From positions 1 through 64,000 of the IMG/VR virus record IMGVR_UViG_3300010885_052266: a stretch of 64,000 nucleotides of DNA; one strand, given 5' to 3'. Position 1 is the first letter of the stretch. The number at the start of each line of letters is the position of its first letter. Both the position numbers and the translations under genes were made by a program. Source of the stretch: a virus. The notes under the pieces were generated by a model. That model saw only the letters and a list, made by a program, of their open reading frames with translations, made no database searches and was not told where the DNA came from. Shown one piece after another: positions 1 to 64,000 of this stretch.

Positions 1-92
1 GGAGCCGGCTCCCAGTGATTCCCGCAAATCAGGCGGCACGGGATGGCTACGTCACATTTCTGTGTCCCGTCAAATACATTATCATGTTCGGG

Positions 93-1787
93 TTAGCGGG
101 CGTTCTTCCCGAGAAGGGCCGCCGCGATGGCCGCGATGGCCTCGATGTTGGACGGCATGCCTTCGGCAGGGGCAGGGGATTGCTCGCCAGCCTCGGCGGC
201 GCGCCTGGCCTTCTCCTCCGCGACTCTCTCCTGCTCGACCTGATACGGGCTTTTCAGCGTCCCGACCTCTACCCCCTTCTCCCTGAGCTGCGCCTCATAG
301 AAGCCGGCGATCCCGAACGTGTTGTTGACCAGACGGTCGAACGCCGAACTCGCCGCATCGACCTGGTCGTCGTGCCCGCCGGTCGGGAAGCTGGTCAGTT
401 CGGTCAGGAACGCCTCGTTCCAGTCGCCCTTCTGGATCCACACCATCTTGGCGCCCGCCCGTCCGGCCCATCCCATGGCGCGGGCCAGCTTGTCGCCAGT
501 CACCGGATCGGCATAGATCGAAAACCGGCTCAGGACGACCATAAGGCGTTGGGCCCACATCTTGCCTGCCGCACCCGGGTCCTGCGGTATCTGGATCGGC
601 ACCTGCGTCCCGTCCGCCTCGGCGCGTCGCAGCATGCGGTTCTCGACCTCGTGCGGCTCTTCCCGGAACCGCTCGGCGTGACCGATGATCCAGCGTTGCG
701 CCGATGGTGACCAACCCACCTTGACCGAAGCGGTGTAATCCGGATCGGATTTGATCAGCTTCTTCTCGGACCCGGCGAGGTCCCAGCCGCGAACCCATCG
801 CGTGTCGAACGGCGCCGTCTCGACGACCGGGAACCAGGAGCGTTTGAAGATACCGCCCTCGCGTGGCGAAGGCCTCTGTTGGAGCTGACCGGCTGCTGCG
901 TATATCCCCAGCCTCCCCTTGAGGCGATCCAGCTCCTTGCGAGGGACGTGAGCTGGCCAGAGCAGCTCGCCGGCCTCCTTACGGGGATCACGGAACCAAC
1001 GATGCGGGTGGTCCGGCTCGAATTCCGCCGGCAGGCAGAGATAGGTCCAGTCGTCGGACTCCTTGGACATGACGTGGCCGAGGAGGTCGCGCTCATGCAC
1101 ACGCTGCTGGATCAGGACATAGGCGCCGGTCTTCTGGTCGTTGAGGCGAGACGACATCGCCTCGTCCCACCACTCCAGCACCCTAGTCCGTTTCTTTTCT
1201 GACTCGGCCTCCAATACATTGTGCGGATCGTCAACAACTATGACGTCCGCCCCCTCTCCTGTCAGCATACCAGTAACCGACGTGGATAGTCTAAACCCGC
1301 TCTTGTCGTTGTCAAATCTGATCTTGGTGTTCTGATCCTCGGTCAGATTGTGCGAGTCGCCCCAACGCTTCCGGTACCAATCGCTGGCCAGGATGCGCCG
1401 GCACCGGACCGAGTCCCGGATCGACAGGGCATGGGCATAGGAGGCATAGAGGAACCGCCGCCAAGGGTGTTCAACCCAATCAAAAGCTGGCCACGTAACT
1501 GAAACTGAGACAGATTTCATATGACGAGGCGGCACCGCAATTGCGAGACGTTTTATGTGCCCCGCGCTGACTCCCATGAGATGGTCGCAGATCGCGTCGA
1601 TGTGCCAGTTCGACACGTAGGGCGTGCTGGCACCCTCGATCAGGTGCCAGGATAGAGGGATGAACTGGCTCAGGCCGTCCTGGGCGACGATGTGGCGATC
1701 CAGCTCAACGATAGCTCCGTCCGGATCGGAAAGCGCCCACGCGGAGAACTGGTCGAAGTCTGGGTCCGCGTGGGACGATTCGCTCAT
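93..1787 (-). CDS. terL: Terminase large subunit (ATPase + RNase H-like nuclease)
   Basis: Walker A-like PPRHMKS, Walker B DVIVVDDPH, QLQQRP, nuclease motifs GWDLA and FPTGGHDDQVDA. Confidence 0.95.
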   Translation of the reverse strand: MSESSHADPDFDQFSAWALSDPDGAIVELDRHIVAQDGLSQFIPLSWHLIEGASTPYVSNWHIDAICDHLMGVSAGHIKRLAIAVPPRHMKSVSVSVTWPAFDWVEHPWRRFLYASYAHALSIRDSVRCRRILASDWYRKRWGDSHNLTEDQNTKIRFDNDKSGFRLSTSVTGMLTGEGADVIVVDDPHNVLEAESEKKRTRVLEWWDEAMSSRLNDQKTGAYVLIQQRVHERDLLGHVMSKESDDWTYLCLPAEFEPDHPHRWFRDPRKEAGELLWPAHVPRKELDRLKGRLGIYAAAGQLQQRPSPREGGIFKRSWFPVVETAPFDTRWVRGWDLAGSEKKLIKSDPDYTASVKVGWSPSAQRWIIGHAERFREEPHEVENRMLRRAEADGTQVPIQIPQDPGAAGKMWAQRLMVVLSRFSIYADPVTGDKLARAMGWAGRAGAKMVWIQKGDWNEAFLTELTSFPTGGHDDQVDAASSAFDRLVNNTFGIAGFYEAQLREKGVEVGTLKSPYQVEQERVAEEKARRAAEAGEQSPAPAEGMPSNIEAIAAIAAALLGKNAR

Positions 1788-1853
1788 GTGGTCACGGAGA
1801 TTCCGAAGTATTCGTTCAGTCGGGAGATGGCGTCGACGACTGTCTGTTCGAGG

Positions 1854-2195
1854 TCAGTCATTGGCTTGGCCTCCCTGTTTCCCACAGTCCCGCCGACGCC
1901 TATTATACACCGCCGAGTAAGCTTTAATCTTCGCCTGCCCGCGCTCCGACTCCTTGTATCGTTTCGCTCCTGCCAAAGTAGCTTCACGCACGCGCGGGTC
2001 GCCTAAGCGTATCCGCAAGGTCTCTCGGTTACGCTCCTTTTGCCGCTCGTGTAAAACGGGGTTACTTTTGACGGCGGCGTCCAGTTTCGCCTTGCGCTTC
2101 TTCCGCAGCGAGGCTGAGCATGTCACCGAGCACGTCAGGGCTCGCCCATCGGTTTCGAAGGCCAAGCCGCAGATTATGCACGCCTTCTCAGCCAT
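1854..2195 (-). CDS. Hypothetical protein with Cys motifs (CxxC...CSxxC)
   Basis: ATG at 2195 gives MAEKACIICG...TCSVTCS and a basic helical tail. Confidence 0.55.
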   Translation of the reverse strand: MAEKACIICGLAFETDGRALTCSVTCSASLRKKRKAKLDAAVKSNPVLHERQKERNRETLRIRLGDPRVREATLAGAKRYKESERGQAKIKAYSAVYNRRRRDCGKQGGQAND

Positions 2196-2329
2196 GGCTC
2201 GTATCCTCCATTCTGGCCCTTCCGATCTTGCTGTCCGGCGACGCGAGATCGAAAACCACGAGGCGGCGGTGGGTGGCGCCGTGCTGGTCCAGGTAAGCAA
2301 GGACGCGTCGCTCTATCGGGCGAAGTGCT

Positions 2330-3478
2330 TCATGTTCCGCCATGCGACGCCGCGGCCGAGAGAGCGACCCACGCGATATGAGCCAACCGCTGTGGGCAGT
2401 CTTCATTCGGACAGTCCCTGGCGGGTTTGACCCCGTGATCACAGCCTGTCCCATACAGGCTCTCAGAGATTCCGAAGTATTCGTCCAGGCGAGCCAGGCC
2501 GGCGCGCAGGTCTGGCCGGTCCGCCTGGCGCTGAGGCTCAGCGCCGCATGTGCAGACGTCACCCAGATGCTCTCTGATCGCGCAGCCCGCGTGGTGATCG
2601 GGCACGCTCGCTGCCCTTACACCCTGAGGTGGCGAAGGCCTCTGTTGGAGCTGCGCGGCTGATGCTGCAGGCCCGAGAGCAGCCTTGAGAGTGTTGACAT
2701 CCTCCCGCGGGAAACGCTCAGGCCACAGCAGCTCGCCGGCCTCCTTGCGAGGATCCCGTATCCAGCGGTGCGGGTGGTCTGGCTCGAATTCCGCCGGCAG
2801 GCATAGATAGGTCCAGCCATTCGGCTCCTTCGCCATGACGTGCCCAATGAGATCGTCGTGGTGAGAGCGGGTCTGGACCACCACCATGGCGCCGTTCACC
2901 GGGTCAGCGAGGCGAGTGGTCATGACCTCGTCCCACCACTGCATCGCCTGGGTCCGCAGTTTGTCGGACCACACGTTGATGGGGTCGATCAAGGTGTCTC
3001 CGATCAGGAAGTCGCCCGCCTCTCCCGCGAGAGGGCTGCCAACCTCCACCGCTTTGAGAGAGCCTCCCTTGTCGTTCTTGTTCCCGAACGGGCCTGTAAG
3101 AGCGTGAGTATGACCCCAGCAAGCCCGGTATCCGTCGCTCTTCAGAAGCCTGCGGGCTGCCATCGCTGGAACGTAATCACGGTTGGAAGAGTAGGCCCGA
3201 ATGAACCGTCGCTCAGGATGCTTGATCCAGTCGTAGGCAGGCCACGCACCCCGGACCACGCTCGACAGGCCGTGCCGCGCCGGCACTGCAATCGCGAGAC
3301 GCTTGATGTGCCCGGCACTCACGCCGTCCAAGTGGTCGCAGATCGCGTCGATATGCCAAGGCGACAAATAAGATTCGAAAGCGCCAGCGACAAAAGGCCA
3401 GACGTGGGCGATGAACTCCTTCAATCCGTCTTTTGCGACGGTTGCCCGGACCTCCTCGATATACTCGTCCTCGGTCAT
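2330..3478 (-). CDS. Degenerate paralog of the terminase ATPase domain, no nuclease domain
   Basis: Shares WHIDAICDHL, GHIKRLAIAVP, WTYLCLPAEFEPDHPHRW and QLQQRPSP with 93..1787; Walker A is PARHGLS and Walker B is DFLIGDTL. Confidence 0.85.
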   Translation of the reverse strand: MTEDEYIEEVRATVAKDGLKEFIAHVWPFVAGAFESYLSPWHIDAICDHLDGVSAGHIKRLAIAVPARHGLSSVVRGAWPAYDWIKHPERRFIRAYSSNRDYVPAMAARRLLKSDGYRACWGHTHALTGPFGNKNDKGGSLKAVEVGSPLAGEAGDFLIGDTLIDPINVWSDKLRTQAMQWWDEVMTTRLADPVNGAMVVVQTRSHHDDLIGHVMAKEPNGWTYLCLPAEFEPDHPHRWIRDPRKEAGELLWPERFPREDVNTLKAALGPAASAAQLQQRPSPPQGVRAASVPDHHAGCAIREHLGDVCTCGAEPQRQADRPDLRAGLARLDEYFGISESLYGTGCDHGVKPARDCPNEDCPQRLAHIAWVALSAAASHGGT

Positions 3479-3569
3479 GCTCTCTTTCCCTTCATCTTGC
3501 GTTGGTGTCGTGCAGAGGAGTCAGCCCCTCCAGCAGTCCCGTCATGGCCAACGCGGCGTCATTCACGCC

Positions 3570-3989
3570 TTAGCGATAGACGTCGTCGATTGGCTTCATC
3601 CGATCCTTTGTGCCCGCCCTCGTCAGCATTGTTAAGCTGACCCGTAACGAGCCGACCAACGGTCTGCCCAGGACGTTTGGGGGAAAAACCTCGACCTGCG
3701 CCAATCCTTCATTGATGATTTTCTCAGTGAGGCGAGCCGTCGTTGCCGCCACTATCCTTGGTATGAGCGCCTCAGAACCGGCACGACTGGACTGCAACAA
3801 GGTCAGGTCGTACGTCGCCGTTTCCGCCATGACGACCGCTTCAAGCCGATTGCATTCCGGACACGGATACTGGCGCCGCGCGACCGTGAGGGAGGCCCTT
3901 GGGTCGTATGCCTTGGCGGTCACCCGTTCGCGGGGATACAGGAAGATAAAGCCCGTGCCACCGCAGATGTCGCAGTCGTCTCGTGCCAT
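3570..3989 (-). CDS. Hypothetical protein with CxxCGG...CPEC zinc-binding motif
   Basis: ATG at 3989; packed against neighbouring minus-strand ORFs. Confidence 0.55.
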   Translation of the reverse strand: MARDDCDICGGTGFIFLYPRERVTAKAYDPRASLTVARRQYPCPECNRLEAVVMAETATYDLTLLQSSRAGSEALIPRIVAATTARLTEKIINEGLAQVEVFPPNVLGRPLVGSLRVSLTMLTRAGTKDRMKPIDDVYR

Positions 3990-4210
3990 CACACCTTCAC
4001 TCCTGCCACGCGGACTTTTCCCGCATCGGTCAACACCACGTTCGCGAAGTCGCGCGTCTCGCCCCACACCAGGCGCACAACTCCCTCGCTCTGCCACACG
4101 GCGATTTGCCTCCACCACAGGCTGCCCGCCGGCACGGATCGCTCGGTCGCAAAGTAGGCGAGCGTCACAGGCTTTCGCTCCGCCAAGGATTGCGGCCTGC
4201 TCCGCCTCAT
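3989..4210 (-). CDS. Hypothetical protein
   Basis: ATG overlaps the DUF1643 stop (ATGA coupling). Confidence 0.45.
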   Translation of the reverse strand: MRRSRPQSLAERKPVTLAYFATERSVPAGSLWWRQIAVWQSEGVVRLVWGETRDFANVVLTDAGKVRVAGVKV

Positions 4211-4773
4211 GGCTGAAACGCCACGAACGGGGTGTCGTATCCGATCCTGCTGGAATGCTTGGGCCACCCCGACTTTGTCAGGCCCAGGCAGAGCAACGGG
4301 AATCCCCAGCGGCGCAGCTGGACGAACAGTTCGCGCGCATGCTGCTCCAGCACCGGCGGAACCTGACCTGTCGCCACAATGATCTTCGTAGCCTTGGCGG
4401 CGAAGCTGGCGATAAAGAAGGTGTTTTCGACGTGCTGAACCTCGTCCGCTGCCTCCAGGTCGCCGGGGTTGGTGGCGCGATACGTGCCGACGTTGACCTT
4501 CACATAACGCGTCAGGCCCAGCGTGGTCCTGGTCCAGGTGTATTCCTTGCGCACGGTCAGATCGTCCTCGGTCTCGCTCGCGGCGGATGGGTTCATGCCG
4601 ATCCACAGCGCGAAGGGGAGATCGTCGGGAAGGACCTCGCGATCGCTGTCCCAGACCCGTTCGAGCCACAGAAGATGCTCCTGGCGCTCGCCCGCAAAGC
4701 TGGCCGATCCCCGGACGCCGGGCAGCATGGGCCAAGGCCGCGCGCCGGCCTCGTGTGTCGTGGTTGCGCTCAT
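4207..4773 (-). CDS. DUF1643 family protein
   Basis: WIGMNPSAA..EDDLTVRK, VNV..YRATNP, CLGLTKSGWPKH motifs. Confidence 0.8.
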   Translation of the reverse strand: MSATTTHEAGARPWPMLPGVRGSASFAGERQEHLLWLERVWDSDREVLPDDLPFALWIGMNPSAASETEDDLTVRKEYTWTRTTLGLTRYVKVNVGTYRATNPGDLEAADEVQHVENTFFIASFAAKATKIIVATGQVPPVLEQHARELFVQLRRWGFPLLCLGLTKSGWPKHSSRIGYDTPFVAFQP

Positions 4774-4862
4774 GGTGACTTTCCGTCCATTTTACGCCGC
4801 GTTCATCGCGGCGACTGTTACGCGCTCCAGTTCTTCGAAGACGTAGAGTGTAGTCGAGCTAT

Positions 4863-5168
4863 TCATGGTGATTCCGTCCCCTGCATCGCGGATAGCTCCA
4901 GGCGGCCCAGCTCGGTGATGTGCCAGCCGCGTATCGTCTCGGTCACCAGCCTGGGGACAAGCCAACCCTCCGCCTCCATGGCGCGCACCGCGGGCCTGAC
5001 GCCCCAGTCCCACAGGCCTATTTCGGTCGAGGCGCTGAGCAGCGCGGCACGCAGCTCGTCGACGTCGAACGACATTGGGTCCAGGTCCGGCGGTGCGGTG
5101 CCGGACGAGCGGGCCGGGCCGCCGAACAGGCCTCCGATGTGGTCGTAGTCTCGGTGCGACCCGCTCAT
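4863..5168 (-). CDS. Hypothetical protein
   Basis: Coupled ORF in the minus-strand operon. Confidence 0.5.
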   Translation of the reverse strand: MSGSHRDYDHIGGLFGGPARSSGTAPPDLDPMSFDVDELRAALLSASTEIGLWDWGVRPAVRAMEAEGWLVPRLVTETIRGWHITELGRLELSAMQGTESP

Positions 5169-5509
5169 GTGGCAGCCTTCGCCACGTCTACCGCGTCGGC
5201 GCGGAGGTCCTCCCAGATTTCCTGGCTGTCAGAGCCTTCAGCTTTGATGCAGACGTGGCCGTTGGTCAGGGTTACGGCCATATGGCGGCGCCTTCTGCCT
5301 TCGCGGATGCTCATGCTGACGACCGTCCAACCCGCGAGGTCTGGATGAGCCCACGGCACATCGCCCGATGCCTCCTTTGCTTCCAATTGTCTGGCGACAT
5401 CGGCGAACTCAGGGGCCGTCGGATCAACATACGGATGTCCGCAAAACTCCCATTTCAGGGCGACCGTCTGATCTTCGACGTACTTATTTACCTCATCTGA
5501 TCTGCTCAT
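5165..5509 (-). CDS. Hypothetical protein
   Basis: ATG 5509 overlaps the upstream stop. Confidence 0.55.
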   Translation of the reverse strand: MSRSDEVNKYVEDQTVALKWEFCGHPYVDPTAPEFADVARQLEAKEASGDVPWAHPDLAGWTVVSMSIREGRRRRHMAVTLTNGHVCIKAEGSDSQEIWEDLRADAVDVAKAAT

Positions 5510-5748
5510 AGAGCATCCTTCGCGACGTCTACCGCGTCGGCCTCCAGCTTCGCCGCGCGCATGCCGGCGAGGAATCCTGCCTGCCACGTGAATTTGGCGA
5601 ATTCAGGGATGCCGTGGGCCTCCCCCCACGCGACAAGGTCCGCCGGGCACTCTCGCACTGCCAGCAGGCATGCCCGGAGGCGTGCTGCCATCGCATCCTC
5701 TCGCCTCTGCGCTCTGGCGAGAACGAGGGTCTCTTCCTGGCTGCTCAT
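5506..5748 (-). CDS. Hypothetical protein
   Basis: ATGA-coupled ORF. Confidence 0.55.
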   Translation of the reverse strand: MSSQEETLVLARAQRREDAMAARLRACLLAVRECPADLVAWGEAHGIPEFAKFTWQAGFLAGMRAAKLEADAVDVAKDAL

Positions 5749-6107
5749 CGCTTCCCCGACGTCGCACGGAACGCGTCCAGGTTGGCGATCGAGGCCTTGG
5801 CCTCATCCAGGGCCAGACGCCGCAGCCCCTCCGCTGCACCGCCTGGATGACTGCGCGCGTCCCAGGTCAACGCGTCCCAGGTCAGGCCGACGGCCCACTC
5901 CGGGGCTTTCGGGTTCTGCGTCCACACGGTCCAGATCGTGGCGGCCACGACCTCTGCCTCGGCTTCGAGGCGGTGCGCCGCGATGATCTCCGCCTGACGG
6001 GCATCGTTGACGGACATCTCGCCGGCGCTGATCGCGTCGAGGCGGGATGCTTGGGTGGCCATGCTCATGGTGCCGAGCGCGGCCATGGGGTCACTGGCCA
6101 CGCTCAT
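5745..6107 (-). CDS. Hypothetical protein
   Basis: ATG at 6107; coupled to the downstream ORF. Confidence 0.5.
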   Translation of the reverse strand: MSVASDPMAALGTMSMATQASRLDAISAGEMSVNDARQAEIIAAHRLEAEAEVVAATIWTVWTQNPKAPEWAVGLTWDALTWDARSHPGGAAEGLRRLALDEAKASIANLDAFRATSGKR

Positions 6108-6409
6108 GCCGCCATCGCTCCGGTGAAGTTCGCCTCGGGCGCCGGCCGCACATTCGCCCGCACCACCGCAGCGGCATGGCCTGGACAAACCGAGTTGCCG
6201 ATCCGCCTGATCATTTCTGCACCTTTGTGCCAACGAACCGCCCGTTCGGCGCGCCGCGAGAGGCAAGTTCGCGATCGACGTAAATCGCCACGTCAAGAAT
6301 GGCCTCCCATCGCGCCAACCAATACCGGTCCCGATCCCACACGACTGAGTGCCAGTGTCGCTCAACCCGACAGAACTTCACGCTGAACTTCGCGCCTCGG
6401 TACTGCATG

Positions 6410-7309
6410 CTACGCCTCCTGGCCGGTCTGCTGGCGTCGCGCGGCTCGGCTGGCCTCGGCCAACAGCTCGCGCATCTTCCAGGCCGATTTCGTGTCGAGA
6501 CTCTTCAGCACCTTCCCCGGACTGCTGGGATCGGCGGCTGGCCCGGTGTTGTTGGTGATGACGACCCCGACCCCGACCTTCGTCTTCTCCGGGGTGGCGA
6601 TCCCCAAGACCTGGCGCTCTAGGCCGATGCCCTTGGACAGGATGTCGCATGCCGCCTTCAGCAGTCCGGCCAGCGTCTCTCGATCCGGATTGACCCCGCA
6701 CAGGTTCATCACAGCCTGCTGCTTGAGTGCGAGGGTCACGCCATCTGTCGTGTTGGCCGGCACTGTCGCGGCCATGATCAGGCGCAGGATGCCAGTGCCG
6801 ACCTGCTGCATCTCGCCGGCACGAGTGAGCTGCGCCCTGATGCGATCGGCATGGATGCCCGCCATCTGCACCACCACGGCGTCGCGCCGGCTTTCGAGGT
6901 CTTCGACGCTGGGCACCATACCCGACCGGCCCACATCCGCGGCCCGGACGTGTTCAGCCTCATCGGAGGCTGGCTCAGGCGCGGGATCAGACTCCGGCAC
7001 CGGGTCATAGATCCTCATCTCTTGGATCGCCTGAACAACTGCCGGATCAGGCTCAGGCTCGGGAGCTGGGGCCTGAGCCTCCTGCTCCCGCCTGATGTCG
7101 GCCACGATTTGCTCGGCGGCTGCCACAGAGATCAGCTCGTCGACCTGCTTCTTCCATCCCTCTTTCGCCTTCCGGCGATTGATCGTCGTTCTGGACGCAA
7201 AGCCGTATTTCTTTTGCAGGCTTGGGACGCCGATGGGCGTCGTCTCGTAGAGGCGCCTGATCTCATCCCAGGGTGGCAATTCGACTTTGCCTTGCAGCGT
7301 CCTAGGCAT
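6410..7309 (-). CDS. terS: Probable terminase small subunit (N-terminal HTH)
   Basis: PPWDEIRRLYE...KKYG..RTTINRRKAKEGW HTH and a later LERQVLGI motif, typical of TerS; heads the operon that ends in terL. Confidence 0.6.
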   Translation of the reverse strand: MPRTLQGKVELPPWDEIRRLYETTPIGVPSLQKKYGFASRTTINRRKAKEGWKKQVDELISVAAAEQIVADIRREQEAQAPAPEPEPDPAVVQAIQEMRIYDPVPESDPAPEPASDEAEHVRAADVGRSGMVPSVEDLESRRDAVVVQMAGIHADRIRAQLTRAGEMQQVGTGILRLIMAATVPANTTDGVTLALKQQAVMNLCGVNPDRETLAGLLKAACDILSKGIGLERQVLGIATPEKTKVGVGVVITNNTGPAADPSSPGKVLKSLDTKSAWKMRELLAEASRAARRQQTGQEA

Positions 7310-7546
7310 CAGAGCCTCCCAACCGATAGAAAGCGTCTAACACATCCTAATGTAATGAGCTACTGTTTTGTGTCATTGTCACAGCGCCCCCTGGAAGGGA
7401 TGTGTCAGATGGCGATGCGCGAGGCCACGAGACTGCTCACTTATATTCCAATGACTTACCGGGGGAGTTTTCTCTGGCTGACGAGGTGACACAGATGCGC
7501 AGGGGGGCGCGGGCCGGTTAACGTGCCACCCTGTGCCACCCGTGTG

Positions 7547-7885
7547 TCAGGGGGCACTGACAGCCAAGCGCTCGGCCCGATCATCGTCGGTGTCGCTTAT
7601 CAGCACCGCCCGGCCCAGGTCGGTAAGACCGAGGACTTCATCCCCGACGCTGGCCATTCCCACAAGCCCGAGCAAAGCAATATCCTCGGGTGTCGCGGGC
7701 CGCAGCTCGGCGAGACCACATGTGACGAACAGCTCCTCGATCTCGATGCCGGTCTCGACGTAGAACGCCCACACCTCGCGTGCGAATTTGATGGCTGCTG
7801 CTGTGCGCGGGTCAGGCTGGGGCAACTTGCACAGGTCACCCGCGGCGTTCAGCGCAACGATCTCCAGGTTTTCCGAATGGCCCAT
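7547..7885 (-). CDS. Hypothetical protein
   Basis: ORF in operon orientation. Confidence 0.5.
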   Translation of the reverse strand: MGHSENLEIVALNAAGDLCKLPQPDPRTAAAIKFAREVWAFYVETGIEIEELFVTCGLAELRPATPEDIALLGLVGMASVGDEVLGLTDLGRAVLISDTDDDRAERLAVSAP

Positions 7886-7889
7886 GGCG

Positions 7890-8297
7890 TCAGCTTCTCA
7901 CATAGCGGGCCGCGCGCGTTATCAGGCCGGGAGCGTGCACTGGCAGTACGCTGCGTTCCCTGACATAGGTCCCGACGTCCTCGACCGAGCGGATCGGCCA
8001 GCGTCGGCCGTGGTCCTGGATGTAAGCGTCGCCTTTCATGCCGAGGGCTTCGTAGAGGAAATAGGTCGCCAACTCGTCACCGAGGATGTGATCGAGCAGG
8101 GCCACGACCGCCGTCTCGATCTTTTCGTCCATGGCGAAGATGTGGGTGCTAAATATCTGCTCCCCCTGCACCTTCCCTATAGCGAGGTTGATCTCGTCGT
8201 ATGCGGCCTTTCGGTCAGCCAGCACCTGCAGTAGCGCCAGCGCGTGGTCGATTTCGTCGTGAGCCGGGACGCCCGACGCCTCTGTTTCATTCGACAT
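7890..8297 (-). CDS. Hypothetical protein
   Basis: ORF with normal composition in operon orientation. Confidence 0.6.
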   Translation of the reverse strand: MSNETEASGVPAHDEIDHALALLQVLADRKAAYDEINLAIGKVQGEQIFSTHIFAMDEKIETAVVALLDHILGDELATYFLYEALGMKGDAYIQDHGRRWPIRSVEDVGTYVRERSVLPVHAPGLITRAARYVRS

Positions 8298-8522
8298 TTC
8301 GTGCGCTCCATCTGGTGCATCCGCCCGGGATACGCGGCATCCCGCTCTGGATGCCGTCCCGATACTCGACCACGCCCCAAGCCGTGCAGCCGAGGCGTTG
8401 GTCGGAATGCTGGCAGGCGTCGCAAGCGTTCCTCCATGCGTGGAACGCTGAATTGTCGTCCCCTGCGAACGGGAGCGTGCCGCCCGGCTTCTGGGGCCTG
8501 GTGCGGACCGCCTCGATCGCCT

Positions 8523-9404
8523 TCATGACGCAGACCACCCGGTCAATCGAACGTAGACCGGCGGCATTTTCAACTCCGCCCGCCGCTTGTTCAGCCGGTC
8601 GATGTCATGCATGTCCCTCATCACCACGCCGCAGGCCTCGCCGATCTGCTTCAGCTGCGTCCATGTGCAGCGGATCATCGCCTCGGTGCCCGCCGGCCAT
8701 TCGCGCGGCGGTGGGTCCTGCGGCAACGACGGCGCACGCGCCGGGACGGGCTTAGATGACGGAGTCGGCTGCGGCAGCTTGGCGGGTTTCGCAGCTTGCG
8801 CCGGTTTTAGCGCCTTGGCGGGTTTCGCAGCCCGCGCCGGTTTTAGCGCCTTGGGCGCCACTGTCACTTCCGACCGCGGCCGTGTCGAATTCTTCCGCTC
8901 TGTAGGAACAGTCGCCGCGATCTTCACCGGCCGCTCAATCAACCCCTTGTGCATCAGCCGATTTCGCAACGCTTCAACTGCTTGCTCGCTGCGCCCATCT
9001 AACCGCCTCGCCAACCCTGCAGCTGTCAAATCGTACCCATGCGCAATCACGGTCGCCTTCTCATCGTCCGTCCACCGGCGGTCCGGCTGATTGCATGGCG
9101 GCTGTTGGGCCTGGCGCCGCGGTAACCCGAACCGCTCGCGCCATGAGTTGATAGTGTCGGCGTTCACGCCCATCTCGACGCCGATCGCCCTATAGGACAG
9201 CCCCTCGGTCCATAGCGACCGCAGCTTGTCGAAGTCGATGTCGCCGTCCGGCGCCAGAGCCCCGTATGGCACCAGGGCGCGGTATCTGCGCTTCGCCGCG
9301 TGTTTGCTGATCGAGAACGCGCGCCCCAGGTCCGCGAAGCTCTCGCCGGCTTCGTGCCGCCGCACCAACTCCGCGTCAGTCCGGAGTAGATCTCCGTCCG
9401 TCAT
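8523..9404 (-). CDS. Multi-HTH (GcrA-like/Myb-like) DNA-binding protein with AAKPAK linker
   Basis: Three HTH-like units (GESFADLGRAF; LRSLWTEGLSYRAIGVEMGV; RRWTDDE...RSEQAV). Confidence 0.65.
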   Translation of the reverse strand: MTDGDLLRTDAELVRRHEAGESFADLGRAFSISKHAAKRRYRALVPYGALAPDGDIDFDKLRSLWTEGLSYRAIGVEMGVNADTINSWRERFGLPRRQAQQPPCNQPDRRWTDDEKATVIAHGYDLTAAGLARRLDGRSEQAVEALRNRLMHKGLIERPVKIAATVPTERKNSTRPRSEVTVAPKALKPARAAKPAKALKPAQAAKPAKLPQPTPSSKPVPARAPSLPQDPPPREWPAGTEAMIRCTWTQLKQIGEACGVVMRDMHDIDRLNKRRAELKMPPVYVRLTGWSAS

Positions 9405-9574
9405 GTGGCTCTCCTGCGGACTTTGGCCGCGTCCAGGCCGATCTGAAGCAGGCGGCGCAGCGTCGCTGCCTGGGACGGGATCAGGTTCTTGTGCTGATAC
9501 TTCTCGACCGCGGCCCACGTGGGTTCGGGCAGACCGATGGTCTTTCGCTGAATAGGAGCCGGCGGCTTTCTCAT
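9401..9574 (-). CDS. Ribbon-helix-helix regulator
   Basis: RKTIGLPEPTWAAVEKY...SQAATLRRLLQIGL pattern. Confidence 0.65.
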   Translation of the reverse strand: MRKPPAPIQRKTIGLPEPTWAAVEKYQHKNLIPSQAATLRRLLQIGLDAAKVRRRAT

Positions 9575-9726
9575 GGTGGCAAAGGTGCCTTCTGTGCTGT
9601 TGGTGTCTCTGGTGCTTTTCCGATTGACAGCCATAGGGGATCGCGTGCAACACATCAATATGTTTTTAACACCGTCGTGTGGTCAGTCGGTATGATCCTG
9701 CCGCTCGCAACCAAAAGGAACGCGCC

Positions 9727-10050
9727 GTGACAAGTGTCCGCCTTGAGAGCTCCCCCCCCGTTTCGCGCATGATCGTCTTCCTTTGGCAGCACCAGAATAC
9801 GGGCCTGGGCATGCCGATGACGGTGTGGTGCCAGGGGAACGTCGATGGGTCCTACTACGTCGATTGGGACCTGGCGACCATCCTCGCGGGCGGCGAGACG
9901 GGCGGGGATGTGAGCCGCATGGCGATGCAGATGTTCGCCAATCTCCTGCTCGCGGCCCGGGGTAAATTCCGTGAGGTCACCAAGGACGAGGCCGACCGCA
10001 TCGCGATTGCTGCGTATCCCGTGGAGCGGGTAGGAGTGACGCTCCAATGA
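9727..10050 (+). CDS. Hypothetical protein
   Basis: GTG start after AAAAGGA. Confidence 0.5.
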   Translation: MTSVRLESSPPVSRMIVFLWQHQNTGLGMPMTVWCQGNVDGSYYVDWDLATILAGGETGGDVSRMAMQMFANLLLAARGKFREVTKDEADRIAIAAYPVERVGVTLQ

Positions 10051-10292
10051 CCGCCTTGGTATTCGAACACGATGGCTGGGTCGTCTTAACCTCATCGTGG
10101 ACCGTCGCCAGCCGGGACGAGCGAACCGTCACGATCTGCTATCAGTGGGGCGGACCAGGGATTGGCTTCTTCACCAACAGCGTCGCCAACGCGAAAGTGA
10201 AGCTGCCGATCCCGATGCGGAAGTTTCTCGACACCGTCATCCAGGACAGGATCGGCGTCGTCGATCTCCGCAAGCTCTACGCTCCGGGATGA
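10047..10292 (+). CDS. Hypothetical protein
   Basis: ATGA-coupled ORF. Confidence 0.5.
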   Translation: MTALVFEHDGWVVLTSSWTVASRDERTVTICYQWGGPGIGFFTNSVANAKVKLPIPMRKFLDTVIQDRIGVVDLRKLYAPG

Positions 10293-10348
10293 TCGGTTCC
10301 CTATAGGCAGCGGCGGTTAAAAACGCGAAAGAACGAGGTAAATAGATC

Positions 10349-11032
10349 ATGTCGGACGCTGAAGCGCGCAAAGGACGCCGTATCATGCGAGCCTTTGACG
10401 AAAATACTACCCTATGCGAACCATGTAATTTGTCGTTTATCACGCACTGGTGGAAGGTGAAGGGTGTGGGCGACGAGGTTGGTCCAGTCTGGAGCGGGGC
10501 AAGGCTAGCGTCCTGCAAAGGAACGAGCCCCGAGTGCACAGGAGCGCTCGCGGCTCTGCAAATCGTTCACGGCAAGAGAGCGGGTAGGCGAATTTTGAAC
10601 GAGGCCGTGGCAGTGGAGCGTGCCGCGATGCGCCCTGAACAGGCGGGGGGCGATCTTTCCAAGACCTCGTTCAAGCACGTCGTGGGCGGGCAATCCACGA
10701 TCCTGGACAGCGTCCGACAGTTGATCGCCGAGAACAGGCCGGAAATCGACGCCCTGGGATCAATGTGGCAAAAGGTAGAACAGGCCGTAAGGAAAGAGCG
10801 AGGGAGCCTGAAGGATATCGCCGTTCTCTATGTGCATACGCTGCAGCTCGAAATGCTCAGGCGGGCCATTTTCCGACGCAACCACAACCCCGCCGATGTG
10901 AAAACTTACCTCGAAGCGCTCGCTGAGCAGGTTGCCAGTGACGCCGACGCTATCGAAGAACATCACGCCGGCATCCGGCCGTTTTTCAATGATGGTACCT
11001 CTCCCGGCGACGAAGACGACTGGGACTGCTGA
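10349..11032 (+). CDS. Hypothetical protein
   Basis: GAGG RBS, 227 aa. Confidence 0.6.
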   Translation: MSDAEARKGRRIMRAFDENTTLCEPCNLSFITHWWKVKGVGDEVGPVWSGARLASCKGTSPECTGALAALQIVHGKRAGRRILNEAVAVERAAMRPEQAGGDLSKTSFKHVVGGQSTILDSVRQLIAENRPEIDALGSMWQKVEQAVRKERGSLKDIAVLYVHTLQLEMLRRAIFRRNHNPADVKTYLEALAEQVASDADAIEEHHAGIRPFFNDGTSPGDEDDWDC

Positions 11033-11548
11033 TCACCTGATCACGGCGGGGTCGTGCCACCAGGACCAGATGCCCTGGAATCCCCTGGCCGGCACCGGCT
11101 CATCCAAGGGCCGCACGTCCCCGAATTCCCAGCACCAGCGGCTCTCGCTGTAATCGCCCAGGAGATCGTCCCTGATCGCGCGGCCGTTGTCGAGGACTGG
11201 GCCATCGTCCGTCACCGACACGACCTGGTGGGCACCGATGAGCGTGCCAGTGGCGAGAACGGCCCCGTACGGTGGGTCTACCATGACAGAGGCCAGGATG
11301 GACGCCTCTCGCCGCGATGCGCCATAGGACGCCAGCGCGGCCTTCATCACCTCCTTGTATTCCGCGTCCGGGATACGCTTGATGCCGGCGTGGATCGCGA
11401 TGCGCTGGCCGACGAATCCCTGTCTCACGGCGTAGCGTTCGAGCGGCGACCAACTGCGAGTCTCGAACGGCTTCACGCCCAGGGCCAGCAGCGAGGCCCA
11501 TGGCTGGTGGAGCGTCAGGGCCGGCATGTGATGGTTGGCGGCGGTCAT
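11033..11548 (-). CDS. ASCH domain protein
   Basis: ALTLHQPWASL..GVK.FETRSW, IAIHAG, PVPARGFQGIW. Confidence 0.85.
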   Translation of the reverse strand: MTAANHHMPALTLHQPWASLLALGVKPFETRSWSPLERYAVRQGFVGQRIAIHAGIKRIPDAEYKEVMKAALASYGASRREASILASVMVDPPYGAVLATGTLIGAHQVVSVTDDGPVLDNGRAIRDDLLGDYSESRWCWEFGDVRPLDEPVPARGFQGIWSWWHDPAVIR

Positions 11549-11862
11549 AGGTCTCGCGTCCTCCTGCGCTTGGCCCGCGGTGGCGGGATGATCTGCGGCC
11601 CCCCATCTCCCGTGCGGCCGGTCCCTTCCTCGTCAGGCTCCCTGGGCGCCGGCAGGACGGGGGTGGCCATCTCAAGCTGCTTGGTCAGTTCCATGAACTG
11701 CCTCACGCCCCGCAGGACCTGCCGGGCCGAGTCAGCGCGCGCCCTGGCGACTGGGATGGTGATCTTGCCTGCGCGGAGCAGCTCGTAATCCTCCAGCAGG
11801 TGGTCCACGAACCGGCCCAGGTCGAACCGTTCCGTGAGCGGGCCAATCAATTCGTCAGGCAT
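11545..11862 (-). CDS. Hypothetical protein
   Basis: Coupled ORF. Confidence 0.55.
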   Translation of the reverse strand: MPDELIGPLTERFDLGRFVDHLLEDYELLRAGKITIPVARARADSARQVLRGVRQFMELTKQLEMATPVLPAPREPDEEGTGRTGDGGPQIIPPPRAKRRRTRDL

Positions 11863-12274
11863 GCTTTCCCTCCAGGCGGCGAATGGCTGCGTTCGCGATG
11901 TTGATCATCTCCTGATCCCGCCAATCCATCCTGTTGGTCGGCACCATTGGCCCGGCAGTACACTTGAAGCAGGCACGCAGGTTCCACACTTCGCGGGGGC
12001 TGCCGCGCATGCTCCACCTGTCGTTTTCGGTCTCGCAGAGCCGGCACCGCACCTTCGGGCGCTCCGACTCGCGTTCCGGTGGAATCACCTCTTCCCAGTC
12101 GATTGTGATCTTGATCTTCTCGCGCTGGGCCTCTGTGATAGCTCGGATGCGGTCGTTGTTGCGCACGATGGTCCAGAACGCGGCCTGCCGGGCCAGTCGC
12201 TTGGCCTTTGCCGCGGCGGCCAGTGCCTTGCCGTGCTCGGTGAGGACCAGGAAGGGGCCGTCGGTGGCCCCCAT
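11855..12274 (-). CDS. Hypothetical protein with two CxxC motifs
   Basis: CRLC...CFKC. Confidence 0.5.
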   Translation of the reverse strand: MGATDGPFLVLTEHGKALAAAAKAKRLARQAAFWTIVRNNDRIRAITEAQREKIKITIDWEEVIPPERESERPKVRCRLCETENDRWSMRGSPREVWNLRACFKCTAGPMVPTNRMDWRDQEMINIANAAIRRLEGKHA

Positions 12275-13113
12275 TACACGGGCGCCACTGGCGGCACGCC
12301 CTGCTCCTGACCAACCGGGATGAGCCCGGATCGGAGGGTCGAGACAGAGGCTTCCGCCGCGGCAGGACCGCTACTCGGCTCCGTTGCGATGTCCGGCTCG
12401 ACCGGGGGAGGCGGTTGGACCGGCGCCTTTCGCCCCATGACCTGGTCCATCACACCGGGGTCCTGCTTCGCCGGCGAGATGTAGCTGACCTGTAACTGGT
12501 AGGAGCGCCATACTCCATCATTACCATCGATGTCGGACTTCCGGGTCACCTCGACGGCGCCCAGATTCAGGAGCATACGAGCGAGGCTTTGAAGCGCCCT
12601 GTCGGTCTCTCCGACCAGATAGGGCGGGAGCCGGCTCGCAACGTCGTCCCTGACGGCGAAGGTCCAGTTCGCTTTGGAGAATCGCTCGGGCGGCAGCAGC
12701 TGCGGGAAGAACAAGCCTATTTCCCGGGCCGCCGCCTCGACTGAGTCGGAGCCGTGCAACCCATTCGCGGCTTTCTCGGCCGGATCGCCGTAAAGGTGGC
12801 GGAGATGACCCGGGCGCCGATCCTCGATCGACGCTGGACCGATCAGGGCTCGCCACACCTCGACAGCGTAGACGCGCTCCAGCACCAGCAGGATGGCGGG
12901 TTGATCCGGTGCAACGATGCTTGACATGAGGCGCCCGAAGTAAGCCGCCGTCTCATGGACCTGATACAGGTCAGTTGCCTGCCTCGTGGTGATCGGTGCC
13001 TGTAGCGCGCGAACGATCGTGAAATCGGCATCGAGGACGTGCTGCATGATCGCCCCGGCATGGCCCGCGGCCACTGCGCCTGGTTTGATCATGGCAAAAG
13101 TGCGTTCGGTCAT
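12274..13113 (-). CDS. ndk: Nucleoside diphosphate kinase with C-terminal extension
   Basis: ERTFAMIKP, WRALIGP, NGLHGSDS (catalytic His), AAREIGLFF. Confidence 0.9.
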   Translation of the reverse strand: MTERTFAMIKPGAVAAGHAGAIMQHVLDADFTIVRALQAPITTRQATDLYQVHETAAYFGRLMSSIVAPDQPAILLVLERVYAVEVWRALIGPASIEDRRPGHLRHLYGDPAEKAANGLHGSDSVEAAAREIGLFFPQLLPPERFSKANWTFAVRDDVASRLPPYLVGETDRALQSLARMLLNLGAVEVTRKSDIDGNDGVWRSYQLQVSYISPAKQDPGVMDQVMGRKAPVQPPPPVEPDIATEPSSGPAAAEASVSTLRSGLIPVGQEQGVPPVAPV

Positions 13114-13156
13114 CTGTGTGTCTCCCCGGTACGGGTGTTGGTTTGGGCGCGGTCGA

Positions 13157-13504
13157 TCAGGCCCGCTTCAGCTTGGCCAGCTCGGCAAAGGGATCGGGCT
13201 TGACGGTGATCTGCTCTGGCAGCGGAGGAGGTCGCTCTCTCTGCCCCGAGGGCCGCCGCGTCTCGTCGCTAGTGCCTTGGCGTTTCGTGGCGGGGCGGGT
13301 CACACCCAGTTTCCGGCGCAGCTCGGCACAGGCGATGCGCGGCCCGGCGTCACTGCTCGGCGTGCCAGAGAACACGAATTCCGACGCCTTCCCTTGGAAG
13401 ACGAAGGTGACGCAGGGATGCTTGCGCTTGTGGCCCAGCGCGATGTTCGTGGCGCCGGCACGCTGCAGCTCGGCCACGATGGCGCGCTCGATCGGCGAGG
13501 TCAT
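13157..13504 (-). CDS. Hypothetical protein (possible HicA-like fold)
   Basis: KHPCVTF...FSGTPS pattern. Confidence 0.45.
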   Translation of the reverse strand: MTSPIERAIVAELQRAGATNIALGHKRKHPCVTFVFQGKASEFVFSGTPSSDAGPRIACAELRRKLGVTRPATKRQGTSDETRRPSGQRERPPPLPEQITVKPDPFAELAKLKRA

Positions 13505-13827
13505 GTGCGATAGACCTTCTCGCGGATCGTATCCAGGGACGCGTCCTGCTTCTCGCTGACCCTGACCGCCCGGCCTTGGCTCAAGACCTTGGCCTGCACG
13601 CTCGACAGGAAGTTCTTTTCCCAGTCGTTCAGGCGGGCGCAGGGCGCTGCGTCCCGCAGGAGTTCGACCAGCTCGGCATAGTCCCGGTCGTTCAGCTCAC
13701 CATCGGGCGGGTCCTCGCCTCGCTCGATCCGCTCGCGCCGTTCCCGTTCGGCCCTGACCTGCTGGCGTGAAACATACGGGTCGACACCGCCGCGCAGGGC
13801 TACCCTGTGGGATATCGAGGTGGTCAT
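13501..13827 (-). CDS. Hypothetical phage protein
   Basis: LNDWEKNFLSSV...SEKQ motif common in phage proteins. Confidence 0.6.
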   Translation of the reverse strand: MTTSISHRVALRGGVDPYVSRQQVRAERERRERIERGEDPPDGELNDRDYAELVELLRDAAPCARLNDWEKNFLSSVQAKVLSQGRAVRVSEKQDASLDTIREKVYRT

Positions 13828-14007
13828 CGCATCGCTCCGGTCGGCGAGGCCCCCTGGGCGCTGGTGGGCAGGAAAGTGCCCGGCCTGCCCCGCCTCTCAC
13901 GTTCGGCTGCGGCCAGGAGCTTTGCTGCGTCCGTGAACTTGAATTCGACACCATTGGGTTCGCGGCGGATCATCGCCTCGATCTTGAGTGCGCCTGGTAC
14001 GATCTTG

Positions 14008-14616
14008 TCAGCCATCTTTTGTCGCTCCCGTTTCGTTGAACTTCGTTGCTTCGTTGCCCCACGAGTCCCAGCCCTCGGCCGCCTCGCGGGCGAACAGCTC
14101 GCAGCGTGGGCCGGGCCACAGAGTCTCCAGGTCCTGGCGCATCCGGTCTGGCTTCCTGGAATGCTCGCGGACCGGCGCGACGATGAGATTGCGGACGTTC
14201 CTGACCTGTTGGACCGGCTTGCCGCGCGTCCCGAGCAGGAAGAATTCAGCGGCAGACCGGTAGCAATAGCCTGTGCCGAAGGCCCACTTGGTGTCCGTGC
14301 TGCTGCGCTTGGCCCATGCGCCGGCCGTCTTGTAGGTGAACCCCCATTTGCCGATCAGCTCGATCGCGAGCGGGAGCAGCGGGGCCGTGGCCCACATGAC
14401 CAGGGCGCACCCATCCTGGTGCGCCAGAGCGCCGACCGGCAGAGCGGCGAGCTGATCGCGCGACATGCAGTCGTAATGGGCGAGAGGGTTCTTCTTCTCG
14501 CCCGCGGCGGAGTAGTTCTTGAAGAACGAGGGCGGATCGACCAGCACGATCCGGTAATGCCCCTCCCGCAGATCGCCGAAGGGCCATGACGCATCCAGGG
14601 TGCCGGGAGACGTCAT
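14008..14616 (-). CDS. MT-A70 family adenine methyltransferase
   Basis: VLVDPPS (DPPW-like), WGFTYKT, REHSRKPD, ELFARE..GWDSWGNE. Confidence 0.9.
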   Translation of the reverse strand: MTSPGTLDASWPFGDLREGHYRIVLVDPPSFFKNYSAAGEKKNPLAHYDCMSRDQLAALPVGALAHQDGCALVMWATAPLLPLAIELIGKWGFTYKTAGAWAKRSSTDTKWAFGTGYCYRSAAEFFLLGTRGKPVQQVRNVRNLIVAPVREHSRKPDRMRQDLETLWPGPRCELFAREAAEGWDSWGNEATKFNETGATKDG

Positions 14617-14630
14617 GGCCCTGGCCTCCG

Positions 14631-14972
14631 TCAGGCCTCCGCTGCCTTGGGGCTCGTCGTTGCTGCCGTCGGCGTCTCGGCGGGCGCCGGCGCGGGATCA
14701 AGGGTGACCTGTCCACCAATCACGGGGATCTCCACTGGCTGCGGGCCGGCGGGCGGAACCGGCGCGGCGGCGACGGGCTGGTTGCGGGGTGTTTCCAGGC
14801 AGGAGATGATGCGGTCCGGCCCGAGATGGTAGTTCAGGGTCTCGCCGTCATCGAGCGTGGCGACCGTCCGACTCTGGCCGGTAGGTGTTCCGGTGTCGTC
14901 GAGGATATGCTCGACGACGTTGATCAGTCCGTTGTTCGCTTTCGCGCTCGTGATGATGACCTGGGATGACAT
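14631..14972 (-). CDS. Hypothetical protein
   Basis: ATG 14972 after an AGGAG RBS. Confidence 0.55.
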   Translation of the reverse strand: MSSQVIITSAKANNGLINVVEHILDDTGTPTGQSRTVATLDDGETLNYHLGPDRIISCLETPRNQPVAAAPVPPAGPQPVEIPVIGGQVTLDPAPAPAETPTAATTSPKAAEA

Positions 14973-15113
14973 GCGCCTCTCCTGCGGGTGACTCGCGACC
15001 TTACCAAAACTGGCAGAGCCTTGATTTTGCACAATTCAATACCATATATCAATGTGCATAAACATTTTAATGTTATATCCGCGCGCGGCGCAAGCCGTAA
15101 ATTGCCTCCCACA

Positions 15114-15169
15114 AGCCTTGCCTGCCCCATGGCAGGCGTGACCAGCCGCCACAACGCGGCTGAAAGGCT
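15114..15169 (+). ncRNA. Hammerhead-like three-way junction (type III topology) covering the RBS of ORF 15175
   Basis: AGCCT-T-[GCCTGCC ccat GGCAGGC]-GTGACC-[AGCCGC cacaac GCGGCT]-GAA-AGGCT. Confidence 0.55.
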
Positions 15170-15174
15170 CTGAA

Positions 15175-15489
15175 ATGAACTTACCGCTCCATACCGTGCC
15201 GTCTCTGGGCACAATCGCGGCCCGCTCCCTGGCCACCAACGTGCCGCTTGCGGCAGCGGTGGCGCTGTGCGCGGCCGCTATCCTGATCGTGACCCAATGG
15301 ACACCATCCTGGGTCCGCTCGCGGCTCTTCCTGCGCTCGCTCACGGCGAGCCATGTCCCCGCGACGCTCCTGAACGAGTATCTCGAAACGGCCGACCCGA
15401 TCGCTCGGGCCAGGCGGGACATCCTCTCGCCCGATCTTGACCCCGAGATCGTGGCTGAGCTGCGCAAGGCTCTTGCCGCCGCAGCATGA
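15175..15489 (+). CDS. Hypothetical protein with N-terminal hydrophobic segment
   Basis: ORF directly after the junction motif. Confidence 0.55.
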   Translation: MNLPLHTVPSLGTIAARSLATNVPLAAAVALCAAAILIVTQWTPSWVRSRLFLRSLTASHVPATLLNEYLETADPIARARRDILSPDLDPEIVAELRKALAAAA

Positions 15490-15526
15490 CAGACCGGCCC
15501 GTGGCTCAGCGCCACGGGCCGCGCTG

Positions 15527-15586
15527 CTTCCTACCCCGCCACCGGCGGGGCTGATGCGCTGCTCAGTTGAAGCGGCCGAAAGGAAG
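15527..15586 (+). ncRNA. Hammerhead-like three-way junction (type III topology) covering the RBS of ORF 15590
   Basis: CTTCCT-A-[CCCCGCC acc GGCGGGG]-CTGATGC-[GCTGCT cagttga AGCGGC]-C-GAA-AGGAAG. Confidence 0.6.
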
Positions 15587-15589
15587 ACA

Positions 15590-16336
15590 ATGACCACCCC
15601 ACAGCGCACAATCGTGCGCGCCAACAAACTGATGGCCATCGAGCCATTCCAGTCATCCGAGGAGACTCGATACTATCTCAACTGCGTTCATATCGAACCG
15701 CACGCCGAAGGCGCGATCCTGGTTGCCACCGACGGTCACACCCTGGCCGCCATACTCGACCGGGACGCCCATGTGGCCGGCCTACCCGCGATCTGGGATC
15801 ACCAGATCAAGGGCCGGGTCGGAAAGCGCCTCTCGGCTTGGGCCAAGGCGAATCCGGAGCGCACCATCTGGTGCGATATGCAGCTCAGGCACCCGAACGG
15901 GAACCCTGACATGCTGTCCATCGTCGCGGCCGATAACCCCCAGCAGATACTGCTGGGCAACGGCCAGACGTTGCTGCAGCTGCCCGAGCGCCTCTGGATT
16001 GACGGGACGTTCCCCGAATGGCGGCGAACCGTGAAGCCGATGCCCCCCGAAACGCGCACCAAAGCGCCGAACATCTCGGGGTCTTATATGAAACGCTGTG
16101 TCGACTTCTTCGTGGCTATGACTAGCGAACGGGACGTGCCCATCACGCTGCACCAGACAAACCCTACCGGCCCTTTCCAGGCCGGCCCTGTCCGGGTCAC
16201 ATCCCCAGGGGTCCATGACGTGTTTGTCCTGGTCATGCCGATGGGCAGTGCCCCTCCGACGGAAGCAGAATTCCACCCCTACTGGCTGGAGCTGCCCGGA
16301 GACGCGCAAACCGAAGAGGTGGCACGAGTCGCCTGA
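15590..16336 (+). CDS. DNA polymerase III beta-clamp-like protein (partial, about two domains)
   Basis: RYYLNCVHIE, LVATDGHTLA, IDGTFPEWRR, VLVMPM. Confidence 0.75.
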   Translation: MTTPQRTIVRANKLMAIEPFQSSEETRYYLNCVHIEPHAEGAILVATDGHTLAAILDRDAHVAGLPAIWDHQIKGRVGKRLSAWAKANPERTIWCDMQLRHPNGNPDMLSIVAADNPQQILLGNGQTLLQLPERLWIDGTFPEWRRTVKPMPPETRTKAPNISGSYMKRCVDFFVAMTSERDVPITLHQTNPTGPFQAGPVRVTSPGVHDVFVLVMPMGSAPPTEAEFHPYWLELPGDAQTEEVARVA

Positions 16337-16346
16337 TTTGGTGTAA

Positions 16347-16448
16347 TGAAACCCGCTCCGGCGGGTCGCCCCATAAGGGCTTGATAATACAGAAAACACC
16401 CCCATATCTATTAGGCATACCGGACCGAATAGCCGGTCCTGGCGAACC
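16347..16448 (+). repeat. About 102 bp direct repeat (copy at 17229..17330) starting with a GAAA double-hairpin motif
   Basis: Near-identical sequence at offset 882. Confidence 0.9.
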
Positions 16449-16449
16449 T

Positions 16450-16783
16450 GCTCGGATTACACATCACAACGACTACCGAGCCCGTCGCGCCGCAAGGCGA
16501 CGTTCTGCCTTCCGATCCCAGTATTGGACCCGATCGATGAGGCGCAGAATAGCGCGCTTGTCCCATAGGACTGGGAGATGACCAGCGGTGCGAGACGTGC
16601 CTAGCTGATATCCAACCACGAAAGCCGAGAGTGGCCCATCCATTGGTGTCCGAACCCTCGGCACTGCGGACCCAGTTCCGCACTGACAAAAACCCCCACT
16701 GAAAGGAGAAATCCTCCAATTCAGAAACCCGCCGGTCCTCCCCTCGCGGCGGGTTCCACAGGCGCAATCCCTGTGGCTGATGA
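16450..16783 (+). ncRNA. Candidate structured ncRNA, copy 1
   Basis: No convincing ORF; hairpins covary with 17635..18057; contains GAAA motifs at 16620 and 16724, the latter ending in CTGATGA. Confidence 0.55.
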
Positions 16784-16841
16784 ACATATCTGCGCGTGCG
16801 CCCGTCACGAGAACACCGGGCCGAAACAGAGGATGAAATCC

Positions 16842-17231
16842 ATGAACATCTCCATCCCCGAGCAAGCTGCGAAACCCGCCAAGGCGCCAAAGCCGACGCG
16901 GGTTGCGAAACCCACCAAGCTGCCGCAGCCGACTCTGTCATCTAAGCCCGTCCCGGCGCGTGCGCCGTCGTTGCCGCAGGACCCACCGCCGGGCGAATGG
17001 CCGGCGGGCACCGAGGCGACGATCCGCCGCACATGGGCGCAGCTGAAGCAGATCGGCGAGGCCTGCGGCGTGGTAATGAGGGACTTGTATGACATCGACC
17101 GGCTGAACAAGCGGCGGGCGGAGTTGAAAATGCCGCCGGTCTACGCTCGATTGGCCAAGCTGTCTGCGTCATACGGTGCTTTCGCGTCTCAACCCAACCG
17201 CCTTGATCTTCAAGAGTTGGAACTCGACTGA
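16842..17231 (+). CDS. Chimeric ORF: start of ORF 18116 fused to a copy of the C-terminus of 8523..9404
   Basis: 16722..16862 matches 17996..18136; 16862..17172 is an inverted copy of about 8524..8830. Confidence 0.6.
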   Translation: MNISIPEQAAKPAKAPKPTRVAKPTKLPQPTLSSKPVPARAPSLPQDPPPGEWPAGTEATIRRTWAQLKQIGEACGVVMRDLYDIDRLNKRRAELKMPPVYARLAKLSASYGAFASQPNRLDLQELELD

Positions 17232-17477
17232 AACCCGCTCCGGCGGGTCACCCAATAAGGGCTTGATAATACAGAAAACACCCCCATATTTATTAGGCAT
17301 ACCGGACCGAATAGCCGGTCCTGGCGAACCCCCGATGGGGGCTTGAAGCCAGCACCGTTCAAGAGTCCGGTCGGCGCGGCGATCATCGCCGATCCCGATT
17401 TTCCCTATCACCTTTGCGTCCCAAGGCAGGCCGAGTTTCTGCCGGCGCACACGGGACGGCCCGGGTCACGCGCCAAT

Positions 17478-17610
17478 CCGGCGGAATACCCCCGGAATAA
17501 CCCGGAATTATCCGGTTTTTCGCCGGTTTTTAGACAAAATCCGGCGGATATAGCAGATATATTCAGGTGTTTACTTGAATTACTGCGATTATCCACAATA
17601 TATACTATAC
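17478..17610. promoter_or_regulatory. AT-rich segment with a DnaA box, short CGGAAT/CCGGTT repeats and a sigma70-like promoter
   Basis: TTATCCACA at 17589-17597; TTGAAT at 17575 and TATATACT at 17599. Confidence 0.45.
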
Positions 17611-17634
17611 CAGAGCGGAACAGCCCGCTCCCCT

Positions 17635-18057
17635 ACTCGGATTACACACGACCAAGACTACCGAGTCAGTCGCACCAAAAGGCTGCGCCATTCTCCCCTT
17701 CCGATCTCCAATCATTGGAACCGATCGCCGAGGCCGGCAGAATGAGCGCGGACCCCGTAGGGACGGGACGAGTCGATAGTGCGAGACGTGCCTAGCTGAT
17801 ATCCAAAGCCGAAAGTCGAGAGTGGCCCATCTACCGGTGTCCGAACCCTCGGCTCTGCGGACCCCCGTTCCGCATTGAAGCAACCTCCAAAGCCGAAAGT
17901 CGAGAGTGGCCCATCTACCGGTGTCCGAACCCTCGGCTCTGCGGACCCCCGTTCCGCATTGAAGCAACCTCCAACTATGAAAGGTTCTTGCAATCCAGAA
18001 ACCCGCCGGTCCTCCCATCGCGGCGGGTTCCACAGGCGCAATCCCTGTGGCTGATGA
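17635..18057 (+). ncRNA. Candidate structured ncRNA, copy 2, with an internal 84 bp tandem duplication
   Basis: Homologous to 16450..16783; 17802..17974 is 2 x 84 bp; GAAA motifs at 17811, 17895 and 17998. Confidence 0.55.
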
Positions 18058-18115
18058 ACATATCTGCGCGTGCGCCCGTCACGAGAACACCGGGCCGAAA
18101 CAGAGGATGAAATCC

Positions 18116-18406
18116 ATGAACATCTCCATCCCCGAGAACGCGGTCACCGACGCTGTGGCCGCCGCGATCGAACGCAATCCCCTGGTGGCCGGCATCGTTG
18201 CCGGCGCCGCGGTCGCCACGGTCGCGGTTCTCGCCGCACCTGGTCTCTACCGCCTCGCCCGATCCGGCGCGGCAGCAGTGGCCGACACCGCCGATCATCT
18301 GGCATCCCGCTTGCGGGGCGCCTTTCGTCGGAACCCCCAGCCGGACATGAACAAGCCCGGCCCCACGGTCGCCGCCGACGACTTCGTCGATGCGGCGGCC
18401 GCCTGA
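18116..18406 (+). CDS. Small predicted membrane protein
   Basis: AGAGGA RBS; hydrophobic LVAGIVAGAAVATVAVLAA. Confidence 0.6.
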   Translation: MNISIPENAVTDAVAAAIERNPLVAGIVAGAAVATVAVLAAPGLYRLARSGAAAVADTADHLASRLRGAFRRNPQPDMNKPGPTVAADDFVDAAAA

Positions 18407-18414
18407 ACGATACC

Positions 18415-18448
18415 AAAGCCCTTCGAGTCACCCGACTCGGAGGGCTTT
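18415..18448 (+). terminator. Strong hairpin, probable terminator
   Basis: AAAGCCCTTCGAGTC accc GACTCGGAGGGCTTT. Confidence 0.6.
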
Positions 18449-18508
18449 CGTCGTTTCCGGGGCTGGACACGGGATCGGCGACGCCTCAGCAACAGGGCGC
18501 AGGGATGC

Positions 18509-18593
18509 CCCGGGGTAGCTCAGCGGTAGAGCGAGGGGTCCGCCTTCACGGCGTGCGACGTCAGGGTCGCCGGTTCGATTCCGGCCCCCGGTC
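18509..18593 (+). tRNA. tRNA-like element with canonical D, T and acceptor arms but an aberrant anticodon arm
   Basis: TAGCTCAGCGGTAGAGC D-arm, GCCGG TTCGATT CCGGC T-arm, CCGGGG/CCCCGG acceptor; 36 nt between D and T arms; no encoded CCA. Confidence 0.6.
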
Positions 18594-18770
18594 CGACGCA
18601 GCCACCTCCGCTTTCTCAGCCTGCAAGCTTCGTTCGATCAGACGGCGGATCGCTTCGGCACGGGATGGGAATTGGGGTTGCTCTCGGCGCCAGTCATCAA
18701 TCCGACGTAGGAACTCCTCCGTCGCCCGCATCTGGAAAATCTTATCATGGGTCAATGCCATGGGGTTCAT
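18561..18770 (-). CDS. Ribbon-helix-helix (Arc/CopG-like) regulator
   Basis: FQMRATEEFLRRIDDWRR...PSRAEAIRRLIERSL. Confidence 0.75.
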   Translation of the reverse strand: MNPMALTHDKIFQMRATEEFLRRIDDWRREQPQFPSRAEAIRRLIERSLQAEKAEVAASDRGPESNRRP

Positions 18771-18782
18771 GTATATGATGTG

Positions 18783-18816
18783 TTGACATGATGCAAGGGT
18801 GCATGTAATTACATGC
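18783..18816 (+). promoter_or_regulatory. TTGACA promoter overlapped by the perfect palindrome GCATGTAATTACATGC
   Basis: Lies between the divergent RHH gene and ORF 18877. Confidence 0.55.
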
Positions 18817-18876
18817 CAGCCGAACGGGGCGCTACCAACACCCCGCCCGGCCTAACCCAGAGCAGGAGACCGATCC

Positions 18877-19092
18877 ATGCCCGTGGAATTGCTGACGACA
18901 CCAGCCCGCGAGAAAGCCTGGTATGAGGGGTATCAGGCTGGCAAGGCGGGTCTCCCGCCTTTCGCGAACCCCTATTCCGTCGGGGCTTTGTTCGATCCCG
19001 AGCAGCTTGCCGAGTCGTGGATACAGGGCAGGCAAGCCGGAGTTGATCGCCGTTACACCAAACGCCGTCGACACGCATGGAACCGAGCATGA
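18877..19092 (+). CDS. Rmf/CrpP-like small protein
   Basis: AWYEGYQAG..G.....NPY...ESWIQG pattern. Confidence 0.55.
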   Translation: MPVELLTTPAREKAWYEGYQAGKAGLPPFANPYSVGALFDPEQLAESWIQGRQAGVDRRYTKRRRHAWNRA

Positions 19093-19400
19093 CCGACCCC
19101 CGCCACTCCTAACCCGCGCCAGCAACATCCAGTCGGCCCGGGCGCAGACATTCGAAGGTCTACGGGTAAAGGCCCGAGCGTTGGCCTGGTGCCACGGCGG
19201 GGAGATCGACTTCGATGTCCTTGGGATCGCCGGCGGGTCGACCGATCAGAACCTGCTGGTCGGCATGGTCTCAGACCTGGCGCGAATGCTGACCGCCGCC
19301 TGACGGCAAGACTCGACTCTGGGGTCCGGTTCACACATAGTTATGTTCTCACGAAGCTTGTTGTGGGTTTTCTCTTCCTCCTGTCACGGGACGCCATGCC

Positions 19401-20231
19401 ATGCCGAGCAACATCATCCCCTTCGATTTCGAGCGTAAGCGTGTCCGGATCATCAGAGACGAGAACGGTGCGCCGTGGTTCGTCCTGGCCGACGTGTGCC
19501 GGGTGCTGGAGATCGGCAACTCTCGCCAGGTCGCCTCCAAGCTGGACGATGACGAGCGTCGGAAATTGGACATGTCCCCAGAAACCTGGGGGGTCACTAT
19601 TAGTGACGGCGCCAACATCAATGACTTAGGGGCGGGTGAAGGCAACAATGAGGCGTGGATCATCAATGAGTCCGGCCTTTATTCCCTGATCCTCCGCAGC
19701 CGTAAGCCCGAGGCGAAGCGGTTCAAGAAGTGGGTCACGGCCGAAGTCCTCCCCTCGATCCGCAAGACGGGCGGGTATGGCACACAGCGCGACCCGATGG
19801 AGGCGCTGGACGATCCCGACACGCTGCGTAGCCTGCTCCTGAGCTATTCCGGCAAGGTAAAGACCCTCGAAGTCCAGGTGTCCACGCTGGCCCCGAAGGC
19901 CGAGGCGCTGGATCGCATCGCCACCACCGATGGCAGCCTTTGCATCACGGACGCGGCCAAGACGCTTCAGGTGCCGCCGCGCGAACTGTTCCGGTACTTG
20001 CGCTCCAACGGTTGGGTCTACAGCCGAGCGGGCGGGTCGGAGATCGGCTACCAGGAGCACATCAACGCCGGGCGACTGGAGCACAAGACCACCACGGTCA
20101 GCCGATCGGATGGCAGCGAGAAGGCCGTGACCCAGGTCAGGATCACTCCGAAAGGGCTGACCGGGTTGGCCATGGCGTTCCGCAAGAGCCAGCCTGTACC
20201 GGTTCAGGCGGTCAGCGCCAGTCTCCTGTAA
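19401..20231 (+). CDS. BRO-N + KilAC (ANT) phage antirepressor
   Basis: PWFVLADVCRVL, INESGLYSLILRSRKPEAKRFKKWVT, LAPKAEALDRI, QVRITPKGL. Confidence 0.92.
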   Translation: MPSNIIPFDFERKRVRIIRDENGAPWFVLADVCRVLEIGNSRQVASKLDDDERRKLDMSPETWGVTISDGANINDLGAGEGNNEAWIINESGLYSLILRSRKPEAKRFKKWVTAEVLPSIRKTGGYGTQRDPMEALDDPDTLRSLLLSYSGKVKTLEVQVSTLAPKAEALDRIATTDGSLCITDAAKTLQVPPRELFRYLRSNGWVYSRAGGSEIGYQEHINAGRLEHKTTTVSRSDGSEKAVTQVRITPKGLTGLAMAFRKSQPVPVQAVSASLL

Positions 20232-20460
20232 CCTCACGGCGCCGGCACGATGGCAAGGACAACCACCGCTGCTACGATGTAGCGATCATCCCCGACCATC
20301 CAGGCCAACGGCGGTCGACCAGGTATGAACGCCATCTGGCCTATAGCGAGTTTCGCTATCTGAAACTGTGTCGTCATTCATAAGAGTAGCCTGACATTCC
20401 GATTTCTCGAACACATAACACTGGAGTTGCGCCAAACATAAGAATGTGTTTATATGCATT

Positions 20461-20721
20461 ATGAATCCTGATTCCGTAGACCAGCTTGTCGCCCAGATCA
20501 GAATGCGAGCCACGACTTGTGGTCTGAGCAAGATCAGATTGGCGAAGCGCGCCAAACTTCATACCAACACGCTGAGGTTGATGGGGAGCGATCGCTGGAA
20601 TCCGTCCCTCACCACCCTTAGGAAGCTGACCGGCTTCCTGGCTACTTGTGATGTCCCTGGAGCGTCCGAGCAGGTGACCGAGAGGCAATCTGCCTCCACA
20701 CCGGAATGTTCGTCAACATAA
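20461..20721 (+). CDS. Cro/XRE-like HTH regulator
   Basis: GLSKIRLAKRAKLHTNTL...WNPSLTTLRKL. Confidence 0.7.
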   Translation: MNPDSVDQLVAQIRMRATTCGLSKIRLAKRAKLHTNTLRLMGSDRWNPSLTTLRKLTGFLATCDVPGASEQVTERQSASTPECSST

Positions 20722-20737
20722 TTTTGATCACACCTCA

Positions 20738-21316
20738 ATGACGGCGCCAGGAGGATCACCCACGGCGCCATATCGCCGCAAACCCGTCCAGTGGGAACGG
20801 CGCCTTCAGAAGGCCATCGTGCAGTTCCACGCGACCTGCCTGGTCAACCCCCTCGACGCCATACTCTTCGCCGTGCCGAACGGCGAGCTGCGCGACCCCG
20901 CCACGGCCGGTATGTTGAGCGGGAGACGGCGCAAGATCCCTGGGCTACCGAAGTTGAGCGACGCCGAGCTGATGCGTCCGGCCGGCCTCGGCGTGCTGCC
21001 CGGTGTGAACGATCTCGTACTGCTCCTGCGCCTGGCCGAAGTCATGCTGCTGGAAGTGAAGGTCCCGGAGAACGAGATGCACGCCGCCGGGCGATCCTCA
21101 GACGAGCAGAAGGCTTACCGGCGCGCAGTGACCGCGCTGGGCCATAACTACCGTCTGCTCGAATCGGTCGAGGACTATCAGCGCGTCCTGGTCGAGAAGC
21201 AGGTCCCGCTCCGGATCGTGTCGATGTTCCCGGTCCAGGTAGAGATGCCGCCGCCCCCGCCGGGACTGGTGATCCCGACGAGGTTCAGGCGAAAGCGCCG
21301 GATCAGCCCGAAGTGA
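20738..21316 (+). CDS. VRR-NUC family nuclease
   Basis: FAVPNG, GVLPGVNDL, LEVK, GRSSDEQ. Confidence 0.75.
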   Translation: MTAPGGSPTAPYRRKPVQWERRLQKAIVQFHATCLVNPLDAILFAVPNGELRDPATAGMLSGRRRKIPGLPKLSDAELMRPAGLGVLPGVNDLVLLLRLAEVMLLEVKVPENEMHAAGRSSDEQKAYRRAVTALGHNYRLLESVEDYQRVLVEKQVPLRIVSMFPVQVEMPPPPPGLVIPTRFRRKRRISPK

Positions 21317-21989
21317 ACAGGTCGCCCCACACGTAGACATCGGCCGTCGCGGCGGCGCCCTGCGCGGTGGTCAGCGACAACGTCGGCACGATGGTCTTGG
21401 CGTAGACCGTGTTGCCCGGGGTCGCGGCCACAGTCAGGTTGGTCACCAGGGCTGCGGTGGTCAGGGCCGAATAGGCCTGGCCCGCGGCCACGATCGCATC
21501 ACCCCCCTTCGACGCCGCGGAATAGATGCCGCCGGCGGCCGTGGTAAGCGAGATCGAGGCATTCTTCACGCTGATCTTGGTGACACGGAACGCCGAATTC
21601 CCCACGAACATCGAGATGGCCTGGTCGGTCGTGACGTTCATGTTGGCGCCGATCAGACGCCCGAGAAGGCCGCGATCCAGCGACACCCATTTCGCCGCGG
21701 CTGCCGTGGCGTCGACACACATGTACGTGCCGCCAAACGTCACGTTGACCCACAGCGAGCCGACCGCGTAGTCCTGGGTCGAGTCGTTGGACGCCGCCGG
21801 GTCGGTCGTGGCGGCGACGTTGTCGCGGCGCGCGGACGGTGTGTACCCCATGGCGAGGAATGCCGGAACGTCGCGGGTGTCGGCCTGTACGTAGCCGCTT
21901 GCGGTTGGTAGGTAAATGATACCCGTCGGCATGCCATACACCTGGGTATAGGCGGCCTGGGTCGGGGCCTTCATCGGGATGGTGGGCAC
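21303..21989 (-). CDS. Hypothetical, virion-protein-like
   Basis: DPAASNDSTQDYAVGSLWVN..YMCVDAT motif seen in tail and virion proteins; Ala/Thr-rich. Confidence 0.55.
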   Translation of the reverse strand: MPTIPMKAPTQAAYTQVYGMPTGIIYLPTASGYVQADTRDVPAFLAMGYTPSARRDNVAATTDPAASNDSTQDYAVGSLWVNVTFGGTYMCVDATAAAAKWVSLDRGLLGRLIGANMNVTTDQAISMFVGNSAFRVTKISVKNASISLTTAAGGIYSAASKGGDAIVAAGQAYSALTTAALVTNLTVAATPGNTVYAKTIVPTLSLTTAQGAAATADVYVWGDLFTSG

Positions 21990-21995
21990 TGCGGG

Positions 21996-22832
21996 TCACT
22001 CCGTCGTCGGGGTTGCTGGTGCCTTCCCAACGGACGAGGTCGGTTCCCGAGGCAATGCGGCCCCTGCCCCGGCCATGGCTCTCAGGCGCATCCGGGCCAG
22101 ATCAGCTACGCCGGGATCCGGCGATCTGGCCTGTTCCTCGTAGGCAGCCCTGAGCTGGTCTGGCGTCAGGAAGCGCGGCTCCCTGCTCTGCGCTGGCAAC
22201 TCTCGGGCCTCTGGATGGGACGCTCGTTGTCGCGCCGCGTCCATCTCGAAGGCTGCCACCATGTCGCGGACCGCGGACCGCTCGGCCGGCGTGGCCGGGT
22301 CGCGCGGCTTCGGGATGTCGGCGTGCAGTGACGGCACGGCGACCCTGGCAATAGCCTCCAGCGCCTCCATCTGCTTGATCAGCTGGTTGGCCTCCACCTC
22401 CAGCACGCCGATCAGCTTCGCAGCCGAGGGCCAGAAGTCGCTCACCTTGACCAGATCGGCATAGGTCTTGGGGTTAAGCACCAGCATGGGCAGGCCAGCC
22501 GAGGCCGCCATGACCGCATCGAGGCGACCATCGTAGAGGGGCCTGTCCGGAGGATTTCCCACGGCTTTCGTCAGGGGTCGTAACCAGCGGTCCAGGGCAT
22601 CCCTGGTGATCTTCAGCCGTAGAGCGGCGGCATAATCGCGTGCGGCAGCGCCGGCGGCTTCGCTCTGCCCGTCCGTCAACGGCTGCCGGTAGGGCCGCAT
22701 CTCCGGGTTGATCCACTTCCCAACCTCTTCCTCCAGCCAGGGCGCCAGGATCGGCACGCCCGGGGCGGAGGATCGCGCCGGGACATCGTGCCCGTCACGT
22801 CCCTGCGTCACCCGTTTTGCTAATTCGTTCAA
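21996..22832 (-). CDS. Probable helicase loader / replication accessory protein
   Basis: TTG start coupled to the initiator stop; FWPSAAKL motif; position downstream of the initiator. Confidence 0.5.
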   Translation of the reverse strand: MNELAKRVTQGRDGHDVPARSSAPGVPILAPWLEEEVGKWINPEMRPYRQPLTDGQSEAAGAAARDYAAALRLKITRDALDRWLRPLTKAVGNPPDRPLYDGRLDAVMAASAGLPMLVLNPKTYADLVKVSDFWPSAAKLIGVLEVEANQLIKQMEALEAIARVAVPSLHADIPKPRDPATPAERSAVRDMVAAFEMDAARQRASHPEARELPAQSREPRFLTPDQLRAAYEEQARSPDPGVADLARMRLRAMAGAGAALPREPTSSVGKAPATPTTE

Positions 22833-24016
22833 TGCACTGTCTCCAGTTCTGCTTCGACGTATCCGTCGATGATTGGTCCCGTGGTTGCTGCTTCGCCCAG
22901 GGCGACCCGGGCGGCCTCCTCCTGGTCTTCGATCTCGCGGAGCCAGGACAATCGGTCGTTGCTCGCCGGGGGCCGCAAAGGCTGGTCCGCCACGATCACG
23001 TCCTCCCACTGGCACGCCTTGAGCCAGACACAGGCCTGCCGGCGCAGTTGGACCTGCCGATGCAGGGCCTGGGTCCTGGCTGCGTTCAGCAGGATCATGG
23101 GATCCACGCCTTGCTGTCGGACCTTGAGGTAGGCGGCGCGGGCCTCGGCCTTGCGCTCCAGGCGGCCATAGGAGGCGAACCAAGTCTCGAATTCGCCCTC
23201 CATCGCCTCGTCCATCCCGGTGGGCCGCTTGAGCCGGGTCGTGCCCTGCCGGATGCGCTTTGGTGGTGCTGGAGGATCGGCGAGGGCCGGGCCTGGGCAC
23301 GGCTCCTGCGCCGGGGGGGCTGCGTCGATGGTGAGGGGCGCCCCGCTGGCAGGCGCGGCCATGGCGGGCGCAGGGGCTGGCCCCGGAGGCGCCGCTGGAA
23401 CCGAGACCGGCTCTACGGCGATGGGAGGTTTGGCATCCCCCGCATGCAGCCCAACCGCAGGGATATCCTGCTCGCCCGCTCGCTCATCCGCCAGGATGGG
23501 CGAAGCGAACGGCAAAGCCGGTTCGGCGACGAGAGAATCTTCCTTTCTTCCCTTCTTCCCTTTCTTAGATTCTTTAACTTCTTTTATCTTGGTCCCTGTG
23601 CCGTCCCTGTGCCGTCCCTGTTCGGTCCCTGTGCGGTCCCTGTCACCTGAAGCATCATCCGGAGCCAATTGATATAAGACGTAATTGTTTATCGTCCATG
23701 TGGTCCCGACTCTCGCATCGTTCTGGGTTTGCGACTCGCTGATCATGCCCTCGCGAATCATGTTTCGCAGCACCTTTCGGACCTTGTTCCGGTGCATCGC
23801 GATGCTCTCAGACAGCAGCCGTTCGGACGCCACCAACTGCCCCGTCTTTAAGGCCACCTGTCCCCAGCGGGTCCTCATCGTGCAAGGACGCCATGCCGCC
23901 ACTGACAGCATGAAGGCGAACAGGGCCGCCTCATGCCCGTCGGCGAAAACCGGATGGCCCCAGACCTTCCGGTAAAGCTTGATGTAGCCGATGTCCGAGT
24001 TCGCCGCCCCGCTCAT
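22829..24016 (-). CDS. Phage replication initiator (lambda O / replisome organiser-like)
   Basis: GYIKLYRK..., GQLVASERLL, GTTWTINNY..YQ; internal iterons. Confidence 0.8.
   Translation of the reverse strand: MSGAANSDIGYIKLYRKVWGHPVFADGHEAALFAFMLSVAAWRPCTMRTRWGQVALKTGQLVASERLLSESIAMHRNKVRKVLRNMIREGMISESQTQNDARVGTTWTINNYVLYQLAPDDASGDRDRTGTEQGRHRDGTGTKIKEVKESKKGKKGRKEDSLVAEPALPFASPILADERAGEQDIPAVGLHAGDAKPPIAVEPVSVPAAPPGPAPAPAMAAPASGAPLTIDAAPPAQEPCPGPALADPPAPPKRIRQGTTRLKRPTGMDEAMEGEFETWFASYGRLERKAEARAAYLKVRQQGVDPMILLNAARTQALHRQVQLRRQACVWLKACQWEDVIVADQPLRPPASNDRLSWLREIEDQEEAARVALGEAATTGPIIDGYVEAELETVH
23540..23643. repeat. Probable replication origin: 5 x GTCCCTGT iterons (11 bp period) beside an AT-rich tract
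   Basis: Iterons at 23592, 23603, 23614, 23625 and 23636, inside the initiator gene. Confidence 0.7.
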
Positions 24017-24408
24017 GATTGGGGCGCTCCAAGCGAGAATTTCGACATGTTGACAGCCCAGACTGTCCCAGCTTGCTGGTTGGGCTGATGCTGGGACCTG
24101 CCGACCAACCCGGCCTGGACCATCCTTCCAAACAGGTTCCGGACCGCGTCCGGGTGCATCTCGAATTCCTTCGACAACTCGCGTTCGGACGTGAGGACTT
24201 CCCCCGTCTTGAGTGGCACATCCCCCCACTGCGTCGTCACTGTACCGGGCACCGGGGCTGCGGCCGTCATCATCCAGACGAACAGACTCGCCTCAAGGCC
24301 ATTGCGGAAGACTGGGCTTTTCCAGACGTCGCGACTGATCAAGACAGCATGGGTATCGGGTCCGCTTTCCGCGATCATGCCCAAGTCACTTCGTGATATT
24401 TTCGACAT
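24013..24408 (-). CDS. Stand-alone paralog of the initiator N-terminal domain
   Basis: VWKSPVF..GLEASLF, WGDVPLKTGEVLTSERELS and GTVWAVN align with 22829..24016. Confidence 0.75.
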   Translation of the reverse strand: MSKISRSDLGMIAESGPDTHAVLISRDVWKSPVFRNGLEASLFVWMMTAAAPVPGTVTTQWGDVPLKTGEVLTSERELSKEFEMHPDAVRNLFGRMVQAGLVGRSQHQPNQQAGTVWAVNMSKFSLGAPQS

Positions 24409-24750
24409 TTTCAGCCATCCACTCGCTATGGAGGCCATTCCAGTGTTGAGCCCAGACCAATACGGTGCTACGATGCACAGCATCACCGGGTCACAACCGG
24501 GTTGCCCTCCGGTTCTGACTTGCCCCTCGGCCGCGACACGGCCGGGGGGTTCGTGTTTTGGGACCCTGACACACCGCAGGGTGGTTTGCAACAACCGTGG
24601 GTGTCAGACCCGACCCAGGGCCGGCGCGGCGAAGCACGATGCGGACCCACCTAACGAGGCGCGCGTGTCGGGCGGGCAATACTTGAAATAATTTCAGAAA
24701 TCACCATATAGACTATGGGCAATCACGCCCATTATACTGGAAATACTGAA

Positions 24751-25176
24751 ATGGCAAAGATACTCGCCGTATCGGCGGTTCTTACCCCGCACCAGCGGGC
24801 CGAGATACTGTCCCGCGTCACCCCGGCATTCACCCAGGTCTACTGCATGCAGTTTACCTGGGCCTATCGGGTCTCTCTTGGGTTTGGCTTCCCTCGTGGG
24901 GAGATCGAACTCGGCCTGGATGGGATTTACCGGGGGGATGACGCAGACGTCCTGATCGGCTGGGTTAACAACGGCCCTGTTCGCCACCAAAGACACAGGC
25001 CGGACGGCAAACTGGTCCATGTAACTCTGTCAACGCGACCCGGCACACCGCCGGCAGCATCGTTGGCGGGCATGCCAGAACGACCGGCCTGGCAGACGAT
25101 CGCTCCGATCGTTCTGAACATACGTCTGGCAAGACGGAACGCCACTACGCTTCGTCCTGACAATATGGCGGCATGA
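24751..25176 (+). CDS. 2H phosphoesterase-like protein (first HxT motif degenerate)
   Basis: RPDGKLVHVTLS second motif; first motif position reads CMQFT. Confidence 0.5.
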   Translation: MAKILAVSAVLTPHQRAEILSRVTPAFTQVYCMQFTWAYRVSLGFGFPRGEIELGLDGIYRGDDADVLIGWVNNGPVRHQRHRPDGKLVHVTLSTRPGTPPAASLAGMPERPAWQTIAPIVLNIRLARRNATTLRPDNMAA

Positions 25177-25306
25177 GCAACGCGGCACAGCCGCGAAACC
25201 CCGAGCAACGGGGTTGCCTGCATGTCGCAGGCATGAGGACATACTATGAGACACACCAAAGCACGAGACGCGCCTACCCGCTATCTTCGCGCAAGCGGAG
25301 ACCGCC

Positions 25307-25450
25307 GTGTTGACCTTCATCCTTGAGGCGATTGGTGTCGTGGTCGGAGCATATCTGCTTCTGACCGTCGTGCAATTTGTCGTCTATGGGTTCTTGTCAC
25401 TTTCCGTAGCGATAATAACATGGATAGTCGTCAGGAAACTGTTCTTCTGA
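25307..25450 (+). CDS. 47 aa hydrophobic peptide
   Basis: GGAG RBS + GTG; stop TGA overlaps the next GAAA motif. Confidence 0.45.
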   Translation: MLTFILEAIGVVVGAYLLLTVVQFVVYGFLSLSVAIITWIVVRKLFF

Positions 25451-25496
25451 AACCCGCTCCGGCGGGTCCCCGGCATTTCGCCGGGATGAGGAAACC

Positions 25497-25742
25497 ATGA
25501 TCCGAACCCGACTTTTTCGGTATGGCATTATCCGGGTCGAGGATAAGCATCTCGATCAGGACAAAGCGAACCGCCGCATCGACGCCCTGATCAACGAAGT
25601 TCACAAGGGCGTCCACGGAACCGGCGAGTTCCATATCCATGCCGATCATGTCAACGAACACGGCCTGTTCACTGGTCTGTTCTACGAGACGCCGACGTTC
25701 TTCCATCCTTGCAAGGAGACGAAGCTATGGAAACCCGCGTGA
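25497..25742 (+). CDS. Array gene, hypothetical
   Basis: Motif-derived RBS; stop lies in the loop of the next motif. Confidence 0.7.
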   Translation: MIRTRLFRYGIIRVEDKHLDQDKANRRIDALINEVHKGVHGTGEFHIHADHVNEHGLFTGLFYETPTFFHPCKETKLWKPA

Positions 25743-25783
25743 GCGGGTCGCCCCGCAATGACGCGGGCCTGAAAGACATCGCC

Positions 25784-25990
25784 ATGACATTGATCAGCCG
25801 CGATCCATTTGCCCGGCAGGAGCTACACCGCGTCTTGGTCGAAACCACGAAGGGTTGCGACTGGTGCGGCGGTAAGCGCCGGTCCGGCAAAAAGCTGTTC
25901 CAATACCAGACCGAGACAGATGGCGGCAGGACAAACCCCCACAAGGGCCTGTTCTGCGACAAGGACTGCCACGACTCCTACCACGGATAG
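25784..25990 (+). CDS. Array gene, zinc-finger-like (CDWC...FCDKDC)
   Basis: ATG after motif 25730. Confidence 0.7.
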   Translation: MTLISRDPFARQELHRVLVETTKGCDWCGGKRRSGKKLFQYQTETDGGRTNPHKGLFCDKDCHDSYHG

Positions 25991-26053
25991 GCAGTCCGCC
26001 ATGAAACCCGCTCCGGCGGGTCGCCCGCATCCCGCGGGCCAGAGGACCCCGAA

Positions 26054-26617
26054 ATGCAGTCCAACCTGCCCTTCTGCGACGATCCGTACGAGAGTGCGGA
26101 CGACGCCACGCTGCCCATGCCGACCCTGTGTCGTCCCGAGGATGGCCTGACCCCTGCCCCACCCCCCGGGTGGTTCAACGTCCTGTCCTACCTGAAGGAG
26201 GCGCAAACCCTGGATGTCGGCTGCTGGATCTGCGCCCTGCAAACTGTGCAGGAAGAGGAATACCAGCACGGCAAGAAACTGCACCGAGTGGCCCGCGACG
26301 GCGAAGGTAATCGCTACCTCGTGGTCCACCCCGACCTCGCCGAAGCGTGCTGCGACATGATCGAGTCTTTCAACTCGGCATTGATGCACTGCAACTGCGG
26401 CGGGTCTGATTGCCTGGCCGGACCGGAACAGTTCCGAGCCGCCCAGGTATTCGCGACACGCCGCTGGGCCGGCCTGACACTTTCGCAACGGATCGAAATT
26501 CTCGGCTCCTACGAGGAAGGTGATGACGACAGCATCGCAATTGCGATGCAGGGTCCAGCCATCGTATCTACGTTCGGAAACACCATGCTTTTGATGGAGG
26601 TCGCTGGACGTATCTGA
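26054..26617 (+). CDS. Array gene, hypothetical acidic protein
   Basis: Bounded by motifs. Confidence 0.7.
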   Translation: MQSNLPFCDDPYESADDATLPMPTLCRPEDGLTPAPPPGWFNVLSYLKEAQTLDVGCWICALQTVQEEEYQHGKKLHRVARDGEGNRYLVVHPDLAEACCDMIESFNSALMHCNCGGSDCLAGPEQFRAAQVFATRRWAGLTLSQRIEILGSYEEGDDDSIAIAMQGPAIVSTFGNTMLLMEVAGRI

Positions 26618-26666
26618 AACCCGCTCCGGCGGGTTGCCTGTATCCCACAGGCCAGAGGACAACAAA

Positions 26667-27137
26667 ATGATCCTTACATTCAACCGCGCCGGCGTTGAGA
26701 AAATGCTGGCTCACACGCTTGAAGCAAAAGAGCACAACCGAACTTTCGACACAACCGGCAAGCCCAAGCCCAGCCTATGGCTTGTGGGGGATCAGGGCAT
26801 TTACCTGATGTCCAACGGCAAGCCCGGCCTGAGCGCGGAGGACCCGGAGAGCCCCGAACGACAGTTCATCGTCTACGCCAACGAATGCAATCCGGATCGG
26901 ATGGCATTCGACGACTGGTGGGACATAAAACAGCGTTCGTTTGGAGGAGACGATGGCGTCGAAACAATTGACGCAACTTCGTTCCAAAAAGTTCTTCGAG
27001 AGGCGACCGGACCGCTCCGAATGTCGGTAACTGCGAGCATGATAGCGCTCGCGATCCCCAAGCCCGGCCCAGCGAAAGCGAGCAAGCTTTCGGGCAAGAC
27101 CCCTTCCCGGGGATCTGCCAAGCTGGCCCCGGCCTGA
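26667..27137 (+). CDS. DUF3085 family protein
   Basis: LWLVGDQGIYLMSNG, VYANECNP, WWD...FGGDDGVE. Confidence 0.75.
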   Translation: MILTFNRAGVEKMLAHTLEAKEHNRTFDTTGKPKPSLWLVGDQGIYLMSNGKPGLSAEDPESPERQFIVYANECNPDRMAFDDWWDIKQRSFGGDDGVETIDATSFQKVLREATGPLRMSVTASMIALAIPKPGPAKASKLSGKTPSRGSAKLAPA

Positions 27138-27194
27138 ACCTGAAACCCGCTCCGGCGGGTTGCCTGGCAATCCCGCCGGGCGTGAGAAACCACA

Positions 27195-27665
27195 ATGTCA
27201 AAGCACGGTTTTGACCCGCTCTGCCGGTCAGGCTTCGACATCGACGCGAACGAAGATGAGAGCCATTTCTACGAGGAATGGCTTGTCGTCTATTCGGCCG
27301 ACTTCGGCTCGATCCGGGAAGAATGCAACGCACACGCCTTGGTCAAAAGCCTGAACGACAAGGAAACGTATAGTTCCTGCATATACTACACGGACTGCGG
27401 TTCCTTCGTCGTTCTGGTTGACCCGGAGTGTGATACAGCCATCAAGACGGCTCAACTGCTTGTTGAGTTCATCGCGGCTGGCAACGATCTCGACCCCGCT
27501 AAATATCTCAAATCGTTGGACGAGGCGTGCCGGGACGACTGGTTCGAAGCCGACTTCTCCGAACGGGTCGATCTGCTGATGCTGGCCGATGGCGACATCG
27601 GCTTGGTGGTCAAATCTGACCCGCCCGACGTCGTAATGCCGTTCCTGCAAGAGCGACACGAGTGA
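27195..27665 (+). CDS. Array gene, very acidic hypothetical protein
   Basis: Bounded by motifs. Confidence 0.7.
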   Translation: MSKHGFDPLCRSGFDIDANEDESHFYEEWLVVYSADFGSIREECNAHALVKSLNDKETYSSCIYYTDCGSFVVLVDPECDTAIKTAQLLVEFIAAGNDLDPAKYLKSLDEACRDDWFEADFSERVDLLMLADGDIGLVVKSDPPDVVMPFLQERHE

Positions 27666-27716
27666 AACCCCCAAGGGGGTCACCTGCAATTCCGCAGGTC
27701 TGAAACAGAGGCCTCA

Positions 27717-27956
27717 ATGGCAACCGAATACCACGCCCTCTGGGAGGAAAGCGGAGACAACTGCCTGGACGATCGAAAGGTCGGCCAACTGCTGCGGCGC
27801 TGCGATCTGCCGAGCGCCTTCGCCTTCCTCCGGCTCATCGCGGGTCGAACGAAAGTCGCCCCGCTCTGCCTGATCCTGGACGACGGCAAAACGGCACTCA
27901 TCAAAGTGATCCCGGAAGCCGACTACAAGAAAGGCATGACATATCAGTCTATCTGA
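27717..27956 (+). CDS. Array gene, hypothetical
   Basis: Bounded by motifs. Confidence 0.65.
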   Translation: MATEYHALWEESGDNCLDDRKVGQLLRRCDLPSAFAFLRLIAGRTKVAPLCLILDDGKTALIKVIPEADYKKGMTYQSI

Positions 27957-28016
27957 AACCCGCTCCGGCGGGTCGCCCGCACCACGCGGGCCTGAATGAA
28001 AGGAACCATCCAATCG

Positions 28017-28388
28017 ATGCAAATCGAAATCGTGAACCGCTGCCCTCACGGCGTCACACTGATCGACTCCGAGGGCCGCCCCCGCACCTATGAGCAGGTC
28101 GGGCCAGCGGTTCGTATCGAGACCGAGGCCGGACCCGCTGTGGGTGTGGCTTCAGGCGTGCCGATCCATGCGCCGTCCCGGATCACCGGCATCACCAACC
28201 TGCCTCCCAAGCGGGACGGGACCGTGATTGTGGTGTCCAAGATCGCTGCCATGGAAATTGCCCGGCAGCTCCCGGAGCGAGACGACGTGGTCTACCCCGG
28301 ATCAGCACCAGACGAGAAAGCGGTGCGCTCTGGGGATGCGCGCCGTCGTGTGCTGGGCGTGACACGCTTGGTCCGCGCGACTGAATGA
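28017..28388 (+). CDS. Array gene, conserved-looking phage protein
   Basis: IVNRCPH...NLPP..GTVIVVS...DDVVYP pattern. Confidence 0.65.
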   Translation: MQIEIVNRCPHGVTLIDSEGRPRTYEQVGPAVRIETEAGPAVGVASGVPIHAPSRITGITNLPPKRDGTVIVVSKIAAMEIARQLPERDDVVYPGSAPDEKAVRSGDARRRVLGVTRLVRATE

Positions 28389-28439
28389 AACCCGGCTGGT
28401 CCGGGTCGCTGGCATTACGCCGGCATGAGGACCACGCAC

Positions 28440-28712
28440 ATGCGAGAAATTATCTATCGACCCGTCGCGGGGGTGAAATGCCCGGACGGGAAGACCCGAA
28501 CCGTTCGGGCCAGATCCACGATCTACAGCAAGGGCCTGCATCCCGACACCGCCTTCTCCGTGCCTGCCTATGTGCAGGTCTCGGGCAAGACGGTGTCGGG
28601 CTTCATCGCCCCGGCCGATGGTCTTGCGTTCCAGCAGGAACATGGCCCCGAGCTGGAGTTCACCCCCTTCTCGGGGCGCCGCAACCACGACGTGTTCGAG
28701 AAACCCGGTTGA
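28440..28712 (+). CDS. Array gene, hypothetical
   Basis: PDTAFSVPA.V.V.GKTVSGFI; stop in the motif loop. Confidence 0.7.
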   Translation: MREIIYRPVAGVKCPDGKTRTVRARSTIYSKGLHPDTAFSVPAYVQVSGKTVSGFIAPADGLAFQQEHGPELEFTPFSGRRNHDVFEKPG

Positions 28713-28753
28713 TCCGGGTTGCCCGCAATCCCGCGCGGCATGAGTAAATCAAA

Positions 28754-29587
28754 ATGAAACAGAAAGCACCGACCAATCATCAAAAGGCAATCGCCGACGA
28801 GATGAGAAAGGTCAGCGGTCGGCATACCATCTATCAGGTCTTCAACGACTTCGTGGAGATGGCAGCCTTAGCCTTGCGCAACACCTGCGACTTTGCCAAT
28901 CGAGACGCCAGAGAGCGACGCTACCTGGATATCGAAGGCAAATACGAGCGCAAGGACGTGAAAGCCTTCCGAAGAATGATGGGAGAGCTGATCGCGGCTA
29001 TGGAGGCGGGCCCCGAGGATGTCCTCGGGGCCGTGTTCCACGACCTGGAACTGGGCAACAAATACACAGGCCAGTTCTTCACGCCCTACCACGTGTCCTA
29101 CATGATGGCCAAGATGACCATGCACGACCTGAAGGGCCATCCAGCCTTGCAGGAGCCGGGCGGGTTCATCACCGCGGCCGAACCGGCCTGCGGTGCTGGC
29201 GGCATGATTGTCGCCATGGCCCATGCCTGCATGGACGAGGCGGTGAACTTCCAGGAACAGCTGCACGTCATGGCGGTCGATGTCGATCCGCGCTGCGTGC
29301 ACATGTCCTACGTCCAGGCCGCCCTGCTCGGCATTCCGGCGATCATCCACCTGGGGAACTCCCTGACGCTGGATATCCGGGAAGCTTGGCCGACACCGGC
29401 CCACATCACGGGCCTGTGGGCGTACCGCCTCCACCGACGCGGCATCGATGAGGCTGACGCCACCTGGTGGCGTCAGCACACCTTGGCCCAGCGGGCATCC
29501 ATGCTCGCTGAGCACGATGTCGACCTGGGCCAGATCGATGCGCCCCGGCCTCCCAGGGTAATCCTGGAGAGCCGGCAAGCGACATAA
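28754..29587 (+). CDS. N-6 DNA methylase-like protein (short form, no NPPY/F visible)
   Basis: GQFFTPYHVS, EPACGAGGM, VDVD..CVHM, GNSL. Confidence 0.8.
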   Translation: MKQKAPTNHQKAIADEMRKVSGRHTIYQVFNDFVEMAALALRNTCDFANRDARERRYLDIEGKYERKDVKAFRRMMGELIAAMEAGPEDVLGAVFHDLELGNKYTGQFFTPYHVSYMMAKMTMHDLKGHPALQEPGGFITAAEPACGAGGMIVAMAHACMDEAVNFQEQLHVMAVDVDPRCVHMSYVQAALLGIPAIIHLGNSLTLDIREAWPTPAHITGLWAYRLHRRGIDEADATWWRQHTLAQRASMLAEHDVDLGQIDAPRPPRVILESRQAT

Positions 29588-29652
29588 GCCGCCTGACTCC
29601 TGAAACCCGGTTCGCCGGGTAGCTGGCATGACGCCAGCCTTAGGAAATCACA

Positions 29653-30339
29653 ATGAACACAGCAAACGAGACGCGCGCCCTCGTCGAGCAGGTCAAGGCC
29701 GAGGTATTGGCCGCCCTGCCGATAATCGCCATTGGCGACAAGGTCACGCGCTTGATGGAAATGGCCTTCCCCGACTTCAATGAAATGGGAAGGCGCCTGA
29801 TGCCCAACCTTGGCACGATCACCAACGACGTCCTTGCCAAGCACGGTCTGTCCAAGCTGCCGGTCGACACGATGCGCTACCTGAACGGGGCGATTATCGT
29901 GCACAGCCGTGATGAGGTCGACAAGAGCCACCACGTCGCCGTTCAATTCCGCGACCAGATCATGGAAGAGCGGCTCGACATCGCGCTGGGCCTGTCCCCC
30001 TTAACCGTGGGGCCGGCCGAGCTGATGGCCGTCATGCACGAAGCGACGTTCGAAGCTCCCTTGGAGCCTGCCCTTTCCGAACTCTACATGTGGGCCGCGC
30101 GGGCCGCGATCGAACACAAGTCCGGTCAGGTCTACCCCTACGCCAAGGAAAGCAGCGGCGGACCCCGGCGGCTTACCGAGGACGATGTGCTGAACAAGCA
30201 CCCCTGGTGCGACGAATACCGGCAAATCGCCGGCTCGATCCGCAACAAGGTGGTGGCCGAGGCCAAGAGCCGCGAACGGTCCGGGAAACCGGCCCAGACG
30301 GCACCACAAGCCGCGACGGACCTGTTCGCCACGGCTTGA
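29653..30339 (+). CDS. Array gene, hypothetical
   Basis: Motif-derived RBS. Confidence 0.7.
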   Translation: MNTANETRALVEQVKAEVLAALPIIAIGDKVTRLMEMAFPDFNEMGRRLMPNLGTITNDVLAKHGLSKLPVDTMRYLNGAIIVHSRDEVDKSHHVAVQFRDQIMEERLDIALGLSPLTVGPAELMAVMHEATFEAPLEPALSELYMWAARAAIEHKSGQVYPYAKESSGGPRRLTEDDVLNKHPWCDEYRQIAGSIRNKVVAEAKSRERSGKPAQTAPQAATDLFATA

Positions 30340-30437
30340 CGCATTCGATGTGAATCACCACATTATAGTGTGTAGCCACGAAACCCGGCCAGCCCGGGTT
30401 GCTCGCAATCCAGCGGGCCTGAAAACTGGAAACCATC

Positions 30438-30794
30438 ATGCAAGGCATGAAGCTGACAGCCCTGGCTTACCACCGCAACGGCGTGGCGGGCGAGGGATTC
30501 TGGGCCGTCGCGTTCACTTGGCGCAGCGGCCTCCGAAAGCCGATCAACATGGTCGCCACCGTGTTCGAAAGCAACGAACACGACGCAGCCGAGGTCCACC
30601 CCTGCACCGGCCACCTGGCAGTGCTGGATGCGACCCTCGCAGCTCTCGGCTTGGTAAAAGCCAGATGGCGCGGCGACGACTTCGAGCCGCAACTGCGGCA
30701 GTGGATCGCACAGCACCATGCGGCACAGGCGGCCAAGCAGGCGGCCAAGCAGGCGGACAAGCTGGCGAAGGCCGAGAATGACGTCGCCGCCTGA
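30438..30794 (+). CDS. Array gene, hypothetical
   Basis: YHRNGVAGEGF...WRGDDFE. Confidence 0.7.
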   Translation: MQGMKLTALAYHRNGVAGEGFWAVAFTWRSGLRKPINMVATVFESNEHDAAEVHPCTGHLAVLDATLAALGLVKARWRGDDFEPQLRQWIAQHHAAQAAKQAAKQADKLAKAENDVAA

Positions 30795-30852
30795 CTACCG
30801 AAACCCGCCCTGGCGGGTCTGCGGGCATCCCGCCCGCAATGAGGAAATTACA

Positions 30853-31572
30853 ATGAGTTTGTTCGACCAGTTCGCCGCAACCCTGCGGCGAAAGACGGAA
30901 TTCTCAGAGGCGTCATGGGAGATCGGCGGCAAGCTTGAATTGCTGCTGTTCGATGACGCGATCTCCGAAGCCAAAAGGCGTTTTCCAAAACGTCGGATCG
31001 GCACGGGACGCGATGGGTGGATAAAGGCCCAGAACGTCCTGCCCCCGGAGGTCTACGCCGCCATCAAGGCACCACTCGAATTAAGGTTCGAGAAGTGGCG
31101 GGAGGACCGGCAGCAAAAACTGGATGAGTTTGACGCCCTGTTGAAGATCCTGGCCGGTCCAGCCGAAATCCCCAAGACCGAGGAGCCTTTCTGTGCCCGG
31201 ACCATATCGGGGACAGATTTCGGCAGCCAGGGCTCCGGCGCCAACAAATACGCGAGCGGTATGGCGGAATCCATCGCCGATGACGCGCGCTTCGTTGGCC
31301 TGTCAGCTGAGGTCAAATCCCGGGTGTATCTCACTACAACGGGGAGCTGGCCGCAGACGTACATGTCCTACGACGTGTTCGTGAACACGACCCCCGACGG
31401 TTGGGCCGCTGCCATGATGAAGCCCCGCATAGAGATGCGGGAGGTCATCCGGCTTTGCTGGAAGCGGGGCGTAAACCCCCGCGTCTACTACCCGTTTCTC
31501 CCGTACGACTATGAGGAAAAGCAGGGCATCGGCCATTTCGGAGATGATCTCAACGAACGCGCCGCAGCCTGA
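30853..31572 (+). CDS. Array gene, hypothetical
   Basis: Bounded by motifs. Confidence 0.7.
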   Translation: MSLFDQFAATLRRKTEFSEASWEIGGKLELLLFDDAISEAKRRFPKRRIGTGRDGWIKAQNVLPPEVYAAIKAPLELRFEKWREDRQQKLDEFDALLKILAGPAEIPKTEEPFCARTISGTDFGSQGSGANKYASGMAESIADDARFVGLSAEVKSRVYLTTTGSWPQTYMSYDVFVNTTPDGWAAAMMKPRIEMREVIRLCWKRGVNPRVYYPFLPYDYEEKQGIGHFGDDLNERAAA

Positions 31573-31628
31573 ACCCGAAACCCGGTTGATCCGGGTCCCT
31601 GGACTCCTTCCAGGATGAGGAAATCAAC

Positions 31629-31982
31629 ATGATGAAAACGACTGCCAGCGCACGCGGGAAGGCGGCACCACCGCCGGAAGACGCCCCGATCGTGACGCGA
31701 GACGACCTTACGCTCCTGGGCATGATGAACCTGCGAGTCATGTGCTTTCGGCCCGAAACCGTCGGCAACGTCGGTGTCCCGAGGGACATAATCGGCCTGG
31801 ACGGCAATACTGCCATCCTTTGGCGGTCCGCGAGCGAGTCCCGCTACGAATTTGACGGTTGGGCCCCCTGGCACGACGGGATGAACGGCGGGCACAGAAA
31901 GACGCTCGCCTCAGCCCTCCACTGGGTCCAGCGCGCGAGAGATATCCGGGCCGGCTCGGCCACGGACTTCCGCGGCTGCTGA
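31629..31982 (+). CDS. Array gene, hypothetical
   Basis: Bounded by motifs. Confidence 0.65.
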   Translation: MMKTTASARGKAAPPPEDAPIVTRDDLTLLGMMNLRVMCFRPETVGNVGVPRDIIGLDGNTAILWRSASESRYEFDGWAPWHDGMNGGHRKTLASALHWVQRARDIRAGSATDFRGC

Positions 31983-32037
31983 CCGCACTGAAACCCGCCC
32001 AGCGGGTCGGCCCATCCCGGGCCATGAGGAAATCAAC

Positions 32038-32322
32038 ATGAGCAAACCAAACCCTGATCCGTTCGCCATCGGCCTGGACATCGACGATTTGTTGATCGGC
32101 TATCGCGCGGTGCACGAACTGGTTAATGCTGCGAACGTCATGGCCAACCGGCTTGGCACGCGCAGCCCCTTTGTGCGCCTGCTGCAAGCCACCGCCGAGA
32201 TGCTCGACGAGGTCCTGCAGCCGGAATCGACGCATGAGCAAGTCAAGCACATCCGGGACCGCCTCCAAGGCGAACGCGCCGCTCTGACCGCTATCTACGG
32301 TCCACTCAGCGAGGCGCGATGA
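32038..32322 (+). CDS. Array gene, hypothetical
   Basis: Motif-derived RBS. Confidence 0.65.
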   Translation: MSKPNPDPFAIGLDIDDLLIGYRAVHELVNAANVMANRLGTRSPFVRLLQATAEMLDEVLQPESTHEQVKHIRDRLQGERAALTAIYGPLSEAR

Positions 32323-32582
32323 TCATGAATCGTCGCCCCCCGATCTGCGAGCTGGTCGGTCGCAACGTGCGGCAGGCGCGGGTGAGTCGCTCAATGTCGC
32401 TGACTAGTCTGTCGGCCGCCTCCCGAATCTCCCGGTCCTACATCATCAGCCTGGAGCATGGACGCCGAAACCCCAGCCTGTTCATTCTTGACAACTTGGC
32501 CAAAGCCCTAGGGGTCGAGACGCGCGATCTGCTCGCGCCTGAGAAACCCGGTTTATCCGGGTCGCCGCCTTCTGCGGCATGA
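32319..32582 (+). CDS. XRE-family HTH regulator
   Basis: VGRNVRQAR...SRSYIISLEHGRRNPSL..L.NLAKALGV; reads through motif 32543. Confidence 0.85.
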   Translation: MIMNRRPPICELVGRNVRQARVSRSMSLTSLSAASRISRSYIISLEHGRRNPSLFILDNLAKALGVETRDLLAPEKPGLSGSPPSAA

Positions 32583-32592
32583 GGAAATCAAC

Positions 32593-33147
32593 ATGCTCTC
32601 AACACGAGAACCCCCCGTGCGACCCGCGACCCTCGCGGAGGAATTCGCACTTGAGATGAAGTTCCGCCCTACCCACGTCATCACCGAGTCCGGCATCGAG
32701 CCAATCACGGCGGTGCCCGTCGCTCCCGACCCAGTGCAGATCGCGCTGATGGAGGAGCCGGACGTGCTGGTGACGGGGGCGATGTGGTCGGCGGCCGGCA
32801 TGGCCGGACAGATCGACATCCTGGCCGCGGTCGGCCTGCCCGCCGACCTGGTCGGAGCCGGAGACGTCTTGGATGTGTTTACCGAGCAGACCAGACTTTG
32901 GCTGCGCGGCTGGCAGATGCAGGTCAACACCGGCTCTTGCTGGGGCACCAGTGGCAGCATCGGCCGCCAGGCCAACGATCTGATCCAGGCAGGCTACCTG
33001 CTTTGGTCCAACGACCCGGTCAAAGACTGGGCCGGCTATGACCTGCCGACCCGGACCAGCGTGATGTCCGGCACTCCGGGCAGCGCGGCGTACGTCAATC
33101 TGATGAACGGCCCGCGCTACCTGACGTGGATATCGGTCATCCGGTGA
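32593..33147 (+). CDS. Array gene, hypothetical
   Basis: WQ..VNTG.CW...GSIGR.A..LI..G pattern. Confidence 0.7.
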   Translation: MLSTREPPVRPATLAEEFALEMKFRPTHVITESGIEPITAVPVAPDPVQIALMEEPDVLVTGAMWSAAGMAGQIDILAAVGLPADLVGAGDVLDVFTEQTRLWLRGWQMQVNTGSCWGTSGSIGRQANDLIQAGYLLWSNDPVKDWAGYDLPTRTSVMSGTPGSAAYVNLMNGPRYLTWISVIR

Positions 33148-33201
33148 CCCACGAAACCCGCTCCGGCGGGTCGCCCGTATCCCACGGGCATGAGGACTGA
33201 A

Positions 33202-33477
33202 ATGACAATCAGATCAATCACCATGGACGAGCTTCTCGCGAAGTTCGATCATTGCACGCGCCCGGCTATCCAGATGCTGCCGAGGAAGCAACCCACGGCG
33301 ACCCACATCGCCCTGTTCGAGAACCTCCAGGCGGACAGCAGCGCGCTCGGCGCACGCACAGCCGTGCTGGTCGGACCGGACAACACCTTCAAAACCCTGG
33401 AGGAGATCGACGGTCGGCACCTGGGCGACCTGCCCAGCCAGCGCCAATACGCCGTCGCCGCAGTGGCTCTGACATAG
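33202..33477 (+). CDS. Array gene, hypothetical
   Basis: Bounded by motifs. Confidence 0.65.
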   Translation: MTIRSITMDELLAKFDHCTRPAIQMLPRKQPTATHIALFENLQADSSALGARTAVLVGPDNTFKTLEEIDGRHLGDLPSQRQYAVAAVALT

Positions 33478-33530
33478 CCACGAAACCCGCCCCGGCGGGT
33501 CGGCCCATAACGGGCTATGAGGAAATCACC

Positions 33531-33938
33531 ATGACATCGAGAGTTTTGATCAACGAGGCGTCACAAGCCTCCACACTCGACCCGGCGTTCACCCTTGAAG
33601 GGAGGAGCGTCGGCGACATCCTCAAGGATGTGAACGCGGCCATGCAAGCGGCCGGGATCGAGGCGGAGGAGTATGACTTCAGCGACATGACCAGATACCT
33701 CGACGCCGCAAATCGGGGGTGGCCCACCATACCAGCATGGGTCGCCTGCTTTCCCGTCTGCGGTACCAACGAGGGGTTTTACGTCCACATTGAGCTGATC
33801 TTCCGGCAGGAGATCCCCAATCTCCAACGCCGTCTGATCGGACTGGCGAAGTGCTACACCTGGGAGAACGCCCTGCAGATGGCCGCCTTTGCCGCGACCA
33901 TCTTCGAGGGAAAAGACTCCTGGAGGTATCGGACATAG
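33531..33938 (+). CDS. Array gene, hypothetical
   Basis: GTNEGFYVHI; bounded by motifs. Confidence 0.7.
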   Translation: MTSRVLINEASQASTLDPAFTLEGRSVGDILKDVNAAMQAAGIEAEEYDFSDMTRYLDAANRGWPTIPAWVACFPVCGTNEGFYVHIELIFRQEIPNLQRRLIGLAKCYTWENALQMAAFAATIFEGKDSWRYRT

Positions 33939-33996
33939 ATCCCGAAACCCGCTCCGGCGGGTCCGCAGGCATACCGCCTGCACTGAGGAAATCACC

Positions 33997-34359
33997 ATGA
34001 TCCCGAAACCCATCTTTCGAACCCCCAACCGGTTCGAGAACGCACTCATGATTCAATCGGGCGCCTGCAACGGCGCTGCGATCGCCGGCTCGCTGCATCA
34101 GGCGTACCGGGAGGCGCGGGAAGAATACCGCGACACCGACCGGACGAACCGAGACCCTGCGGTGCAGATGATCCTGCACCAACTGTGCCACCTGGGCCGC
34201 ATCTCGACGGACGACTACTCCCATCCGAGTGGTTTCCGCTACGATCGGGCCTACCGCGAGTGCGTGGATCGCTGCCAGTCCTACAGGACGCTGGTCCTGC
34301 TCGGCGAAGCCGACCGGGCTTGCATCTTTGTGTGCGACTCACCACATTACGATGTGTGA
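33997..34359 (+). CDS. Array gene, hypothetical
   Basis: Bounded by identical motifs. Confidence 0.7.
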   Translation: MIPKPIFRTPNRFENALMIQSGACNGAAIAGSLHQAYREAREEYRDTDRTNRDPAVQMILHQLCHLGRISTDDYSHPSGFRYDRAYRECVDRCQSYRTLVLLGEADRACIFVCDSPHYDV

Positions 34360-34412
34360 GAAACCCGCTCCGGCGGGTCCGCAGGCATACCGCCTGCACT
34401 GAGGAAATCACC

Positions 34413-34832
34413 ATGAACCATCGAATCGTTATCACCGACCCGCTCAGGGTGCGGGCCATGATCCAGTATGCTCGCCAGCACCGCTGCGAGGAAAAGCTCG
34501 GCATGGCGCTGATCCGCCTCCTGGAGGTGGCAACCATCGGTATGATGAAGCCCTACGCCGGCAGCGACGCTGACAACCCGAAATTCAAGCTGGAGCCGAC
34601 CGACGTTCCGATCACGGCTGTGATCGGCGCTGACCATGCTCCCATGTCGCTCGGTTTCGCGCTGTTCCGTGGCGCTGACACGCCCCAGGTTCCGTTCGGA
34701 AAATACGACGTCACCTGGGCCGGCGGCTTCATCTACGAAGGTCCGCGCCAGCCTCTCAACGGCTCGGCACCGGCGCTGACGGTCAACATCGGCGGCGACT
34801 CCAGCCAGCATAGCTGGTCGGTGCACACGTGA
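34413..34832 (+). CDS. Array gene, hypothetical
   Basis: D.AP.S.GF, GGFIY.G, WSVHT pattern. Confidence 0.7.
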   Translation: MNHRIVITDPLRVRAMIQYARQHRCEEKLGMALIRLLEVATIGMMKPYAGSDADNPKFKLEPTDVPITAVIGADHAPMSLGFALFRGADTPQVPFGKYDVTWAGGFIYEGPRQPLNGSAPALTVNIGGDSSQHSWSVHT

Positions 34833-35044
34833 TGCCGACCTGCCTCTCTGCGGCCGAGCAGGCTCTCCAGCTGAAAGAGGCCGGTGAGCGCCTCGTGCTT
34901 GCGTTGAGAGCGCAACGCGCCGCTTACAACGCGTGGCAAGCCGCCCCGGCTGGACCAGGCTGGGTCCCAGCTCTGGAAGCCTACGACGCGGCCAACAAAG
35001 GCGTCGATGACGCCCAACTCGCCGTGGACGCGCTCCACGTCTGA
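34829..35044 (+). CDS. Array gene, hypothetical (coupled, no motif upstream)
   Basis: GTGA overlap. Confidence 0.55.
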   Translation: MMPTCLSAAEQALQLKEAGERLVLALRAQRAAYNAWQAAPAGPGWVPALEAYDAANKGVDDAQLAVDALHV

Positions 35045-35101
35045 ACACGAAACCCGCTCCGGCGGGTCCGTAGGCATACCGCCTGCACTGAGGAAATCAC
35101 C

Positions 35102-35389
35102 ATGACAGAATCCGAAACAATCCAGCGGACCGTCTTGGTCCGACTGAAACGCAAAGTGATCACATATCAGCACCAAGACGTTGAACTGAAGTTCACCGAC
35201 GCTGATGTGCGGGAGGTCCGGCAGATCCCGGACGGCGAGCGAATCTGGGCCGACGAAATAGAGTTTTACGCTTTCGAGGTTGCCGAACTCCTGGATAAGC
35301 CCGATCAATGGGTCGAAACCCGGCCGGAAGCGTTCGAAGAACTCGACTCCGAGATCGAGGACGCCGATCCGCCGCTCCCGACCGAATGA
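35102..35389 (+). CDS. Acidic hypothetical protein, paralog A
   Basis: Clearly similar to 35439..35747. Confidence 0.75.
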   Translation: MTESETIQRTVLVRLKRKVITYQHQDVELKFTDADVREVRQIPDGERIWADEIEFYAFEVAELLDKPDQWVETRPEAFEELDSEIEDADPPLPTE

Positions 35390-35438
35390 AACCGCCCACC
35401 GGGCGGTCGCCTGCATCCCGCAGGCATGAGGACTTACC

Positions 35439-35747
35439 ATGACTGACCAAACACCAGTCGGCGGCCGCAGCGAGCACATTGAACGGACTGTTACGGTTCG
35501 GCTCAAGCGGAAAATCACCCGCTATCAGCACCAGTACGTCGAACTGAGGTTCACCGATGACACGGTTCGTGGAGCGTGGCAGATCCCACCTGGCACGCCT
35601 GTCTCGGCCAACGAAATCGAGGCTTACGCCTGTGAAGAGGCTGAAACGATGGACGTGTTCGATAAGTGGGTCGAGACGAACCCGGACTCGTTCGAAGAAC
35701 TCGACTCCGAGATCGATGATGCCGATCCGCCCCTCCCGAAGGACTGA
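35439..35747 (+). CDS. Acidic hypothetical protein, paralog B
   Basis: Shares RLKRK..YQHQ.VEL.FTD and FEELDSEI.DADPPLP with paralog A. Confidence 0.75.
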   Translation: MTDQTPVGGRSEHIERTVTVRLKRKITRYQHQYVELRFTDDTVRGAWQIPPGTPVSANEIEAYACEEAETMDVFDKWVETNPDSFEELDSEIDDADPPLPKD

Positions 35748-35799
35748 AACCCGCTCCGGCGGGTCCGCAGGCATTCCCGCCTGCGATGAGGAAATCAGC

Positions 35800-36168
35800 A
35801 TGATCACAGGTGTTCACGAGATCACACCGGCCACCTCCGAGATTGTCGACGCCGCAGCCGACGTCGTGCGGATCCACGATTACAATCCGCACGAGACCCC
35901 GCCGATTCTGCTCGCCATCAGCGAGTCAAGGAGCGACGAGGAGACCGCGGCCTTGGGCAGAGCGTTCCTTGCTCGTTACGCAAATAGCAGGCTCCCGTCC
36001 TATAAAACCGCCGTGACCCGCATCCAGTGGGCACTGGTGGCACATGGACCCGTCAAGCCAATGGCCGATCCGGATATCGACGAGGCGTTGGCGCTTGCTG
36101 AGCGCCCTCTGGATACCCCGTCGCTCGATACATCCTTCCACGACCACGAAATGAACGTGGATTGCTGA
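35800..36168 (+). CDS. Array gene, hypothetical
   Basis: Bounded by motifs. Confidence 0.6.
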   Translation: MITGVHEITPATSEIVDAAADVVRIHDYNPHETPPILLAISESRSDEETAALGRAFLARYANSRLPSYKTAVTRIQWALVAHGPVKPMADPDIDEALALAERPLDTPSLDTSFHDHEMNVDC

Positions 36169-36245
36169 TCGGGCCCGAACGGAGCGCCACCAATGAAACC
36201 GCCCACCAGGCGGTCGCCTGCATCCCGCAGGCATGAGGACTTACC

Positions 36246-37466
36246 ATGAACGTAATGACCAAACCGATCCTCGATGACGACGCCACGGTTGGCGTGCGCA
36301 AGGTCGACGCGACCCGCGGGCAGAACCGCGGCGAGGTGTCGTCACAATGGTTCCGGCGCGGCGACGATGAGCGATTCCTGTCGCTCACGGAGCTGATGGA
36401 ATTCGTGTCGCGCCGCCGCGACGCGTCGATCGAGGAGAAAATCAAAGCCGGCCAGATGCGCTTCCAGGGCTCCGAGGAGGAGACGGAGGTGCTGAAGGCA
36501 TTTCTGCCCGATGGCCGGCCCATCCAGCCCACCCATCATTCCTTCGGCCAGTTGTGCCAGTTGGGGAAGATGGGCCGGGCCACCGAGGTTTTCCGGTCCC
36601 AGCCGAGCTGGCTGGCCGGGCTGAACCTCAGCTACGGCCTGTCCCGCAACGTGCGGGACGAGCCGGTCAAGGTCTACGCCGACGGCGAGAAGATGATTCT
36701 TCGCGCCGCCACCGGTCCTGATTACGGCCGGATCTTCGACGCGACGCTGGTCGAGTCCGTGATGAAATTCGCGGGCAACGGCACCAGCGATTCGCGCTGG
36801 AAGGTTCCGGGCGTGATGAACTGGTCCGATTCGACCTATAATCCCTACGTGGACGTGACCAAGGAGACCACAACCTTGTTCGCGTCCGACCGGGACGTCT
36901 TTGTCTTTCTGTGCGACGACACGCACCCCATTGAAATTGGCAAACTCGACAACGGCGATCCCGACCTTATTTTTCGCGGTTTCTACTGTTGGAACAGCGA
37001 AGTCGGGACCCGCTCGCTCGGTATCGCGACCTTCTGGTTGCGGGGCGTTTGCCAGAATCGCAACCTTTGGGGAGTCGAGGACTTCGACACCTTGCGGATC
37101 GTGCACACCAAGTACGGCAACGATCGCTTCGTTCGCGAGGCGGCGCCGGCGCTTGAGCGTTATGCCACCAGCGAGCCCACCAAGCTCCTGGCCGGCATCA
37201 ATGCAGCGAAGAACGCCAAGGTGGCGAAGGATGATGAGGAGCGCACCAAGTTCCTCACATCCGACGCACTCGGCTTTTCCTTCAAGCGTGCGCAGCAGAT
37301 CATCGAGACCTGCGAGCGCGAGGACGGACGCAAACCCGAGACAGCGTGGGACATGGTCAACGGCATTACCGCCGTTGCTCGGACCATTCCGCAACAGGAC
37401 CTGCGCCTGGATGTCGAGAAAGTCGCATCCAAGCTGATGGACCGGGCCGCGCGCAACGCGGCTTGA
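36246..37466 (+). CDS. DUF932-like protein (alphaproteobacterial plasmid/phage type)
   Basis: SSQWF.R.DDERFLSL, LRAATGPDYGRI, ASDRDVFVFL, FRGFY.WNSEVG, VCQNRNLWG. Confidence 0.75.
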   Translation: MNVMTKPILDDDATVGVRKVDATRGQNRGEVSSQWFRRGDDERFLSLTELMEFVSRRRDASIEEKIKAGQMRFQGSEEETEVLKAFLPDGRPIQPTHHSFGQLCQLGKMGRATEVFRSQPSWLAGLNLSYGLSRNVRDEPVKVYADGEKMILRAATGPDYGRIFDATLVESVMKFAGNGTSDSRWKVPGVMNWSDSTYNPYVDVTKETTTLFASDRDVFVFLCDDTHPIEIGKLDNGDPDLIFRGFYCWNSEVGTRSLGIATFWLRGVCQNRNLWGVEDFDTLRIVHTKYGNDRFVREAAPALERYATSEPTKLLAGINAAKNAKVAKDDEERTKFLTSDALGFSFKRAQQIIETCEREDGRKPETAWDMVNGITAVARTIPQQDLRLDVEKVASKLMDRAARNAA

Positions 37467-37523
37467 CCACCTGAAACCCGCTCCGGCGGGTCGCTGGCAT
37501 TCACGCCAGCATGAGGAGACAAT

Positions 37524-37850
37524 ATGCCCCACACTCCAGGCCCTTGGGCCGCTGGCGCATCTCTGATCACGAATTGGTCCCAGGAGCGGCAGGACAAGCG
37601 AAACACCGAGGGTAGAACGCGCACCGTTGAGATCGCGCTTGTCCGTGAACCCTTACGCATCGCGCGTAACGGTCCCGACACCATGGGCGAATACGAGGCC
37701 AACGTGCGGCTGATCACGGCCGCGCCTGACCTGCTGGAAGCACTGCGTGCCATCGTGCATCAGGTGCTGCAGGGCTCAGTCCTGGAACGTGATGCTTGCC
37801 TACGACAGGCCCAAGAAGCCATCGCCAAGGCGACCATGAAACCCGGCTGA
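37524..37850 (+). CDS. Phage protein of the HTPGPW...ANxRLIxAAPDLLEAL type
   Basis: Signature motifs; stop in the motif loop. Confidence 0.75.
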   Translation: MPHTPGPWAAGASLITNWSQERQDKRNTEGRTRTVEIALVREPLRIARNGPDTMGEYEANVRLITAAPDLLEALRAIVHQVLQGSVLERDACLRQAQEAIAKATMKPG

Positions 37851-37899
37851 GCCGGGTCGCGCCGCCACACCGCGGCGCCTGAAAAGGATACTCACATAA

Positions 37900-38907
37900 A
37901 TGCAAGAAACTGCTCTGGCTCATCACGAGCCGGATCTTCCATCGTACGACCACATCATTGTGGCGTTCAGTGGCGGCAAGGACTCACTCGCGTGCGTCCT
38001 GCATTTGCTTGAGCTGGGCGTGCCGGCGGACAAGATCGAGCTGCACCACCATCTCGTCGATGGTGGTGGCGGAACGGCTCTTATGGACTGGCCGGTGACC
38101 GAAGCCTACTGCGCGGCAGTCGCGCAGGCGCTTGAGATGCCATTGCTCCGCTCCTGGCGGTGCGGTGGCTTCTTGCGCGAGATGACCCGAGACAACCAGC
38201 CGACCGCCTCGATCATGTTCGAGCGGCTCGATGGCACACTCACAGAGGTCGGCGGCAATGGGCCAAAGGGGACGCGCCTGCGCTTCCCCCAGGTCTCTGC
38301 CGACCTCTCGGTGCGCTACTGTAGCGCCTATCTGAAAATCGACGTGTGCGACGCGTTGATCCGCAACGATGACCGCTTTCGCGGCACACGCACGCTGGTG
38401 GTAACCGGCGAGCGTGCCGAGGAAAGCTCGGCCCGGGCCCGCTATGCGGTGTTCGAGCCGCATCGGGCGGATCTGCGCGACGGACGGCGCTACCAGCGCC
38501 ACGTCGACGCCTGGCGGCCCGTCCACGGCTGGTCACGCGAACAGGTATGGGCGATCATCCAGCGCCACGGGATCATCCCGCACCCGGCCTATTACATCGG
38601 CTGGGGCAGGCTGTCCTGCTTGTGCTGCATCTTCGGAAGCCCGGACCAATGGGCTTCCATCAAAGCGATCGCGCCCTGGGAATTCGACCGGATCGCGCAA
38701 TACGAGAGGCAATTCGGCACCACCATCCATCGGACCGAATCGGTGGTTGCGAGGGCCGCAAAGGGGAAACCCTACGCGGCAATCGAGGCCAACCCCGATC
38801 ATGTCTCGACATGCCTGGATATGGCATTCTATGCCCCGGTTCGCTGCAACCCCGCTGACTGGCTCATGCCGGCCGGCGCGTTTGGCGAGAACACGGGGCC
38901 AACCTGA
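37900..38907 (+). CDS. PAPS reductase family protein
   Basis: VAFSGGKDSLA, RYCSAYLK, GERAEESSARA, HPAY..GWGRLSCLCCI. Confidence 0.88.
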   Translation: MQETALAHHEPDLPSYDHIIVAFSGGKDSLACVLHLLELGVPADKIELHHHLVDGGGGTALMDWPVTEAYCAAVAQALEMPLLRSWRCGGFLREMTRDNQPTASIMFERLDGTLTEVGGNGPKGTRLRFPQVSADLSVRYCSAYLKIDVCDALIRNDDRFRGTRTLVVTGERAEESSARARYAVFEPHRADLRDGRRYQRHVDAWRPVHGWSREQVWAIIQRHGIIPHPAYYIGWGRLSCLCCIFGSPDQWASIKAIAPWEFDRIAQYERQFGTTIHRTESVVARAAKGKPYAAIEANPDHVSTCLDMAFYAPVRCNPADWLMPAGAFGENTGPT

Positions 38908-38959
38908 AACCCGCTCCGGCGGGTCGCCTCGCAATCACGCGAGGCAAGAGGAATTCAAA

Positions 38960-39304
38960 ATGGAAAAAGAAGAACCATGGCGCCGGGAAATTGTCCGGCG
39001 TGACGTCGTATTCGCGTCACTCGATGAGCTGGGGAATATCCTCTCGAAAAAACAGGCCAAGGCGTTCGTCTGGCCGGACGAGGGAGAATTCCGCGGCGGT
39101 GACTGGCACTTCAACGATGAGCACCGCGGCCAATACGAGCCTCTGATCATCGATCCGCAGACGGCGAAAGCGATGACCGTAATCCATGACTCCCTGAGCC
39201 CCAGGAACCAGGCGACGTTTGCCGGACATGTAAGCAAGGGGCGGGGCCACTTCGGGGTGTGCTTTGAATTCTCCTGGAAGCATGTTCGCTTTGGCTCGAC
39301 CTGA
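38960..39304 (+). CDS. Array gene, hypothetical
   Basis: Bounded by motifs. Confidence 0.7.
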   Translation: MEKEEPWRREIVRRDVVFASLDELGNILSKKQAKAFVWPDEGEFRGGDWHFNDEHRGQYEPLIIDPQTAKAMTVIHDSLSPRNQATFAGHVSKGRGHFGVCFEFSWKHVRFGST

Positions 39305-39359
39305 AACCCGCTCCGGCGGGTCACCTAGCGCCGATGCGAGGCATGAGGAAACTGAAACT

Positions 39360-39596
39360 ATGACAGACTACCTTATCACCGAACTCGACGACGGTTTCCA
39401 CGTCCGCGTCCTTGCTGCTGCCAGGACCACAGAAACCGCCTATAAGAAGTTCGCCAAAGAGAGCCGGGCCCGATGGGCTGCAGGCCAGACTTTTTTTAGC
39501 CCTGTACGTCGCGTCCGCGGTGGCCGCTCGCAAGTTCACGGCATGCTGGACCGCGACGTAGCGGCGCTGCCCACTTGGGGCGATGACGCACCCTGA
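39360..39596 (+). CDS. Array gene, hypothetical
   Basis: Bounded by motifs. Confidence 0.6.
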   Translation: MTDYLITELDDGFHVRVLAAARTTETAYKKFAKESRARWAAGQTFFSPVRRVRGGRSQVHGMLDRDVAALPTWGDDAP

Positions 39597-39646
39597 AACC
39601 CGCTCCGGCGGGTCGCCCGCATCTCCGCGGGCCAGAGGAAACCACG

Positions 39647-39970
39647 ATGGCCCGAAACGCCATGATCGGCTCCGGAGAGCGGTTGCGCAGCAAAACGCGG
39701 CGCTGGCTCTCTCCTTTTCCGACCATCAACACCCACACCGAGCGTTCCACCCGCGCCACCCTTGCGCGTGTGGCGACGTGGCTGGTCGAGGAGGCGCGTG
39801 CCGAGGCGCGAGCGACCCGAGATGATTGGGCCGCGACCCTGCTCAGGGGATGCAATCCCCGCAACCTGTCGCAGTCCGACATGGACACGCTGAACCACTT
39901 TCTGTTCGGCGATGTCGACGGGCCCGGCCCTGAGCATCGCGAAGCGCCGCACCCCTCTCTATTCGAATAG
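39647..39970 (+). CDS. Last array gene, hypothetical
   Basis: Follows motif 39595 and precedes the terminator. Confidence 0.65.
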   Translation: MARNAMIGSGERLRSKTRRWLSPFPTINTHTERSTRATLARVATWLVEEARAEARATRDDWAATLLRGCNPRNLSQSDMDTLNHFLFGDVDGPGPEHREAPHPSLFE

Positions 39971-39972
39971 CC

Positions 39973-40012
39973 TAGCCCCACCGGGTCCGCCCGGTGGGGC
40001 TATTTTCGTTTC
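39973..40012 (+). terminator. Intrinsic terminator closing the array
   Basis: TAGCCCCACCGGG tccg CCCGGTGGGGCTA followed by TTTTCGTTTC. Confidence 0.85.
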
Positions 40013-40120
40013 AACATTTCGGTTGACTCGACACACTACAGCGTGGGATGGTGGCGGCGTTCGAGAGACACGGAGCGAATTCATGATGCTGCTGAGCAGC
40101 TGCCCGCGGGGATACCCGCG

Positions 40121-40441
40121 ATGACGGACCGGCGAGACTGGAAGTCCAGGTCGGTAGCCCAGCCGGAACCCGGCTATTTCCGATACAGGATGGTCCGCAA
40201 TGGGCCGTTTGTCCCTGCCCGCATTTGCCACGAGGATGGCCTCTGGTGGGCCATGATCGAAGGCAGGGCCAAAGAGAAGGCATCTGACCCGGCCGCTGCG
40301 CCGAAGGTCTACCCGATCTGGCACGGCGCCGAGATGATCTCCGAGCGGCAATACTGGGCCGATATGGCGAAACGCGGCCTGCCGAATGCCTTGCCCGCCA
40401 ACAAGCCCATCGACCTGACCAACCTTCCCCCTTTGTTCTGA
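40121..40441 (+). CDS. Hypothetical phage protein
   Basis: PEPGYFR.R.VRNGPFVPARI. Confidence 0.65.
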   Translation: MTDRRDWKSRSVAQPEPGYFRYRMVRNGPFVPARICHEDGLWWAMIEGRAKEKASDPAAAPKVYPIWHGAEMISERQYWADMAKRGLPNALPANKPIDLTNLPPLF

Positions 40442-40452
40442 AAGAAGAGGCA

Positions 40453-41463
40453 ATGAACGATTTCAATGTTCCGACGCGCGGCGTTGGCGACAATAGCGGC
40501 GATGTGCCTGAACTGTTTACACTCGATCCGGAGCTGATCCGGGAGCAGCTCGGCCAGGACTATGGGTCCATGGTGCGCAAGCGGGACGAGCTGCTCGCGG
40601 GAGTCGCTCGGCTCTGCCTCACGTACACGACAAAGGCGCGGTTCCCCACGCTCGAAGCGATTACCAACGCCACCGACATTCAGGTCGGGGCAGTGTGCGT
40701 CGTCGACCGATCGGGGGAGTTGCCCCCATGTGCCGTGCTCATCGAACGGCGCAAGGAAGCAACCGGACGCCAGACCTCAATCCTGACCGCCGCTGAGACG
40801 ATCCGCCACCTGCTGAACACGATCGCGATCCCAGACGAAGAGGTTGCCGCCCGGGTCGTGTCGTTCGTCAGGCAGATCAAGGATCACCTCAAGCCGGTCG
40901 AAGCTGCTCGGGTCAAAGAGAAGGGCCCCTATGACGGAGCCGCCTCGGCCGTGCAGAGCTTCTTCAAGGCAACCATCGCCGACCCGCTCGGCGCGGCAGC
41001 CTCCGGGATCGAGACCGGTCCGCTCAAGACCTATGCCGCGGAGAAGGCGGCGGCCGAGAGGCGCCGGCGGGAGGCCGAGGCCGAGGAGGCCCGCCAGAAG
41101 GCCGAGCAGGCCAAGCAGGAGGCCGAGGCCGCGCGCAAGGCAGCCGAGGCGGTCATGACGGAGCGTGCCCTCGATCACGCCATCGATACGACGGACCGCG
41201 CCATTGTCGTGACCGAGGCGGCCGAACGCCTGGAGCGCCAGGCCGCGGCTCCGGTGCGGGATATGGCGCGCACACGCGGCTCGGCAGGCGGCGTGCTGTC
41301 GGCCCGATCGGTCTGGAAGCACCGGGTCGTGGATCCCGACAAGGTTCCGGATGATTTCTGGGTCATCGACCACGACAAGCTGGCCGCCCTGGCGCGGCAG
41401 GATAAGGCCGGCGCGTCCGTGCCCGGTGTCGAATTTTTCGACGATGTGACTGTGAGGGTGTGA
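40453..41463 (+). CDS. Coiled-coil recombination-region phage protein
   Basis: GDN start, coiled coil, VPGVEFF end; adjacent to ERF. Confidence 0.6.
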   Translation: MNDFNVPTRGVGDNSGDVPELFTLDPELIREQLGQDYGSMVRKRDELLAGVARLCLTYTTKARFPTLEAITNATDIQVGAVCVVDRSGELPPCAVLIERRKEATGRQTSILTAAETIRHLLNTIAIPDEEVAARVVSFVRQIKDHLKPVEAARVKEKGPYDGAASAVQSFFKATIADPLGAAASGIETGPLKTYAAEKAAAERRRREAEAEEARQKAEQAKQEAEAARKAAEAVMTERALDHAIDTTDRAIVVTEAAERLERQAAAPVRDMARTRGSAGGVLSARSVWKHRVVDPDKVPDDFWVIDHDKLAALARQDKAGASVPGVEFFDDVTVRV

Positions 41464-43028
41464 TGGATCAGCGCGTCGAAATTTCTCTCCCGAGCGATCC
41501 CGGCCCGGCCGAGCACATGACCGCGGAGGCGATGCTCAACCCGGCATTGTTCATGTCGCCCCGCATCGACCAATTATCCAAGGCGCTGAGCGCAGCGCAA
41601 GGGGAGATGCAAAATCCGAAAAAGAATGAGACCGCGACTGTTACGTCACGACGGACGGGCACAACCTTTCAGTATTCCTATGCCACGTTGTCGGCAATAC
41701 TTGACACGGTGCGCGCTCCTCTGAAGAACAACGGTTTATTCCTCTCGCAGATTGTGACGGGAAACGACCTGACCGTCATGTTGTGCCATGAGTCTGGCCA
41801 ATGGATGCGGGCCGGGATCCGCCTCCAACCCGCAGATTCCGGACCACAGGCGTTTGCCTCTGAGCTGACCGCATACCGCCGACATTTGATTCAAGGGCTG
41901 CTATCGATCAGCGCCGAGGATGACGATGACAGCAACATCGCCGAAGGCAACAATGTCACGCCAGGTCCCCGAGACCAGAGGCGCTGGGATCCCGAAGCGC
42001 CGGCCCAACCGGCCGAGGCGGACCCGTTGCTGGCCATGGCCCTTCGCACCCACAACGTCCGCGAGGGTGGTAACCTGCTGCGCCTCTGGATGGTCCAGGG
42101 CCGCGAGCGCGTCGAAAAGATGCGGCGGCAGGAGGACCAGCAGGAGCAGTTCTGCGCGGTCATCGACGCCGTTGCTAAGGCACTCCAACGAAGTTTAGGC
42201 ACGGTGCTGGCCAGCGCCTGGAAGGCGATCATGGTCGCCACCACACGGGAGCAAGAGCGTGCTGTCGTGGAAAAGATGGACGGCGAGTGGGCTGATACCC
42301 TGGCCGCGTTCCGGGCCGCCGAACCAGCGGTACACCAAGACCTGATGCGTCACGTGACCGCGCGGCGCGAGATCATCGCGGCCAATGTGAAGGCCGCCCA
42401 GGCCGAGGCCGATCGGATCGCGAAGGAGGATGCCGCGAAGGGGCCGCCGTTCGAGTATCGCGTGGCGGATTTCGTGGGTGATTTTTCGGACGAAATCTAC
42501 ACCAGTGCCGAGACCTGGGCGCGGGCATACGAGGCCATGTATCGCGCCACGCCGCCGGAGCACCTGCCGCTCCTCGCCGAGCACAATGCCGAAGCGTTGA
42601 TGGATGCGGTGAAGCACTTCGGGGCAGAGGTTCTCCTGACCGACCTGCACCGGGAGGAAGCACCACGAGACGATGCGGGCGCGGCCCGTCCGATGGTCAC
42701 GGCGACACGGATAGCCGACGGCTCTGTGACTACCCCGACGTTCACCACCAAGACACCCCCGGCACCGCCACTGTCCGAAGAGGAAGCCCTGGTAACGCTG
42801 CCGAAAGGGCGCGGCGAGGGCTACGACCTGGCCCTGTATCTGAAAGCGATCGGCGCATCCTTGGACGGGACGGTCCGCACCATCGCCGACATGGACGTCT
42901 GGGAGCGGGTGAATTCGCCGATCTACCTGTCGGACAAGCTCCAAGGCGCGGATAGCACACGCATGCGGGTGTTCCGCGCCGTGGCGGCCCGCAAGCGTGG
43001 CCTCGGCATCCAGATCGACGCCGAGTGA
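41463..43028 (+). CDS. erf: ERF-family ssDNA annealing protein with a long C-terminal extension
   Basis: ALSAAQGEM, YSYATL, HESGQWM, PQAFASELTAYRR, EDDDDSN. Confidence 0.85.
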   Translation: MDQRVEISLPSDPGPAEHMTAEAMLNPALFMSPRIDQLSKALSAAQGEMQNPKKNETATVTSRRTGTTFQYSYATLSAILDTVRAPLKNNGLFLSQIVTGNDLTVMLCHESGQWMRAGIRLQPADSGPQAFASELTAYRRHLIQGLLSISAEDDDDSNIAEGNNVTPGPRDQRRWDPEAPAQPAEADPLLAMALRTHNVREGGNLLRLWMVQGRERVEKMRRQEDQQEQFCAVIDAVAKALQRSLGTVLASAWKAIMVATTREQERAVVEKMDGEWADTLAAFRAAEPAVHQDLMRHVTARREIIAANVKAAQAEADRIAKEDAAKGPPFEYRVADFVGDFSDEIYTSAETWARAYEAMYRATPPEHLPLLAEHNAEALMDAVKHFGAEVLLTDLHREEAPRDDAGAARPMVTATRIADGSVTTPTFTTKTPPAPPLSEEEALVTLPKGRGEGYDLALYLKAIGASLDGTVRTIADMDVWERVNSPIYLSDKLQGADSTRMRVFRAVAARKRGLGIQIDAE

Positions 43029-43043
43029 GACCGGAGCACGGCT

Positions 43044-43415
43044 ATGTCGGACGATTGGCGCGACGCCGACGGCAACCTCGATCCCCAGCTGATCGGCCAC
43101 GATATCGAGACGCTGGGGCACGCCTGGGCCGGGCTGAGCCACGCGGCATCCCTCCTGGACAAGACCCAGACCGCGGTCTTTGCCCAGATGGTGTTGGCCC
43201 ACATGGAGGAGCACTCCGGGGTGAGCCGGGCCACGGCAGAGCTGAAGGTGCGTGGCTCCGATGACTGGATGAACCACATCTACGCGGCTCTCGATGCCCG
43301 TCGGAGAGCGAATGTGGCCCTGGTGAACTTCGAGGCAGGCAAGGCCCGGTTCGAGGCGATGCGGACGCAGGAAGCCAGCCGGCGTGTGGAAATGACAACT
43401 CTCGGGAGGCGGTGA
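43044..43415 (+). CDS. Hypothetical recombination-associated protein
   Basis: Lies between erf and ssb; helical. Confidence 0.55.
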   Translation: MSDDWRDADGNLDPQLIGHDIETLGHAWAGLSHAASLLDKTQTAVFAQMVLAHMEEHSGVSRATAELKVRGSDDWMNHIYAALDARRRANVALVNFEAGKARFEAMRTQEASRRVEMTTLGRR

Positions 43416-43957
43416 TGGCAGCGTCAATGAACAAGGTCCTACTGATCGGAAATCTGGGGAAAGACCCGGAAATCCGGAACACCCAGGACGGCAAGAAGAC
43501 CGCCAGCATGACCCTGGCCACGAGCGAGTCCTGGACCGACCGCGCCTCCGGTGAGCGCAAGGAGCGGACCGAGTGGCACCGCGTCGTCGTGTTCAACGAG
43601 ATGCTCGCCACGATCGCCGAGAAGTGGGCCAAGAAGGGTAGCAAGGTGATGGTCGAAGGCACCTTGCAGACCCGGAAATGGACCGGCCAGGACGGCGTGG
43701 AGCGATACTCCACCGAGGTCGTGCTCGGCCCCTACAAGGCATCTCTGATTATCCTGCATAGCAGCCACCGGGACGATGGCCACGCCGGCGACGCCGATAC
43801 GGGCGGGTCGGGACGTCGCGGCACCAGCGGGGCCGGCGGCGCGGCCGATCCTGCCCAGCGCGATGCAAGCGCACATTGGAGCCCAGGAGCGCCCACTCCC
43901 ACCCAGCGTGCGGACGGCAAACGCCACTTCGGCGATAACGACGAAATACCGTTCTAA
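43415..43957 (+). CDS. ssb: Single-stranded DNA-binding protein
   Basis: NKVLLIGNLGKDPE, ATSESW, TEWHRVV, VEGTLQTRKW, C-terminal DEIPF. Confidence 0.97.
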   Translation: MAASMNKVLLIGNLGKDPEIRNTQDGKKTASMTLATSESWTDRASGERKERTEWHRVVVFNEMLATIAEKWAKKGSKVMVEGTLQTRKWTGQDGVERYSTEVVLGPYKASLIILHSSHRDDGHAGDADTGGSGRRGTSGAGGAADPAQRDASAHWSPGAPTPTQRADGKRHFGDNDEIPF

Positions 43958-44065
43958 CCCGCAGGATTGGAATAATTCCAGAATAGCGTTTTTGCGCTTG
44001 CCAAACACACCGTAATGTGTGACCTCATGTTTATAGCCAACCAGGTCACACCGAAGGGGGACACG

Positions 44066-44449
44066 ATGCCGCCGGCACCACCACAACGAGATGACTCTAG
44101 CGGCTTTGCAAGCTTCGTGGATATGCTGGAGGCCCTGGAGGGCGGACAGCTCGTGCGCGACGCGACCGACGCGATGCACACGCTGTCTCATACGCTTCGC
44201 GACCACATGATAATGGGGCGAAAGGCCAAGGGCACGCTCAAGATTACGATCAATCTGAGCGCCGATCGCGGCCTGATCGAGGCGATCGCCGACGTTACCG
44301 TCAAGGAGCCGGCGCTGCCTCGCACGCGGTCGGCCTTCTACGCGACCGGATCAGGCCGCCTGACACGCGAGGACCCAACCCAGCCGAACCTGCCGCTGCA
44401 GGGCGTGGACGATCATCCCAGCGTTCGGCGCCTTCGGGGGGTCGATTAA
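44066..44449 (+). CDS. Hypothetical protein typically paired with DUF2303
   Basis: FYAT..G.LTREDP.Q..LPL. Confidence 0.65.
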   Translation: MPPAPPQRDDSSGFASFVDMLEALEGGQLVRDATDAMHTLSHTLRDHMIMGRKAKGTLKITINLSADRGLIEAIADVTVKEPALPRTRSAFYATGSGRLTREDPTQPNLPLQGVDDHPSVRRLRGVD

Positions 44450-44500
44450 AGCGGCGCCAGCCAACCCACCACCAGCGCAACAACCACAAGGAGCGCTATC

Positions 44501-45556
44501 ATGATCGATGCCGACTTCCTCACGAAACTGGACGAACTGACCAGCGCCAATACGGACATCCGTATGGTGAATGTCACGTCGCCCCCCGGACCGGAAGCTT
44601 TTATTGGCCGTGTCTACGGGATGGATGTGCCGCAGGGACGCAAATTTGAGGATTTGACAGCCAAGCTGCTGCAGACCCTGCCGAACCCGCTGTCCCGCAC
44701 GGGAACGCAGACGCTGTTGGACCTCGACTCGTTCGCGGCCTATGTGAACCGCTACAAATTGCCCAACTCGGCGTTGTACGCCGAGCAGGGCACCAACGGA
44801 AACGCGCCGAAGCTTGTCGCGATCTTCGATGAGCACGATGCTGTGAACGTGCCTGCGCCGCTCGACAAAGCCACGATCTTGGAGATGAGGGCCGCGCATG
44901 ACGCCTTGAACGACGATGCCGCAGAAGACGAACAGGAACCGTTCGTCCTGCCGACGGTTTACACGTCGGCCGACACTCCCCGCCCGCAGTGGCGCCGGTT
45001 CCGCGCCGATTACCATTTCCCTGCGCACGACGCCTTCAAAGCCTGGTCAACTCAAAACAAGCAGCCCTTGTCGCAGTCTACTCTCGCGGAGTGGATCGAG
45101 GATCACATCACCGATGTCATGGACATCAGCACGGCCGATCAGATCAAGGCGGTCAAAACGCGAGACCTGATCGGCCAGCTCAATCTGAGCTTGGGGAATC
45201 GTCTCCAGCTGCTGACCGCGGCGCGCGGGATGGCGGTGAAGGTGACCGAAGCGGTGCGGAGTGCCGTCAACACGAACGACGGCAGCATTTCGGTGGCCTA
45301 CGAGCAGACCCACGAGGCTGCCAGCAGGGACCCAGACCTGAAGGTTCCGACCGCGTTCGTGATCGCGCTGCCGGTGTTCGAAGGGGGCGCGGTGTTCCAG
45401 CTTCTGACCCGCCTGAAGTACCGGAAAGAAGGGCAGACGTTGAAGTGGTCCTTCGACGTGTACAACTTGAAGCGCGCCGTCGACGTCGCTTTCACATCCG
45501 CGTGCGACGACGTGGTCGCCGCGACGGGTCTGCCGCTCTACTACGCCAAAGTCTGA
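44501..45556 (+). CDS. DUF2303 (YfdQ) family protein
   Basis: LDSFAAYVNR, LSQ..LAEWIEDH, P..F.IALPVFEGG, RLKYR. Confidence 0.8.
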   Translation: MIDADFLTKLDELTSANTDIRMVNVTSPPGPEAFIGRVYGMDVPQGRKFEDLTAKLLQTLPNPLSRTGTQTLLDLDSFAAYVNRYKLPNSALYAEQGTNGNAPKLVAIFDEHDAVNVPAPLDKATILEMRAAHDALNDDAAEDEQEPFVLPTVYTSADTPRPQWRRFRADYHFPAHDAFKAWSTQNKQPLSQSTLAEWIEDHITDVMDISTADQIKAVKTRDLIGQLNLSLGNRLQLLTAARGMAVKVTEAVRSAVNTNDGSISVAYEQTHEAASRDPDLKVPTAFVIALPVFEGGAVFQLLTRLKYRKEGQTLKWSFDVYNLKRAVDVAFTSACDDVVAATGLPLYYAKV

Positions 45557-45848
45557 AGAACAGGCCGGGCGCTTCGCGCGTCCGGCCTGTCTTCGTCTGG
45601 GAGGAAAACAATGGAAAGAATACCAATGGTTCCGCCGTGGCGGGCCTATGTCTGGTCGACACCAGGAAGTACTGGCCTTGCGACAGTTATCGCCGAGATC
45701 AAGGCCGGTCCTATCACGGTCCAGTATGAAGTCAGGTGGGCAGACGGATGCACGGACTGCTTTGATCCGAGTGAAATCCAGCCCGCACCCAACGTATTTC
45801 CCTGGGGGCCAGTCGCCAGACTCCCCCTCTTTGAATCAGGAGAAGATC

Positions 45849-46199
45849 GTGTCACTGCCGCTTCATGACGTTTTGCGCCCATTCGTGGAAGAGAATGACT
45901 TACTGTCAGTGCGGGCACTGACAATCCTGAGTTGGATCGTGGCGAACAGCGACGAACCCGAGAAGCGCACGGTCCGGGCCATCCACGGCGAATTCGGCAT
46001 CCCGAAGCCGTCTGTGACCCGGGTGATGGATGCGCTGTTCCCCGTCTATGCAACGCGCGTGCCTGATCCGTCGGATCGACGCTCGGTGCTGTGCCAGGCC
46101 ACGCCCGTAGGCAGGCAGCTGATGGGCGCCCCTCCCGGTTCCGACGAGAGGGAAAGGACCCGCCCGAAGAGCCGCTCGGGGCAGGGGGCCGCGGTATGA
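45849..46199 (+). CDS. MarR-family winged HTH
   Basis: TVRAI..EFGIPKPSVTR..D.L...DPSDRRSV. Confidence 0.75.
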   Translation: MSLPLHDVLRPFVEENDLLSVRALTILSWIVANSDEPEKRTVRAIHGEFGIPKPSVTRVMDALFPVYATRVPDPSDRRSVLCQATPVGRQLMGAPPGSDERERTRPKSRSGQGAAV

Positions 46200-46855
46200 G
46201 GCTCCTGATCGCCAAGGAGCTTGCCGCCGAGCGGGAAGCCGCCCTCAAGCGTGCCCCGACCATGAGGCTCCTGATCGACACCGCCGGCACCGGAATTCAG
46301 AACTGGAAGCTGGACCGGCACCACCCCGATCAACCCTACCTGACCAGGCTGACTCTGCTCAGCGACGATCCGAGCGTCACGCTGCCGATCTGCTCGCTGA
46401 CGATGGCGCCGGTCGCCATCGATGAAGAGGCCCGGGCGTTCTACGGGATCAGCGACGAGGACCTCGCCGAGCGGGGCGACCATGCGGGGGAAGTCTTTGC
46501 CGGCTTCCTCCACCAACTGGCGAAAGCTGACTCCGTCGCGGGATACTCGGTCAATTCCCACAAGCGCCTGCTCGACCGCACCGCGCGTCACCTGGGCCTG
46601 CCCGATATCCCGTGGCCGCACAGCATCTGCCTGATGCAGCACGCCGCGCCGATCGTGCAGGTCCGCCGGGAGCGCGGGCGCTGGGTCTGGCCGAAGATGG
46701 AAGTTGCCTACCGGCACTTCGCCGGTACCAACCTGCCGCGCCCGTCTGACCCGCTCCAGGCGGGGATCGAGCTGATCAAGGCGGCTGGCGTGATCAATGC
46801 CGGGATCGAGGCGCACGGAACCGGCGCTCCGCCGGCGGGAGGCGACGGTGGATAG
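46196..46855 (+). CDS. DnaQ-like 3'-5' exonuclease, probably inactive
   Basis: LLIDTAGTG (Exo I Glu lost), FYGISDE, ICLMQ, WPKMEVAYRHF. Confidence 0.6.
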   Translation: MRLLIAKELAAEREAALKRAPTMRLLIDTAGTGIQNWKLDRHHPDQPYLTRLTLLSDDPSVTLPICSLTMAPVAIDEEARAFYGISDEDLAERGDHAGEVFAGFLHQLAKADSVAGYSVNSHKRLLDRTARHLGLPDIPWPHSICLMQHAAPIVQVRRERGRWVWPKMEVAYRHFAGTNLPRPSDPLQAGIELIKAAGVINAGIEAHGTGAPPAGGDGG

Positions 46856-47144
46856 TGCCACAACGGCTACCGCGCTCGATCGCCTTACGCCCGAGCAAAT
46901 GGCGCGCGTCGAGGAAGCCCACGCTTTGGCCACCGTTGTCCTGGAACTTCTGAAGCCACTCACCAGGGCCGATCCGAGATCTCTGTTGGCGGTTTTGACG
47001 GTCGTGCTCGCCAACGTCGCGACATGGGTTCCGAACGCCACACCGGAGACCGACAAAGAGATGATGGACATCCTCGTGGCCAATGTCCATGCGACGTTGG
47101 CGAACGCTCGGCTCGAAGTAGCGCCACCGGCGGGGAACGCGTGA
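46848..47144 (+). CDS. Hypothetical protein
   Basis: GGAGG RBS + GTG. Confidence 0.55.
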   Translation: MDSATTATALDRLTPEQMARVEEAHALATVVLELLKPLTRADPRSLLAVLTVVLANVATWVPNATPETDKEMMDILVANVHATLANARLEVAPPAGNA

Positions 47145-47347
47145 TGGCTGAGCGGGTAGCTGATGACTTCGCCCACATCGCGGCGCGGACCAAGGAGCTT
47201 GCCGCCGAGCGGGAAGCCGCCCTCAAGCGTGCCCCGACCATGGGCGACACGTGCCGGCATTGCTCGGTCGGTTCCCTGACTTATCGGTCCGGAAAGCTGG
47301 TCTGCGATCGGTGCAGCCTCGACCCGGATGGAGGCCGGCATGGCTGA
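47144..47347 (+). CDS. Small zinc-ribbon protein
   Basis: CRHC...LVCDRC. Confidence 0.5.
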   Translation: MAERVADDFAHIAARTKELAAEREAALKRAPTMGDTCRHCSVGSLTYRSGKLVCDRCSLDPDGGRHG

Positions 47348-47459
47348 CGGCAGCAAGATCGAATGGACCAACGCGACCTGGAACCCCGTCACGGGATGCA
47401 CCATCGATGCGGCCCATGAGCGGGTCGCGGCCCGACGGGGCCGGCGGGGGATGCCATGA
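47340..47459 (+). pseudogene. Remnant of a Gp37/Gp68 (DUF5131) gene
   Basis: MADGSKIEWTNATWNPVTGCT, then divergence and a stop after 39 aa. Confidence 0.7.
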
Positions 47460-47625
47460 CTTTCAGTGGTGACGCACAAGCCGACCTCTGCCGACTACTC
47501 GGAAACGGCTGCTGGCCTCGCGTGATCCTGACCACGCCTTTCGTGCTCGTATGGGCGGTTCTCGCCGGGATCCGATTGGCAGGCAGGTGCGCGGGTTCGC
47601 TCTACGGCATGACGCGAGACGTCCA

Positions 47626-48507
47626 ATGATACCGCCAGGCGCTGAAACACTCTTGCCGAACGCGCTGCTGATCGTGGCTGCGATCGATGCGGGACAACTC
47701 ACTGGCTCACATTATAGCCAAATGAGCGACGAAATCGGAGGCGCGATCCACAAGAACGCGGCGTGGGTCCGACGTCACGGCAAGCCGATCGACTCGGAGC
47801 TGCGCAATTGCGCAGCTCCGCAATGGGCCAATCTGAGCCCTCGCAGCTACTGCTCTCTGCGGCTAGATGGCATCATGCTGGCTCGCCTGCTCCGTTCGGC
47901 TGAGCCCAACGAGCAACCTCTGCAGGGTTGCAGGTGGTGTGGAACCAGCCGCGGGCCGGTAGGCGATATCTATGGGTGTCGCCAACTATACTCGTGTGGC
48001 TCGGTTCAGCAGTGGTGTCCGGACCAGGTCCCCGGCCTGCCGAAGCCTGAAATCCCACCAAGGCTGCGCTCGGCTCAGCACCAAGGCGTTTGGTTCCGAG
48101 CGTTTCCTTGTTCCAAGCTGCAACGGTCATTCGATCGGCCCAACGTCACCAGCGACGGCGTTGAACCGATTCCCGGCATGCTGGTCGACCTGAACAGGGG
48201 AAGCGGCGCCTATGGCCTCTACCAGACAGGGACCGTCCTTGCCTCAGCGTCCGGCACGGCGCTGGTCTCTTGGCCTGACCTGCCCGCCGATATCGTCGAG
48301 ACCAGCCAGCTCATCACGCCCGGCGCCAAGGATAACACCGGGCTGACCGACTACCAGGCCAAGGTCTGCGCCGCGATCCGAGACGGCCGATTGGTTCTGA
48401 CCAACGAAGGCGGCGTGCAGGTCGGTCGGATCGATGGCGCCAAGATTTGCGCCGATGCCCTTGCCGTGATGCGGGAGCGGGGCTTCCTCGCCGGGCTTGA
48501 GTCATGA
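47626..48507 (+). CDS. Hypothetical protein
   Basis: Long ORF in operon orientation. Confidence 0.5.
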   Translation: MIPPGAETLLPNALLIVAAIDAGQLTGSHYSQMSDEIGGAIHKNAAWVRRHGKPIDSELRNCAAPQWANLSPRSYCSLRLDGIMLARLLRSAEPNEQPLQGCRWCGTSRGPVGDIYGCRQLYSCGSVQQWCPDQVPGLPKPEIPPRLRSAQHQGVWFRAFPCSKLQRSFDRPNVTSDGVEPIPGMLVDLNRGSGAYGLYQTGTVLASASGTALVSWPDLPADIVETSQLITPGAKDNTGLTDYQAKVCAAIRDGRLVLTNEGGVQVGRIDGAKICADALAVMRERGFLAGLES

Positions 48508-48932
48508 AGCCGACGAACGCTGGCCGCTCGCTCGGAAATGTTCTGCAACGCGAGGCGCGCTTCAGGGCGTCTGGCCAATGGCCGGCCTGGCGCTGGCAGG
48601 ACTTGCCCGACGGCGTCCCCGGTGCCTCGGGCTGGTCGGCCGATGTCAGGCGGGTCGCCGAGAACGGTGTGTTCGTTGTCCTCGTCCGGGACCTGGACGC
48701 CGGGCCGTTTGGCAAGCTCCAGCACGCCATGATCAGAACGACGTCGGCGACCGAGGTCACATGGCGCGAGAAGCAGCGGATCAAGGACGAGCTGTTCGGC
48801 CGGGAGCGCACCGCGATCGAGGTGTTCCCACCGGTCAGCGAGCTGATCGACGAAGCCAACGCCTACCACCTCTGGGTGTTCCCGCCCGGCACGCTGCTGC
48901 CGTTCACCCTGGCGAGGCGGCCTGCACAGTGA
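48504..48932 (+). CDS. Conserved-looking phage protein
   Basis: TWREKQRIKDELFG..AIEVFP...LIDEANAYHLW. Confidence 0.7.
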   Translation: MKPTNAGRSLGNVLQREARFRASGQWPAWRWQDLPDGVPGASGWSADVRRVAENGVFVVLVRDLDAGPFGKLQHAMIRTTSATEVTWREKQRIKDELFGRERTAIEVFPPVSELIDEANAYHLWVFPPGTLLPFTLARRPAQ

Positions 48933-49180
48933 CGGCGTGCGCTTCCCTGCTGTGCGATGCCTGTGCCCATCCCGGTCGGTGCTGCACGGGCTTTGAACTG
49001 AATGGCGGCTCGTTCGGCGCCGGCGAGACTGCACTGGAGATGCTGGTGCGCATGGCAACAATCACGACCGCCACGAACGCGGATGGCAACCCGGCCGTGG
49101 TGCTCGGCAAGCAGCCCCTGCCTCAACCCCTACGACCGCGATCGCTGCCACCGCGCGGTCCTGATGGAGCTTGCAAACCG

Positions 49181-50170
49181 ATGAGCGAAGATCCGAAGCC
49201 AATCTATCTGCCGAGTCGGCTCCACTTCGCCGATCTGCCGGGCACAGTCAGCCTCGACCCGGGGAACGTCAAATTCCTTTGGCTGGGACCGACCATACCG
49301 GTTCCGGCCGGACCATACAGGCGCCCTATCCTGGGAGACGAGCCACTCCCGACTCCCCTGGCGACTCCCCTGGCGCCGCAAGCGGAAGCAGGGACAGTGT
49401 CCCAACCGCCGGTCGCGTCCGGGTTGGTCACGGATGCTCCGTCGAGCCAAGGCGCGGTGGCGACATCGGCCGATCCGGCCTCGTCCAACCCAGTGCCCGA
49501 CTTTCCCGTCGAGACGTCGCCGCCTGTCGCAACCCCGGTCCCGGCGCCACTGCCCGGTCTGGAAGCCGCGATCCGTGCCTGCGCCCCGCGCCTGACCGAT
49601 GCGCAGATCGCGTCCTGGGTCGACGCGCTGACGGAGACTCTGCGGCGCAACCGCATCGACACGCCGCGCCGGATTGCCGCGTTTGTCGGCCAGTGCGCGC
49701 ATGAAAGCGGCGGCTTCACGGTGATGCAGGAAAACCTGAACTACCGCGCCGAACGCCTGTATCAGGTCTGGCCGGCACGGTTTCCGAACCTTGCGGCGGC
49801 GAACGAGTGCGCGCGCAACCCGGAACGGTTGGCCAACCGTGTCTATGCAAACCGTATGGGCAACGGCGATGAGGCTTCAGGCGATGGCTGGCGCTTTCGC
49901 GGTCGTGGCCTGATCCAGTTGACCGGTCGATCCAACTACCAGCGCTTCGCCAACAGCCTGGGCTGCACCATCGAGGAAGCGGCCCAGCGCGCCGAAACGC
50001 CGCGGGGCGCCGGGGAAAGCGCGGCGTTCTTCTGGTCGGCCAACAGCCTGAATACCCTGGCCGATGCCTGGTCCATCGACGCCATGACCCGCAAGATCAA
50101 TGGCGGCACCGCGGGCGCGGCCGAACGCCGCCACCTGTGCGACGCCGCCCTCGCCGCCATCGGAGAATAG
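49181..50170 (+). CDS. Endolysin, glycoside hydrolase family 19, with a Pro-rich N-terminus
   Basis: AAFVGQCAHESGGF, ENLNY, ANRVYANRMGNGD, FRGRGLIQLTGRSNY, TRKINGG. Confidence 0.92.
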   Translation: MSEDPKPIYLPSRLHFADLPGTVSLDPGNVKFLWLGPTIPVPAGPYRRPILGDEPLPTPLATPLAPQAEAGTVSQPPVASGLVTDAPSSQGAVATSADPASSNPVPDFPVETSPPVATPVPAPLPGLEAAIRACAPRLTDAQIASWVDALTETLRRNRIDTPRRIAAFVGQCAHESGGFTVMQENLNYRAERLYQVWPARFPNLAAANECARNPERLANRVYANRMGNGDEASGDGWRFRGRGLIQLTGRSNYQRFANSLGCTIEEAAQRAETPRGAGESAAFFWSANSLNTLADAWSIDAMTRKINGGTAGAAERRHLCDAALAAIGE

Positions 50171-50171
50171 A

Positions 50172-50825
50172 ATGTTTGCAGCATTACTGCCGCTTGTCCT
50201 GAGCCTGGCCCCGCAACTCGCGGGCATGATCTTCGGATCGAAAGGCGGAGAGGCCGCCGATCAGGTCCTTGGCATCGTCAAGACCGTGGTCGGCGTCGAT
50301 CCAACAACATCGGAAGGCGCCGCCGCCGCGGTCGCCGCCATCCAGGGCAACCCCGATGCGGCGCGGGAGTTGCAGACGAGGCTCGGGGAACTGCATCTGC
50401 GCATGCTGACCGAGCAGAACCGGGAACAGGACCAACAGCGCGAGGACGCCCTGAAGGAGCTGCAAAGACGGTTGACCGATGTGGGGTCCGCGCGGTCCCA
50501 TACAATCGCCCTGGCCGGAACGAACAGTCCACTGGCGTATGGCAGCATGATCCTGTCGGGTTTCATCCTGATCGCCTTTTCGATCATGCTGTACGTGGTA
50601 CTGACCAGCCAAATGCCGCAGGACAACGCCGCCTTGGCCAACGTCCTGCTGGGCACCTTGGCCGCCATGGCAACCCAGGTCGCCAATTACTGGTTGGGAT
50701 CGAGTTCAGGCAGTGCGGCAAAGAACTCGGCATTGGCCGGGGCGCATAATGCGCTGGCCAACAGCGTGCCGGCCGATCTGGCGCGCTCGGTCGGCCCCAG
50801 CGAGCCGCCCGGTCGGTTCCAGTAA
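50172..50825 (+). CDS. Holin-like membrane protein (3TM type)
   Basis: TM segments and YWLGSSSGS..K; follows the endolysin. Confidence 0.7.
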   Translation: MFAALLPLVLSLAPQLAGMIFGSKGGEAADQVLGIVKTVVGVDPTTSEGAAAAVAAIQGNPDAARELQTRLGELHLRMLTEQNREQDQQREDALKELQRRLTDVGSARSHTIALAGTNSPLAYGSMILSGFILIAFSIMLYVVLTSQMPQDNAALANVLLGTLAAMATQVANYWLGSSSGSAAKNSALAGAHNALANSVPADLARSVGPSEPPGRFQ

Positions 50826-51149
50826 ACGTCGCGGGAAATTGCGCCCCGGTTCGCACCGGCTGAGTCCGATGCACGGCAGTCGGTTCGTCGTTTGGGAGAG
50901 ATTTACTGGCGTCAGGCGACGCTCAAGCATTACCGCATCGGGGGACGGTGGCGGCTACCTAGCGACGGTGGCGGCAGCGAAGAAGCTGCACCAGATCGCG
51001 CCGCTTCAGTTGGTGCGGGCCCTCGGACCGGCGACGGGATGGTACCGGCCAGTGTGCGAGCTTCGCTGGCCACCCTTTGATGAATCCCCACACGGCGAGC
51101 TTCGCTGGCCGCCTTTTGATGACCTCTTACACGGGAAGGAACCCTGATA

Positions 51150-52247
51150 ATGGACGACGTATCAGACGATATGCGAGAGATTTTCCAGGCGGCCGGGATG
51201 TCGGAAGACCAGGCCGATGATTTGCTAAAAGCCGCTGAGATGCTCGTGGGGGGGGATGGCCGATTGCTCGTGAAGCCATGGCGGCTGACGCCAGAGGCGA
51301 CACGGAAGGCACTTCTGGAAGAACAGGTGTCGACGGAGCTCGGCGGCGCGTGGGAAGATCAAGACGACACGGAAGAGGCCACACAGGCCGGCCTGGAAAG
51401 CGCGATTACTCTGCTCAGGCAGGGGCGACTCATCTGGCTGGACGAGGTGCCGCCGCTTGATGTGCTGGAGCGGGAATCGGGCCGCGGACAACAGATGTTT
51501 TTTGATGGCTTCATTCGCCATCCCTTTCAGGACGGCTATATCCTGGCGTTCAACAACAGCAGCTTTAACCGCGAAAACGCGGCAGGCATGAAGGAATTTG
51601 CAGAGGTATTCGAGAAGCTAGGCGTCACCGACGCCGCTAGCGGTCACGTCATGGTGATCGAGCCACGGGCCGCCGAAAAGGATGACCTCGGTCCGCCGAA
51701 AGTCGACGTATTCGCTTTTGCCGCGATGGAAGTACAGGGGGAGAAGTTACTCACGCCGTCCGTGGAATTCATATTTCATGTGACGAAAGACGGTCTCAAG
51801 GCCGAAGACCCGGACGGCCTTGATGACGCCTTCCTCGAACCGCAGCAGCGTTTGGCTGTGAACCACCTGCGTCACCAATGCTCGCACATGCTGTTCTATG
51901 GGTTGATGATCTTGAATACCGAGTTCGTGCCAATCGAGGCCGTGCCAGCCCCTGAGAAGCTCAACAAGCAACGGGTTAAAAGTGGAAAGGACCCACTGCC
52001 TGGCTTCACCAAAGTCCACACCGAAGACTACATCACGGCTCTGACCGGCAAACCCAAGGCGCGATCCGAGGATGCGCAGGGCGGAACGCACGCCTCCCCT
52101 GTCCCGCATCTGCGCCGCGGCCATCGTCGATGGCTGGACGCCGAGCATACCCGCTCGACATGGGTTAGGGATTCGCTCGTCAACGTCCGCAAGCAGGTGT
52201 TCGGCGACCGGACGCGGTCATTTTACGACGCCAGTAAGCTGCATTGA
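51150..52247 (+). CDS. Hypothetical phage protein with HxRRGH motif
   Basis: KLNKQR, SPVPHLRRGHRR. Confidence 0.65.
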   Translation: MDDVSDDMREIFQAAGMSEDQADDLLKAAEMLVGGDGRLLVKPWRLTPEATRKALLEEQVSTELGGAWEDQDDTEEATQAGLESAITLLRQGRLIWLDEVPPLDVLERESGRGQQMFFDGFIRHPFQDGYILAFNNSSFNRENAAGMKEFAEVFEKLGVTDAASGHVMVIEPRAAEKDDLGPPKVDVFAFAAMEVQGEKLLTPSVEFIFHVTKDGLKAEDPDGLDDAFLEPQQRLAVNHLRHQCSHMLFYGLMILNTEFVPIEAVPAPEKLNKQRVKSGKDPLPGFTKVHTEDYITALTGKPKARSEDAQGGTHASPVPHLRRGHRRWLDAEHTRSTWVRDSLVNVRKQVFGDRTRSFYDASKLH

Positions 52248-52258
52248 GTAGGACGGGA

Positions 52259-52291
52259 GGCGAGGCCGGCTCCACCTGAGCCGGCCTCGCC
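52259..52291. terminator. Hairpin between convergent transcription units
   Basis: GGCGAGGCCGGCTC cacct GAGCCGGCCTCGCC. Confidence 0.65.
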
Positions 52292-52390
52292 CTAGCATCA
52301 GGAGCGGCGCGGTGGCGTCTTTTTCACCGTGGCCTTATCGGCCCCACTGGCCGTATCCGTCTCCGTTGCTGCGGCCTCGGCGGCCGGCGT

Positions 52391-52756
52391 TTACGCAGTC
52401 TCCTCCTCCGCCGGCGCGACGACAGGCGCCTCGGTCGAGGCGCCCTCGATCGCATCGATCAAAGCCATCACCCCGCTCGACGCCACGGTGAAGTTCACCT
52501 TGTCCAGACGCATCCGCAGGTATTCGTAGTCCGCATCCTCCAGCGCGAGGTGCGTCTGGCCAAGCTGGGCGTCGAGGGTGTTCAGGACACGCATCGCGCT
52601 GCGCACGCCCTGGACATTCATGCCGTTCGGGTCGAACTGGCACATGTTCCTGATGTGCTCCGCAAAGACGACATCCGGGTGAATCACCGCTTCGCCTTTG
52701 TCGGTAAAGCCCCGGATCGCCCCGCTCGGGACCGTCTTCAGTTCGATGTATTTCAT
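52391..52756 (-). CDS. Hypothetical protein (tail fibre region)
   Basis: Downstream of the fibre genes. Confidence 0.55.
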   Translation of the reverse strand: MKYIELKTVPSGAIRGFTDKGEAVIHPDVVFAEHIRNMCQFDPNGMNVQGVRSAMRVLNTLDAQLGQTHLALEDADYEYLRMRLDKVNFTVASSGVMALIDAIEGASTEAPVVAPAEEETA

Positions 52757-52829
52757 GCCTGCCATCCATGATTTGTGACACGGCACAGGGAAATGTGGGC
52801 GGTCGCCGGGTCAAAGGGCTCGGACGGAG

Positions 52830-53150
52830 TCAGCCCTCCTCGGCGCCGACGAACTGAGGCATGTCAGCGATCACCTGATACAGCGCGCCGCGCGGGTCGG
52901 CGGACCACGGCACGATGGCCCCGGCAAGGTCTTCCATCGGAATGCCTATCACCCTGGTGTCGACGTGGTCCTTCTTGTCCATCCTGGCCGCCTGGTTCAT
53001 GTATCCGAGCAGGGTGACCCGGACCACGCCGGTCTTTTCGACCCCGTCCAGCTCGAACGCCTCATCGTAGTTCCAGTGCGCCGTTTCGATCCTCCAATAC
53101 TGGAGTGTCATCCCTGTCCGCTGGTATTCGAGGGCCTTCAGAAGTGCCAT
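52830..53150 (-). CDS. Probable tail fibre accessory protein
   Basis: MALLK..YWRI...LY..I...PQF.GAE pattern directly after the fibre. Confidence 0.55.
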   Translation of the reverse strand: MALLKALEYQRTGMTLQYWRIETAHWNYDEAFELDGVEKTGVVRVTLLGYMNQAARMDKKDHVDTRVIGIPMEDLAGAIVPWSADPRGALYQVIADMPQFVGAEEG

Positions 53151-53152
53151 GG

Positions 53153-56100
53153 TTAAGCTCCGATCAGACCGTGGGTGGTCGCCGCCGCTTGAAGGGCCAT
53201 CACGCGGCCGGCGAGCTGCGCCAGCGTGACAGTGGCCGTGTCGTAGACCGTCGCCTTGTTGGTGGTCCCGGTCATGGCGGCCCAGCCGGTGTCGTGGGCG
53301 CCGACCACCTGCGTGCCGTTGATCTGTAGCACTTTCCCGGACGCGAGGTTGATATGGTCGAGTGCGCTGATGATGCCCGTGCCCTTGGCATCCAGGATCA
53401 GGTTTACATCGGCATTCGCGCCGAGAGCCGAGACGGTCACCCCATTGCCGGTGGCGCCGCCGGTGATCGCGACGTAGTTGACAGCGGACGCGGTGTTGGT
53501 GACGGCCAACTGGACGCCGCCTGACGCCGCAAAGGTCATGCCGCCCGTGCCGCCTCCAGCTATCGCAATAGCCGTACCGCTTGTCGTGTTAGGTGTTATC
53601 GACACCGTATTGCCGGACGATCCGATAGTTACCACACCATTCGGCGATATGCTCAGCGCCGACACTGGCGGTGCAGCATTGGAGGTTAAAAAATCCAATG
53701 TAATCTGATTGCTGCCATTGTTAGTAGCTCTAATCAATGCGTCGCGTGTATTTACGCCGTTGTTCCCCGGATCGAGCGAAATTGCAACCGCAGTGCTGGC
53801 CGTCAAAGAGGCATTTATTAACCTCATCGAATAAATTGTCGCCCCCGCAGCGGTTCCACTGACTTGAACCGGACCCGAAGCGGTCAGCAACCCAGCCGAA
53901 TGCGTGAGGGTGTAATTGCCCGCGTTGAAGTTGATAACCGCGCCCGAGGCCAAAAACGCATCCGCCCACATGAGCGACGTTGTTCCGAGCGCGGTGCCGT
54001 CTGAAACTGCTGGCGAAAGTGCCGACAATGTTAGCTGCATCTCGGCCGCGCTGTTGACCGCCCATCCAAGGGTATTCGCCGCAGGTAGGTACATACCATT
54101 GGTCGGCACGGTTGAACTGGACGGTATGAACGCCGTTGCAGTGAATGCAGCCGACCCGGTGACGGCTGGAGTGATCGCTACGACACCAGACCCCTTAGCA
54201 TTTAGGATCAGGTTGATATTAGTGTCACTGCCAAGCGCTGATATCGTCACGCCGCTCCCGGTAGCACCCCCCGTCAGGCTTGCATAATTAACAGAACTGG
54301 CGGTATTCGTGATCTGGAATTGGATTCCCCCCGCTGTGGCAAAGTTTATACCACCCGTGCCAGCGCCCGTGATGGTGGCTGCCGTGGACGACGACGTGTT
54401 CGGCGCGATTGTGATCGTGTTGCCAGACGCACCGAACGTGGTGATCCCGGCGGCGTCGATCACCACCCGGTCCACCAGTGTCGTGGTGCCGAGGGTCGTC
54501 GTGCTGAAAACGATCGCCGTGCCATGCGCCGTCCCCGACCACGCCTCGTCGGTTCGCAACGCTATACGGACCTGCTCACCGCTGTAGGCCGATCCGTCGT
54601 ACCCTCGACCCGATATCGACCCCAAAATACTGCCGGTGCCGAGGCCAACTGGAGCCGCATTCGTGCCTAGCGATTTCCGGAATGTCAGGTATCCCTGCCC
54701 GGCGAACGTATCGACCAACAGGTATGCGTTGGCAGAATCCGCCTGAGTGGCCCGGAAGACCGTGCCGGACAGGTTCCCAGGAGCGGTCGCGGCGTTCAGG
54801 TTTAGAGCAATCGAGCCCAGGGCCTGGATCATGTGGACGCCGTCGTCCGCCACACCGCCTACCAACATCCGTCCCGCGCTGGTCAGCGCCCATTTTTCGA
54901 GAAAAGTGTTGGCCGTCGCGGCTTGGAAGATCGAGAACCGAGACGCGCCCCCGAGGGTGGACTCCGCGACCGGGCCGATCCGCACGCGCCCGCCCGGTCC
55001 GCCGGTCGAAACATCAAGGCTATTAAATTCGAGTTTTGCCCAAAGGTTCCCCGTGTCCCAGCCCGAGCCATTGGCTGAGTCCACGATCACAATACCGTTC
55101 GCGACGGCTGTCCCGGACGTGCCGTTTGACGCCGTGTTGATCGTCAGAAGTCCACCGTTCGAGCCAGACGGTCCGACAAGAACCAGTGTCGATGACGTGA
55201 TAGTCATCGCCGCAGACCCCGAGGTGGCTGATCCGCCTGACACCACAATACGAGCGTCGTAGTCAGGCGAAGATGCACTCGAATGGAAGTCAATGAACGG
55301 CGTTGACGTGCCGACACGTCCCGTCAAACCTATTTCGATGCTACTCGACCCGAAATGTACTTGATTATCTGTGCCGTAGTAGGCGAATACGGCTCCGTCC
55401 GAGCGGAGGCTGCTACCCGCATATACTGTCCCTACCACCCCCAACCCACCAGCAACAGTCAGGGCGCCCGTGGTGGAAGAAGTCGACGCCGTGGTCGGTT
55501 TCACCGCGATGACCGTTGATGTTCCGGTCAGGATCTGCGTCGTGTTGGCCGCCAACGCCACCGTGTTCCCCGAGGACAGATACATCCCGTTCACCGGGAC
55601 GGTGCTCCCGGTCACGATCAGGGACGCAGCCGTAGCCGAACCCGTCACCCCTAGCGTGCCGCCCACCGTCGTCGCACCGCCGCTGCCCTGGATCGCCAGG
55701 ACCGACACCCCGGACTTCGTCAGATTGACGGTCAGCCCGGCCCCGTAGCTTCTCCCGATCCGGATCAGAGCCTCGGTCGCCACGTTGGTTTCGGTCGATG
55801 CGGAGGCGGTCCACGCCGATCGAAAGAGTTCGACGCCGTCCGGGATCGTCGTGGTGATGGTGCCGCCCGAGACGTAGGCGGTCCACCCCGAGGCGTTGAT
55901 CGTGCCCCCCTCGGCGGTCTGCAACTCGAACGTGTTCGTGGTCGCGTTTGCGACGCGATAGGAAATCTTGATCGTCCCACCACCCGTATAGGTGCCGAAA
56001 TTCGTGGTATCGACCGCAACCCCGCTCGGATAGGTCAGTGTGAACGTGTCGTTCGTCCGGTTCGCCACGACATAGTACGGATTGCCCACCAGCTGATACA

Positions 56101-59100
56101 TTGACGTTTTGGAGGTAGAGCTGCCGAACCCGCTCAGTCTCACCCTTGCGCCGTTGGGCAGGCCGTGCCCTGTCTTGGTGAATACTCCCGGGTTGGCCTG
56201 GGTGACCGACGCGATGGTCTGCTGGTTGACCTGCGTCATGCCGACGACTGCCGTGGCATCGAACACGGTGCCGTTTGCCAGCCCGTGCGCGTTTGACGTC
56301 ACGACCGGCGGGTTGGCCGCTGTGATCCCGGTGATGGTCTTGTTGATGACCGAGGTCACCTTGATGAACACATCGCCTCCGGTCTTGACCAACGAGCCAA
56401 TCCAGTAGCCGGTACCGGGCGTAGAGCCGATCGAGACCGTCGCGGTCTTGAACCTGTTGACATTCAGGCTGGCGCCGGTCGACGTTCCGGTCAGGGCGAC
56501 ATAGCCGACTTGTAGCTCGCCGCCGTACGTGCCTTGAGTCAGCTCTCCACCGTCCCACTGCATGATCTGCCCGGTGAAGATCGCCTCCCGGAAGTGAAAG
56601 CCCTTCGCGAGTTGTGCCGGGGCGTTGATGTAGTCAGACCCGCCCGTCAGGTGCATCAACACCCCGTCGGAAGCGGCAGGGAAGGCCGACCCGTACGTTG
56701 CTACGGCAAATATGGTCTTGAAGCGGCCGTTGTATTTATCCGGAGCTGCGGCCGTACCGGCGTTCGAAACGCTTATCGCGGTCCAGTCACGCACTGGCTG
56801 AACCGCATGATCACCGATTGTCGTGATGAGAAGACCGGTACCGTTGACGAAGCTCGTCCCGACGACGGCCATCAAGTCGATTTCCATGCCGGTCAGGCCG
56901 CGGCGAAAGGTCGCCCCTGCGTTCAAGGTCGCCTGGAGGTTGGCAGCGTAGATGTTGCCCCACCCGTAATTGTTATCTAAGCCAAAGCCTTCAGCAATCC
57001 CACCGGCGTTGTTCGACGCGTTGTGCGAGAATTTCCCGCCGATCATGCCGGTGGAGTCGTTGATCAGCTGGGTGTCGCCCATTTCCGATATCGACGCGTC
57101 GATCGCGGTGCGGCCGCCGTTGTACCCTGCGTTCAGGATGCCGGCGATATTCAGGTAATCGAGCGAACCGCCGGTCAGCAGCTTGGCTGTGTCGTCGAGA
57201 GACCCCATGCCGACATAGTAGCCGGAGGTCGTGCTGACGCCAGAATAGGACGACTTGAAAAACGCGAGAGGCGGCACTACCGACGCCGTCGAAGCTAAGG
57301 TGAGGGCCGGATAATGCGAGGTATATGTGGAGAAGCTCCGCGCCTTGACCCCCCCCTTTACGTCTACGTTGAGCGCCTCTGTGGTCGCAAGGTCCGGCCC
57401 AAAGTAGGCCATGTGCGGGTCAGCCAGCGTCCCCAGGTTGCGGCGCAGGTCCAGCATGGTTTCCCCCGCGCCGCTCTGGTTGTATATACTGGCCTGGAAT
57501 CTTTGGGAGAACTCCACGGAGACGGTGGCGCCGGTCAGCCCGCCGCCCGTGACCGGCTCAACGGCGAGACTGGTCGGCAGCACGCTATAGTTGCCCTGCA
57601 CGGTGATCGTCAGTGCCCCGGTCAGCGCTCCGTCGCTGATCGTGCCCGTGGCCTGGAACTTCGTGCCTGTGCCGGTCGTGCCGGTCACCGTCACGGCACC
57701 GTTCGACCCGCCAGAACCGCCCGATACGACAGTGGCCGAAATCACATTCGTAGTCGGCGGCGTCCGGATCTTCGCTTTGCGGGTAGACCCGGTGTACCAT
57801 TCGATGGCGCGGTCCGCCGTGCCGTCGCCGACCAGCTTCAGGGTCGATGACGTCCCGGAGGAGCGCCCGATCGCCAGGCTCCCCACGACCTCGGTTGCCC
57901 CGCCGCTGGTGTTCAGCGACAGCGTGTTGGCCGCGGCCCAGGTCGGGGTCAGCACGGCACCACTGCCTGAGCCGCCGCTGACCGTGATTGTGCCTGGCGC
58001 GGCCGCGGAGACGTCCGGGGCCAGCACGGACACGGTGAGCAGGCCGATGCCCAGCGAGACCGTTGTCCCGACCAGACTCCCGCCCGTGACAGGCTCGACG
58101 GCCGTGTTGGTCGGATTGACCGTGTAATTGCCCACCACCGTCACGGTCGGCACCAGGACCAGCGAGACCGTTGCCCCGGTCAGCCCGCCGCCCGTAACGG
58201 GCTCGACAGCGGCATTGGTCGGGGCAACGGTGTAGGCGCCCACCACCGCCACGATGAGCGCGCCGGTCAGCACCCCAGAGCCGTTGATCGTGCCCGTGGC
58301 CTGGAACCGGGTTCCTGTCCCGGTCGTTCCGGTCAGAGTCACCGCCCCTGGCGTGCCGCCGGTGCCGCCCGCCACCACTGCCGCGGACAGCACCTGGTTC
58401 CCACCCAACACCCCGCCGGCCGATATGATGCCCGTCGCTTGGAACTTCGTCCCGGTGCCGGTCGTGCCGGTCACGGTAACCGCCCCTGGCGTGCCGGAGC
58501 CGCCGCCGGCGACGATGCGCGCGTTCAACACCTTGGTATTGGTCACGCGATACTGCGACCGCACGCCCGAGGTCAGCTCGGCATAAAGGATGTCGCCCGG
58601 GTAGTAGTTCCCCACGCCAGCCGCGCCTGACCCGGCGGTTGAGACGGAAACCGCGCTGACCTTGGCGAGCGGGATATCAATCTCGATCCCGCCCGCGACC
58701 TGCTTGATGAACAGGTTGGCCGAGCGGAACTGGCCTGTCCCGTCGATCGAGGCGCCGGGGACATGGATGGAGTGGCCTGATTGCTGGGAGAAATTGACGT
58801 TGCCGAACGCCACGCCCCGGGTAGCAAGGGGCGGCGGCAGGATGGCGTTCAGGGTCGCCCCGTCGCCGTTGTTCGTCTGAAAATTAGCGGTGATGAGTTC
58901 GGCCGTGGCTGCCATGGCCCAGCGACGGTCCCGCGTCCCGAACGCGATGCCTTGCGCCCAGGTGGCGGTCGCTCCGACCCCGTCGACCGCAATGGCCTCG
59001 CCGTCGATCGCGAAGACGATGTTACTCCGGCTCGCGGCGGTCCGATGCGCGGCGAGCAGGGTGACCCCGATCCCTCGCGCGTCCCGCACGCTGGCGCCGG

Positions 59101-60457
59101 AGCGGATCGCCAGACCGGCCTCGCCCCAGGCGGCGACCTCCGCGTAGTTCGTCGCACCTGAGTTCAGCGTGATCTGAGGACGCAGGGTGTGCACCGATCC
59201 GGCCGCGCCAGTCGTAAGGTCCGTGCCTCCCTGGCTGTAGGACCAACTCGACGTGAACTTGCCGATCGCGTGCAGCATGTCGCCGCGCACACCAATGGCG
59301 CCGGCCTGGGTCAGGGCGACCCGGAACGGAACGCGCCCGCCCTTGGCTGATCCGCCGCCCACCGTGTGCCCCACGAGCAGGACGCCAGCCCCTGTCGCTG
59401 CGTCGGGCGTGATGTCGGCAGTATCGGCCGAGATGGCGAGCTGGTGCAGCGCGTCCGCTGTGGTCCCGGTATAGGTCGCCCCGGTTGTGTTCCAGGCCAT
59501 AGCGAGAGCGGACACGGCATGGACGCTGGACTTGCCGGTCAAGTCATAGGTGGCAGCGGGACTCTGATACGCGACGGCCGACAGGACGTTTCCGACCGTC
59601 ACCGTGCTGGGAGAGGCAGCGCCTGGCGTGTTAAGGCCGGTGTTCGGTTGCACGATGAGCGCCGAGACGGAACCGGACACCCCGACCCGCAGACGATACC
59701 CGTTGGGGACCCGCAGGGCCATCTCGCGACCCGCCGGCACGGTCAGGGCCACCCCGACGATCGAGGAGACGGTCTCGTTGGCGATCGTGAGCGGCGCGGT
59801 GCTTGAGTTGAGCAGCGTGGTGGTCCCACCCACCGAGAGGGTCGTGCCGATCGTCGCGGCGTTCGCGATGACCAGGCCCGTGCCAGACCCGTTGCCCGTG
59901 ATGGTCCCGGACGCGGTGATGGCCGCTGCCGTCGTGGTGCCCGCAATCGCCAGGGTCGAGGACAGCGACACGGGATGCGAGAACTGGATTGCCCCCGAGC
60001 CGCTGCGGGTAATCAAGACGGGGTTGGAGCTGGTCGCGCCAGGGGCAATCGAGAGCGTGTTTCCGGTCGTGCCGACCGTCACGCCGGAGTTGCTGGATAC
60101 CGTGCCGGAAGAGCCGGTCGTGCCTTTGATCGAGCCGATCAGGTTCCAGGCCCCGAGCGTCTTCTGGTAGACGTTCCCGGTCACGATATCGAGATTGTAG
60201 TCGTAGTCCGCCCCGGTATCGGCCGACGGGGCGCCCGACGAATGGAGCCACGTGGCCGAGGTCGCATCGATCACGCCGTCCGAACTGATCGAGACGTTGT
60301 GGCCGGGCCGCACGAGATGCGACCTGATCTGCGAAAGCGAGGCGCGCCGGCCCGTCGAGACGCCGCTGACCACCTGGATCAGCAGCGTCTGGTCGGTATT
60401 GGCCAGCGTCGAGGCGGCGTCCAGTGCGTCGAACTGGATCAGGGTCGTATCGGCCAC
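53153..60457 (-). CDS. Giant tail fibre / receptor-binding protein (2434 aa)
   Basis: Gly/Thr/Ala-rich modular repeats; C-terminal ALQAAATTHGLIG end typical of fibres. Confidence 0.85.
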   Translation of the reverse strand: MADTTLIQFDALDAASTLANTDQTLLIQVVSGVSTGRRASLSQIRSHLVRPGHNVSISSDGVIDATSATWLHSSGAPSADTGADYDYNLDIVTGNVYQKTLGAWNLIGSIKGTTGSSGTVSSNSGVTVGTTGNTLSIAPGATSSNPVLITRSGSGAIQFSHPVSLSSTLAIAGTTTAAAITASGTITGNGSGTGLVIANAATIGTTLSVGGTTTLLNSSTAPLTIANETVSSIVGVALTVPAGREMALRVPNGYRLRVGVSGSVSALIVQPNTGLNTPGAASPSTVTVGNVLSAVAYQSPAATYDLTGKSSVHAVSALAMAWNTTGATYTGTTADALHQLAISADTADITPDAATGAGVLLVGHTVGGGSAKGGRVPFRVALTQAGAIGVRGDMLHAIGKFTSSWSYSQGGTDLTTGAAGSVHTLRPQITLNSGATNYAEVAAWGEAGLAIRSGASVRDARGIGVTLLAAHRTAASRSNIVFAIDGEAIAVDGVGATATWAQGIAFGTRDRRWAMAATAELITANFQTNNGDGATLNAILPPPLATRGVAFGNVNFSQQSGHSIHVPGASIDGTGQFRSANLFIKQVAGGIEIDIPLAKVSAVSVSTAGSGAAGVGNYYPGDILYAELTSGVRSQYRVTNTKVLNARIVAGGGSGTPGAVTVTGTTGTGTKFQATGIISAGGVLGGNQVLSAAVVAGGTGGTPGAVTLTGTTGTGTRFQATGTINGSGVLTGALIVAVVGAYTVAPTNAAVEPVTGGGLTGATVSLVLVPTVTVVGNYTVNPTNTAVEPVTGGSLVGTTVSLGIGLLTVSVLAPDVSAAAPGTITVSGGSGSGAVLTPTWAAANTLSLNTSGGATEVVGSLAIGRSSGTSSTLKLVGDGTADRAIEWYTGSTRKAKIRTPPTTNVISATVVSGGSGGSNGAVTVTGTTGTGTKFQATGTISDGALTGALTITVQGNYSVLPTSLAVEPVTGGGLTGATVSVEFSQRFQASIYNQSGAGETMLDLRRNLGTLADPHMAYFGPDLATTEALNVDVKGGVKARSFSTYTSHYPALTLASTASVVPPLAFFKSSYSGVSTTSGYYVGMGSLDDTAKLLTGGSLDYLNIAGILNAGYNGGRTAIDASISEMGDTQLINDSTGMIGGKFSHNASNNAGGIAEGFGLDNNYGWGNIYAANLQATLNAGATFRRGLTGMEIDLMAVVGTSFVNGTGLLITTIGDHAVQPVRDWTAISVSNAGTAAAPDKYNGRFKTIFAVATYGSAFPAASDGVLMHLTGGSDYINAPAQLAKGFHFREAIFTGQIMQWDGGELTQGTYGGELQVGYVALTGTSTGASLNVNRFKTATVSIGSTPGTGYWIGSLVKTGGDVFIKVTSVINKTITGITAANPPVVTSNAHGLANGTVFDATAVVGMTQVNQQTIASVTQANPGVFTKTGHGLPNGARVRLSGFGSSTSKTSMYQLVGNPYYVVANRTNDTFTLTYPSGVAVDTTNFGTYTGGGTIKISYRVANATTNTFELQTAEGGTINASGWTAYVSGGTITTTIPDGVELFRSAWTASASTETNVATEALIRIGRSYGAGLTVNLTKSGVSVLAIQGSGGATTVGGTLGVTGSATAASLIVTGSTVPVNGMYLSSGNTVALAANTTQILTGTSTVIAVKPTTASTSSTTGALTVAGGLGVVGTVYAGSSLRSDGAVFAYYGTDNQVHFGSSSIEIGLTGRVGTSTPFIDFHSSASSPDYDARIVVSGGSATSGSAAMTITSSTLVLVGPSGSNGGLLTINTASNGTSGTAVANGIVIVDSANGSGWDTGNLWAKLEFNSLDVSTGGPGGRVRIGPVAESTLGGASRFSIFQAATANTFLEKWALTSAGRMLVGGVADDGVHMIQALGSIALNLNAATAPGNLSGTVFRATQADSANAYLLVDTFAGQGYLTFRKSLGTNAAPVGLGTGSILGSISGRGYDGSAYSGEQVRIALRTDEAWSGTAHGTAIVFSTTTLGTTTLVDRVVIDAAGITTFGASGNTITIAPNTSSSTAATITGAGTGGINFATAGGIQFQITNTASSVNYASLTGGATGSGVTISALGSDTNINLILNAKGSGVVAITPAVTGSAAFTATAFIPSSSTVPTNGMYLPAANTLGWAVNSAAEMQLTLSALSPAVSDGTALGTTSLMWADAFLASGAVINFNAGNYTLTHSAGLLTASGPVQVSGTAAGATIYSMRLINASLTASTAVAISLDPGNNGVNTRDALIRATNNGSNQITLDFLTSNAAPPVSALSISPNGVVTIGSSGNTVSITPNTTSGTAIAIAGGGTGGMTFAASGGVQLAVTNTASAVNYVAITGGATGNGVTVSALGANADVNLILDAKGTGIISALDHINLASGKVLQINGTQVVGAHDTGWAAMTGTTNKATVYDTATVTLAQLAGRVMALQAAATTHGLIGA

Positions 60458-60678
60458 GGCCTACTCCGAGACGGTCAGGGTGCTCATGGCCCGAAGGCGA
60501 ACATCCCCGGTCGCCGGCTCAAGGCTTCAACGCAGAAGGTGAGCGATCCAGATTGCCGGGGCGGGGTTGAAGGTCAGAAACATGCTGACGGTGACGCCAC
60601 CGAAAGCGGCCCAGTCCCTGACGCGCCGCCATGGCTTTTCGGCGTGGTATTCGGCGAATCGCCGCATCGCTCCCTCCA

Positions 60679-60942
60679 TCAATGCAACTGCGTCCAGACC
60701 CAGGCGGCGAAGGCTGCCGCGCCCCCCAACAGTGCGCTGCTGACTGCCCCGATGGCTCCCTTGGTCAGCACGCCGCCGATCCACCGCAAGGCGATCCCGC
60801 CCCAATTGAGCCAGGTCAGAAGGCATCGCAGCAGCCTGATGTCGTCGGTTGATAGCGTCCGGGAGGCCGGTGCCCCGCGATCCTGATTTTGTCGTCCATT
60901 GTTGTCGGTGCCCCTCAGCTGGTTGTCCTTATCGTCGCCCAT
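60679..60942 (-). CDS. Small membrane protein
   Basis: C-terminal hydrophobic helix. Confidence 0.45.
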   Translation of the reverse strand: MGDDKDNQLRGTDNNGRQNQDRGAPASRTLSTDDIRLLRCLLTWLNWGGIALRWIGGVLTKGAIGAVSSALLGGAAAFAAWVWTQLH

Positions 60943-60963
60943 TCCGTGCCCCGCCTGAACGCG

Positions 60964-61584
60964 CTAAGGCGTGGGCCAGATCACCGCGCCCACAATGGAA
61001 GAGATTTCATCGCCGTCGGTCGCTTGCGCAATTCGGAGCTTGGCCTCACGCCGGAGCGCCTTGATCTGGGCGCCCGCGCTGTGCCAGGCGGCCCGCGCGG
61101 CCAGGGTAGCCTCCGCTATCTCGCGGATCGATTTCTCACGCCCGACCGCGGCCTGGGCGGCCTGCTCAGCGACGAGCCAGGGATAGTCGGCAGGGTCGAG
61201 GGGATCGGCCGCGGCCAGGGCACGCTCCGCGTCCGCCGCGCTGGCCTCGTATTCCAGGGATTGGCCCGCGCCGGGAGTGAGCCAACGCTGCCGCGCTCTT
61301 TCGGCTTGGGTGTCGATGTCTCGCTCCGCGCGAGAACGGAGCACCGACAGGGTGGGATCGGCTCGCGGCGCGGGAATCAACTCACCTTCCACGAGCCGCC
61401 AATTGGTGGAGCCGTCGAGCCGGGCCGCCTGGGCCGCTAGCAGGGGGATCAGGTCCGGCTTACGTTCCCACCGGCCCGAGGCAGCGTCGGGCGACGTGTA
61501 CCCGATGTTCGTCAGCTGTCCGTCAGGCGCGACTCTGACGAAACAAACCTTTCCGTCGGCGCCGATATAGTCGGTCCAATCCAT
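60964..61584 (-). CDS. Tail assembly chaperone-like protein
   Basis: IDTQAERAR...PGAGQSLEY...YPWL.AE...IKALRREAK.RI. Confidence 0.65.
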   Translation of the reverse strand: MDWTDYIGADGKVCFVRVAPDGQLTNIGYTSPDAASGRWERKPDLIPLLAAQAARLDGSTNWRLVEGELIPAPRADPTLSVLRSRAERDIDTQAERARQRWLTPGAGQSLEYEASAADAERALAAADPLDPADYPWLVAEQAAQAAVGREKSIREIAEATLAARAAWHSAGAQIKALRREAKLRIAQATDGDEISSIVGAVIWPTP

Positions 61585-61781
61585 CACCGCTTGATCACCA
61601 TCCCGACCATATGTACTTCTTTGATGGTGGAATCCGCACTCGCTCCATCGTATTTCATTTGGACGTCGTAGTCATAAGTCCCAGCAGCGGGGAAATCTAT
61701 CTTGAACGAGCAAGAATCCGCTGCGACGTACGGGCCTAAGACAACCTGCCCATCAGACCGCAGCACTCTATAAACGATCAT
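61584..61781 (-). CDS. Small beta-rich ORF, possibly the detached C-terminus of the upstream tail protein
   Basis: YRVLR.DG...D.PAAGTYDY.VQ. Confidence 0.4.
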   Translation of the reverse strand: MIVYRVLRSDGQVVLGPYVAADSCSFKIDFPAAGTYDYDVQMKYDGASADSTIKEVHMVGMVIKR

Positions 61782-64000
61782 ACACCAGCCCCTCCTCCGT
61801 CGCCCTCTCCGCCACCGCCACCACCGTTGTTGCCGCCTTGCGCGACCGCTGAAACGCCATCCGTCACGGTGCGCACATCGATGCGCACCTTGGCATTTGC
61901 CGGAACCACCAGGCTCACGCTGGCATAGGTGACCCAGGACGCCGTCGGGGTGGTCGCCGTTCCCATGTAGTCCGTATCAGTTGCGGTGATGCTCTGCGTC
62001 TGGATCTCCGAAGTCCCAACCGCAAGATTGTCGATTTGCGCGCTCTTGATGACTGCCGTGCCGATCTGGGCGCTGTTTGCCAGGATGAAGTTGGCCGCGA
62101 GATGGGTTGCCGAGATCGCGGCGGCGCTGATCTCTGTCGCCCGAACGGCACCGGCCGCGATCTTGCCGAACGTCACCGCGTTGGCGGCGATTTCGCCCGC
62201 CGTGATCGACAAGGCAGCGATCTTGCCGGCGGTGATGGCACCAGCCGCAATCTCCGAAGCCGTGATAGCGCCGGCCGCAATCTTGGCCGTGGTAATGGCC
62301 CCGGCGTTGATCTCGGCCGTGGTGACCGCGTTGGCCGCGATTTCGTTGGCCGTGACAGCGTCCGCCGCGATCTTGGCGGTGGTGATGGAGCCGGCGCTGA
62401 TCGCCGTGGCCGTGACAGCGTTGGCCGCGATCTCGCCTGCCGTGATGGACCCGGCGGCGATCTTGGCGGTGGTGATCGATCCGGCTGCCAGCTCGGCGGC
62501 CGTGATCGACAGGGCGGCGATCTTGCCAGCCGTCACCGACCCGGCGGCCAACTCGTTGGCCGTGACCGCGCCGGCCGCCAGTTTAGCGGTGGTGATGGCC
62601 CCTGCGGCTATTTCGCCTGCCGTGATAGCGCCGGCGGCGATTTTGGCGGTGATGATCGATCCCGCTGCCAGCTCGGTGGCCGTGATCGATAGTGCGGCGA
62701 TCTTGCCGGCCGTGACCGATCCGGCGGCCAACTCGTTGGCCGTGACCGCGCCGGCCGCCAGTTTAGCGGTGGTGATGGCCCCTGCGGCTATTTCGCCTGC
62801 GGTGATGGCGCCGGCAACGATTTTGGCGGTGGTGATCGATCCGGCTGCCAGCTCGGTGGCCGTGATCGAAAGGGCGGAGATCTTGCCGGCTGTGATCGCC
62901 CCGGCCGCTATTTCGTTGGCGGTGACCGCGCCGGCTGCCAGTTTGGCGGTGGTGATGGCCCCAGCCGCGATCTCACCCGCCGTGACGGAATTGGCCGCCA
63001 GTTTTGCCGTGGTGATCGATCCGGCTGCCAGCTCGGCGGCCGTGATCGAAAGGGCGGCGATCTTGCCGGCTGTGATCGCCCCGGCCGCTATTTCGTTGGC
63101 CGTGACCGCGCCGACTGCCAGTTTGGCAGTAGAGATCGAGTTGTCCGTGATCTGGGTTGAAGTTATCTGCCCGGTGATCTTGGTCGCGGCTATTGCTGCG
63201 ATCTGGGCATTGCTGATCTGGCCGGATATTTTCGCCGCCGCGAGGTCCGCAATCTGCGCGTCGGTGAGCTGCCCGGTGATCTTGGTAGAAGCGATCGCGG
63301 CCAACTGTGCGTCGGTGAGCTGCCCCGAGACCTTTGCCGCCGCGATTGCCTGGATCTGGGCATCGGTCAGTTGGCCGGTGATCTTGGTAGAAGCGATCGC
63401 GGCCAACTGTGCGTCGGTGAGCTGGCCAGATATCTTCGCCGCGGCGAGGTCGGCGATCTGGGCGTCGGTCAGTTGCCCAGTGATCTTCGTCGCAGCGATC
63501 GCGGCCAGCTGCGCGTCGGTGAGTTGCCCCGAGACTTTGGCGGCCGCGATCGCGGCCAACTGTGCGTCGGTGAGCTGGCCGGAAATCTTCGCCGCGGCGA
63601 GGTCGGCGATCTGGGCGTCGGTGAGCTGCCCGGTCACCTTCGACGCTGCCACACCCACGATCTGGGCGTTGTTGACCTGCCCCGTGATCTCGCCGAGGTT
63701 GATCAACTCGACCCATACCCCGGCTCGGTACTGGTAGAGCTTGTTGTCCACCGTGTTGAAGGAAACGGCGTCCTCGACTCCCGGCTCGGAAGTCCCCGTC
63801 ATCAGCAAGACAGGCTTGATCGATGCAGCGAATTTCGCGGTGTTGATGATCCCGTCGGCCAGATCGTCGGTGATCAGCAGCGTCGTGGTGGCGGAAACCG
63901 GGCCGGCGAAGGCCCCGGCGACTACCGGGGTGCCAAGCGCGATCCCCCGGACCCAGTAGAACCAGGTGCTGTTCGGCACGAGGACGGCGCTGTCCGCATC
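61778..64000 (-). CDS. Tail tip / host-specificity protein (5' end outside the window) with 17 aa and 10 aa tandem repeats
   Basis: FN3-like WFYWVRG; repeats KISGQLTDAQLAAIAAA and ITAGEIAAGA/ITTAKLAAGA. Confidence 0.8.
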   Translation of the reverse strand, partial: DADSAVLVPNSTWFYWVRGIALGTPVVAGAFAGPVSATTTLLITDDLADGIINTAKFAASIKPVLLMTGTSEPGVEDAVSFNTVDNKLYQYRAGVWVELINLGEITGQVNNAQIVGVAASKVTGQLTDAQIADLAAAKISGQLTDAQLAAIAAAKVSGQLTDAQLAAIAATKITGQLTDAQIADLAAAKISGQLTDAQLAAIASTKITGQLTDAQIQAIAAAKVSGQLTDAQLAAIASTKITGQLTDAQIADLAAAKISGQISNAQIAAIAATKITGQITSTQITDNSISTAKLAVGAVTANEIAAGAITAGKIAALSITAAELAAGSITTAKLAANSVTAGEIAAGAITTAKLAAGAVTANEIAAGAITAGKISALSITATELAAGSITTAKIVAGAITAGEIAAGAITTAKLAAGAVTANELAAGSVTAGKIAALSITATELAAGSIITAKIAAGAITAGEIAAGAITTAKLAAGAVTANELAAGSVTAGKIAALSITAAELAAGSITTAKIAAGSITAGEIAANAVTATAISAGSITTAKIAADAVTANEIAANAVTTAEINAGAITTAKIAAGAITASEIAAGAITAGKIAALSITAGEIAANAVTFGKIAAGAVRATEISAAAISATHLAANFILANSAQIGTAVIKSAQIDNLAVGTSEIQTQSITATDTDYMGTATTPTASWVTYASVSLVVPANAKVRIDVRTVTDGVSAVAQGGNNGGGGGGEGDGGGAGV

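Follow-up and report, generated by a model that had tools for sequence, protein, structure and literature searches.

Two paralogous, probably hammerhead-derived leaders with predicted Shine-Dalgarno occlusion at the head of the early gene block of a lake phage

The window analyzed here comprises the first 64 kb (64,000 nucleotides) of a viral record of 100,879 bp with direct terminal repeats, and near-identical DNA is present in freshwater and lake metagenomes from several studies. Two elements, hereafter El1 and El2, lead the rightward early block of this uncultured lake phage. To the left of El1 lie an ORF of 113 aa, transcribed divergently, and an MT-A70 DNA methylase; El1 itself leads the first gene on the right-hand side of the divergent intergenic region. 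The rightward gene order is a small membrane-type protein of 104 aa with a hydrophobic segment (15175-15489, + strand), a two-domain sliding-clamp-like protein of 248 aa (15590-16336, + strand), non-coding repeats, a tRNA-Arg gene and an anti-repressor. Between ORF 15175-15489 and El2, directly behind the stop codon, a G+C-rich inverted repeat forms a 10-bp hairpin (15495-15521, + strand). The ATG at 15175 is the conserved start of the 104-aa protein, whose homologues begin at the same methionine (homologues P0091-P0093 are 83-94% identical), and M1 at 15590 is common to clamp-like homologues of 243-248 aa (P0002-P0005 are 74-88% identical). Since homologues back both start codons, El1 and El2 are non-coding leaders.

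El1 (15114-15169, + strand, as are all of its parts) is a three-way junction whose segments follow the order of a type III hammerhead. The 5′ strand of helix III, an anti-Shine-Dalgarno AGCCU (15114-15118), pairs with positions 15165-15169, with pair probabilities of 0.83-0.99 in three sequence contexts. It is followed by a junction U at the hammerhead H17 position (15119), after which cleavage would occur, by hairpin I of 7 bp with a CCAU loop in the minimum-energy fold (15120-15137), and by the core strand GUGACCA (15138-15144; consensus CUGANGA), which has G at position 3 and C at position 8. Hairpin II (15145-15160) is predicted to fold with a GCCGC/GCGGC stem and a CACAAC loop, and an extra U (15161), with A15144 as its predicted partner, separates it from the last segment (15162-15169), in which GAAA (15162-15165) runs into the 3′ strand of helix III, AGGCU (15165-15169). 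The last segment is the Shine-Dalgarno (SD) region GAAAGGCU of ORF 15175-15489, and El1 ends 5 nt before the ATG at 15175. The three-way junction is the minimum-energy fold of El1 (z = -5.2), and the SD purines 15165-15169 have an unpaired probability of 0.00-0.10.

El2 (15527-15586, likewise + strand throughout) has the same order of parts. Its helix III 5′ strand CUUCCU (15527-15532), an anti-Shine-Dalgarno mimic, pairs with 15581-15586 with probabilities of 0.92-0.997 in the native context. Then come a junction A at the H17 position (15533), hairpin I of 7 predicted bp with an ACC loop (15534-15550), the core strand CUGAUGC (15551-15557), in which position 9 is C and the consensus is A, and hairpin II (15558-15576), predicted as GCUGC/GCGGC with one U-G pair that favours the + strand as the RNA strand. 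An extra C (15577) precedes the last segment (15578-15586), where GAAA (15578-15581) and the helix III 3′ strand AGGAAG (15581-15586) form the SD region GAAAGGAAG of the clamp-like gene 15590-16336; 3 nt separate El2 from the ATG at 15590. With its true ends, El2 folds with z = -3.0; together with the native hairpin 15495-15521, the z value is -4.8, and with this hairpin added, the three-way junction becomes the minimum-energy fold. The El2 SD purines 15581-15586 have an unpaired probability of 0.00-0.08, and the junction is predicted to be open. A two-state switch, with a competing fold of El2 that leaves the SD free, was considered and rejected, being an artefact of cutting the sequence at 15520 that is gone when the native hairpin is present. 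The original prediction had placed three stems ahead of ORFs 15175 and 15590, with the SD as the 3′ strand of stem III, and had remarked on the additional base before GAAA in both copies and on the C at position 9 of El2. All of its letters and coordinates proved correct, the junction folds are predicted, and the predicted occlusion of the SD purines bears out the role of stem III.

The genome was searched on both strands with a relaxed type III descriptor consisting of helix III of at least 4 bp, U, a non-G base and a hairpin, followed by NUGA plus 2-4 bases, a second hairpin, 0-1 base and GAAA. El1 and El2 were the sole matches in 100,879 bp. A hundred dinucleotide-shuffled genomes yielded a mean of 0.12 matches, with two or more in one genome of the 100. 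When 1.5 Mb of other phage DNA was scanned, the descriptor retrieved 10 sites, six of which are textbook type III hammerheads located directly before an SD and ATG. Since the descriptor matches are this rare in shuffled DNA, and since both elements are coding-strand features with 3-5 nt separating them from a start codon, we consider El1 and El2 to be non-chance elements. The contrary view, that they are chance hairpins in G+C-rich intergenic DNA and have no RNA function, can draw on the reverse strand of El1, which also folds well (z = -3.7), and on how common predicted SD occlusion is in this genome. In a survey of 180 candidate starts El1 ranked 33rd, the survey being crude and noisy with spurious ORFs and truncated contexts, and predicted SD occlusion is by itself unexceptional in the G+C-rich genome of this phage. 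Against two observed matches with 0.12 expected, and against the comparison of the two copies that follows, we find the chance view very improbable indeed.

El1 and El2 are collinear, with no gap in the alignment from hairpin I through GAAAGG except in loop II, and the 3′ strand of helix II together with the letters downstream of it is almost identical in the two (GCGGCUGAAAGG vs GCGGCCGAAAGG). GAAAGG doubles as the SD, which is a caveat on counts of hammerhead-like letters. Read from the sequence, 12 of the 17 corresponding base pairs are identical, four differ on both sides in a compensatory manner, one differs on one side (C-G vs U-G) and none is broken. The two-sided differences are G-C/C-G and U-A/C-G in helix I and G-C/U-A and A-U/U-A in helix III. 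That paired positions differ compensatorily is hard to reconcile with chance hairpins, and such paired differences between two paralogues are, at the level of sequence, fair evidence that the helices matter. MAFFT aligned El1 and El2 out of structural register with canonical hammerheads, and likewise the 5′ halves of El1 and El2 with each other. Both elements are real and structured, and the two are related.

Four lake and freshwater studies supplied contigs, ca. 93% identical to the region, that were aligned to it. In El1, a C is inserted after 15124 and A15129 is changed to G, both in or at loop I, and A15153C lies in loop II; G15158A, found in one run, breaks the pair C15147-G15158, and U15169A breaks the outermost pair of helix III. 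The El1 core, the extra U and GAAA are invariant in the four relatives. The changes concentrate in loops (3 of 10 loop bases vs 2 of 46 stem or core bases, p = 0.035), which also speaks against chance, in a fragile manner, as p is 0.21 when the C insertion is counted as a stem change. Compensatory changes were absent among these ca. 93%-identical relatives (of the five changes, three are in loops and each of the other two disrupts a single pair), and the relatives therefore neither prove nor disprove the fold. Run X4 carries a major variant of El2 without 15554-15556 (A6-U7-G8), 15560 and 15562 that keeps CUG and CAG. If this variant is an orthologue, the hammerhead core would be dispensable there; it may instead be a paralogue, and the gap placement is ambiguous. 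The contigs of three runs end at 15505-15554, which thus marks a mosaic junction.

In their native context, both elements match type III hammerheads in the order of the helices, the cleavage site, the core and GAAA. Hammerhead features kept in El1 and El2 are U4 G5 A6, G12 A13 A14, the A15.1-U16.1 pair and a non-G base at position 17, and they are kept in both diverged copies as well as in the four relatives. The letters of the A15.1-U16.1 pair and the H17 base that follows are U15118-A15165 and U15119 in El1, and U15532-A15581 and A15533 in El2; the El1 base U15119 is predicted to pair with A15164. Judged from the sequence, these hammerhead-like letters are too many for coincidence.

Under one alternative reading, El1 and El2 would be variant type III hammerheads that still work, perhaps slowly or conditionally, and expose the SD by cleaving. 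A cut after U15119 or A15533 would detach an anti-SD strand of 5-6 nt, which would fall off; translation would be irreversibly on, and the message would be divided into gene-length units. Besides the hammerhead order and letters, this reading has in its favour a Watson-Crick combination at positions 3 and 8 in both elements (C-G in El2 and G-C in El1). Swapped 3-8 pairs are active, as the original prediction had stated, and occur naturally; cleavage also persists in variant cores, among them some with insertions in the GAAA strand (Perreault et al. 2011, PMC3088659). The hairpin 15495-15521 would shield the 3′ end of the upstream cleavage product, and the slot occupied is that of true hammerheads in other phages: canonical type III hammerheads stand directly before SD and ATG in the phage loci L176, L178, L232 and L243, and a canonical type II hammerhead with SD stands directly before the homologous clamp-like gene in the distant phages L101 (ATG 2483) and L149 (ATG 2474), so that El2 occupies a slot filled by true hammerheads elsewhere.

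The family model of hammerheads fails on both elements. RF00008 gave no match at E ≤ 10 when 506 nt (the most lenient search), 3.3 kb or the whole genome was used as the query. Rfam is not blind to phage hammerheads, since canonical type III copies in L178 and L243 score 34.9, 36.5 and 51.8 bits against the same model, and the shortfall of El1 and El2 relative to ordinary phage copies therefore exceeds 20 bits. The phage carries more than 30 hammerhead-like elements, and no element of this genome reaches the Rfam gathering score with the type II or type III model, which likewise weighs against active ribozymes. The poor fit to RF00008 is explained by the letters themselves. The consensus core C3 U4 G5 A6 N7 G8 A9 is matched neither by El1 (GUGACCA, with positions 3 and 8 swapped and able to pair) nor by El2 (CUGAUGC, with C9). 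G12 A13 A14 does not directly follow the G10.1-C11.1 pair, as U15161 or C15577 is inserted beside G12, and insertion-free registers of hairpin II and GAAA cost 3.4-7 kcal/mol. Both elements also have an inverted 15.2-16.2 pair, and in place of C at position 17 they have U (El1) and A (El2).

These deviations count against efficient catalysis. G12 is the general base of the hammerhead (PMC2553840). Natural hammerhead cores fit the consensus almost without exception, and the rare changes that are tolerated comprise exchange of the 3-8 pair for U3-A8, A6C, bases inserted in GAAA or after A6, and a helix II whose first pair is U-U (Perreault et al. 2011, PMC3088659). The combination found in the cores of El1 and El2 is, as far as the letters go, absent from those rarities. 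Changes at A9 cost a hammerhead one to two orders of magnitude in activity; a search of the literature for data on A9 mutants yielded nothing usable.

Folding of El1 points in the same direction. Additional pairs are predicted that zip the junction, namely C15143-G15162 (position 8 with G12, P = 0.99), A15144-U15161 (P = 1.0) and U15119-A15164 (position 17 with A14, P = 0.75), and because of them the El1 junction is predicted to be closed, unlike the open junction of a hammerhead, with G12 and U17 both in Watson-Crick pairs. The zipped fold is at -33.6 kcal/mol vs -27.5 to -28.9 kcal/mol for an open hammerhead-like junction, a gap of ca. 5-6 kcal/mol; in the same comparison canonical phage hammerheads, whose 7/3/1 junction stays open, are at -18 to -25 kcal/mol, all of these values being from nearest-neighbour folding, which leaves tertiary contacts aside. 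The predicted folds thus allow two views of C8 in El1: it may pair with G3, as the original prediction had it, or with G12 in a structure that has drifted from catalysis.

On this evidence, the reading that we prefer, and hold with about even confidence, is that El1 and El2 are paralogous hammerhead-derived leaders that occlude the SD and are catalytically weak or dead. The two elements would descend from type III hammerhead ribozymes and would have retained the three-helix shape and most of the core letters, with a changed core. Helix III would consist of the ribosome-binding site on one strand and its complement on the other. In the RNA as transcribed, a helix III of 5-6 bp would hold the SD and close a very stable junction, and it is from this arrangement that limited translation initiation would follow; the message would also gain a structured 5′ region. 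Self-cleavage would most likely be weak or lost, especially in El1, where the zipping pairs tie up G12 and the cleavage-site base. Several core deviations, the zipped El1 junction and the much greater stability suggest that the fold has been retained for its shape. In short, we infer hammerhead ancestry, an effect on translation and a loss or weakening of catalysis.

There are arguments against the loss of catalysis. The G3/C8 double change of El1 is the product expected of selection for an intact hammerhead core. A leader as stable as the predicted one would need some means of SD release, and a cut after position 17 would provide it. The core letters are kept, variant-core hammerheads with insertions cleave, and the El2 junction is predicted to be open. 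Of the original assignment to variant type III hammerheads, the topology, the core letters and the buried SD stand, while the RF00008 result, the core deviations and the zipped El1 junction tell against it. Active ribozymes seem to us somewhat unlikely but retain a sizeable share of our confidence, because the cleavage-release logic is sound, as in the engineered SD-sequestering ribozyme switches that work in bacteria (PMC5052635). A natural ribozyme-gated ribosome-binding site, in which working hammerhead variants hold the SD in helix III and cleavage sheds the anti-SD strand, is a rather unlikely outcome by our estimate; if true, it would be a natural counterpart of these engineered switches and would widen the core sequence space of hammerheads.

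The core strand of both elements is also complementary to loop II. In El1, G15138-U15139-G15140 can pair with C15150-A15151-C15152 at the start of the loop, and in El2, CUGA (15551-15554) can pair with UCAG (15563-15566), the first four bases of the loop. The register is the same in both elements, and the linkers of 2-3 nt, 0 nt and 3-5 nt suit an H-type pseudoknot. This raises the possibility of a separate leader family that resembles hammerheads, i.e., a pseudoknotted three-way junction that is read or cut by a protein or nuclease. Position 3 (G vs C) covaries with the loop base (C15152 vs G15566), and the CUG and CAG kept in the major X4 variant in spite of the loss of 15554-15556 would be in line with such pairing, with the reservation that the variant may be a paralogue with ambiguous gaps. 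Loop shuffling gave p = 0.009 for El2 in the anchored register, a suggestive, post hoc value; the El1 pairing is of 3 bp and non-significant (p = 0.15 anchored and 0.5 in any register). A generic descriptor of a three-way junction with a pseudoknot was unspecific, with nine matches in the genome.

The covariation of core positions 3 and 8, to which the original prediction had appealed, has to be seen in the light of the same pairing. Its letters are correct, including TTGATA at 16381 and 17263, both of whose starts were verified in the sequence; its weight is less, since it comes from three sequences only and pairing between the core and loop II could also explain it.

Searches for further elements of the El1/El2 design by pattern scans of IMG/VR and GTDB genomes found none. 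The helix II/GAAAGG pattern had 28 matches in IMG/VR and 92 in GTDB, all of them coding-sequence coincidences lacking hairpin I or helix III. Searches for related loci retrieved no relative, whether IMG/VR was queried with either single protein or GTDB genomes and IMG/VR with an alignment of the 104-aa protein, and blastn of 15085-15600 against GenBank phages returned chance matches only. The coincidence of UGA, GAAA, the A-U pair and the non-G base is hard to explain without hammerhead ancestry. We regard a separate pseudoknotted family as quite improbable.

El1 and El2, both closed, had also been put forward as independent support for reading the array of this phage, which is open and type II-like, as hammerheads. 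They add little to that reading, speaking for hammerhead ancestry in the lineage and not for catalysis. Many IMG/VR phages, including L176, L186, L192, L199, L207 and L243, have canonical type II hammerheads whose stem III is identical to the stem III 20-mer of the array, GAAACCCGCUCCGGCGGGUC. Phage operons that combine type II and type III hammerheads are normal; L178, for example, carries five hammerheads in the order III-II-II-II-III within 2.1 kb. Clusters of hammerheads flanking phage genes were described in 2011 (Perreault et al., PMC3088659).

Intergenic hammerheads of phages have been known since 2011, and El1 and El2 tie the hammerhead fold physically to a ribosome-binding site. Should they cut, they would constitute a natural translation switch activated by cleavage, with a core that tolerates changes thought to be harmful; should they not cut, a ribozyme fold would have been re-used as a plain structural throttle after the loss of catalysis, and this outcome would help to interpret the 30-odd hammerhead-like elements of the phage. 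We conclude that El1 and El2 are probably hammerhead-derived translation throttles whose self-cutting is putative.

Compared with the phage type III hammerheads described by RF00008, El1 and El2 share the helix order, U4 G5 A6, G12-A14, the letters of the A15.1-U16.1 pair and of the non-G base at 17, and similar helix lengths, and, like the type III hammerheads of L176, L178, L232 and L243, they occupy the leader position of an early gene, next to its SD and start codon. They differ in the G3/C8 of El1, the C9 of El2, the extra base between helix II and G12, and the 15.2-16.2 pair, which is G-C instead of C-G. The SD of El1 and El2 lies inside helix III, whereas that of the ordinary phage copies lies just after it. 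In addition, unlike in canonical phage hammerheads, the junction of El1 is predicted to be closed by extra Watson-Crick pairs and to be 9-15 kcal/mol more stable.

A second point of comparison is HHphage of haloviruses HF1/HF2, which has atypical core insertions and whose cleavage was measured; it is located 13 nt upstream of the start codon of the leading gene on an early polycistronic transcript, whose mapped 5′ end is near the cleavage site (Perreault et al. 2011, PMC3088659). El1 is likewise an element with an altered core that leads the first gene of an early block. The insertions of HHphage, however, are at 2a/2b, beside helix I, and it belongs to an archaeal virus living at very high Mg2+ and salt. 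No SD sequestration has been described for it, and cleavage of El1 and El2 is, unlike that of HHphage, only a candidate activity.

No report of a natural hammerhead or hammerhead derivative that holds the SD in a helix of its own was found in the literature searched. The closest counterparts are engineered. Hammerhead and twister switches have been built that lock the SD in a helix of the ribozyme, from which cleavage frees it (Wieland and Hartig 2008, as cited in PMC5052635), and in SD-sequestering twister constructs translation went up 5- to 100-fold (Felletti et al. 2016, PMC5052635). The engineered switches are synthetic and use fast ribozymes with consensus cores, whereas in El1 and El2 the core is altered and catalysis is putative; what they share is an SD locked, for El1 and El2 by prediction, in a ribozyme or ribozyme-like helix.

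Contigs of close relatives (~93% identical) from three independent metagenomes end or start within 15495-15554, at 15525/15554 in run X3, 15501/15524 in X4 and 15505/15526 in X7. These breaks hint that a recombination or mosaic boundary separates the module of the 104-aa gene (15175-15489) from that of the clamp-like gene (15590-16336). Upstream of El1, the hammerhead-shaped leader (15114-15169) that precedes the 104-aa gene, lies a divergent, A+T-rich intergenic region (15000-15090) containing two TATATC boxes. The box at 15074-15079 has a TGT upstream, which gives it the look of an extended -10 element, and would start a rightward transcript ca. 25-30 nt before El1. The only promoter-like site that a consensus scan reported points leftward.

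The 248-aa product of the clamp-like gene (15590-16336) is related to the beta sliding clamp of DNA polymerase III, in a shortened form with two domains. It matches PF02767 and phrog_947 weakly, and its homologues carry the name DnaN. PHROGs assigns the protein to phrog_3007, labelled "RusA-like Holliday junction resolvase", and for this protein the label looks wrong.

Downstream of this gene, a pair of 102-bp repeats that are 97% identical was found at 16347-16448 and 17229-17330, each having at its start a type II-like element with UUGAUA. Because X3 and X7 carry replaced DNA between the copies (344 different letters, joining 16372 to 17221), the repeats flank an exchangeable cassette. An 84-nt unit is present as an exact tandem duplication at 17802-17969 and as a third copy, 75% identical, at 16611-16694; the layout of each copy is GAAAG, a long hairpin, UC, a hairpin and UUGAAG. 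An 86-nt tRNA-Arg gene with anticodon CCG is located at 18509-18594 and scores 37.4 bits with the Rfam tRNA model, in a printout that leaves undisplayed 30 bases opposite 17 model positions.

Farther along, a hammerhead-like array of ~27 copies extends over 25195-39632. Its unit consists of GAAAC, a hairpin, GU(C/U/A) and a second hairpin, followed by AUGAGGA, CAGAGGA, CUGAAAN or a similar strand, AUGAGGA being the strand in 17 of the copies. Positions 3, 4 and 8 of this core strand differ from copy to copy, and no helix II was consistent across the array. UCC(C), complementary to the GGA of the downstream Shine-Dalgarno sequence, is frequent in loop I, as judged by eye. The top score of the array with the Rfam model RF02276 was 21.8 bits, short of that model's gathering score, which is 37. 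In another IMG/VR phage, L178, five hammerheads (in the order III, II, II, II, III) lie within 2.1 kb at 2300-4400; just one of the five scores high enough for the Rfam gathering cutoff, the rest scoring 35-36.5 bits, and the type III copy at 4296-4352 has an additional U between A9 and helix II. Stem III of the array is identical in every letter to that of canonical type II hammerheads of other phages.

Follow-up and report, generated by a model that had tools for sequence, protein, structure and literature searches.

Two diverged copies of a folded non-coding element in an uncultured freshwater phage, a candidate lineage-restricted structured leader RNA

In several temperate phages, the part of an early operon's leader nearest the promoter gives rise to a structured RNA, examples being c4 of phages P1 and P7, CI of P4 and the put RNAs of HK022. 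These RNAs are 60-80 nt in length; c4, which in P1 is located upstream of a small ORF, and CI pair with sites in their own leader, and the put RNAs, a pair of paralogues that each follow a promoter of their own, act on RNA polymerase and lead to terminator read-through. Phages also carry GOLLD and ROOL, which are large structured ncRNAs of several hundred bases, free of ORFs and located near tRNA genes. In prophages, type II hammerhead ribozymes have been found in clusters that flank single genes (Perreault et al. 2011, PMC3088659; Rfam RF02276). The locus described here, which bears some likeness to each of these systems, comes from the 101-kb genome of an uncultured freshwater phage, of which we analysed a window of 64,000 nucleotides (positions 1 to 64,000 of the IMG/VR record IMGVR_UViG_3300010885_052266), and consists of two diverged copies of a folded non-coding leader of approximately 400-500 bases.

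Both copies lie on the + strand, copy A at 16417-16841 and copy B at 17609-18115, and are true diverged homologues. An earlier note on this DNA had paired 16450-16783 with 17635-18057; our alignment agrees with this homology, but the homologous unit proved longer at both ends, beginning further 5' with a promoter-like site and a short hairpin, H0, and extending beyond the sequence CUGAUGA to a start codon (16842 in copy A, 18116 in copy B). Thus delimited, each copy has a promoter-like site at its start and, at its end, the ribosome-binding site of a small ORF whose product begins with MNISIPE. The 5' ~240 nt of the two copies share about 78% identity, with indels of 1, 2 and 4 nt, and the longest identical run within this diverged 5' half is a 28-nt block (16588-16615 in copy A, 17779-17806 in copy B); the earlier note had likewise listed an invariant sequence. 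The least conserved segment is the variable linker M2 (16690-16723 in copy A; 55% identity in a 40-column window), in which a local hairpin, GGAG:CCUCC, can be read from the sequence. In the final 156 nt (16712-16867 and 17986-18141) the copies are 96% identical, and this stretch takes in the ribosome-binding site and the first eight codons of the downstream ORF. Within it, the 3' leader of copy A (16784-16841), with the ribosome-binding site GAGGA at 16829-16833, 8 nt 5' of the AUG, shares 100% identity with its counterpart; in copy B, the linker, module M3 and the 3' leader together occupy 17970-18115, with the ribosome-binding site at 18103-18107. Recent recombination, instead of constraint, may account for the high similarity of this final stretch.

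The element itself is non-coding, as had been proposed from the lack of a credible ORF: stops are found in every frame in one copy or the other, and the GC contents of codon positions 1-3 are flat, at 0.57-0.64. Two ORFs of 176 and 142 aa on the - strand were rejected on the basis of stops and indels in the other copy and of flat codon-position GC. The two ORFs that follow the copies look like real genes, with GC3 values of 0.77 for ORF A (16842-17231, + strand; 129 aa, with a MNISIPE start and a Pro/Lys-rich N-terminal half) and 0.81 for ORF B (18116-18406, + strand; 96 aa, with a MNISIPE start and one hydrophobic helix). No Pfam or PHROG family matched ORF A, and ORF B had only a sub-threshold match to DUF6861. 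An 18-codon upstream ORF (16779-16835), starting with MNIS, is not put forward as a gene: it has no ribosome-binding site and lies in a region that is identical in both copies.

We found that the element is structured, in that, within the two sequences, pairing has been kept through compensatory change, and better than in controls. Specifically, H0 is a 6-bp 5'-terminal hairpin (16422-16439 in copy A, loop AAUAGC; 17613-17630 in copy B, loop AACAGC), three of whose six pairs have changed on both sides between the copies, with all six still paired. In copy A, the 5' domain (16450-16576) comprises hairpins H1 (16450-16455/16476-16481), H2 (16483-16486/16496-16499), the long hairpin H3-H5 (16503-16549) and H7 (16561-16576); in copy B (17609-17801) it holds H0, H1-H7 and the invariant block, and scores 225 bits with the covariance model R1. 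All helices of the 5' domain are able to form in both copies: H1, H2 and H7 each contain a single compensatory pair, H5 has a one-sided change, and a terminal pair of H7 is broken. Among 33 curated pairs, drawn from helices partly picked by eye and from only two independent sequences, a basis below family-alignment standard, there were six double changes, half of them in H0, and one broken pair, leaving 98.5% of cells paired; when the 3' partners were slid by 1-3 columns, the double changes dropped to 0-1. The compensatory examples pointed out earlier were all present (GCUCGG/CCGAGC vs ACUCGG/CCGAGU; CCA/UGG vs UCCAA/UUGGA; UCCCA/UGGGA vs CCCG/CGGG).

The consensus fold had a free energy of -68.7 kcal/mol, compared with -48.8 +/- 5.0 kcal/mol for 300 column shuffles, a procedure that does not keep dinucleotides (z -4.0, no shuffle being as low), and contained eight compensatory pairs against a shuffle mean of 3.3, a count reached by 1% of the shuffles. 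Compared with dinucleotide shuffles, the single-copy MFE folds had z values of -3.66 for copy A and -2.52 for copy B. The signal favours the + strand, for which z was -3.7 and the compensatory count was reached by 0.5% of shuffles, as against -2.4 and 15.5% for the - strand; in addition, several conserved G.U pairs would become C.A on the opposite strand, and both flanking genes are on the + strand. In a related strain, the variant C>G at 17747 disrupts one of the predicted pairs, at the foot of the long hairpin.

Downstream of the 5' domain, two kinds of module were distinguished. M1 of copy A (16620-16689, + strand) runs from GAAA through a first hairpin (16624-16629/16657-16662), which holds a 27-nt insert, and AC to a second hairpin (16665-16670/16677-16682) and CUGA, and shares 75% identity with the corresponding 84-nt unit of copy B; the changes are one-sided and keep the pairing (G-C to G.U in the outer stem; GUGG/CCAU vs GUGG/CUAC in the insert). 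In copy B this unit is present in tandem, as two exact repeats (17802-17885 and 17886-17969, + strand) followed by a partial TCCAA, and a 5-nt TCCAA microhomology bounds them. The exact duplication of a module of 84 bp had been noticed before, and we regard it as genuine variation between strains, with no obvious sign of an assembly artefact, because a contig of a second run (X3) crosses the junction of the units and a related strain (X4) has a single unit, with 17801 joined to 17886. M3 (16724-16783 in copy A, 17998-18057 in copy B, + strand) consists of GAAA, a 7-bp hairpin, UUC, a second 7-bp hairpin and CUGAUGA. A covariance model, R2, built from 26 array modules of this phage, recognised the modules flanking the element at 16348 (36.1 bits, E 2e-10) and 17230 (35.1 bits) and matched M3 weakly, over the full model length (12.4 bits, E 0.06), but had no match to M1 at E<=10. 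The view that the element is built partly from the GAAA modules of the phage may thus be kept, in a weak form, for M3 and not for M1.

The DNA around the two copies contains repeated promoter-like sites. The motif TTGAWW-N17-ATATMT, itself partly derived from these very sites, had three strict matches in the window against 0.02 expected; with a variant at 17263, there are four matches in the whole 100.9-kb genome, all on the + strand and within 15.0-17.6 kb, and two of the four are directly 5' of copies A and B. The putative promoter P2 (16381-16409, + strand; TTGATA, 17 nt, ATATCT) is located 5' of copy A, and P4 (17575-17603, + strand; TTGAAT, 17 nt, ATATAT), its diverged counterpart, directly 5' of copy B; P4 with the H0 of copy B aligns with P2 and the H0 of copy A. 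P2 is part of a 102-nt repeat (16347-16448, + strand) that also contains a junction module (16348-16380, 3' of a clamp-like gene), H0 and a short linker. The second copy of this repeat (17229-17330, + strand; 97% identity to the first) contains a junction module, the promoter-like site P3 and an H0 identical to that of copy A, and precedes an insert of ~200 nt present on the B side only (17331-17574, + strand), which ends in two hairpins scored as terminator-like in the terminator scan (17502-17526) and then an AT-rich stretch; the direct repeat AATCCGGCGGA of this AT-rich stretch occurs at 17475 and 17538. A third copy of the element, at 17299-17396/17541, was rejected, the R1 match there depending only on the repeated H0 and linker. 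The clamp-like gene adjoins the element region, an Ant-like gene is located 1 kb downstream, and a tRNA-Arg gene (18509-18594), with a terminator-like hairpin, follows ORF B.

We tentatively propose, with slightly less than even confidence, that the element is a lineage-restricted long structured 5' leader RNA under RNA-level selection on the + strand. The two copies would represent paralogous transcription units of the early/replication region, each read rightwards from a sigma-70-like promoter (16381 and 17575). The RNA would carry H0 as a short protective hairpin a few bases from its 5' end, followed by a multi-hairpin domain of ~170 nt holding the invariant block, one or two 84-nt two-hairpin modules (M1), the variable linker and the junction-type M3, and would end in 58 nt that include the ribosome-binding site for a small accessory gene. 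The most likely role of such a leader is to govern the small gene that follows it, in both stability and translation, and the 5' domain (transcription start to M1, ~200-270 nt) would probably persist as a stable RNA of its own after the coding part has decayed. The modules may be relics with the layout of type II hammerheads, not working ribozymes; copy A would belong to an exchangeable gene cassette, and copy B would be the resident copy. The designation "ncRNA or leader" given in the earlier note fits this non-coding, structured element, because it sits between a promoter-like site and a small ORF. As for a mechanism of regulation, we found no terminator, no antisense target and nothing like a ligand pocket that would account for one: the scan revealed no + strand terminator-like site within 16417-16841 or 17609-18115; the best duplexes formed with 16770-16870, around the downstream ribosome-binding site, by the invariant block, the H1 loop or the 5' domain as a whole were no better than those of shuffled queries, a fraction of 0.27-0.85 of the shuffles being equal or better; and the attenuator/riboswitch test yielded only a small 4-bp hairpin, GGAU/AUCC in the MFE fold, overlapping the ribosome-binding site.

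A second reading, which we regard as rather unlikely, is that the element is a stand-alone ncRNA gene forming a cassette, in which the 5' domain and M1 would be cut out at the junction-type modules and act in trans, for instance as a decoy or sponge for a protein of the host or the phage, the ORF being merely co-transcribed. The sole RNA contig is compatible with this, and with the processing at the modules into small RNAs that the earlier note suggested, in that it covers the 5' domain and M1 and not the ORF. This metatranscriptome contig of 197 nt spans 16477-16673 with zero differences, at a depth of 2.9x, in a run selected for holding words of this stretch and with DNA carry-over possible; it shows neither ends nor strand, the uncovered rest of 16200-18650 does not mean silence, and a processed RNA cannot be told by it from an attenuated or decaying leader. 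In addition, the domain occupies a gene position in the module-bounded array, from the promoter/junction module to the next modules, the number of M1 units differs between strains (one vs two), and the 28-nt invariant block, having no intramolecular partner, would suit a binding site. However, the modules have no complete ribozyme core and their cleavage sites are only putative, no terminator or defined 3' end follows M1, and no complementary target was found above chance: between the conserved blocks and the rest of the genome, complementarity was at the chance level, with no partner for the invariant block. A 10-mer of M1, CUGCGGACCC, was rejected as a trans target signal, since its complementarity to four array modules is due to shared module sequence and the overall counts were at chance. 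The earlier suggestion of a trans-acting partner for the array motifs was therefore not borne out, with complementarity at chance and leader duplexes no better than shuffled ones. A bolder variant, which we consider quite improbable, is that the 5' domain and M1 form an RNA "gene" within a module-bounded cassette system that shuffles small accessory protein genes; a stable trans-acting RNA would be released at hammerhead-derived junctions, the 84-nt unit would expand and contract between strains, and the RNA might counter a host factor, as decoy or antidote, much as certain phages use pseudo-ToxI repeats to neutralise the toxin of an abortive-infection system.

The element may instead have no RNA function and be a filler of cassette recombination, composed of duplicated promoters, worn-out modules and hairpins kept as terminators or by chance, although we judge this improbable. 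In its favour, copy A belongs to a cassette (16372-17221) that is missing as a whole from a related strain; the flanks (the 102-nt and 156-nt repeats) are 96-97% identical, compared with ~78% for the core, as expected from recombination at shared flanks; and GC-rich DNA folds well anyway. No homologue was found outside the lineage, either by blastn against 50,697 phage records, by blastn and R1 on whole viral records sharing a 20-nt hairpin or a homologue of the clamp-like protein, or by R1 on 45 metagenome loci, where the lone weak match (L081) overlies a coding start. Exact patterns of 22-30 nt from the invariant block and M3 had no match in viral, metagenome and genome collections, from which the invariant block was also absent as an exact 22-24-mer. 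For the clamp-like gene, homologous proteins at 74-88% identity were present on short ENA/Logan contigs, and viral and metagenome scans for its relatives gave identities of <=34% only. What speaks against a mere filler is that six double compensatory changes, with one broken pair, have accumulated at 22% divergence, that the folds are more stable than shuffled sequences (z about -4 for the consensus and -3.7 and -2.5 for the single folds), that a 28-nt invariant block persists within a diverged stretch, and that copy B is conserved at ~98% identity in the strain lacking copy A. The element is also distinct from the described RNA families, in agreement with the earlier note, which had called it undescribed: with the 4227 models of Rfam 15, only the tRNA (18509-18593) matched at gathering score, and the best matches within the element were at chance level (e.g. 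ar14, 18.9 bits against a gathering score of 58.8).

It is highly improbable that the leader is cut up by its modules acting as self-cleaving hammerheads, whether of type II or assembled from more than one module. The parts of M3 do follow the type II order, from GAAA (16724 and 17998) through a stem III closed by A-U, a U/C site and a stem I of 7 bp to a perfect CUGAUGA (16777-16783 and 18051-18057); many hammerhead-shaped motifs are present in the phage, and the clusters flanking single genes in prophages provide a precedent (PMC3088659). However, with stems I and III present, stem II is absent from M3: positions 10.1/11.1, as read from the sequence, are A/A, and the bases 3' of CUGAUGA (ACAUAU...) are unpaired with those 5' of GAAA (...AUUCA in copy A, ...AUCCA in copy B), so that the flanks are non-complementary in either copy; candidates mispaired beside the core (10.1-11.1, 1.1-2.1 or 15.1-16.1) have been rejected as hammerheads (PMC3088659). 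M1 has GAAA, but its other core strand is CUGACAA in copy A and UUGAAGC in copy B. The sequence CUGAUGA occurs in the window at chance frequency (8 seen vs 8.3 expected), and Rfam detected no hammerhead in 16200-18700 at E<=10 or at gathering score and one match only in 14.5-40.5 kb (21.8 bits, E 2.7, gathering score 37). Other hammerhead readings (type II, type III via either downstream GAAA, and cross-module pairing) gave no canonical core, and a stem II drawn from the invariant block was rejected, seven of its eight pairs forming but in the wrong place. With stem II missing, CUGAUGA intact in M3 only and no Rfam hammerhead at E<=10, the label of hammerhead type finds no support for these modules. 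Finally, a DNA-level replication element (an origin-flanking repeat or a single-strand initiation signal) is scarcely credible, for although the clamp-like gene adjoins and the AT-rich stretch alongside contains an 11-nt direct repeat and one TTATCCACA box without mismatches, G.U pairs take part in the conserved pairing, which favours the + strand, and the copies have the same orientation, each after a promoter-like site and before a ribosome-binding site. Moreover, one perfect 9-mer would turn up by chance ~0.8 times in 2 x 101 kb, and the cumulative GC skew has no turn here.

The weight of the proposed leader RNA is limited by its family having two members, from one uncultured phage lineage, with no function indicated. 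If real, it would lengthen the short list of structured phage RNAs by one not described before, and would be a case of an ncRNA taking the place of a gene between the hammerhead-shaped relics that bound a cassette system; the evolution of ribozyme-derived junctions would then be tied to how early phage transcripts are controlled, or to what they carry. The candidate is testable, its promoter, 5' hairpin, invariant block and copy-variable module being defined to the base.

Compared with GOLLD and ROOL, the element is likewise an ORF-free structured phage RNA, with copy B ~400 nt upstream of a tRNA gene, but it is smaller and tied to a downstream ORF, it is not known to belong to a wider family, and the tRNA alone in the window attained the gathering score of an Rfam family. 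With the type II hammerheads of prophages it shares, in M3 and less clearly in M1, the order of parts (GAAA, hairpin, U/C site, hairpin and a CUGANGA-like box) and the placing of the modules where genes or cassettes meet in a phage transcript; unlike them, its modules have no stem II, an intact CUGAUGA in M3 only and no Rfam match at E<=10, and the 170-nt 5' domain with the invariant block is without counterpart in hammerheads. The gene-junction module of the phage itself, with ~29 copies at 25.2-39.6 kb in addition to those at 16348 and 17230, differs in that the array copies run straight into a ribosome-binding site and start codon, whereas M3 is followed by 58 further bases; moreover, R2 does not recognise M1, and the 5' domain is not built from modules. 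Nevertheless, both 102-nt repeats heading the units hold full members of this module, and M3 fits it end to end with enlarged loops. With c4, CI and the put RNAs no sequence or Rfam similarity was found, no complementarity to the same leader was detected, unlike c4 and CI, and no terminator lies inside the units, unlike put; what the element would share with them is to be a structured promoter-proximal leader RNA, in two paralogous copies as in HK022, and followed by a small ORF as in P1, with an Ant-like gene 1 kb downstream here as well.

We found that the sequences preceding two small genes, ORF A (16842-17231) and ORF B (18116-18406), are diverged homologues, as the earlier note had claimed: copy A (16417-16841) and copy B (17609-18115) share approximately 78% identity, with small insertions/deletions, over their first 240 nt. 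Beyond this, a 28-nt block (16588-16615 in copy A, 17779-17806 in copy B) is 100% identical, the 84-nt two-hairpin module M1 retains 75-90% identity, the short linker between modules falls to about 55%, and the last 156 nt, which take in the ribosome-binding site and the ORF's opening eight codons (MNISIPE), are 96-100% identical. The exact 84-nt tandem duplication reported for copy B is present (17802-17885 and 17886-17969, flanked by TCCAA), as are all three compensatory examples cited at that time. The element begins, however, further 5' than the previously proposed 16450 and 17635, and includes a promoter-like site and H0, a 6-bp + strand hairpin (16422-16439 in copy A, 17613-17630 in copy B) located 9 to 12 nt past the second hexamer of the promoter; three of the six H0 pairs are altered on both sides between the copies, and the loop AAYAGC is kept.

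Protein coding of the element, for which no credible ORF had been seen, is ruled out, since every reading frame is broken in one copy or the other, the insertions/deletions are of 1, 2 and 4 nt, and the GC content hardly differs between codon positions (0.57-0.64 in every frame of either copy; GC3 is 0.77-0.83 in ORF A, ORF B and the neighbouring clamp and ant genes). Folding from the transcription start to M1 gave z values against dinucleotide shuffles of -3.66 for copy A (0 of 200 shuffles as stable) and -2.52 for copy B (2 of 200). The curated structure of 33 pairs, comprising the helices of the 5' domain (H0, H1, H2, H3-H5 and H7), has 98.5% of its cells able to pair, with six double changes, one one-sided change and one broken terminal pair; as a control, shifting the 3' partners 1-3 columns along left 0-1 double changes and 27-47% pairing. 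In an unbiased test, with RNAalifold run on the two-copy alignment and on 300 column shuffles that left the layout of identical, differing and gapped columns unchanged, the consensus energy was -68.7 versus -48.8 +/- 5.0 kcal/mol (z -4.0), and eight compensatory pairs were counted versus a shuffle mean of 3.3 (reached by 1% of shuffles), in an alignment whose two sequences place it below family-grade covariation, the main limit of this analysis. The reverse complement scored worse (z -2.4, with 15.5% of shuffles matching its compensatory count); taken with the direction of the promoter-like sites and the G.U pairs that are conserved, this result assigned the RNA to the + strand.

The promoter-like site, TTGAWW-N17-ATATMT, precedes each copy, at 16381 and 17575. 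Four such sites occur in the whole 100.9-kb genome (15021, 16381, 17263 and 17575), each of them + strand and within 15.0-17.6 kb, the chance expectation for the strict pattern in the window being 0.02. The site at 17263 lies in a 102-nt repeat (17229-17330, consisting of a junction module, the promoter-like site and H0) that is 97% identical to 16347-16448, its H0 being identical to that of copy A. This repeat heads a separate multi-hairpin unit of about 200 nt, at the end of which two terminator-like hairpins with U-runs overlap (17502-17526). No convincing ORF was found in this orphan unit (17229-17530), which may be a small RNA gene and retains about 97% identity in a related strain, X4. 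The order on the B side is therefore repeat with promoter-like site, short unit with terminators, second promoter-like site, copy B and ORF B. The sequence AATCCGGCGGA, 11 nt long, occurs as a direct repeat flanking 17475-17548. Only three matches to the relaxed DnaA-box pattern TT[AT]TNCACA exist, at two of the promoter regions: one in the spacer at 15021, one in that at 17575 (at 17589, a perfect TTATCCACA) and one at 15061 on the - strand; an operator, or a control region resembling an origin, could lie around 15021-17575.

The IMG/VR phage record, whose first 64 kb form the window (100,879 bp in full, direct terminal repeats, about 63% G+C), was found in freshwater and lake metagenomes, and the element sits in its early/replication region, transcribed rightward. 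A gene at 15590-16336, beta-clamp-like by hints from Pfam and PHROG and by its relatives, lies upstream, and downstream of the two small ORFs are tRNA-Arg(CCG) (18509-18594) and an Ant-like anti-repressor gene (19401-20231). The tRNA (86 nt, 37.4 bits) is unusually long for arginine, possibly through a long variable arm or an insert, its anticodon/variable region having 30 nt versus the 17 expected by the Rfam model. Further away, the phage has an auxiliary gene for nucleotide metabolism, a 279-aa ORF (12274-13113, - strand) in which Pfam clearly recognises a nucleoside diphosphate kinase domain (NDK, E 1e-30). The ORF A protein is Pro/Lys-rich with a helical C-terminus and that of ORF B contains one hydrophobic helix; Pfam and PHROG gave neither a family assignment nor a functional clue for either. 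In the 3' leader (16779-16849), two copies of an 8-nt direct repeat, ATGAACAT, enclose 55 nt, and the first copy opens an 18-codon ORF (MNISARAP...) that stops inside the ribosome-binding site of the main ORF, which likewise starts MNIS; the stretch, identical in both copies, could be a coupled upstream ORF or an insertion scar.

Our leading but tentative reading, to which we give slightly less than an even chance, is that the element is a long structured 5' leader, headed by a protective hairpin, that controls both stability and translation for a small accessory gene; the leader's 5' domain probably persists as an RNA of its own. A single 197-nt contig from a lake metatranscriptome fell on 16200-18650; it covers 16477-16673 without differences, spanning the copy A 5' domain and most of M1, and its ends lie off the repeat boundaries (the unique DNA contig covers 16419-16748). 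At a depth of 2.9, in a run picked for holding words of this stretch, with DNA carry-over possible and with ends and strand not given by contigs, it hints that the 5' domain exists as RNA, outlasting the coding part. In a closely related reading, which is rather unlikely, the product is the 5' domain, as a trans-acting RNA cassette. No terminator was found in a scan within both units, and no antisense target was found in the downstream leader, nor any above chance in the rest of the genome.

A 3-kb contig from X4 (a 2022 metagenome) runs from the clamp gene's end to 17221 by way of other junction modules and 345 letters of unrelated sequence, indicating a related strain without copy A and ORF A. 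Copy B is kept there at about 98% identity, with one 84-nt unit; its six differences include a change from A-U to G.U, a loop change back to the copy A state, and 17747 C>G, which disrupts a pair predicted at the foot of the long hairpin. A contig from another run crosses the junction of both 84-nt units with no differences. Since copies A and B diverge by about 22%, versus 1-2% between strains, copy A is no recent duplicate of copy B, and flanks so nearly identical, on either side of a core that has diverged, suggest exchange by recombination at the shared flanks or gene conversion. In X4 other module-bounded sequence stands in place of the complete copy A and ORF A cassette (16372-17221), with break points inside junction modules; these are direct evidence that junction modules are points of cassette exchange. 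Weighing such exchange against the double changes in the helices, we consider it improbable that the element is a non-functional recombination relic. A DNA-level replication element, given the location on one side and the strand-biased fold on the other, is highly improbable.

In the gene array at 25-40 kb a two-hairpin junction element recurs between genes, 29 times in all; a TGA overlapping its GAAA is the stop of many upstream genes, and its 3' end gives the next ribosome-binding site. A covariance model built from 26 of these copies and searched over 14.5-24.5 kb recovered the modules within both 102-nt repeats as full members (36.1 and 35.1 bits) and M3, the last module before the 3' leader (16724-16783 and 17998-18057), as an end-to-end but weak match (12.4 bits, E 0.06); M1 was unmatched in this search. 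By these scores, the proposal that the element is built partly from the GAAA modules holds for the flanks and is arguable for M3, but fails for M1, which resembles them in layout only. Three array modules (33959, 34375 and 35761) have at their UC junction a sequence, GGGUCCGCAG, complementary to the M1 10-mer CUGCGGACCC (16664-16673), and a fourth match lies at 2950, probably through shared module sequence rather than targeting.

That the modules are active ribozymes seems very doubtful. M1 has degenerate cores, CUGAUGA is not above chance expectation in the window, and Rfam gave no hammerhead match for 16200-18700 with the threshold relaxed to E<=10, and one match in 14.5-40.5 kb (21.8 bits, below the gathering score of 37). 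A nearly canonical type III hammerhead layout was observed directly ahead of the clamp-like gene (15518-15592), with stem III CUUCC/GGAAG containing the ribosome-binding site, a UA site, stem I of 7 bp, CUGAUG with C in the place of A9, a stem II hairpin and GAAA.

No similarity to described RNA families was found, and no homologue was detected in any collection searched or by covariance-model search; the element is well defined and testable, as a family of two members with no indicated function. Clustered hammerheads flanking single prophage genes were described by Perreault et al. (PMC3088659), who discarded candidates with a mispair adjoining the core. M3 shares with these the type II part order (GAAA, A-U-closed stem III, U/C site, 7-bp stem I and a perfect CUGAUGA) but differs in that stem II cannot form, positions 10.1/11.1 being A/A in both copies, and the modules are best called hammerhead-shaped relics, not hammerheads. 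Structured phage leaders and non-coding RNAs are known as a kind; the present element, linked to such relics, is a structured RNA not described before and confined to its lineage.

Follow-up and report, generated by a model that had tools for sequence, protein, structure and literature searches.

A freshwater phage genome of 101 kb (IMGVR_UViG_3300010885_052266) carries about 30 small accessory genes separated by copies of a double-hairpin module with hammerhead-like parts. Does this module still cut the RNA, is it a site for a protein or a recombinase, or has an old ribozyme been turned to another use?

Element copies and the accessory-gene operon

The window analysed is the stretch of 64,000 nt at positions 1 to 64,000 of the record. 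An earlier note on it had described a 29-copy array at 25.2-39.6 kb. A covariance model built from six copies recovered all 29 on the + strand, together with four outliers at 16.3-18.1 kb (16344, 16720, 17226 and 17994), giving 33 copies in the 100,879-bp genome; the search detected no further copy in the rest of the genome (~60 kb). All 33 are on the + strand, co-oriented with the genes, and the pattern GAAACCC..GGGT has 27 matches on the + strand but none on the - strand, with 0.21 expected. The copies are listed with the base between the hairpins (H17) and the box, as noted for each.

25191..25239, +, H17 U, box AUGAGGA
25445..25492, +, H17 C, box AUGAGGA
25726..25775, +, H17 C, box CUGAAAG
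25999..26046, +, H17 C, box CAGAGGA
26612..26659, +, H17 U, box CAGAGGA; a related strain has a 526-nt cassette deletion with one breakpoint here
27138..27188, +, H17 U, box GUGAGAA; second breakpoint of the 526-nt deletion
27660..27706, +, H17 C, box CUGAAAC with a separate AGAGG
27951..27998, +, H17 C, box CUGAAUGAAAGGA; both flanks differ in runs X4 and X5
28383..28431, +, H17 C, box AUGAGGA
28696..28746, +, H17 U, box AUGAGUA
29598..29645, +, H17 A, box CUUAGGA
30376..30425, +, H17 U, box CUGAAAA
30796..30845, +, H17 C, box AUGAGGA; one breakpoint of a 778-nt deletion; top Rfam Hammerhead_II score of the window
31573..31621, +, H17 C, box AUGAGGA; second breakpoint of the 778-nt deletion
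31986..32030, +, H17 C, box AUGAGGA
32539..32585, +, H17 C, box AUGAGGA; joined in run X4 to element 37469 on a 34-nt flank (weak support)
33149..33196, +, H17 C, box AUGAGGA
33478..33523, +, H17 C, box AUGAGGA
33940..33989, +, H17 C, box CUGAGGA (canonical core letters); C.A mismatch at 1.1-2.1, no 10.1-11.1 pair
34356..34405, +, as 33940, box CUGAGGA
35045..35094, +, as 33940, box CUGAGGA; Rfam Hammerhead_II 17 bits
35384..35432, +, box AUGAGGA; paralogous genes on either side; one breakpoint of an 807-nt deletion (X4, X5)
35742..35792, +, H17 C, box AUGAGGA
36191..36239, +, box AUGAGGA; second breakpoint of the 807-nt deletion; 41 nt the same as in copy 35384
37469..37517, +, H17 C, box AUGAGGA
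37834..37885, +, H17 C, box CUGAAAAGGA
38902..38952, +, box AAGAGGA; one breakpoint of a 687-nt deletion (X3, X4)
39299..39349, +, hairpin 2 imperfect, box AUGAGGA
39591..39639, +, box CAGAGGA; second breakpoint of the 687-nt deletion
16344..16387, +, outlier: GAAA, hairpin 1, short hairpin 2, then promoter-like TTGATA..TATCTA in place of the ribosome-binding site
17226..17269, +, outlier: duplicate of 16344
16720..16783, +, outlier: 7-bp stems, long hairpin-1 loop with UCCUC, H17 U, box CUGAUGA, no stem II
17994..18057, +, outlier: duplicate of 16720

The surroundings of the array contain the following features.

24709..24738, +, TAGACT-18-TATACT, promoter-like, within an AT-rich gap; the array operon putatively starts here
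39973..40012, +, intrinsic terminator (13-bp stem and T run) right behind the last array gene, likely operon end
40453..43957, +, recombination module adjoining the array downstream
40453-41463, +, exonuclease of this module
41460-43028, +, Erf-like single-strand annealing protein of this module
43412-43957, +, SSB of this module

Judged from these signals, the accessory-gene operon of ~15 kb that holds the array appears to extend from the promoter-like site at 24.7 kb to the terminator at 39.97 kb. Inside the element no promoter or T-run was found. Its GAGGA is the Shine-Dalgarno sequence of the next gene, 4-10 nt 5' of the ATG, just as the earlier note had proposed, and N7 is G in every window copy, the pattern expected for a Shine-Dalgarno sequence. 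The stop codon of the upstream gene often overlaps GAAA (cUGAAAC). In folding models, the ribosome-binding site was predicted to be slightly more accessible with the native element than with the element shuffled (0.49 vs 0.44; 20 of 29 copies, p=0.015); this lends weak support to the main reading given below, and the small size of the modelled insulation effect counts against it.

The note had also claimed that selection acts on structure. We found strong covariation in both hairpins: across the 29 copies 99.7% of cells were paired, compensatory double changes occurred at 8 of 12 pairs, and none of 500 shuffles reached the observed values. G.U pairs appear only when the module is read on the + strand. 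Selection thus acts on the structure of both hairpins.

Hammerhead ancestry and the missing ribozyme parts

The likeness to hammerheads turned out to be true homology. The most conserved block of the element is the 19-mer of GAAA and hairpin 1 (GAAACCCGCTCCGGCGGGT), and the exact 19-mer of GAAA, stem III and U recurs in other viral contigs within canonical type II hammerhead arrays. Those canonical copies read GAAA-hairpin-UC-hairpin-CUGAUGA and have a covarying stem II of 3-4 bp (3.41 contiguous pairs vs 2.05 permuted, p<0.0005) and a pseudoknot between loop I and the tail (4.06 vs 3.38 permuted, p<0.001). This sequence evidence makes the module a homologue of type II hammerhead ribozymes. 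Two helices have been kept, stem III as hairpin 1, which mostly carries a C(UCCG)G tetraloop, and stem I as hairpin 2; GAAA and U-H are kept as well.

Other parts are missing. Stem II, whose conservation the note had already failed to see, was not found in the window copies (0.41 contiguous pairs vs 0.52 permuted), and among pairings of any loop with any flank we detected neither a third helix nor a pseudoknot. Rfam Hammerhead_II gave no strong match, the window copies scoring 21.8 bits at most with a threshold of 37. Recounting the 29 array copies reproduced the base frequencies given earlier, namely C 23, U 5, A 1 and G 0 at H17 and A at position 3 in 16 of 29; it also returned CTGAGGA at 33944, 34360 and 35049 and CTGATGA at 16724 and 17998. 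The former three are the only array copies with CUGANGA, and none of them has the 10.1-11.1 pair. That three copies carry a letter-perfect CUGAGGA nevertheless counts against the main reading.

This bears on two proposals of the note. A whole gene cannot take the place of stem II, since in the type II permutation stem II would be the pairing of the two short flanks of one element. Ribozyme cleavage at each UH finds no support in the sequence, because stem II, the pseudoknot and C3 are all missing. The module copies in this phage probably do not cut themselves.

Related phages form a graded series. IMGVR_UViG_3300047174_000111 (96.6 kb; large terminase, TerL, 52% identical) has 18 copies of the module in its accessory operon and IMGVR_UViG_3300012974_000540 (93.3 kb; TerL 45% identical) has 26. 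In these two uncultured phages the G10.1-C11.1 pair is retained in 34 of 37 copies, N7 is free and a residual stem II is seen (0.65 vs 0.38, p=0.008); A is frequent at position 3, and there is overlap between box and ribosome-binding site. All three features, G10.1-C11.1, free N7 and residual stem II, are lost in the window phage and in the Ga0172380 contigs. Since the two related phages still hold more hammerhead features, the comparison suggests that these were lost step by step. All four genomes invariably have GAAA, an A15.1-U16.1 pair and an H17 other than G; this is what a catalytic core would conserve and a structural role does not obviously require it, an observation that goes against the main reading.

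Could a reduced variant, with an A3 core and no stem II, still cut after H17, maybe slowly or with a ribosome or protein to keep both core strands together? In that case the operon transcript would yield single-gene mRNAs with hairpin 2 at the start and hairpin 1 at the end. We consider this distinctly improbable. Most copies do keep GAAA, A15.1-U16.1, a non-G H17, U4-G5-A6 and G8-A9. The related phage G002 combines NUGANGA and its free N7 with G10.1-C11.1 in 24 of 25 copies, even though A prevails at position 3, as if a core were under constraint rather than a ribosome-binding site. Among natural hammerheads, those whose stem II has 1-2 bp are active (PMC3088659); however, the active one-base-pair example is discussed there along with its pseudoknot, while the window copies have no stem II, no conserved 10.1-11.1 pair and no substituting pseudoknot. 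Moreover, the C3-G8 pair is known to covary only to U3-A8 and here A3 stands opposite G8, and the three CUGAGGA copies are mismatched at 1.1-2.1, for which such candidates were rejected in the same paper.

On the other hand, the copies could be decaying hammerhead relics or selfish repeats that today do nothing beyond providing the Shine-Dalgarno sequence. The degenerate and heterogeneous core would fit this, but the hairpins remain 99.7% paired despite many compensatory changes. In addition, distant metagenome relatives, whose array genes are 41-48% identical in amino acids, have the stem-II-less AUGAGGA form in common and show compensatory stem changes at orthologous junctions. We hold this reading to be very unlikely.

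Possible protein recognition and exchange of cassettes

The 19-mer is identical in 16 array copies, and GAAA is conserved although a ribozyme core is lacking, which needs some explanation. One candidate is protein recognition: an endoribonuclease (an RNase E-like host enzyme or a phage-encoded one) would replace the ribozyme and cut the single-stranded GAAA or UH, or an RNA-binding regulator would control all array genes jointly. An A-rich single strand just 5' of a stable hairpin is a typical RNase E site context, and here GAAA lies immediately 5' of a very stable hairpin. Conversely, identical 19-mer blocks could stem from gene conversion among the repeats, and a scan of ~50 proteins detected no domain of RNase, RNA ligase or RNA-repair type, which is weak evidence as many proteins have no family. 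We hold recognition by a protein to be possible, if unlikely.

In metagenome contigs of related strains we observed deletions and a changed gene order, and the breakpoints lay inside the elements. Four element-to-element joints are well supported (26613>27140, 30813>31592, 35401>36209 and 38947>39635), with 526, 778, 807 and 687 nt deleted, respectively. The crossovers fall in the first 27 nt, in the 3' strand of hairpin 1, in 41 nt that extend from hairpin 1 to the box, or in the box itself. Against the main reading, the identical 41 nt are longer than the assembler's word size, and a joint across them could be an assembly shortcut. Element 27955 (copy 27951..27998) has foreign sequence on both flanks in two runs (X4 and X5), and the tandem paralogues around copy 35384 are 66% identical. 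Gene order is not fixed: a more distant relative, G001, has only 5 of 31 cassettes in common with the window phage, and in a different order.

The alternative offered in the note, a ssDNA or RNA site making genes into exchangeable cassettes, is therefore supported as to exchange. Breakpoints at differing element positions fit homologous recombination between repeats better than a dedicated site-specific ssDNA site. The cassette-like layout, single orientation and strain-variable gene content would suit an attC-like site, folded as ssDNA and cut by a recombinase, yet the crossovers are scattered, no integrase was found among the scanned proteins, there are two separate perfect hairpins instead of a single imperfect one, and the ribosome-binding site supplied by the element implies a role at the RNA level. 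We give site-specific recombination hardly any credence.

The reading to which we give slightly better than an even chance is a hammerhead-derived intergenic module that probably does not cut itself, folds the RNA, presents the ribosome-binding site and provides portable homology for cassette shuffling. The 3' core strand of the hammerhead would have been co-opted as the Shine-Dalgarno sequence of the next gene, with neither stem II nor a loop I/tail pseudoknot left and efficient self-cleavage presumably lost. On the mRNA, the module may be a self-contained folding unit that shields each ribosome-binding site from adjacent coding sequence and furnishes every cistron with stable terminal hairpins. 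The 45-55 nt of common sequence would be a substrate for homologous recombination, by which single-gene cassettes could be deleted, duplicated and reshuffled; genes for an exonuclease, Erf and SSB, encoded by the phage itself, adjoin the array downstream. Recombination at the repeats may be a by-product and not a selected function.

Comparison with known systems

Integron attC sites resemble the array in having promoterless co-oriented gene cassettes with structured repeats between them; they differ in fold, and the window has variable crossover points and no integrase among the scanned proteins. RiboJ is a synthetic insulator in which a hammerhead and then a hairpin precede the ribosome-binding site, freeing expression from upstream context. 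Its action depends on cleavage, which the natural module of the window has probably lost.

The SAS/ESAS of Cluster K mycobacteriophages put a conserved ribosome-binding-site motif right before many start codons, some copies with upstream inverted repeats (PMC3203893). As that paper describes SAS, its sequence is unrelated, it has no hammerhead ancestry and there are fewer copies per genome. The PeSL of T4-type phages are mobile regulatory cassettes with an early promoter and a terminator stem-loop (PMC2839356, PMC4122927). They share with the module a repeated intergenic stem-loop motif in hyperplastic regions that bounds insertions, deletions and replacements among close relatives via repeat recombination. 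Unlike PeSL, the window element has no promoter or T-run, bears the ribosome-binding site and derives from a ribozyme.

Further counterparts are the type II hammerheads that occur in clusters flanking single genes of phages and prophages (Perreault et al. 2011, PMC3088659; Rfam RF02276). Those form clusters of 2-3 copies, compared to 29-33 in the window phage, where Rfam scores are far under the threshold. The window module differs by having no stem II, no pseudoknot, mostly A3 and an N7 fixed to G; its core strand itself serves for ribosome binding, and GAAA is overlapped by the stop codon. Still, in both the parts run from GAAA through the stem III hairpin, U-H and the stem I hairpin to the 3' core strand, and both lie between co-oriented small genes, anti-restriction-type genes included, and the stem III sequence of the module is identical to that of canonical hammerhead copies in other viral contigs.

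A two-hairpin element at the gene junctions of the array

Almost every gene junction between 25.2 and 39.6 kb carries the same element, made up of GAAA, hairpin 1 (usually CCCGC-UCCG-GCGGG), U, a non-G base, hairpin 2 with a variable stem and a loop of about AUCCC, the box NNGAGGA, and an ATG 4-10 nt further on. The anchored pattern of the element occurred 27 times on the + strand compared to 0.21 expected. A covariance model, built from six copies and run over the genome, recovered 29 of the 29 array copies as well as four at 16.3-18.1 kb, all on the + strand, and found none elsewhere in the genome. In the 29 array copies 99.7% of the cells were paired, with compensatory double changes in 8 of the 12 pairs; none of 500 shuffles reached the observed values of pairing and covariation, and slid registers likewise did not come close. 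The few G.U pairs were compatible with the + strand only. The 29 double-hairpin copies with pairing kept that the earlier note described were thus all found again, and its counts for H17 (the cleavage-site base), for position 3 and for the CTGAGGA and CTGATGA copies proved correct on recount. At the level of sequence, both hairpins are selected on the transcript strand, and the element supplies the predicted ribosome-binding site and often also the stop codon.

In a 62-nt context the two hairpins had energies of -19 to -30 kcal/mol. We also observed that the hairpin-2 loop and the spacer that follows GAGGA often both have the sequence (A)AUCAC or AAUCACC, in the same orientation and not complementary, and that no pairing partner could be found for this sequence. 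It is similar to the GAUCACC found close to the 3' end of 16S rRNA. A short reading frame starting at the AUG of the box was dropped as a candidate, its frame relative to the gene start not being conserved among copies or relatives.

The following features of the window locate the array within the phage genome.

93-1787 and 2330-3478, - strand: large terminase subunit and a shorter second protein upstream, both matching the same terminase families
18509-18594: tRNA-Arg (86 nt, anticodon CCG), flanked by the non-coding repeat region and the antirepressor gene
24709-24738: promoter-like site in an AT-rich gap
26667-27137: gene of a DUF3085 protein
39973-40012: intrinsic terminator, the only strong one, right behind the last array gene

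Given the promoter-like site and the lone strong terminator, the array looks like a single operon of ~15 kb. Most of the roughly 31 genes in it have no known relatives. A few encode proteins of anti-restriction or plasmid leading-region type, namely DUF3085 and DUF932 proteins, an N6-methylase-like protein and a PAPS reductase. Directly downstream of the array are an exonuclease, an Erf-like annealing protein and SSB. The source record, of which the window is the first 64 kb, has 100,879 bp and direct terminal repeats. Contigs matching the window come from freshwater and lake metagenomes, and cultured phages gave no nucleotide match to it. The host is possibly an alphaproteobacterium, an assignment kept tentative by a TerL identity to cultured phages that does not exceed 38% and is highest for Rhizobium and Erythrobacter phages.

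Related structures were observed upstream of the array. The outlying copies at 16720-16783 and 17994-18057 have a 13-nt hairpin-1 loop (GGUCCUCCCCUCG or GGUCCUCCCAUCG) containing UCCUC, the exact complement of the GAGGA box of the array; as a speculation, their RNA might mask array ribosome-binding sites in trans. In Rfam both matched the alphaproteobacterial sRNA ar14 weakly, with 18.9 and 16.9 bits against a threshold of 58.8. A duplicated block of roughly 95 nt (16344-16440 and 17226-17320) combines GAAA and hairpin 1 with a second, short hairpin, followed by a promoter-like TTGATA-18-TATCTA/TATTTA and a further hairpin, and appears to start a duplicated non-coding region of 330-420 nt (16450-16783, 17635-18057). 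Another hammerhead-like repeat, with three copies at about 16600-16690, 17790-17875 and 17880-17960 and no Rfam match, consists of GAAAG(C/U)CGAGAG, a long insert, CCCUCGGC, N, C, UGCGGA..UCCGCA and (C/U)UGA.. with a non-canonical 3' strand. Finally, closed three-stem junctions resembling type III hammerheads stand at 15114-15175 and 15520-15590, each before a gene; their cores are non-canonical (GUGACC.. and CUGAUGC..), the 3' strand of their stem III is the ribosome-binding site, and Rfam recognised neither.

Relation to hammerhead ribozymes

The hammerhead likeness claimed in the earlier note stood for one part of the element and fell for the other. GAAA and the A15.1-U16.1 pair closing stem III were invariant in 29 of 29 copies, in agreement with the G12-A13-A14 of RF02276, and stems III and I were closed, covarying hairpins as in that family. 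H17 was never G (C in 23 copies, U in 5, A in 1), which is a weak test, the copies being related. The core strand C3-U4-G5-A6-N7-G8-A9 with a C3-G8 or U3-A8 pair was not preserved: CUGANGA occurred in 3 of 29 copies, position 3 was A in 16, and several boxes were CAGAGGA or CUGAAA. N7, which is free in real hammerheads, was always G in the window copies, the pattern expected under selection of GAGGA as a Shine-Dalgarno sequence. For the C3-G8 base pair, covariation is known only to U3-A8 (PMC3088659). The three CUGANGA copies had a C.A mismatch at 1.1-2.1 and lacked 10.1-11.1, the first stem II pair.

The earlier idea that a whole gene takes the place of stem II was mistaken, as in this permutation stem II would be made by the element's own two flanks. 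In the window these flanks formed 0.41 contiguous pairs compared to 0.52 when permuted, so that stem II was absent, and the 11.1/10.1 base combinations were random. The loop I/3' tail pseudoknot was absent as well (3.13 vs 3.15 permuted), and neither loop I nor loop III was found to pair with a flank in the window copies. A stem II formed between different copies, or in a dimer, was ruled out, permuted flank pairings being without complementarity.

The Rfam scan proposed in the earlier note gave at best 21.8 and 17.0 bits for Hammerhead_II, both below the gathering threshold of 37 (E up to 10), in a test that is insensitive, since even phage copies that look canonical stay below it at 27.3 bits. 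The sole match in the window at gathering threshold was a tRNA. Within 25000-40200 there was no match at E up to 10 to the radC, DUF3085 and STAXI RNA motifs, the DUF3085 motif going unmatched although the DUF3085 protein gene is present at 26667-27137.

A search of viral contigs with a 19-mer of hairpin 1 returned several unrelated contigs with canonical type II hammerhead arrays that have the same GAAA and stem III sequence. There the order is stop codon, 3-4 nt, GAAA, hairpin, UC, hairpin, CUGAUGA and the complement of those 3-4 nt, which matches the description of type II hammerheads by Perreault et al. 2011 (PMC3088659). The 34 canonical copies served as positive controls for both tests: a covarying stem II is present between their flanks (3.41 contiguous pairs vs 2.05 permuted, p<0.0005), and so is pairing between loop I and the 3' tail (4.06 vs 3.38 permuted, p<0.001). 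Since GAAA and stem III are shared with these arrays, the window element is, on this comparison, homologous to hammerheads, beyond mere similarity. Viral contigs with canonical type II arrays also include L094 (3068-3121) and L090 (5388-5440), where a twister-P5 ribozyme (44.5 bits) and a type III hammerhead (51.8 bits) exceed the Rfam thresholds as well.

A looser pattern search led to two related uncultured phages, G001 (IMGVR_UViG_3300047174_000111; 96.6 kb, TerL 52% identical, 18 model matches) and G002 (IMGVR_UViG_3300012974_000540; 93.3 kb, TerL 45% identical, 26 model matches). Their box is NUGANGA with all four bases occurring at N7, and position 3 in G002 is mostly A or U. G10.1-C11.1 was present in 34 of 37 copies, with slight pairing beyond it (0.65 vs 0.38, p=0.008), and the pseudoknot was not detectable. 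Contigs of distant relatives from another sample (L127, L130, L131), with proteins 41-48% identical to three array genes, share with the window the (C)AUGAGGA form that lacks stem II, and at orthologous junctions their stems differ by compensatory changes. These forms fall into a series from canonical arrays, through a reduced core with a stem II of 1-2 bp, to the two-hairpin form of the window, which is not recent decay, judging by its being kept over considerable divergence. Sequence comparison establishes a hammerhead ancestry with loss of stem II, the pseudoknot and C3.

Among four loci of relatives reached via the DUF932 protein none had the element, so it is not tied to the DUF932 gene; via the exonuclease no relatives were found. 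The pattern GGGTC..ATGAGGAAATCA gave 25 chance matches in viral contigs, none recognised by the covariance model, and the full element pattern was unmatched in bacterial and archaeal genomes.

Recombination at the elements

Contigs of four metagenome runs were compared with 24.5-40.5 kb of the window. Related-strain contigs contained four element-to-element joints with long flanks on both sides, while a fifth joint, 33931>33471, had a 7-nt identity just 5' of two elements. The joints rest on short-read contigs, and the 41-nt joint is longer than the likely word size of the assembler.

Table. Element-to-element joints in related-strain contigs (joint; genes skipped; letters common at the joint; metagenome run)
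26613>27140; one; 27; X4
30813>31592; one; 6; X4
35401>36209; two; 41; X4, X5
38947>39635; two; 6; X3, X4

The crossover intervals occupy different parts of the element, and the joints therefore fit homologous recombination better than cleavage at a fixed site. Neighbouring elements in the window have long identical stretches in common. Element 27955 had foreign sequence on either side in two runs. Two tandem paralogous genes (35102-35389 and 35439-35747), 66% identical with one element between them, point to cassette duplication. The window and G001 have only 5 of 31 cassettes in common, and in a different order. Together with the strain joints this rules out a fixed gene order, which was part of what the earlier note said would reduce the element to a repeated RBS/stability hairpin; its alternative view of the genes as exchangeable cassettes is supported by the joints, the flanks of 27955 and the reordered cassettes of G001. 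On the evidence of these contigs, recombination does occur at the elements.

Possible roles and comparison with known systems

We infer that efficient self-cleavage has been lost from the module, which would serve as a compact spacer between genes. Its two very stable hairpins may separate every ribosome-binding site from coding sequence; in modelling, the unpairedness of the site was 0.49 vs 0.44 (p=0.015), a small effect. The hairpins could also cap mRNA segments, and the repeated sequence could let the phage recombination genes reshuffle cassettes. The compact spacer leaves the invariant GAAA, A-U pair and non-G H17 without explanation. The same invariance would fit two less likely alternatives, a residual or assisted ribozyme activity and cutting or binding of the element by a protein. 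No RNase, RNA ligase or RNA-repair domain was recognised among the phage proteins scanned. It is rather improbable that the stem-II-less A3 elements are catalytic, as a new minimal hammerhead with core strands joined, for example, by a ribosome or protein and not by stem II. A terminating or initiating ribosome could then sit on UGA/GAAA and GAGGA, uniting the core strands, and cleavage would be coupled to translation of the neighbouring genes.

This lineage is a natural experiment on the role of hammerheads between phage genes, a question since 2011. Its graded series begins with canonical ribozymes and ends with two-hairpin modules in which structure and ribosome-binding site are kept and the parts required for catalysis are lost. 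If the reduced form does not cleave, the selected value of such arrays may be largely structural, in cistron insulation, mRNA-end stabilisation and portable homology for gene shuffling; if it does, the minimal requirements of hammerhead catalysis need revision. The strain comparisons give direct evidence of the repeats as seams where phage accessory-gene arrays get rebuilt.

Since 2011 it has been known that clustered hammerheads can flank single phage genes (PMC3088659); a limited literature search found no paper on stem-II-less hammerhead derivatives fused to a ribosome-binding site. In function the element comes closest to two known systems, PeSL cassettes in T4-type phages (PMC2839356, PMC4122927) and SAS/ESAS motifs in Cluster K mycobacteriophages (PMC3203893). 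Like PeSL, the element is a repeated intergenic motif bordering indels and replacements between close relatives, as seen in the four joints and the flanks of 27955. On the other hand, the PeSL motif combines an early promoter with a terminator stem-loop, whereas none of the window elements has a promoter-like site or a T-run. The element also differs from integron attC, which recombines at one fixed position by the integron integrase, while the crossover intervals in the window vary; a non-exhaustive scan of the phage proteins found no integrase. What is new here is the failure of the stem II and pseudoknot tests alongside positive controls, the graded series and the strain-level shuffling at the elements.
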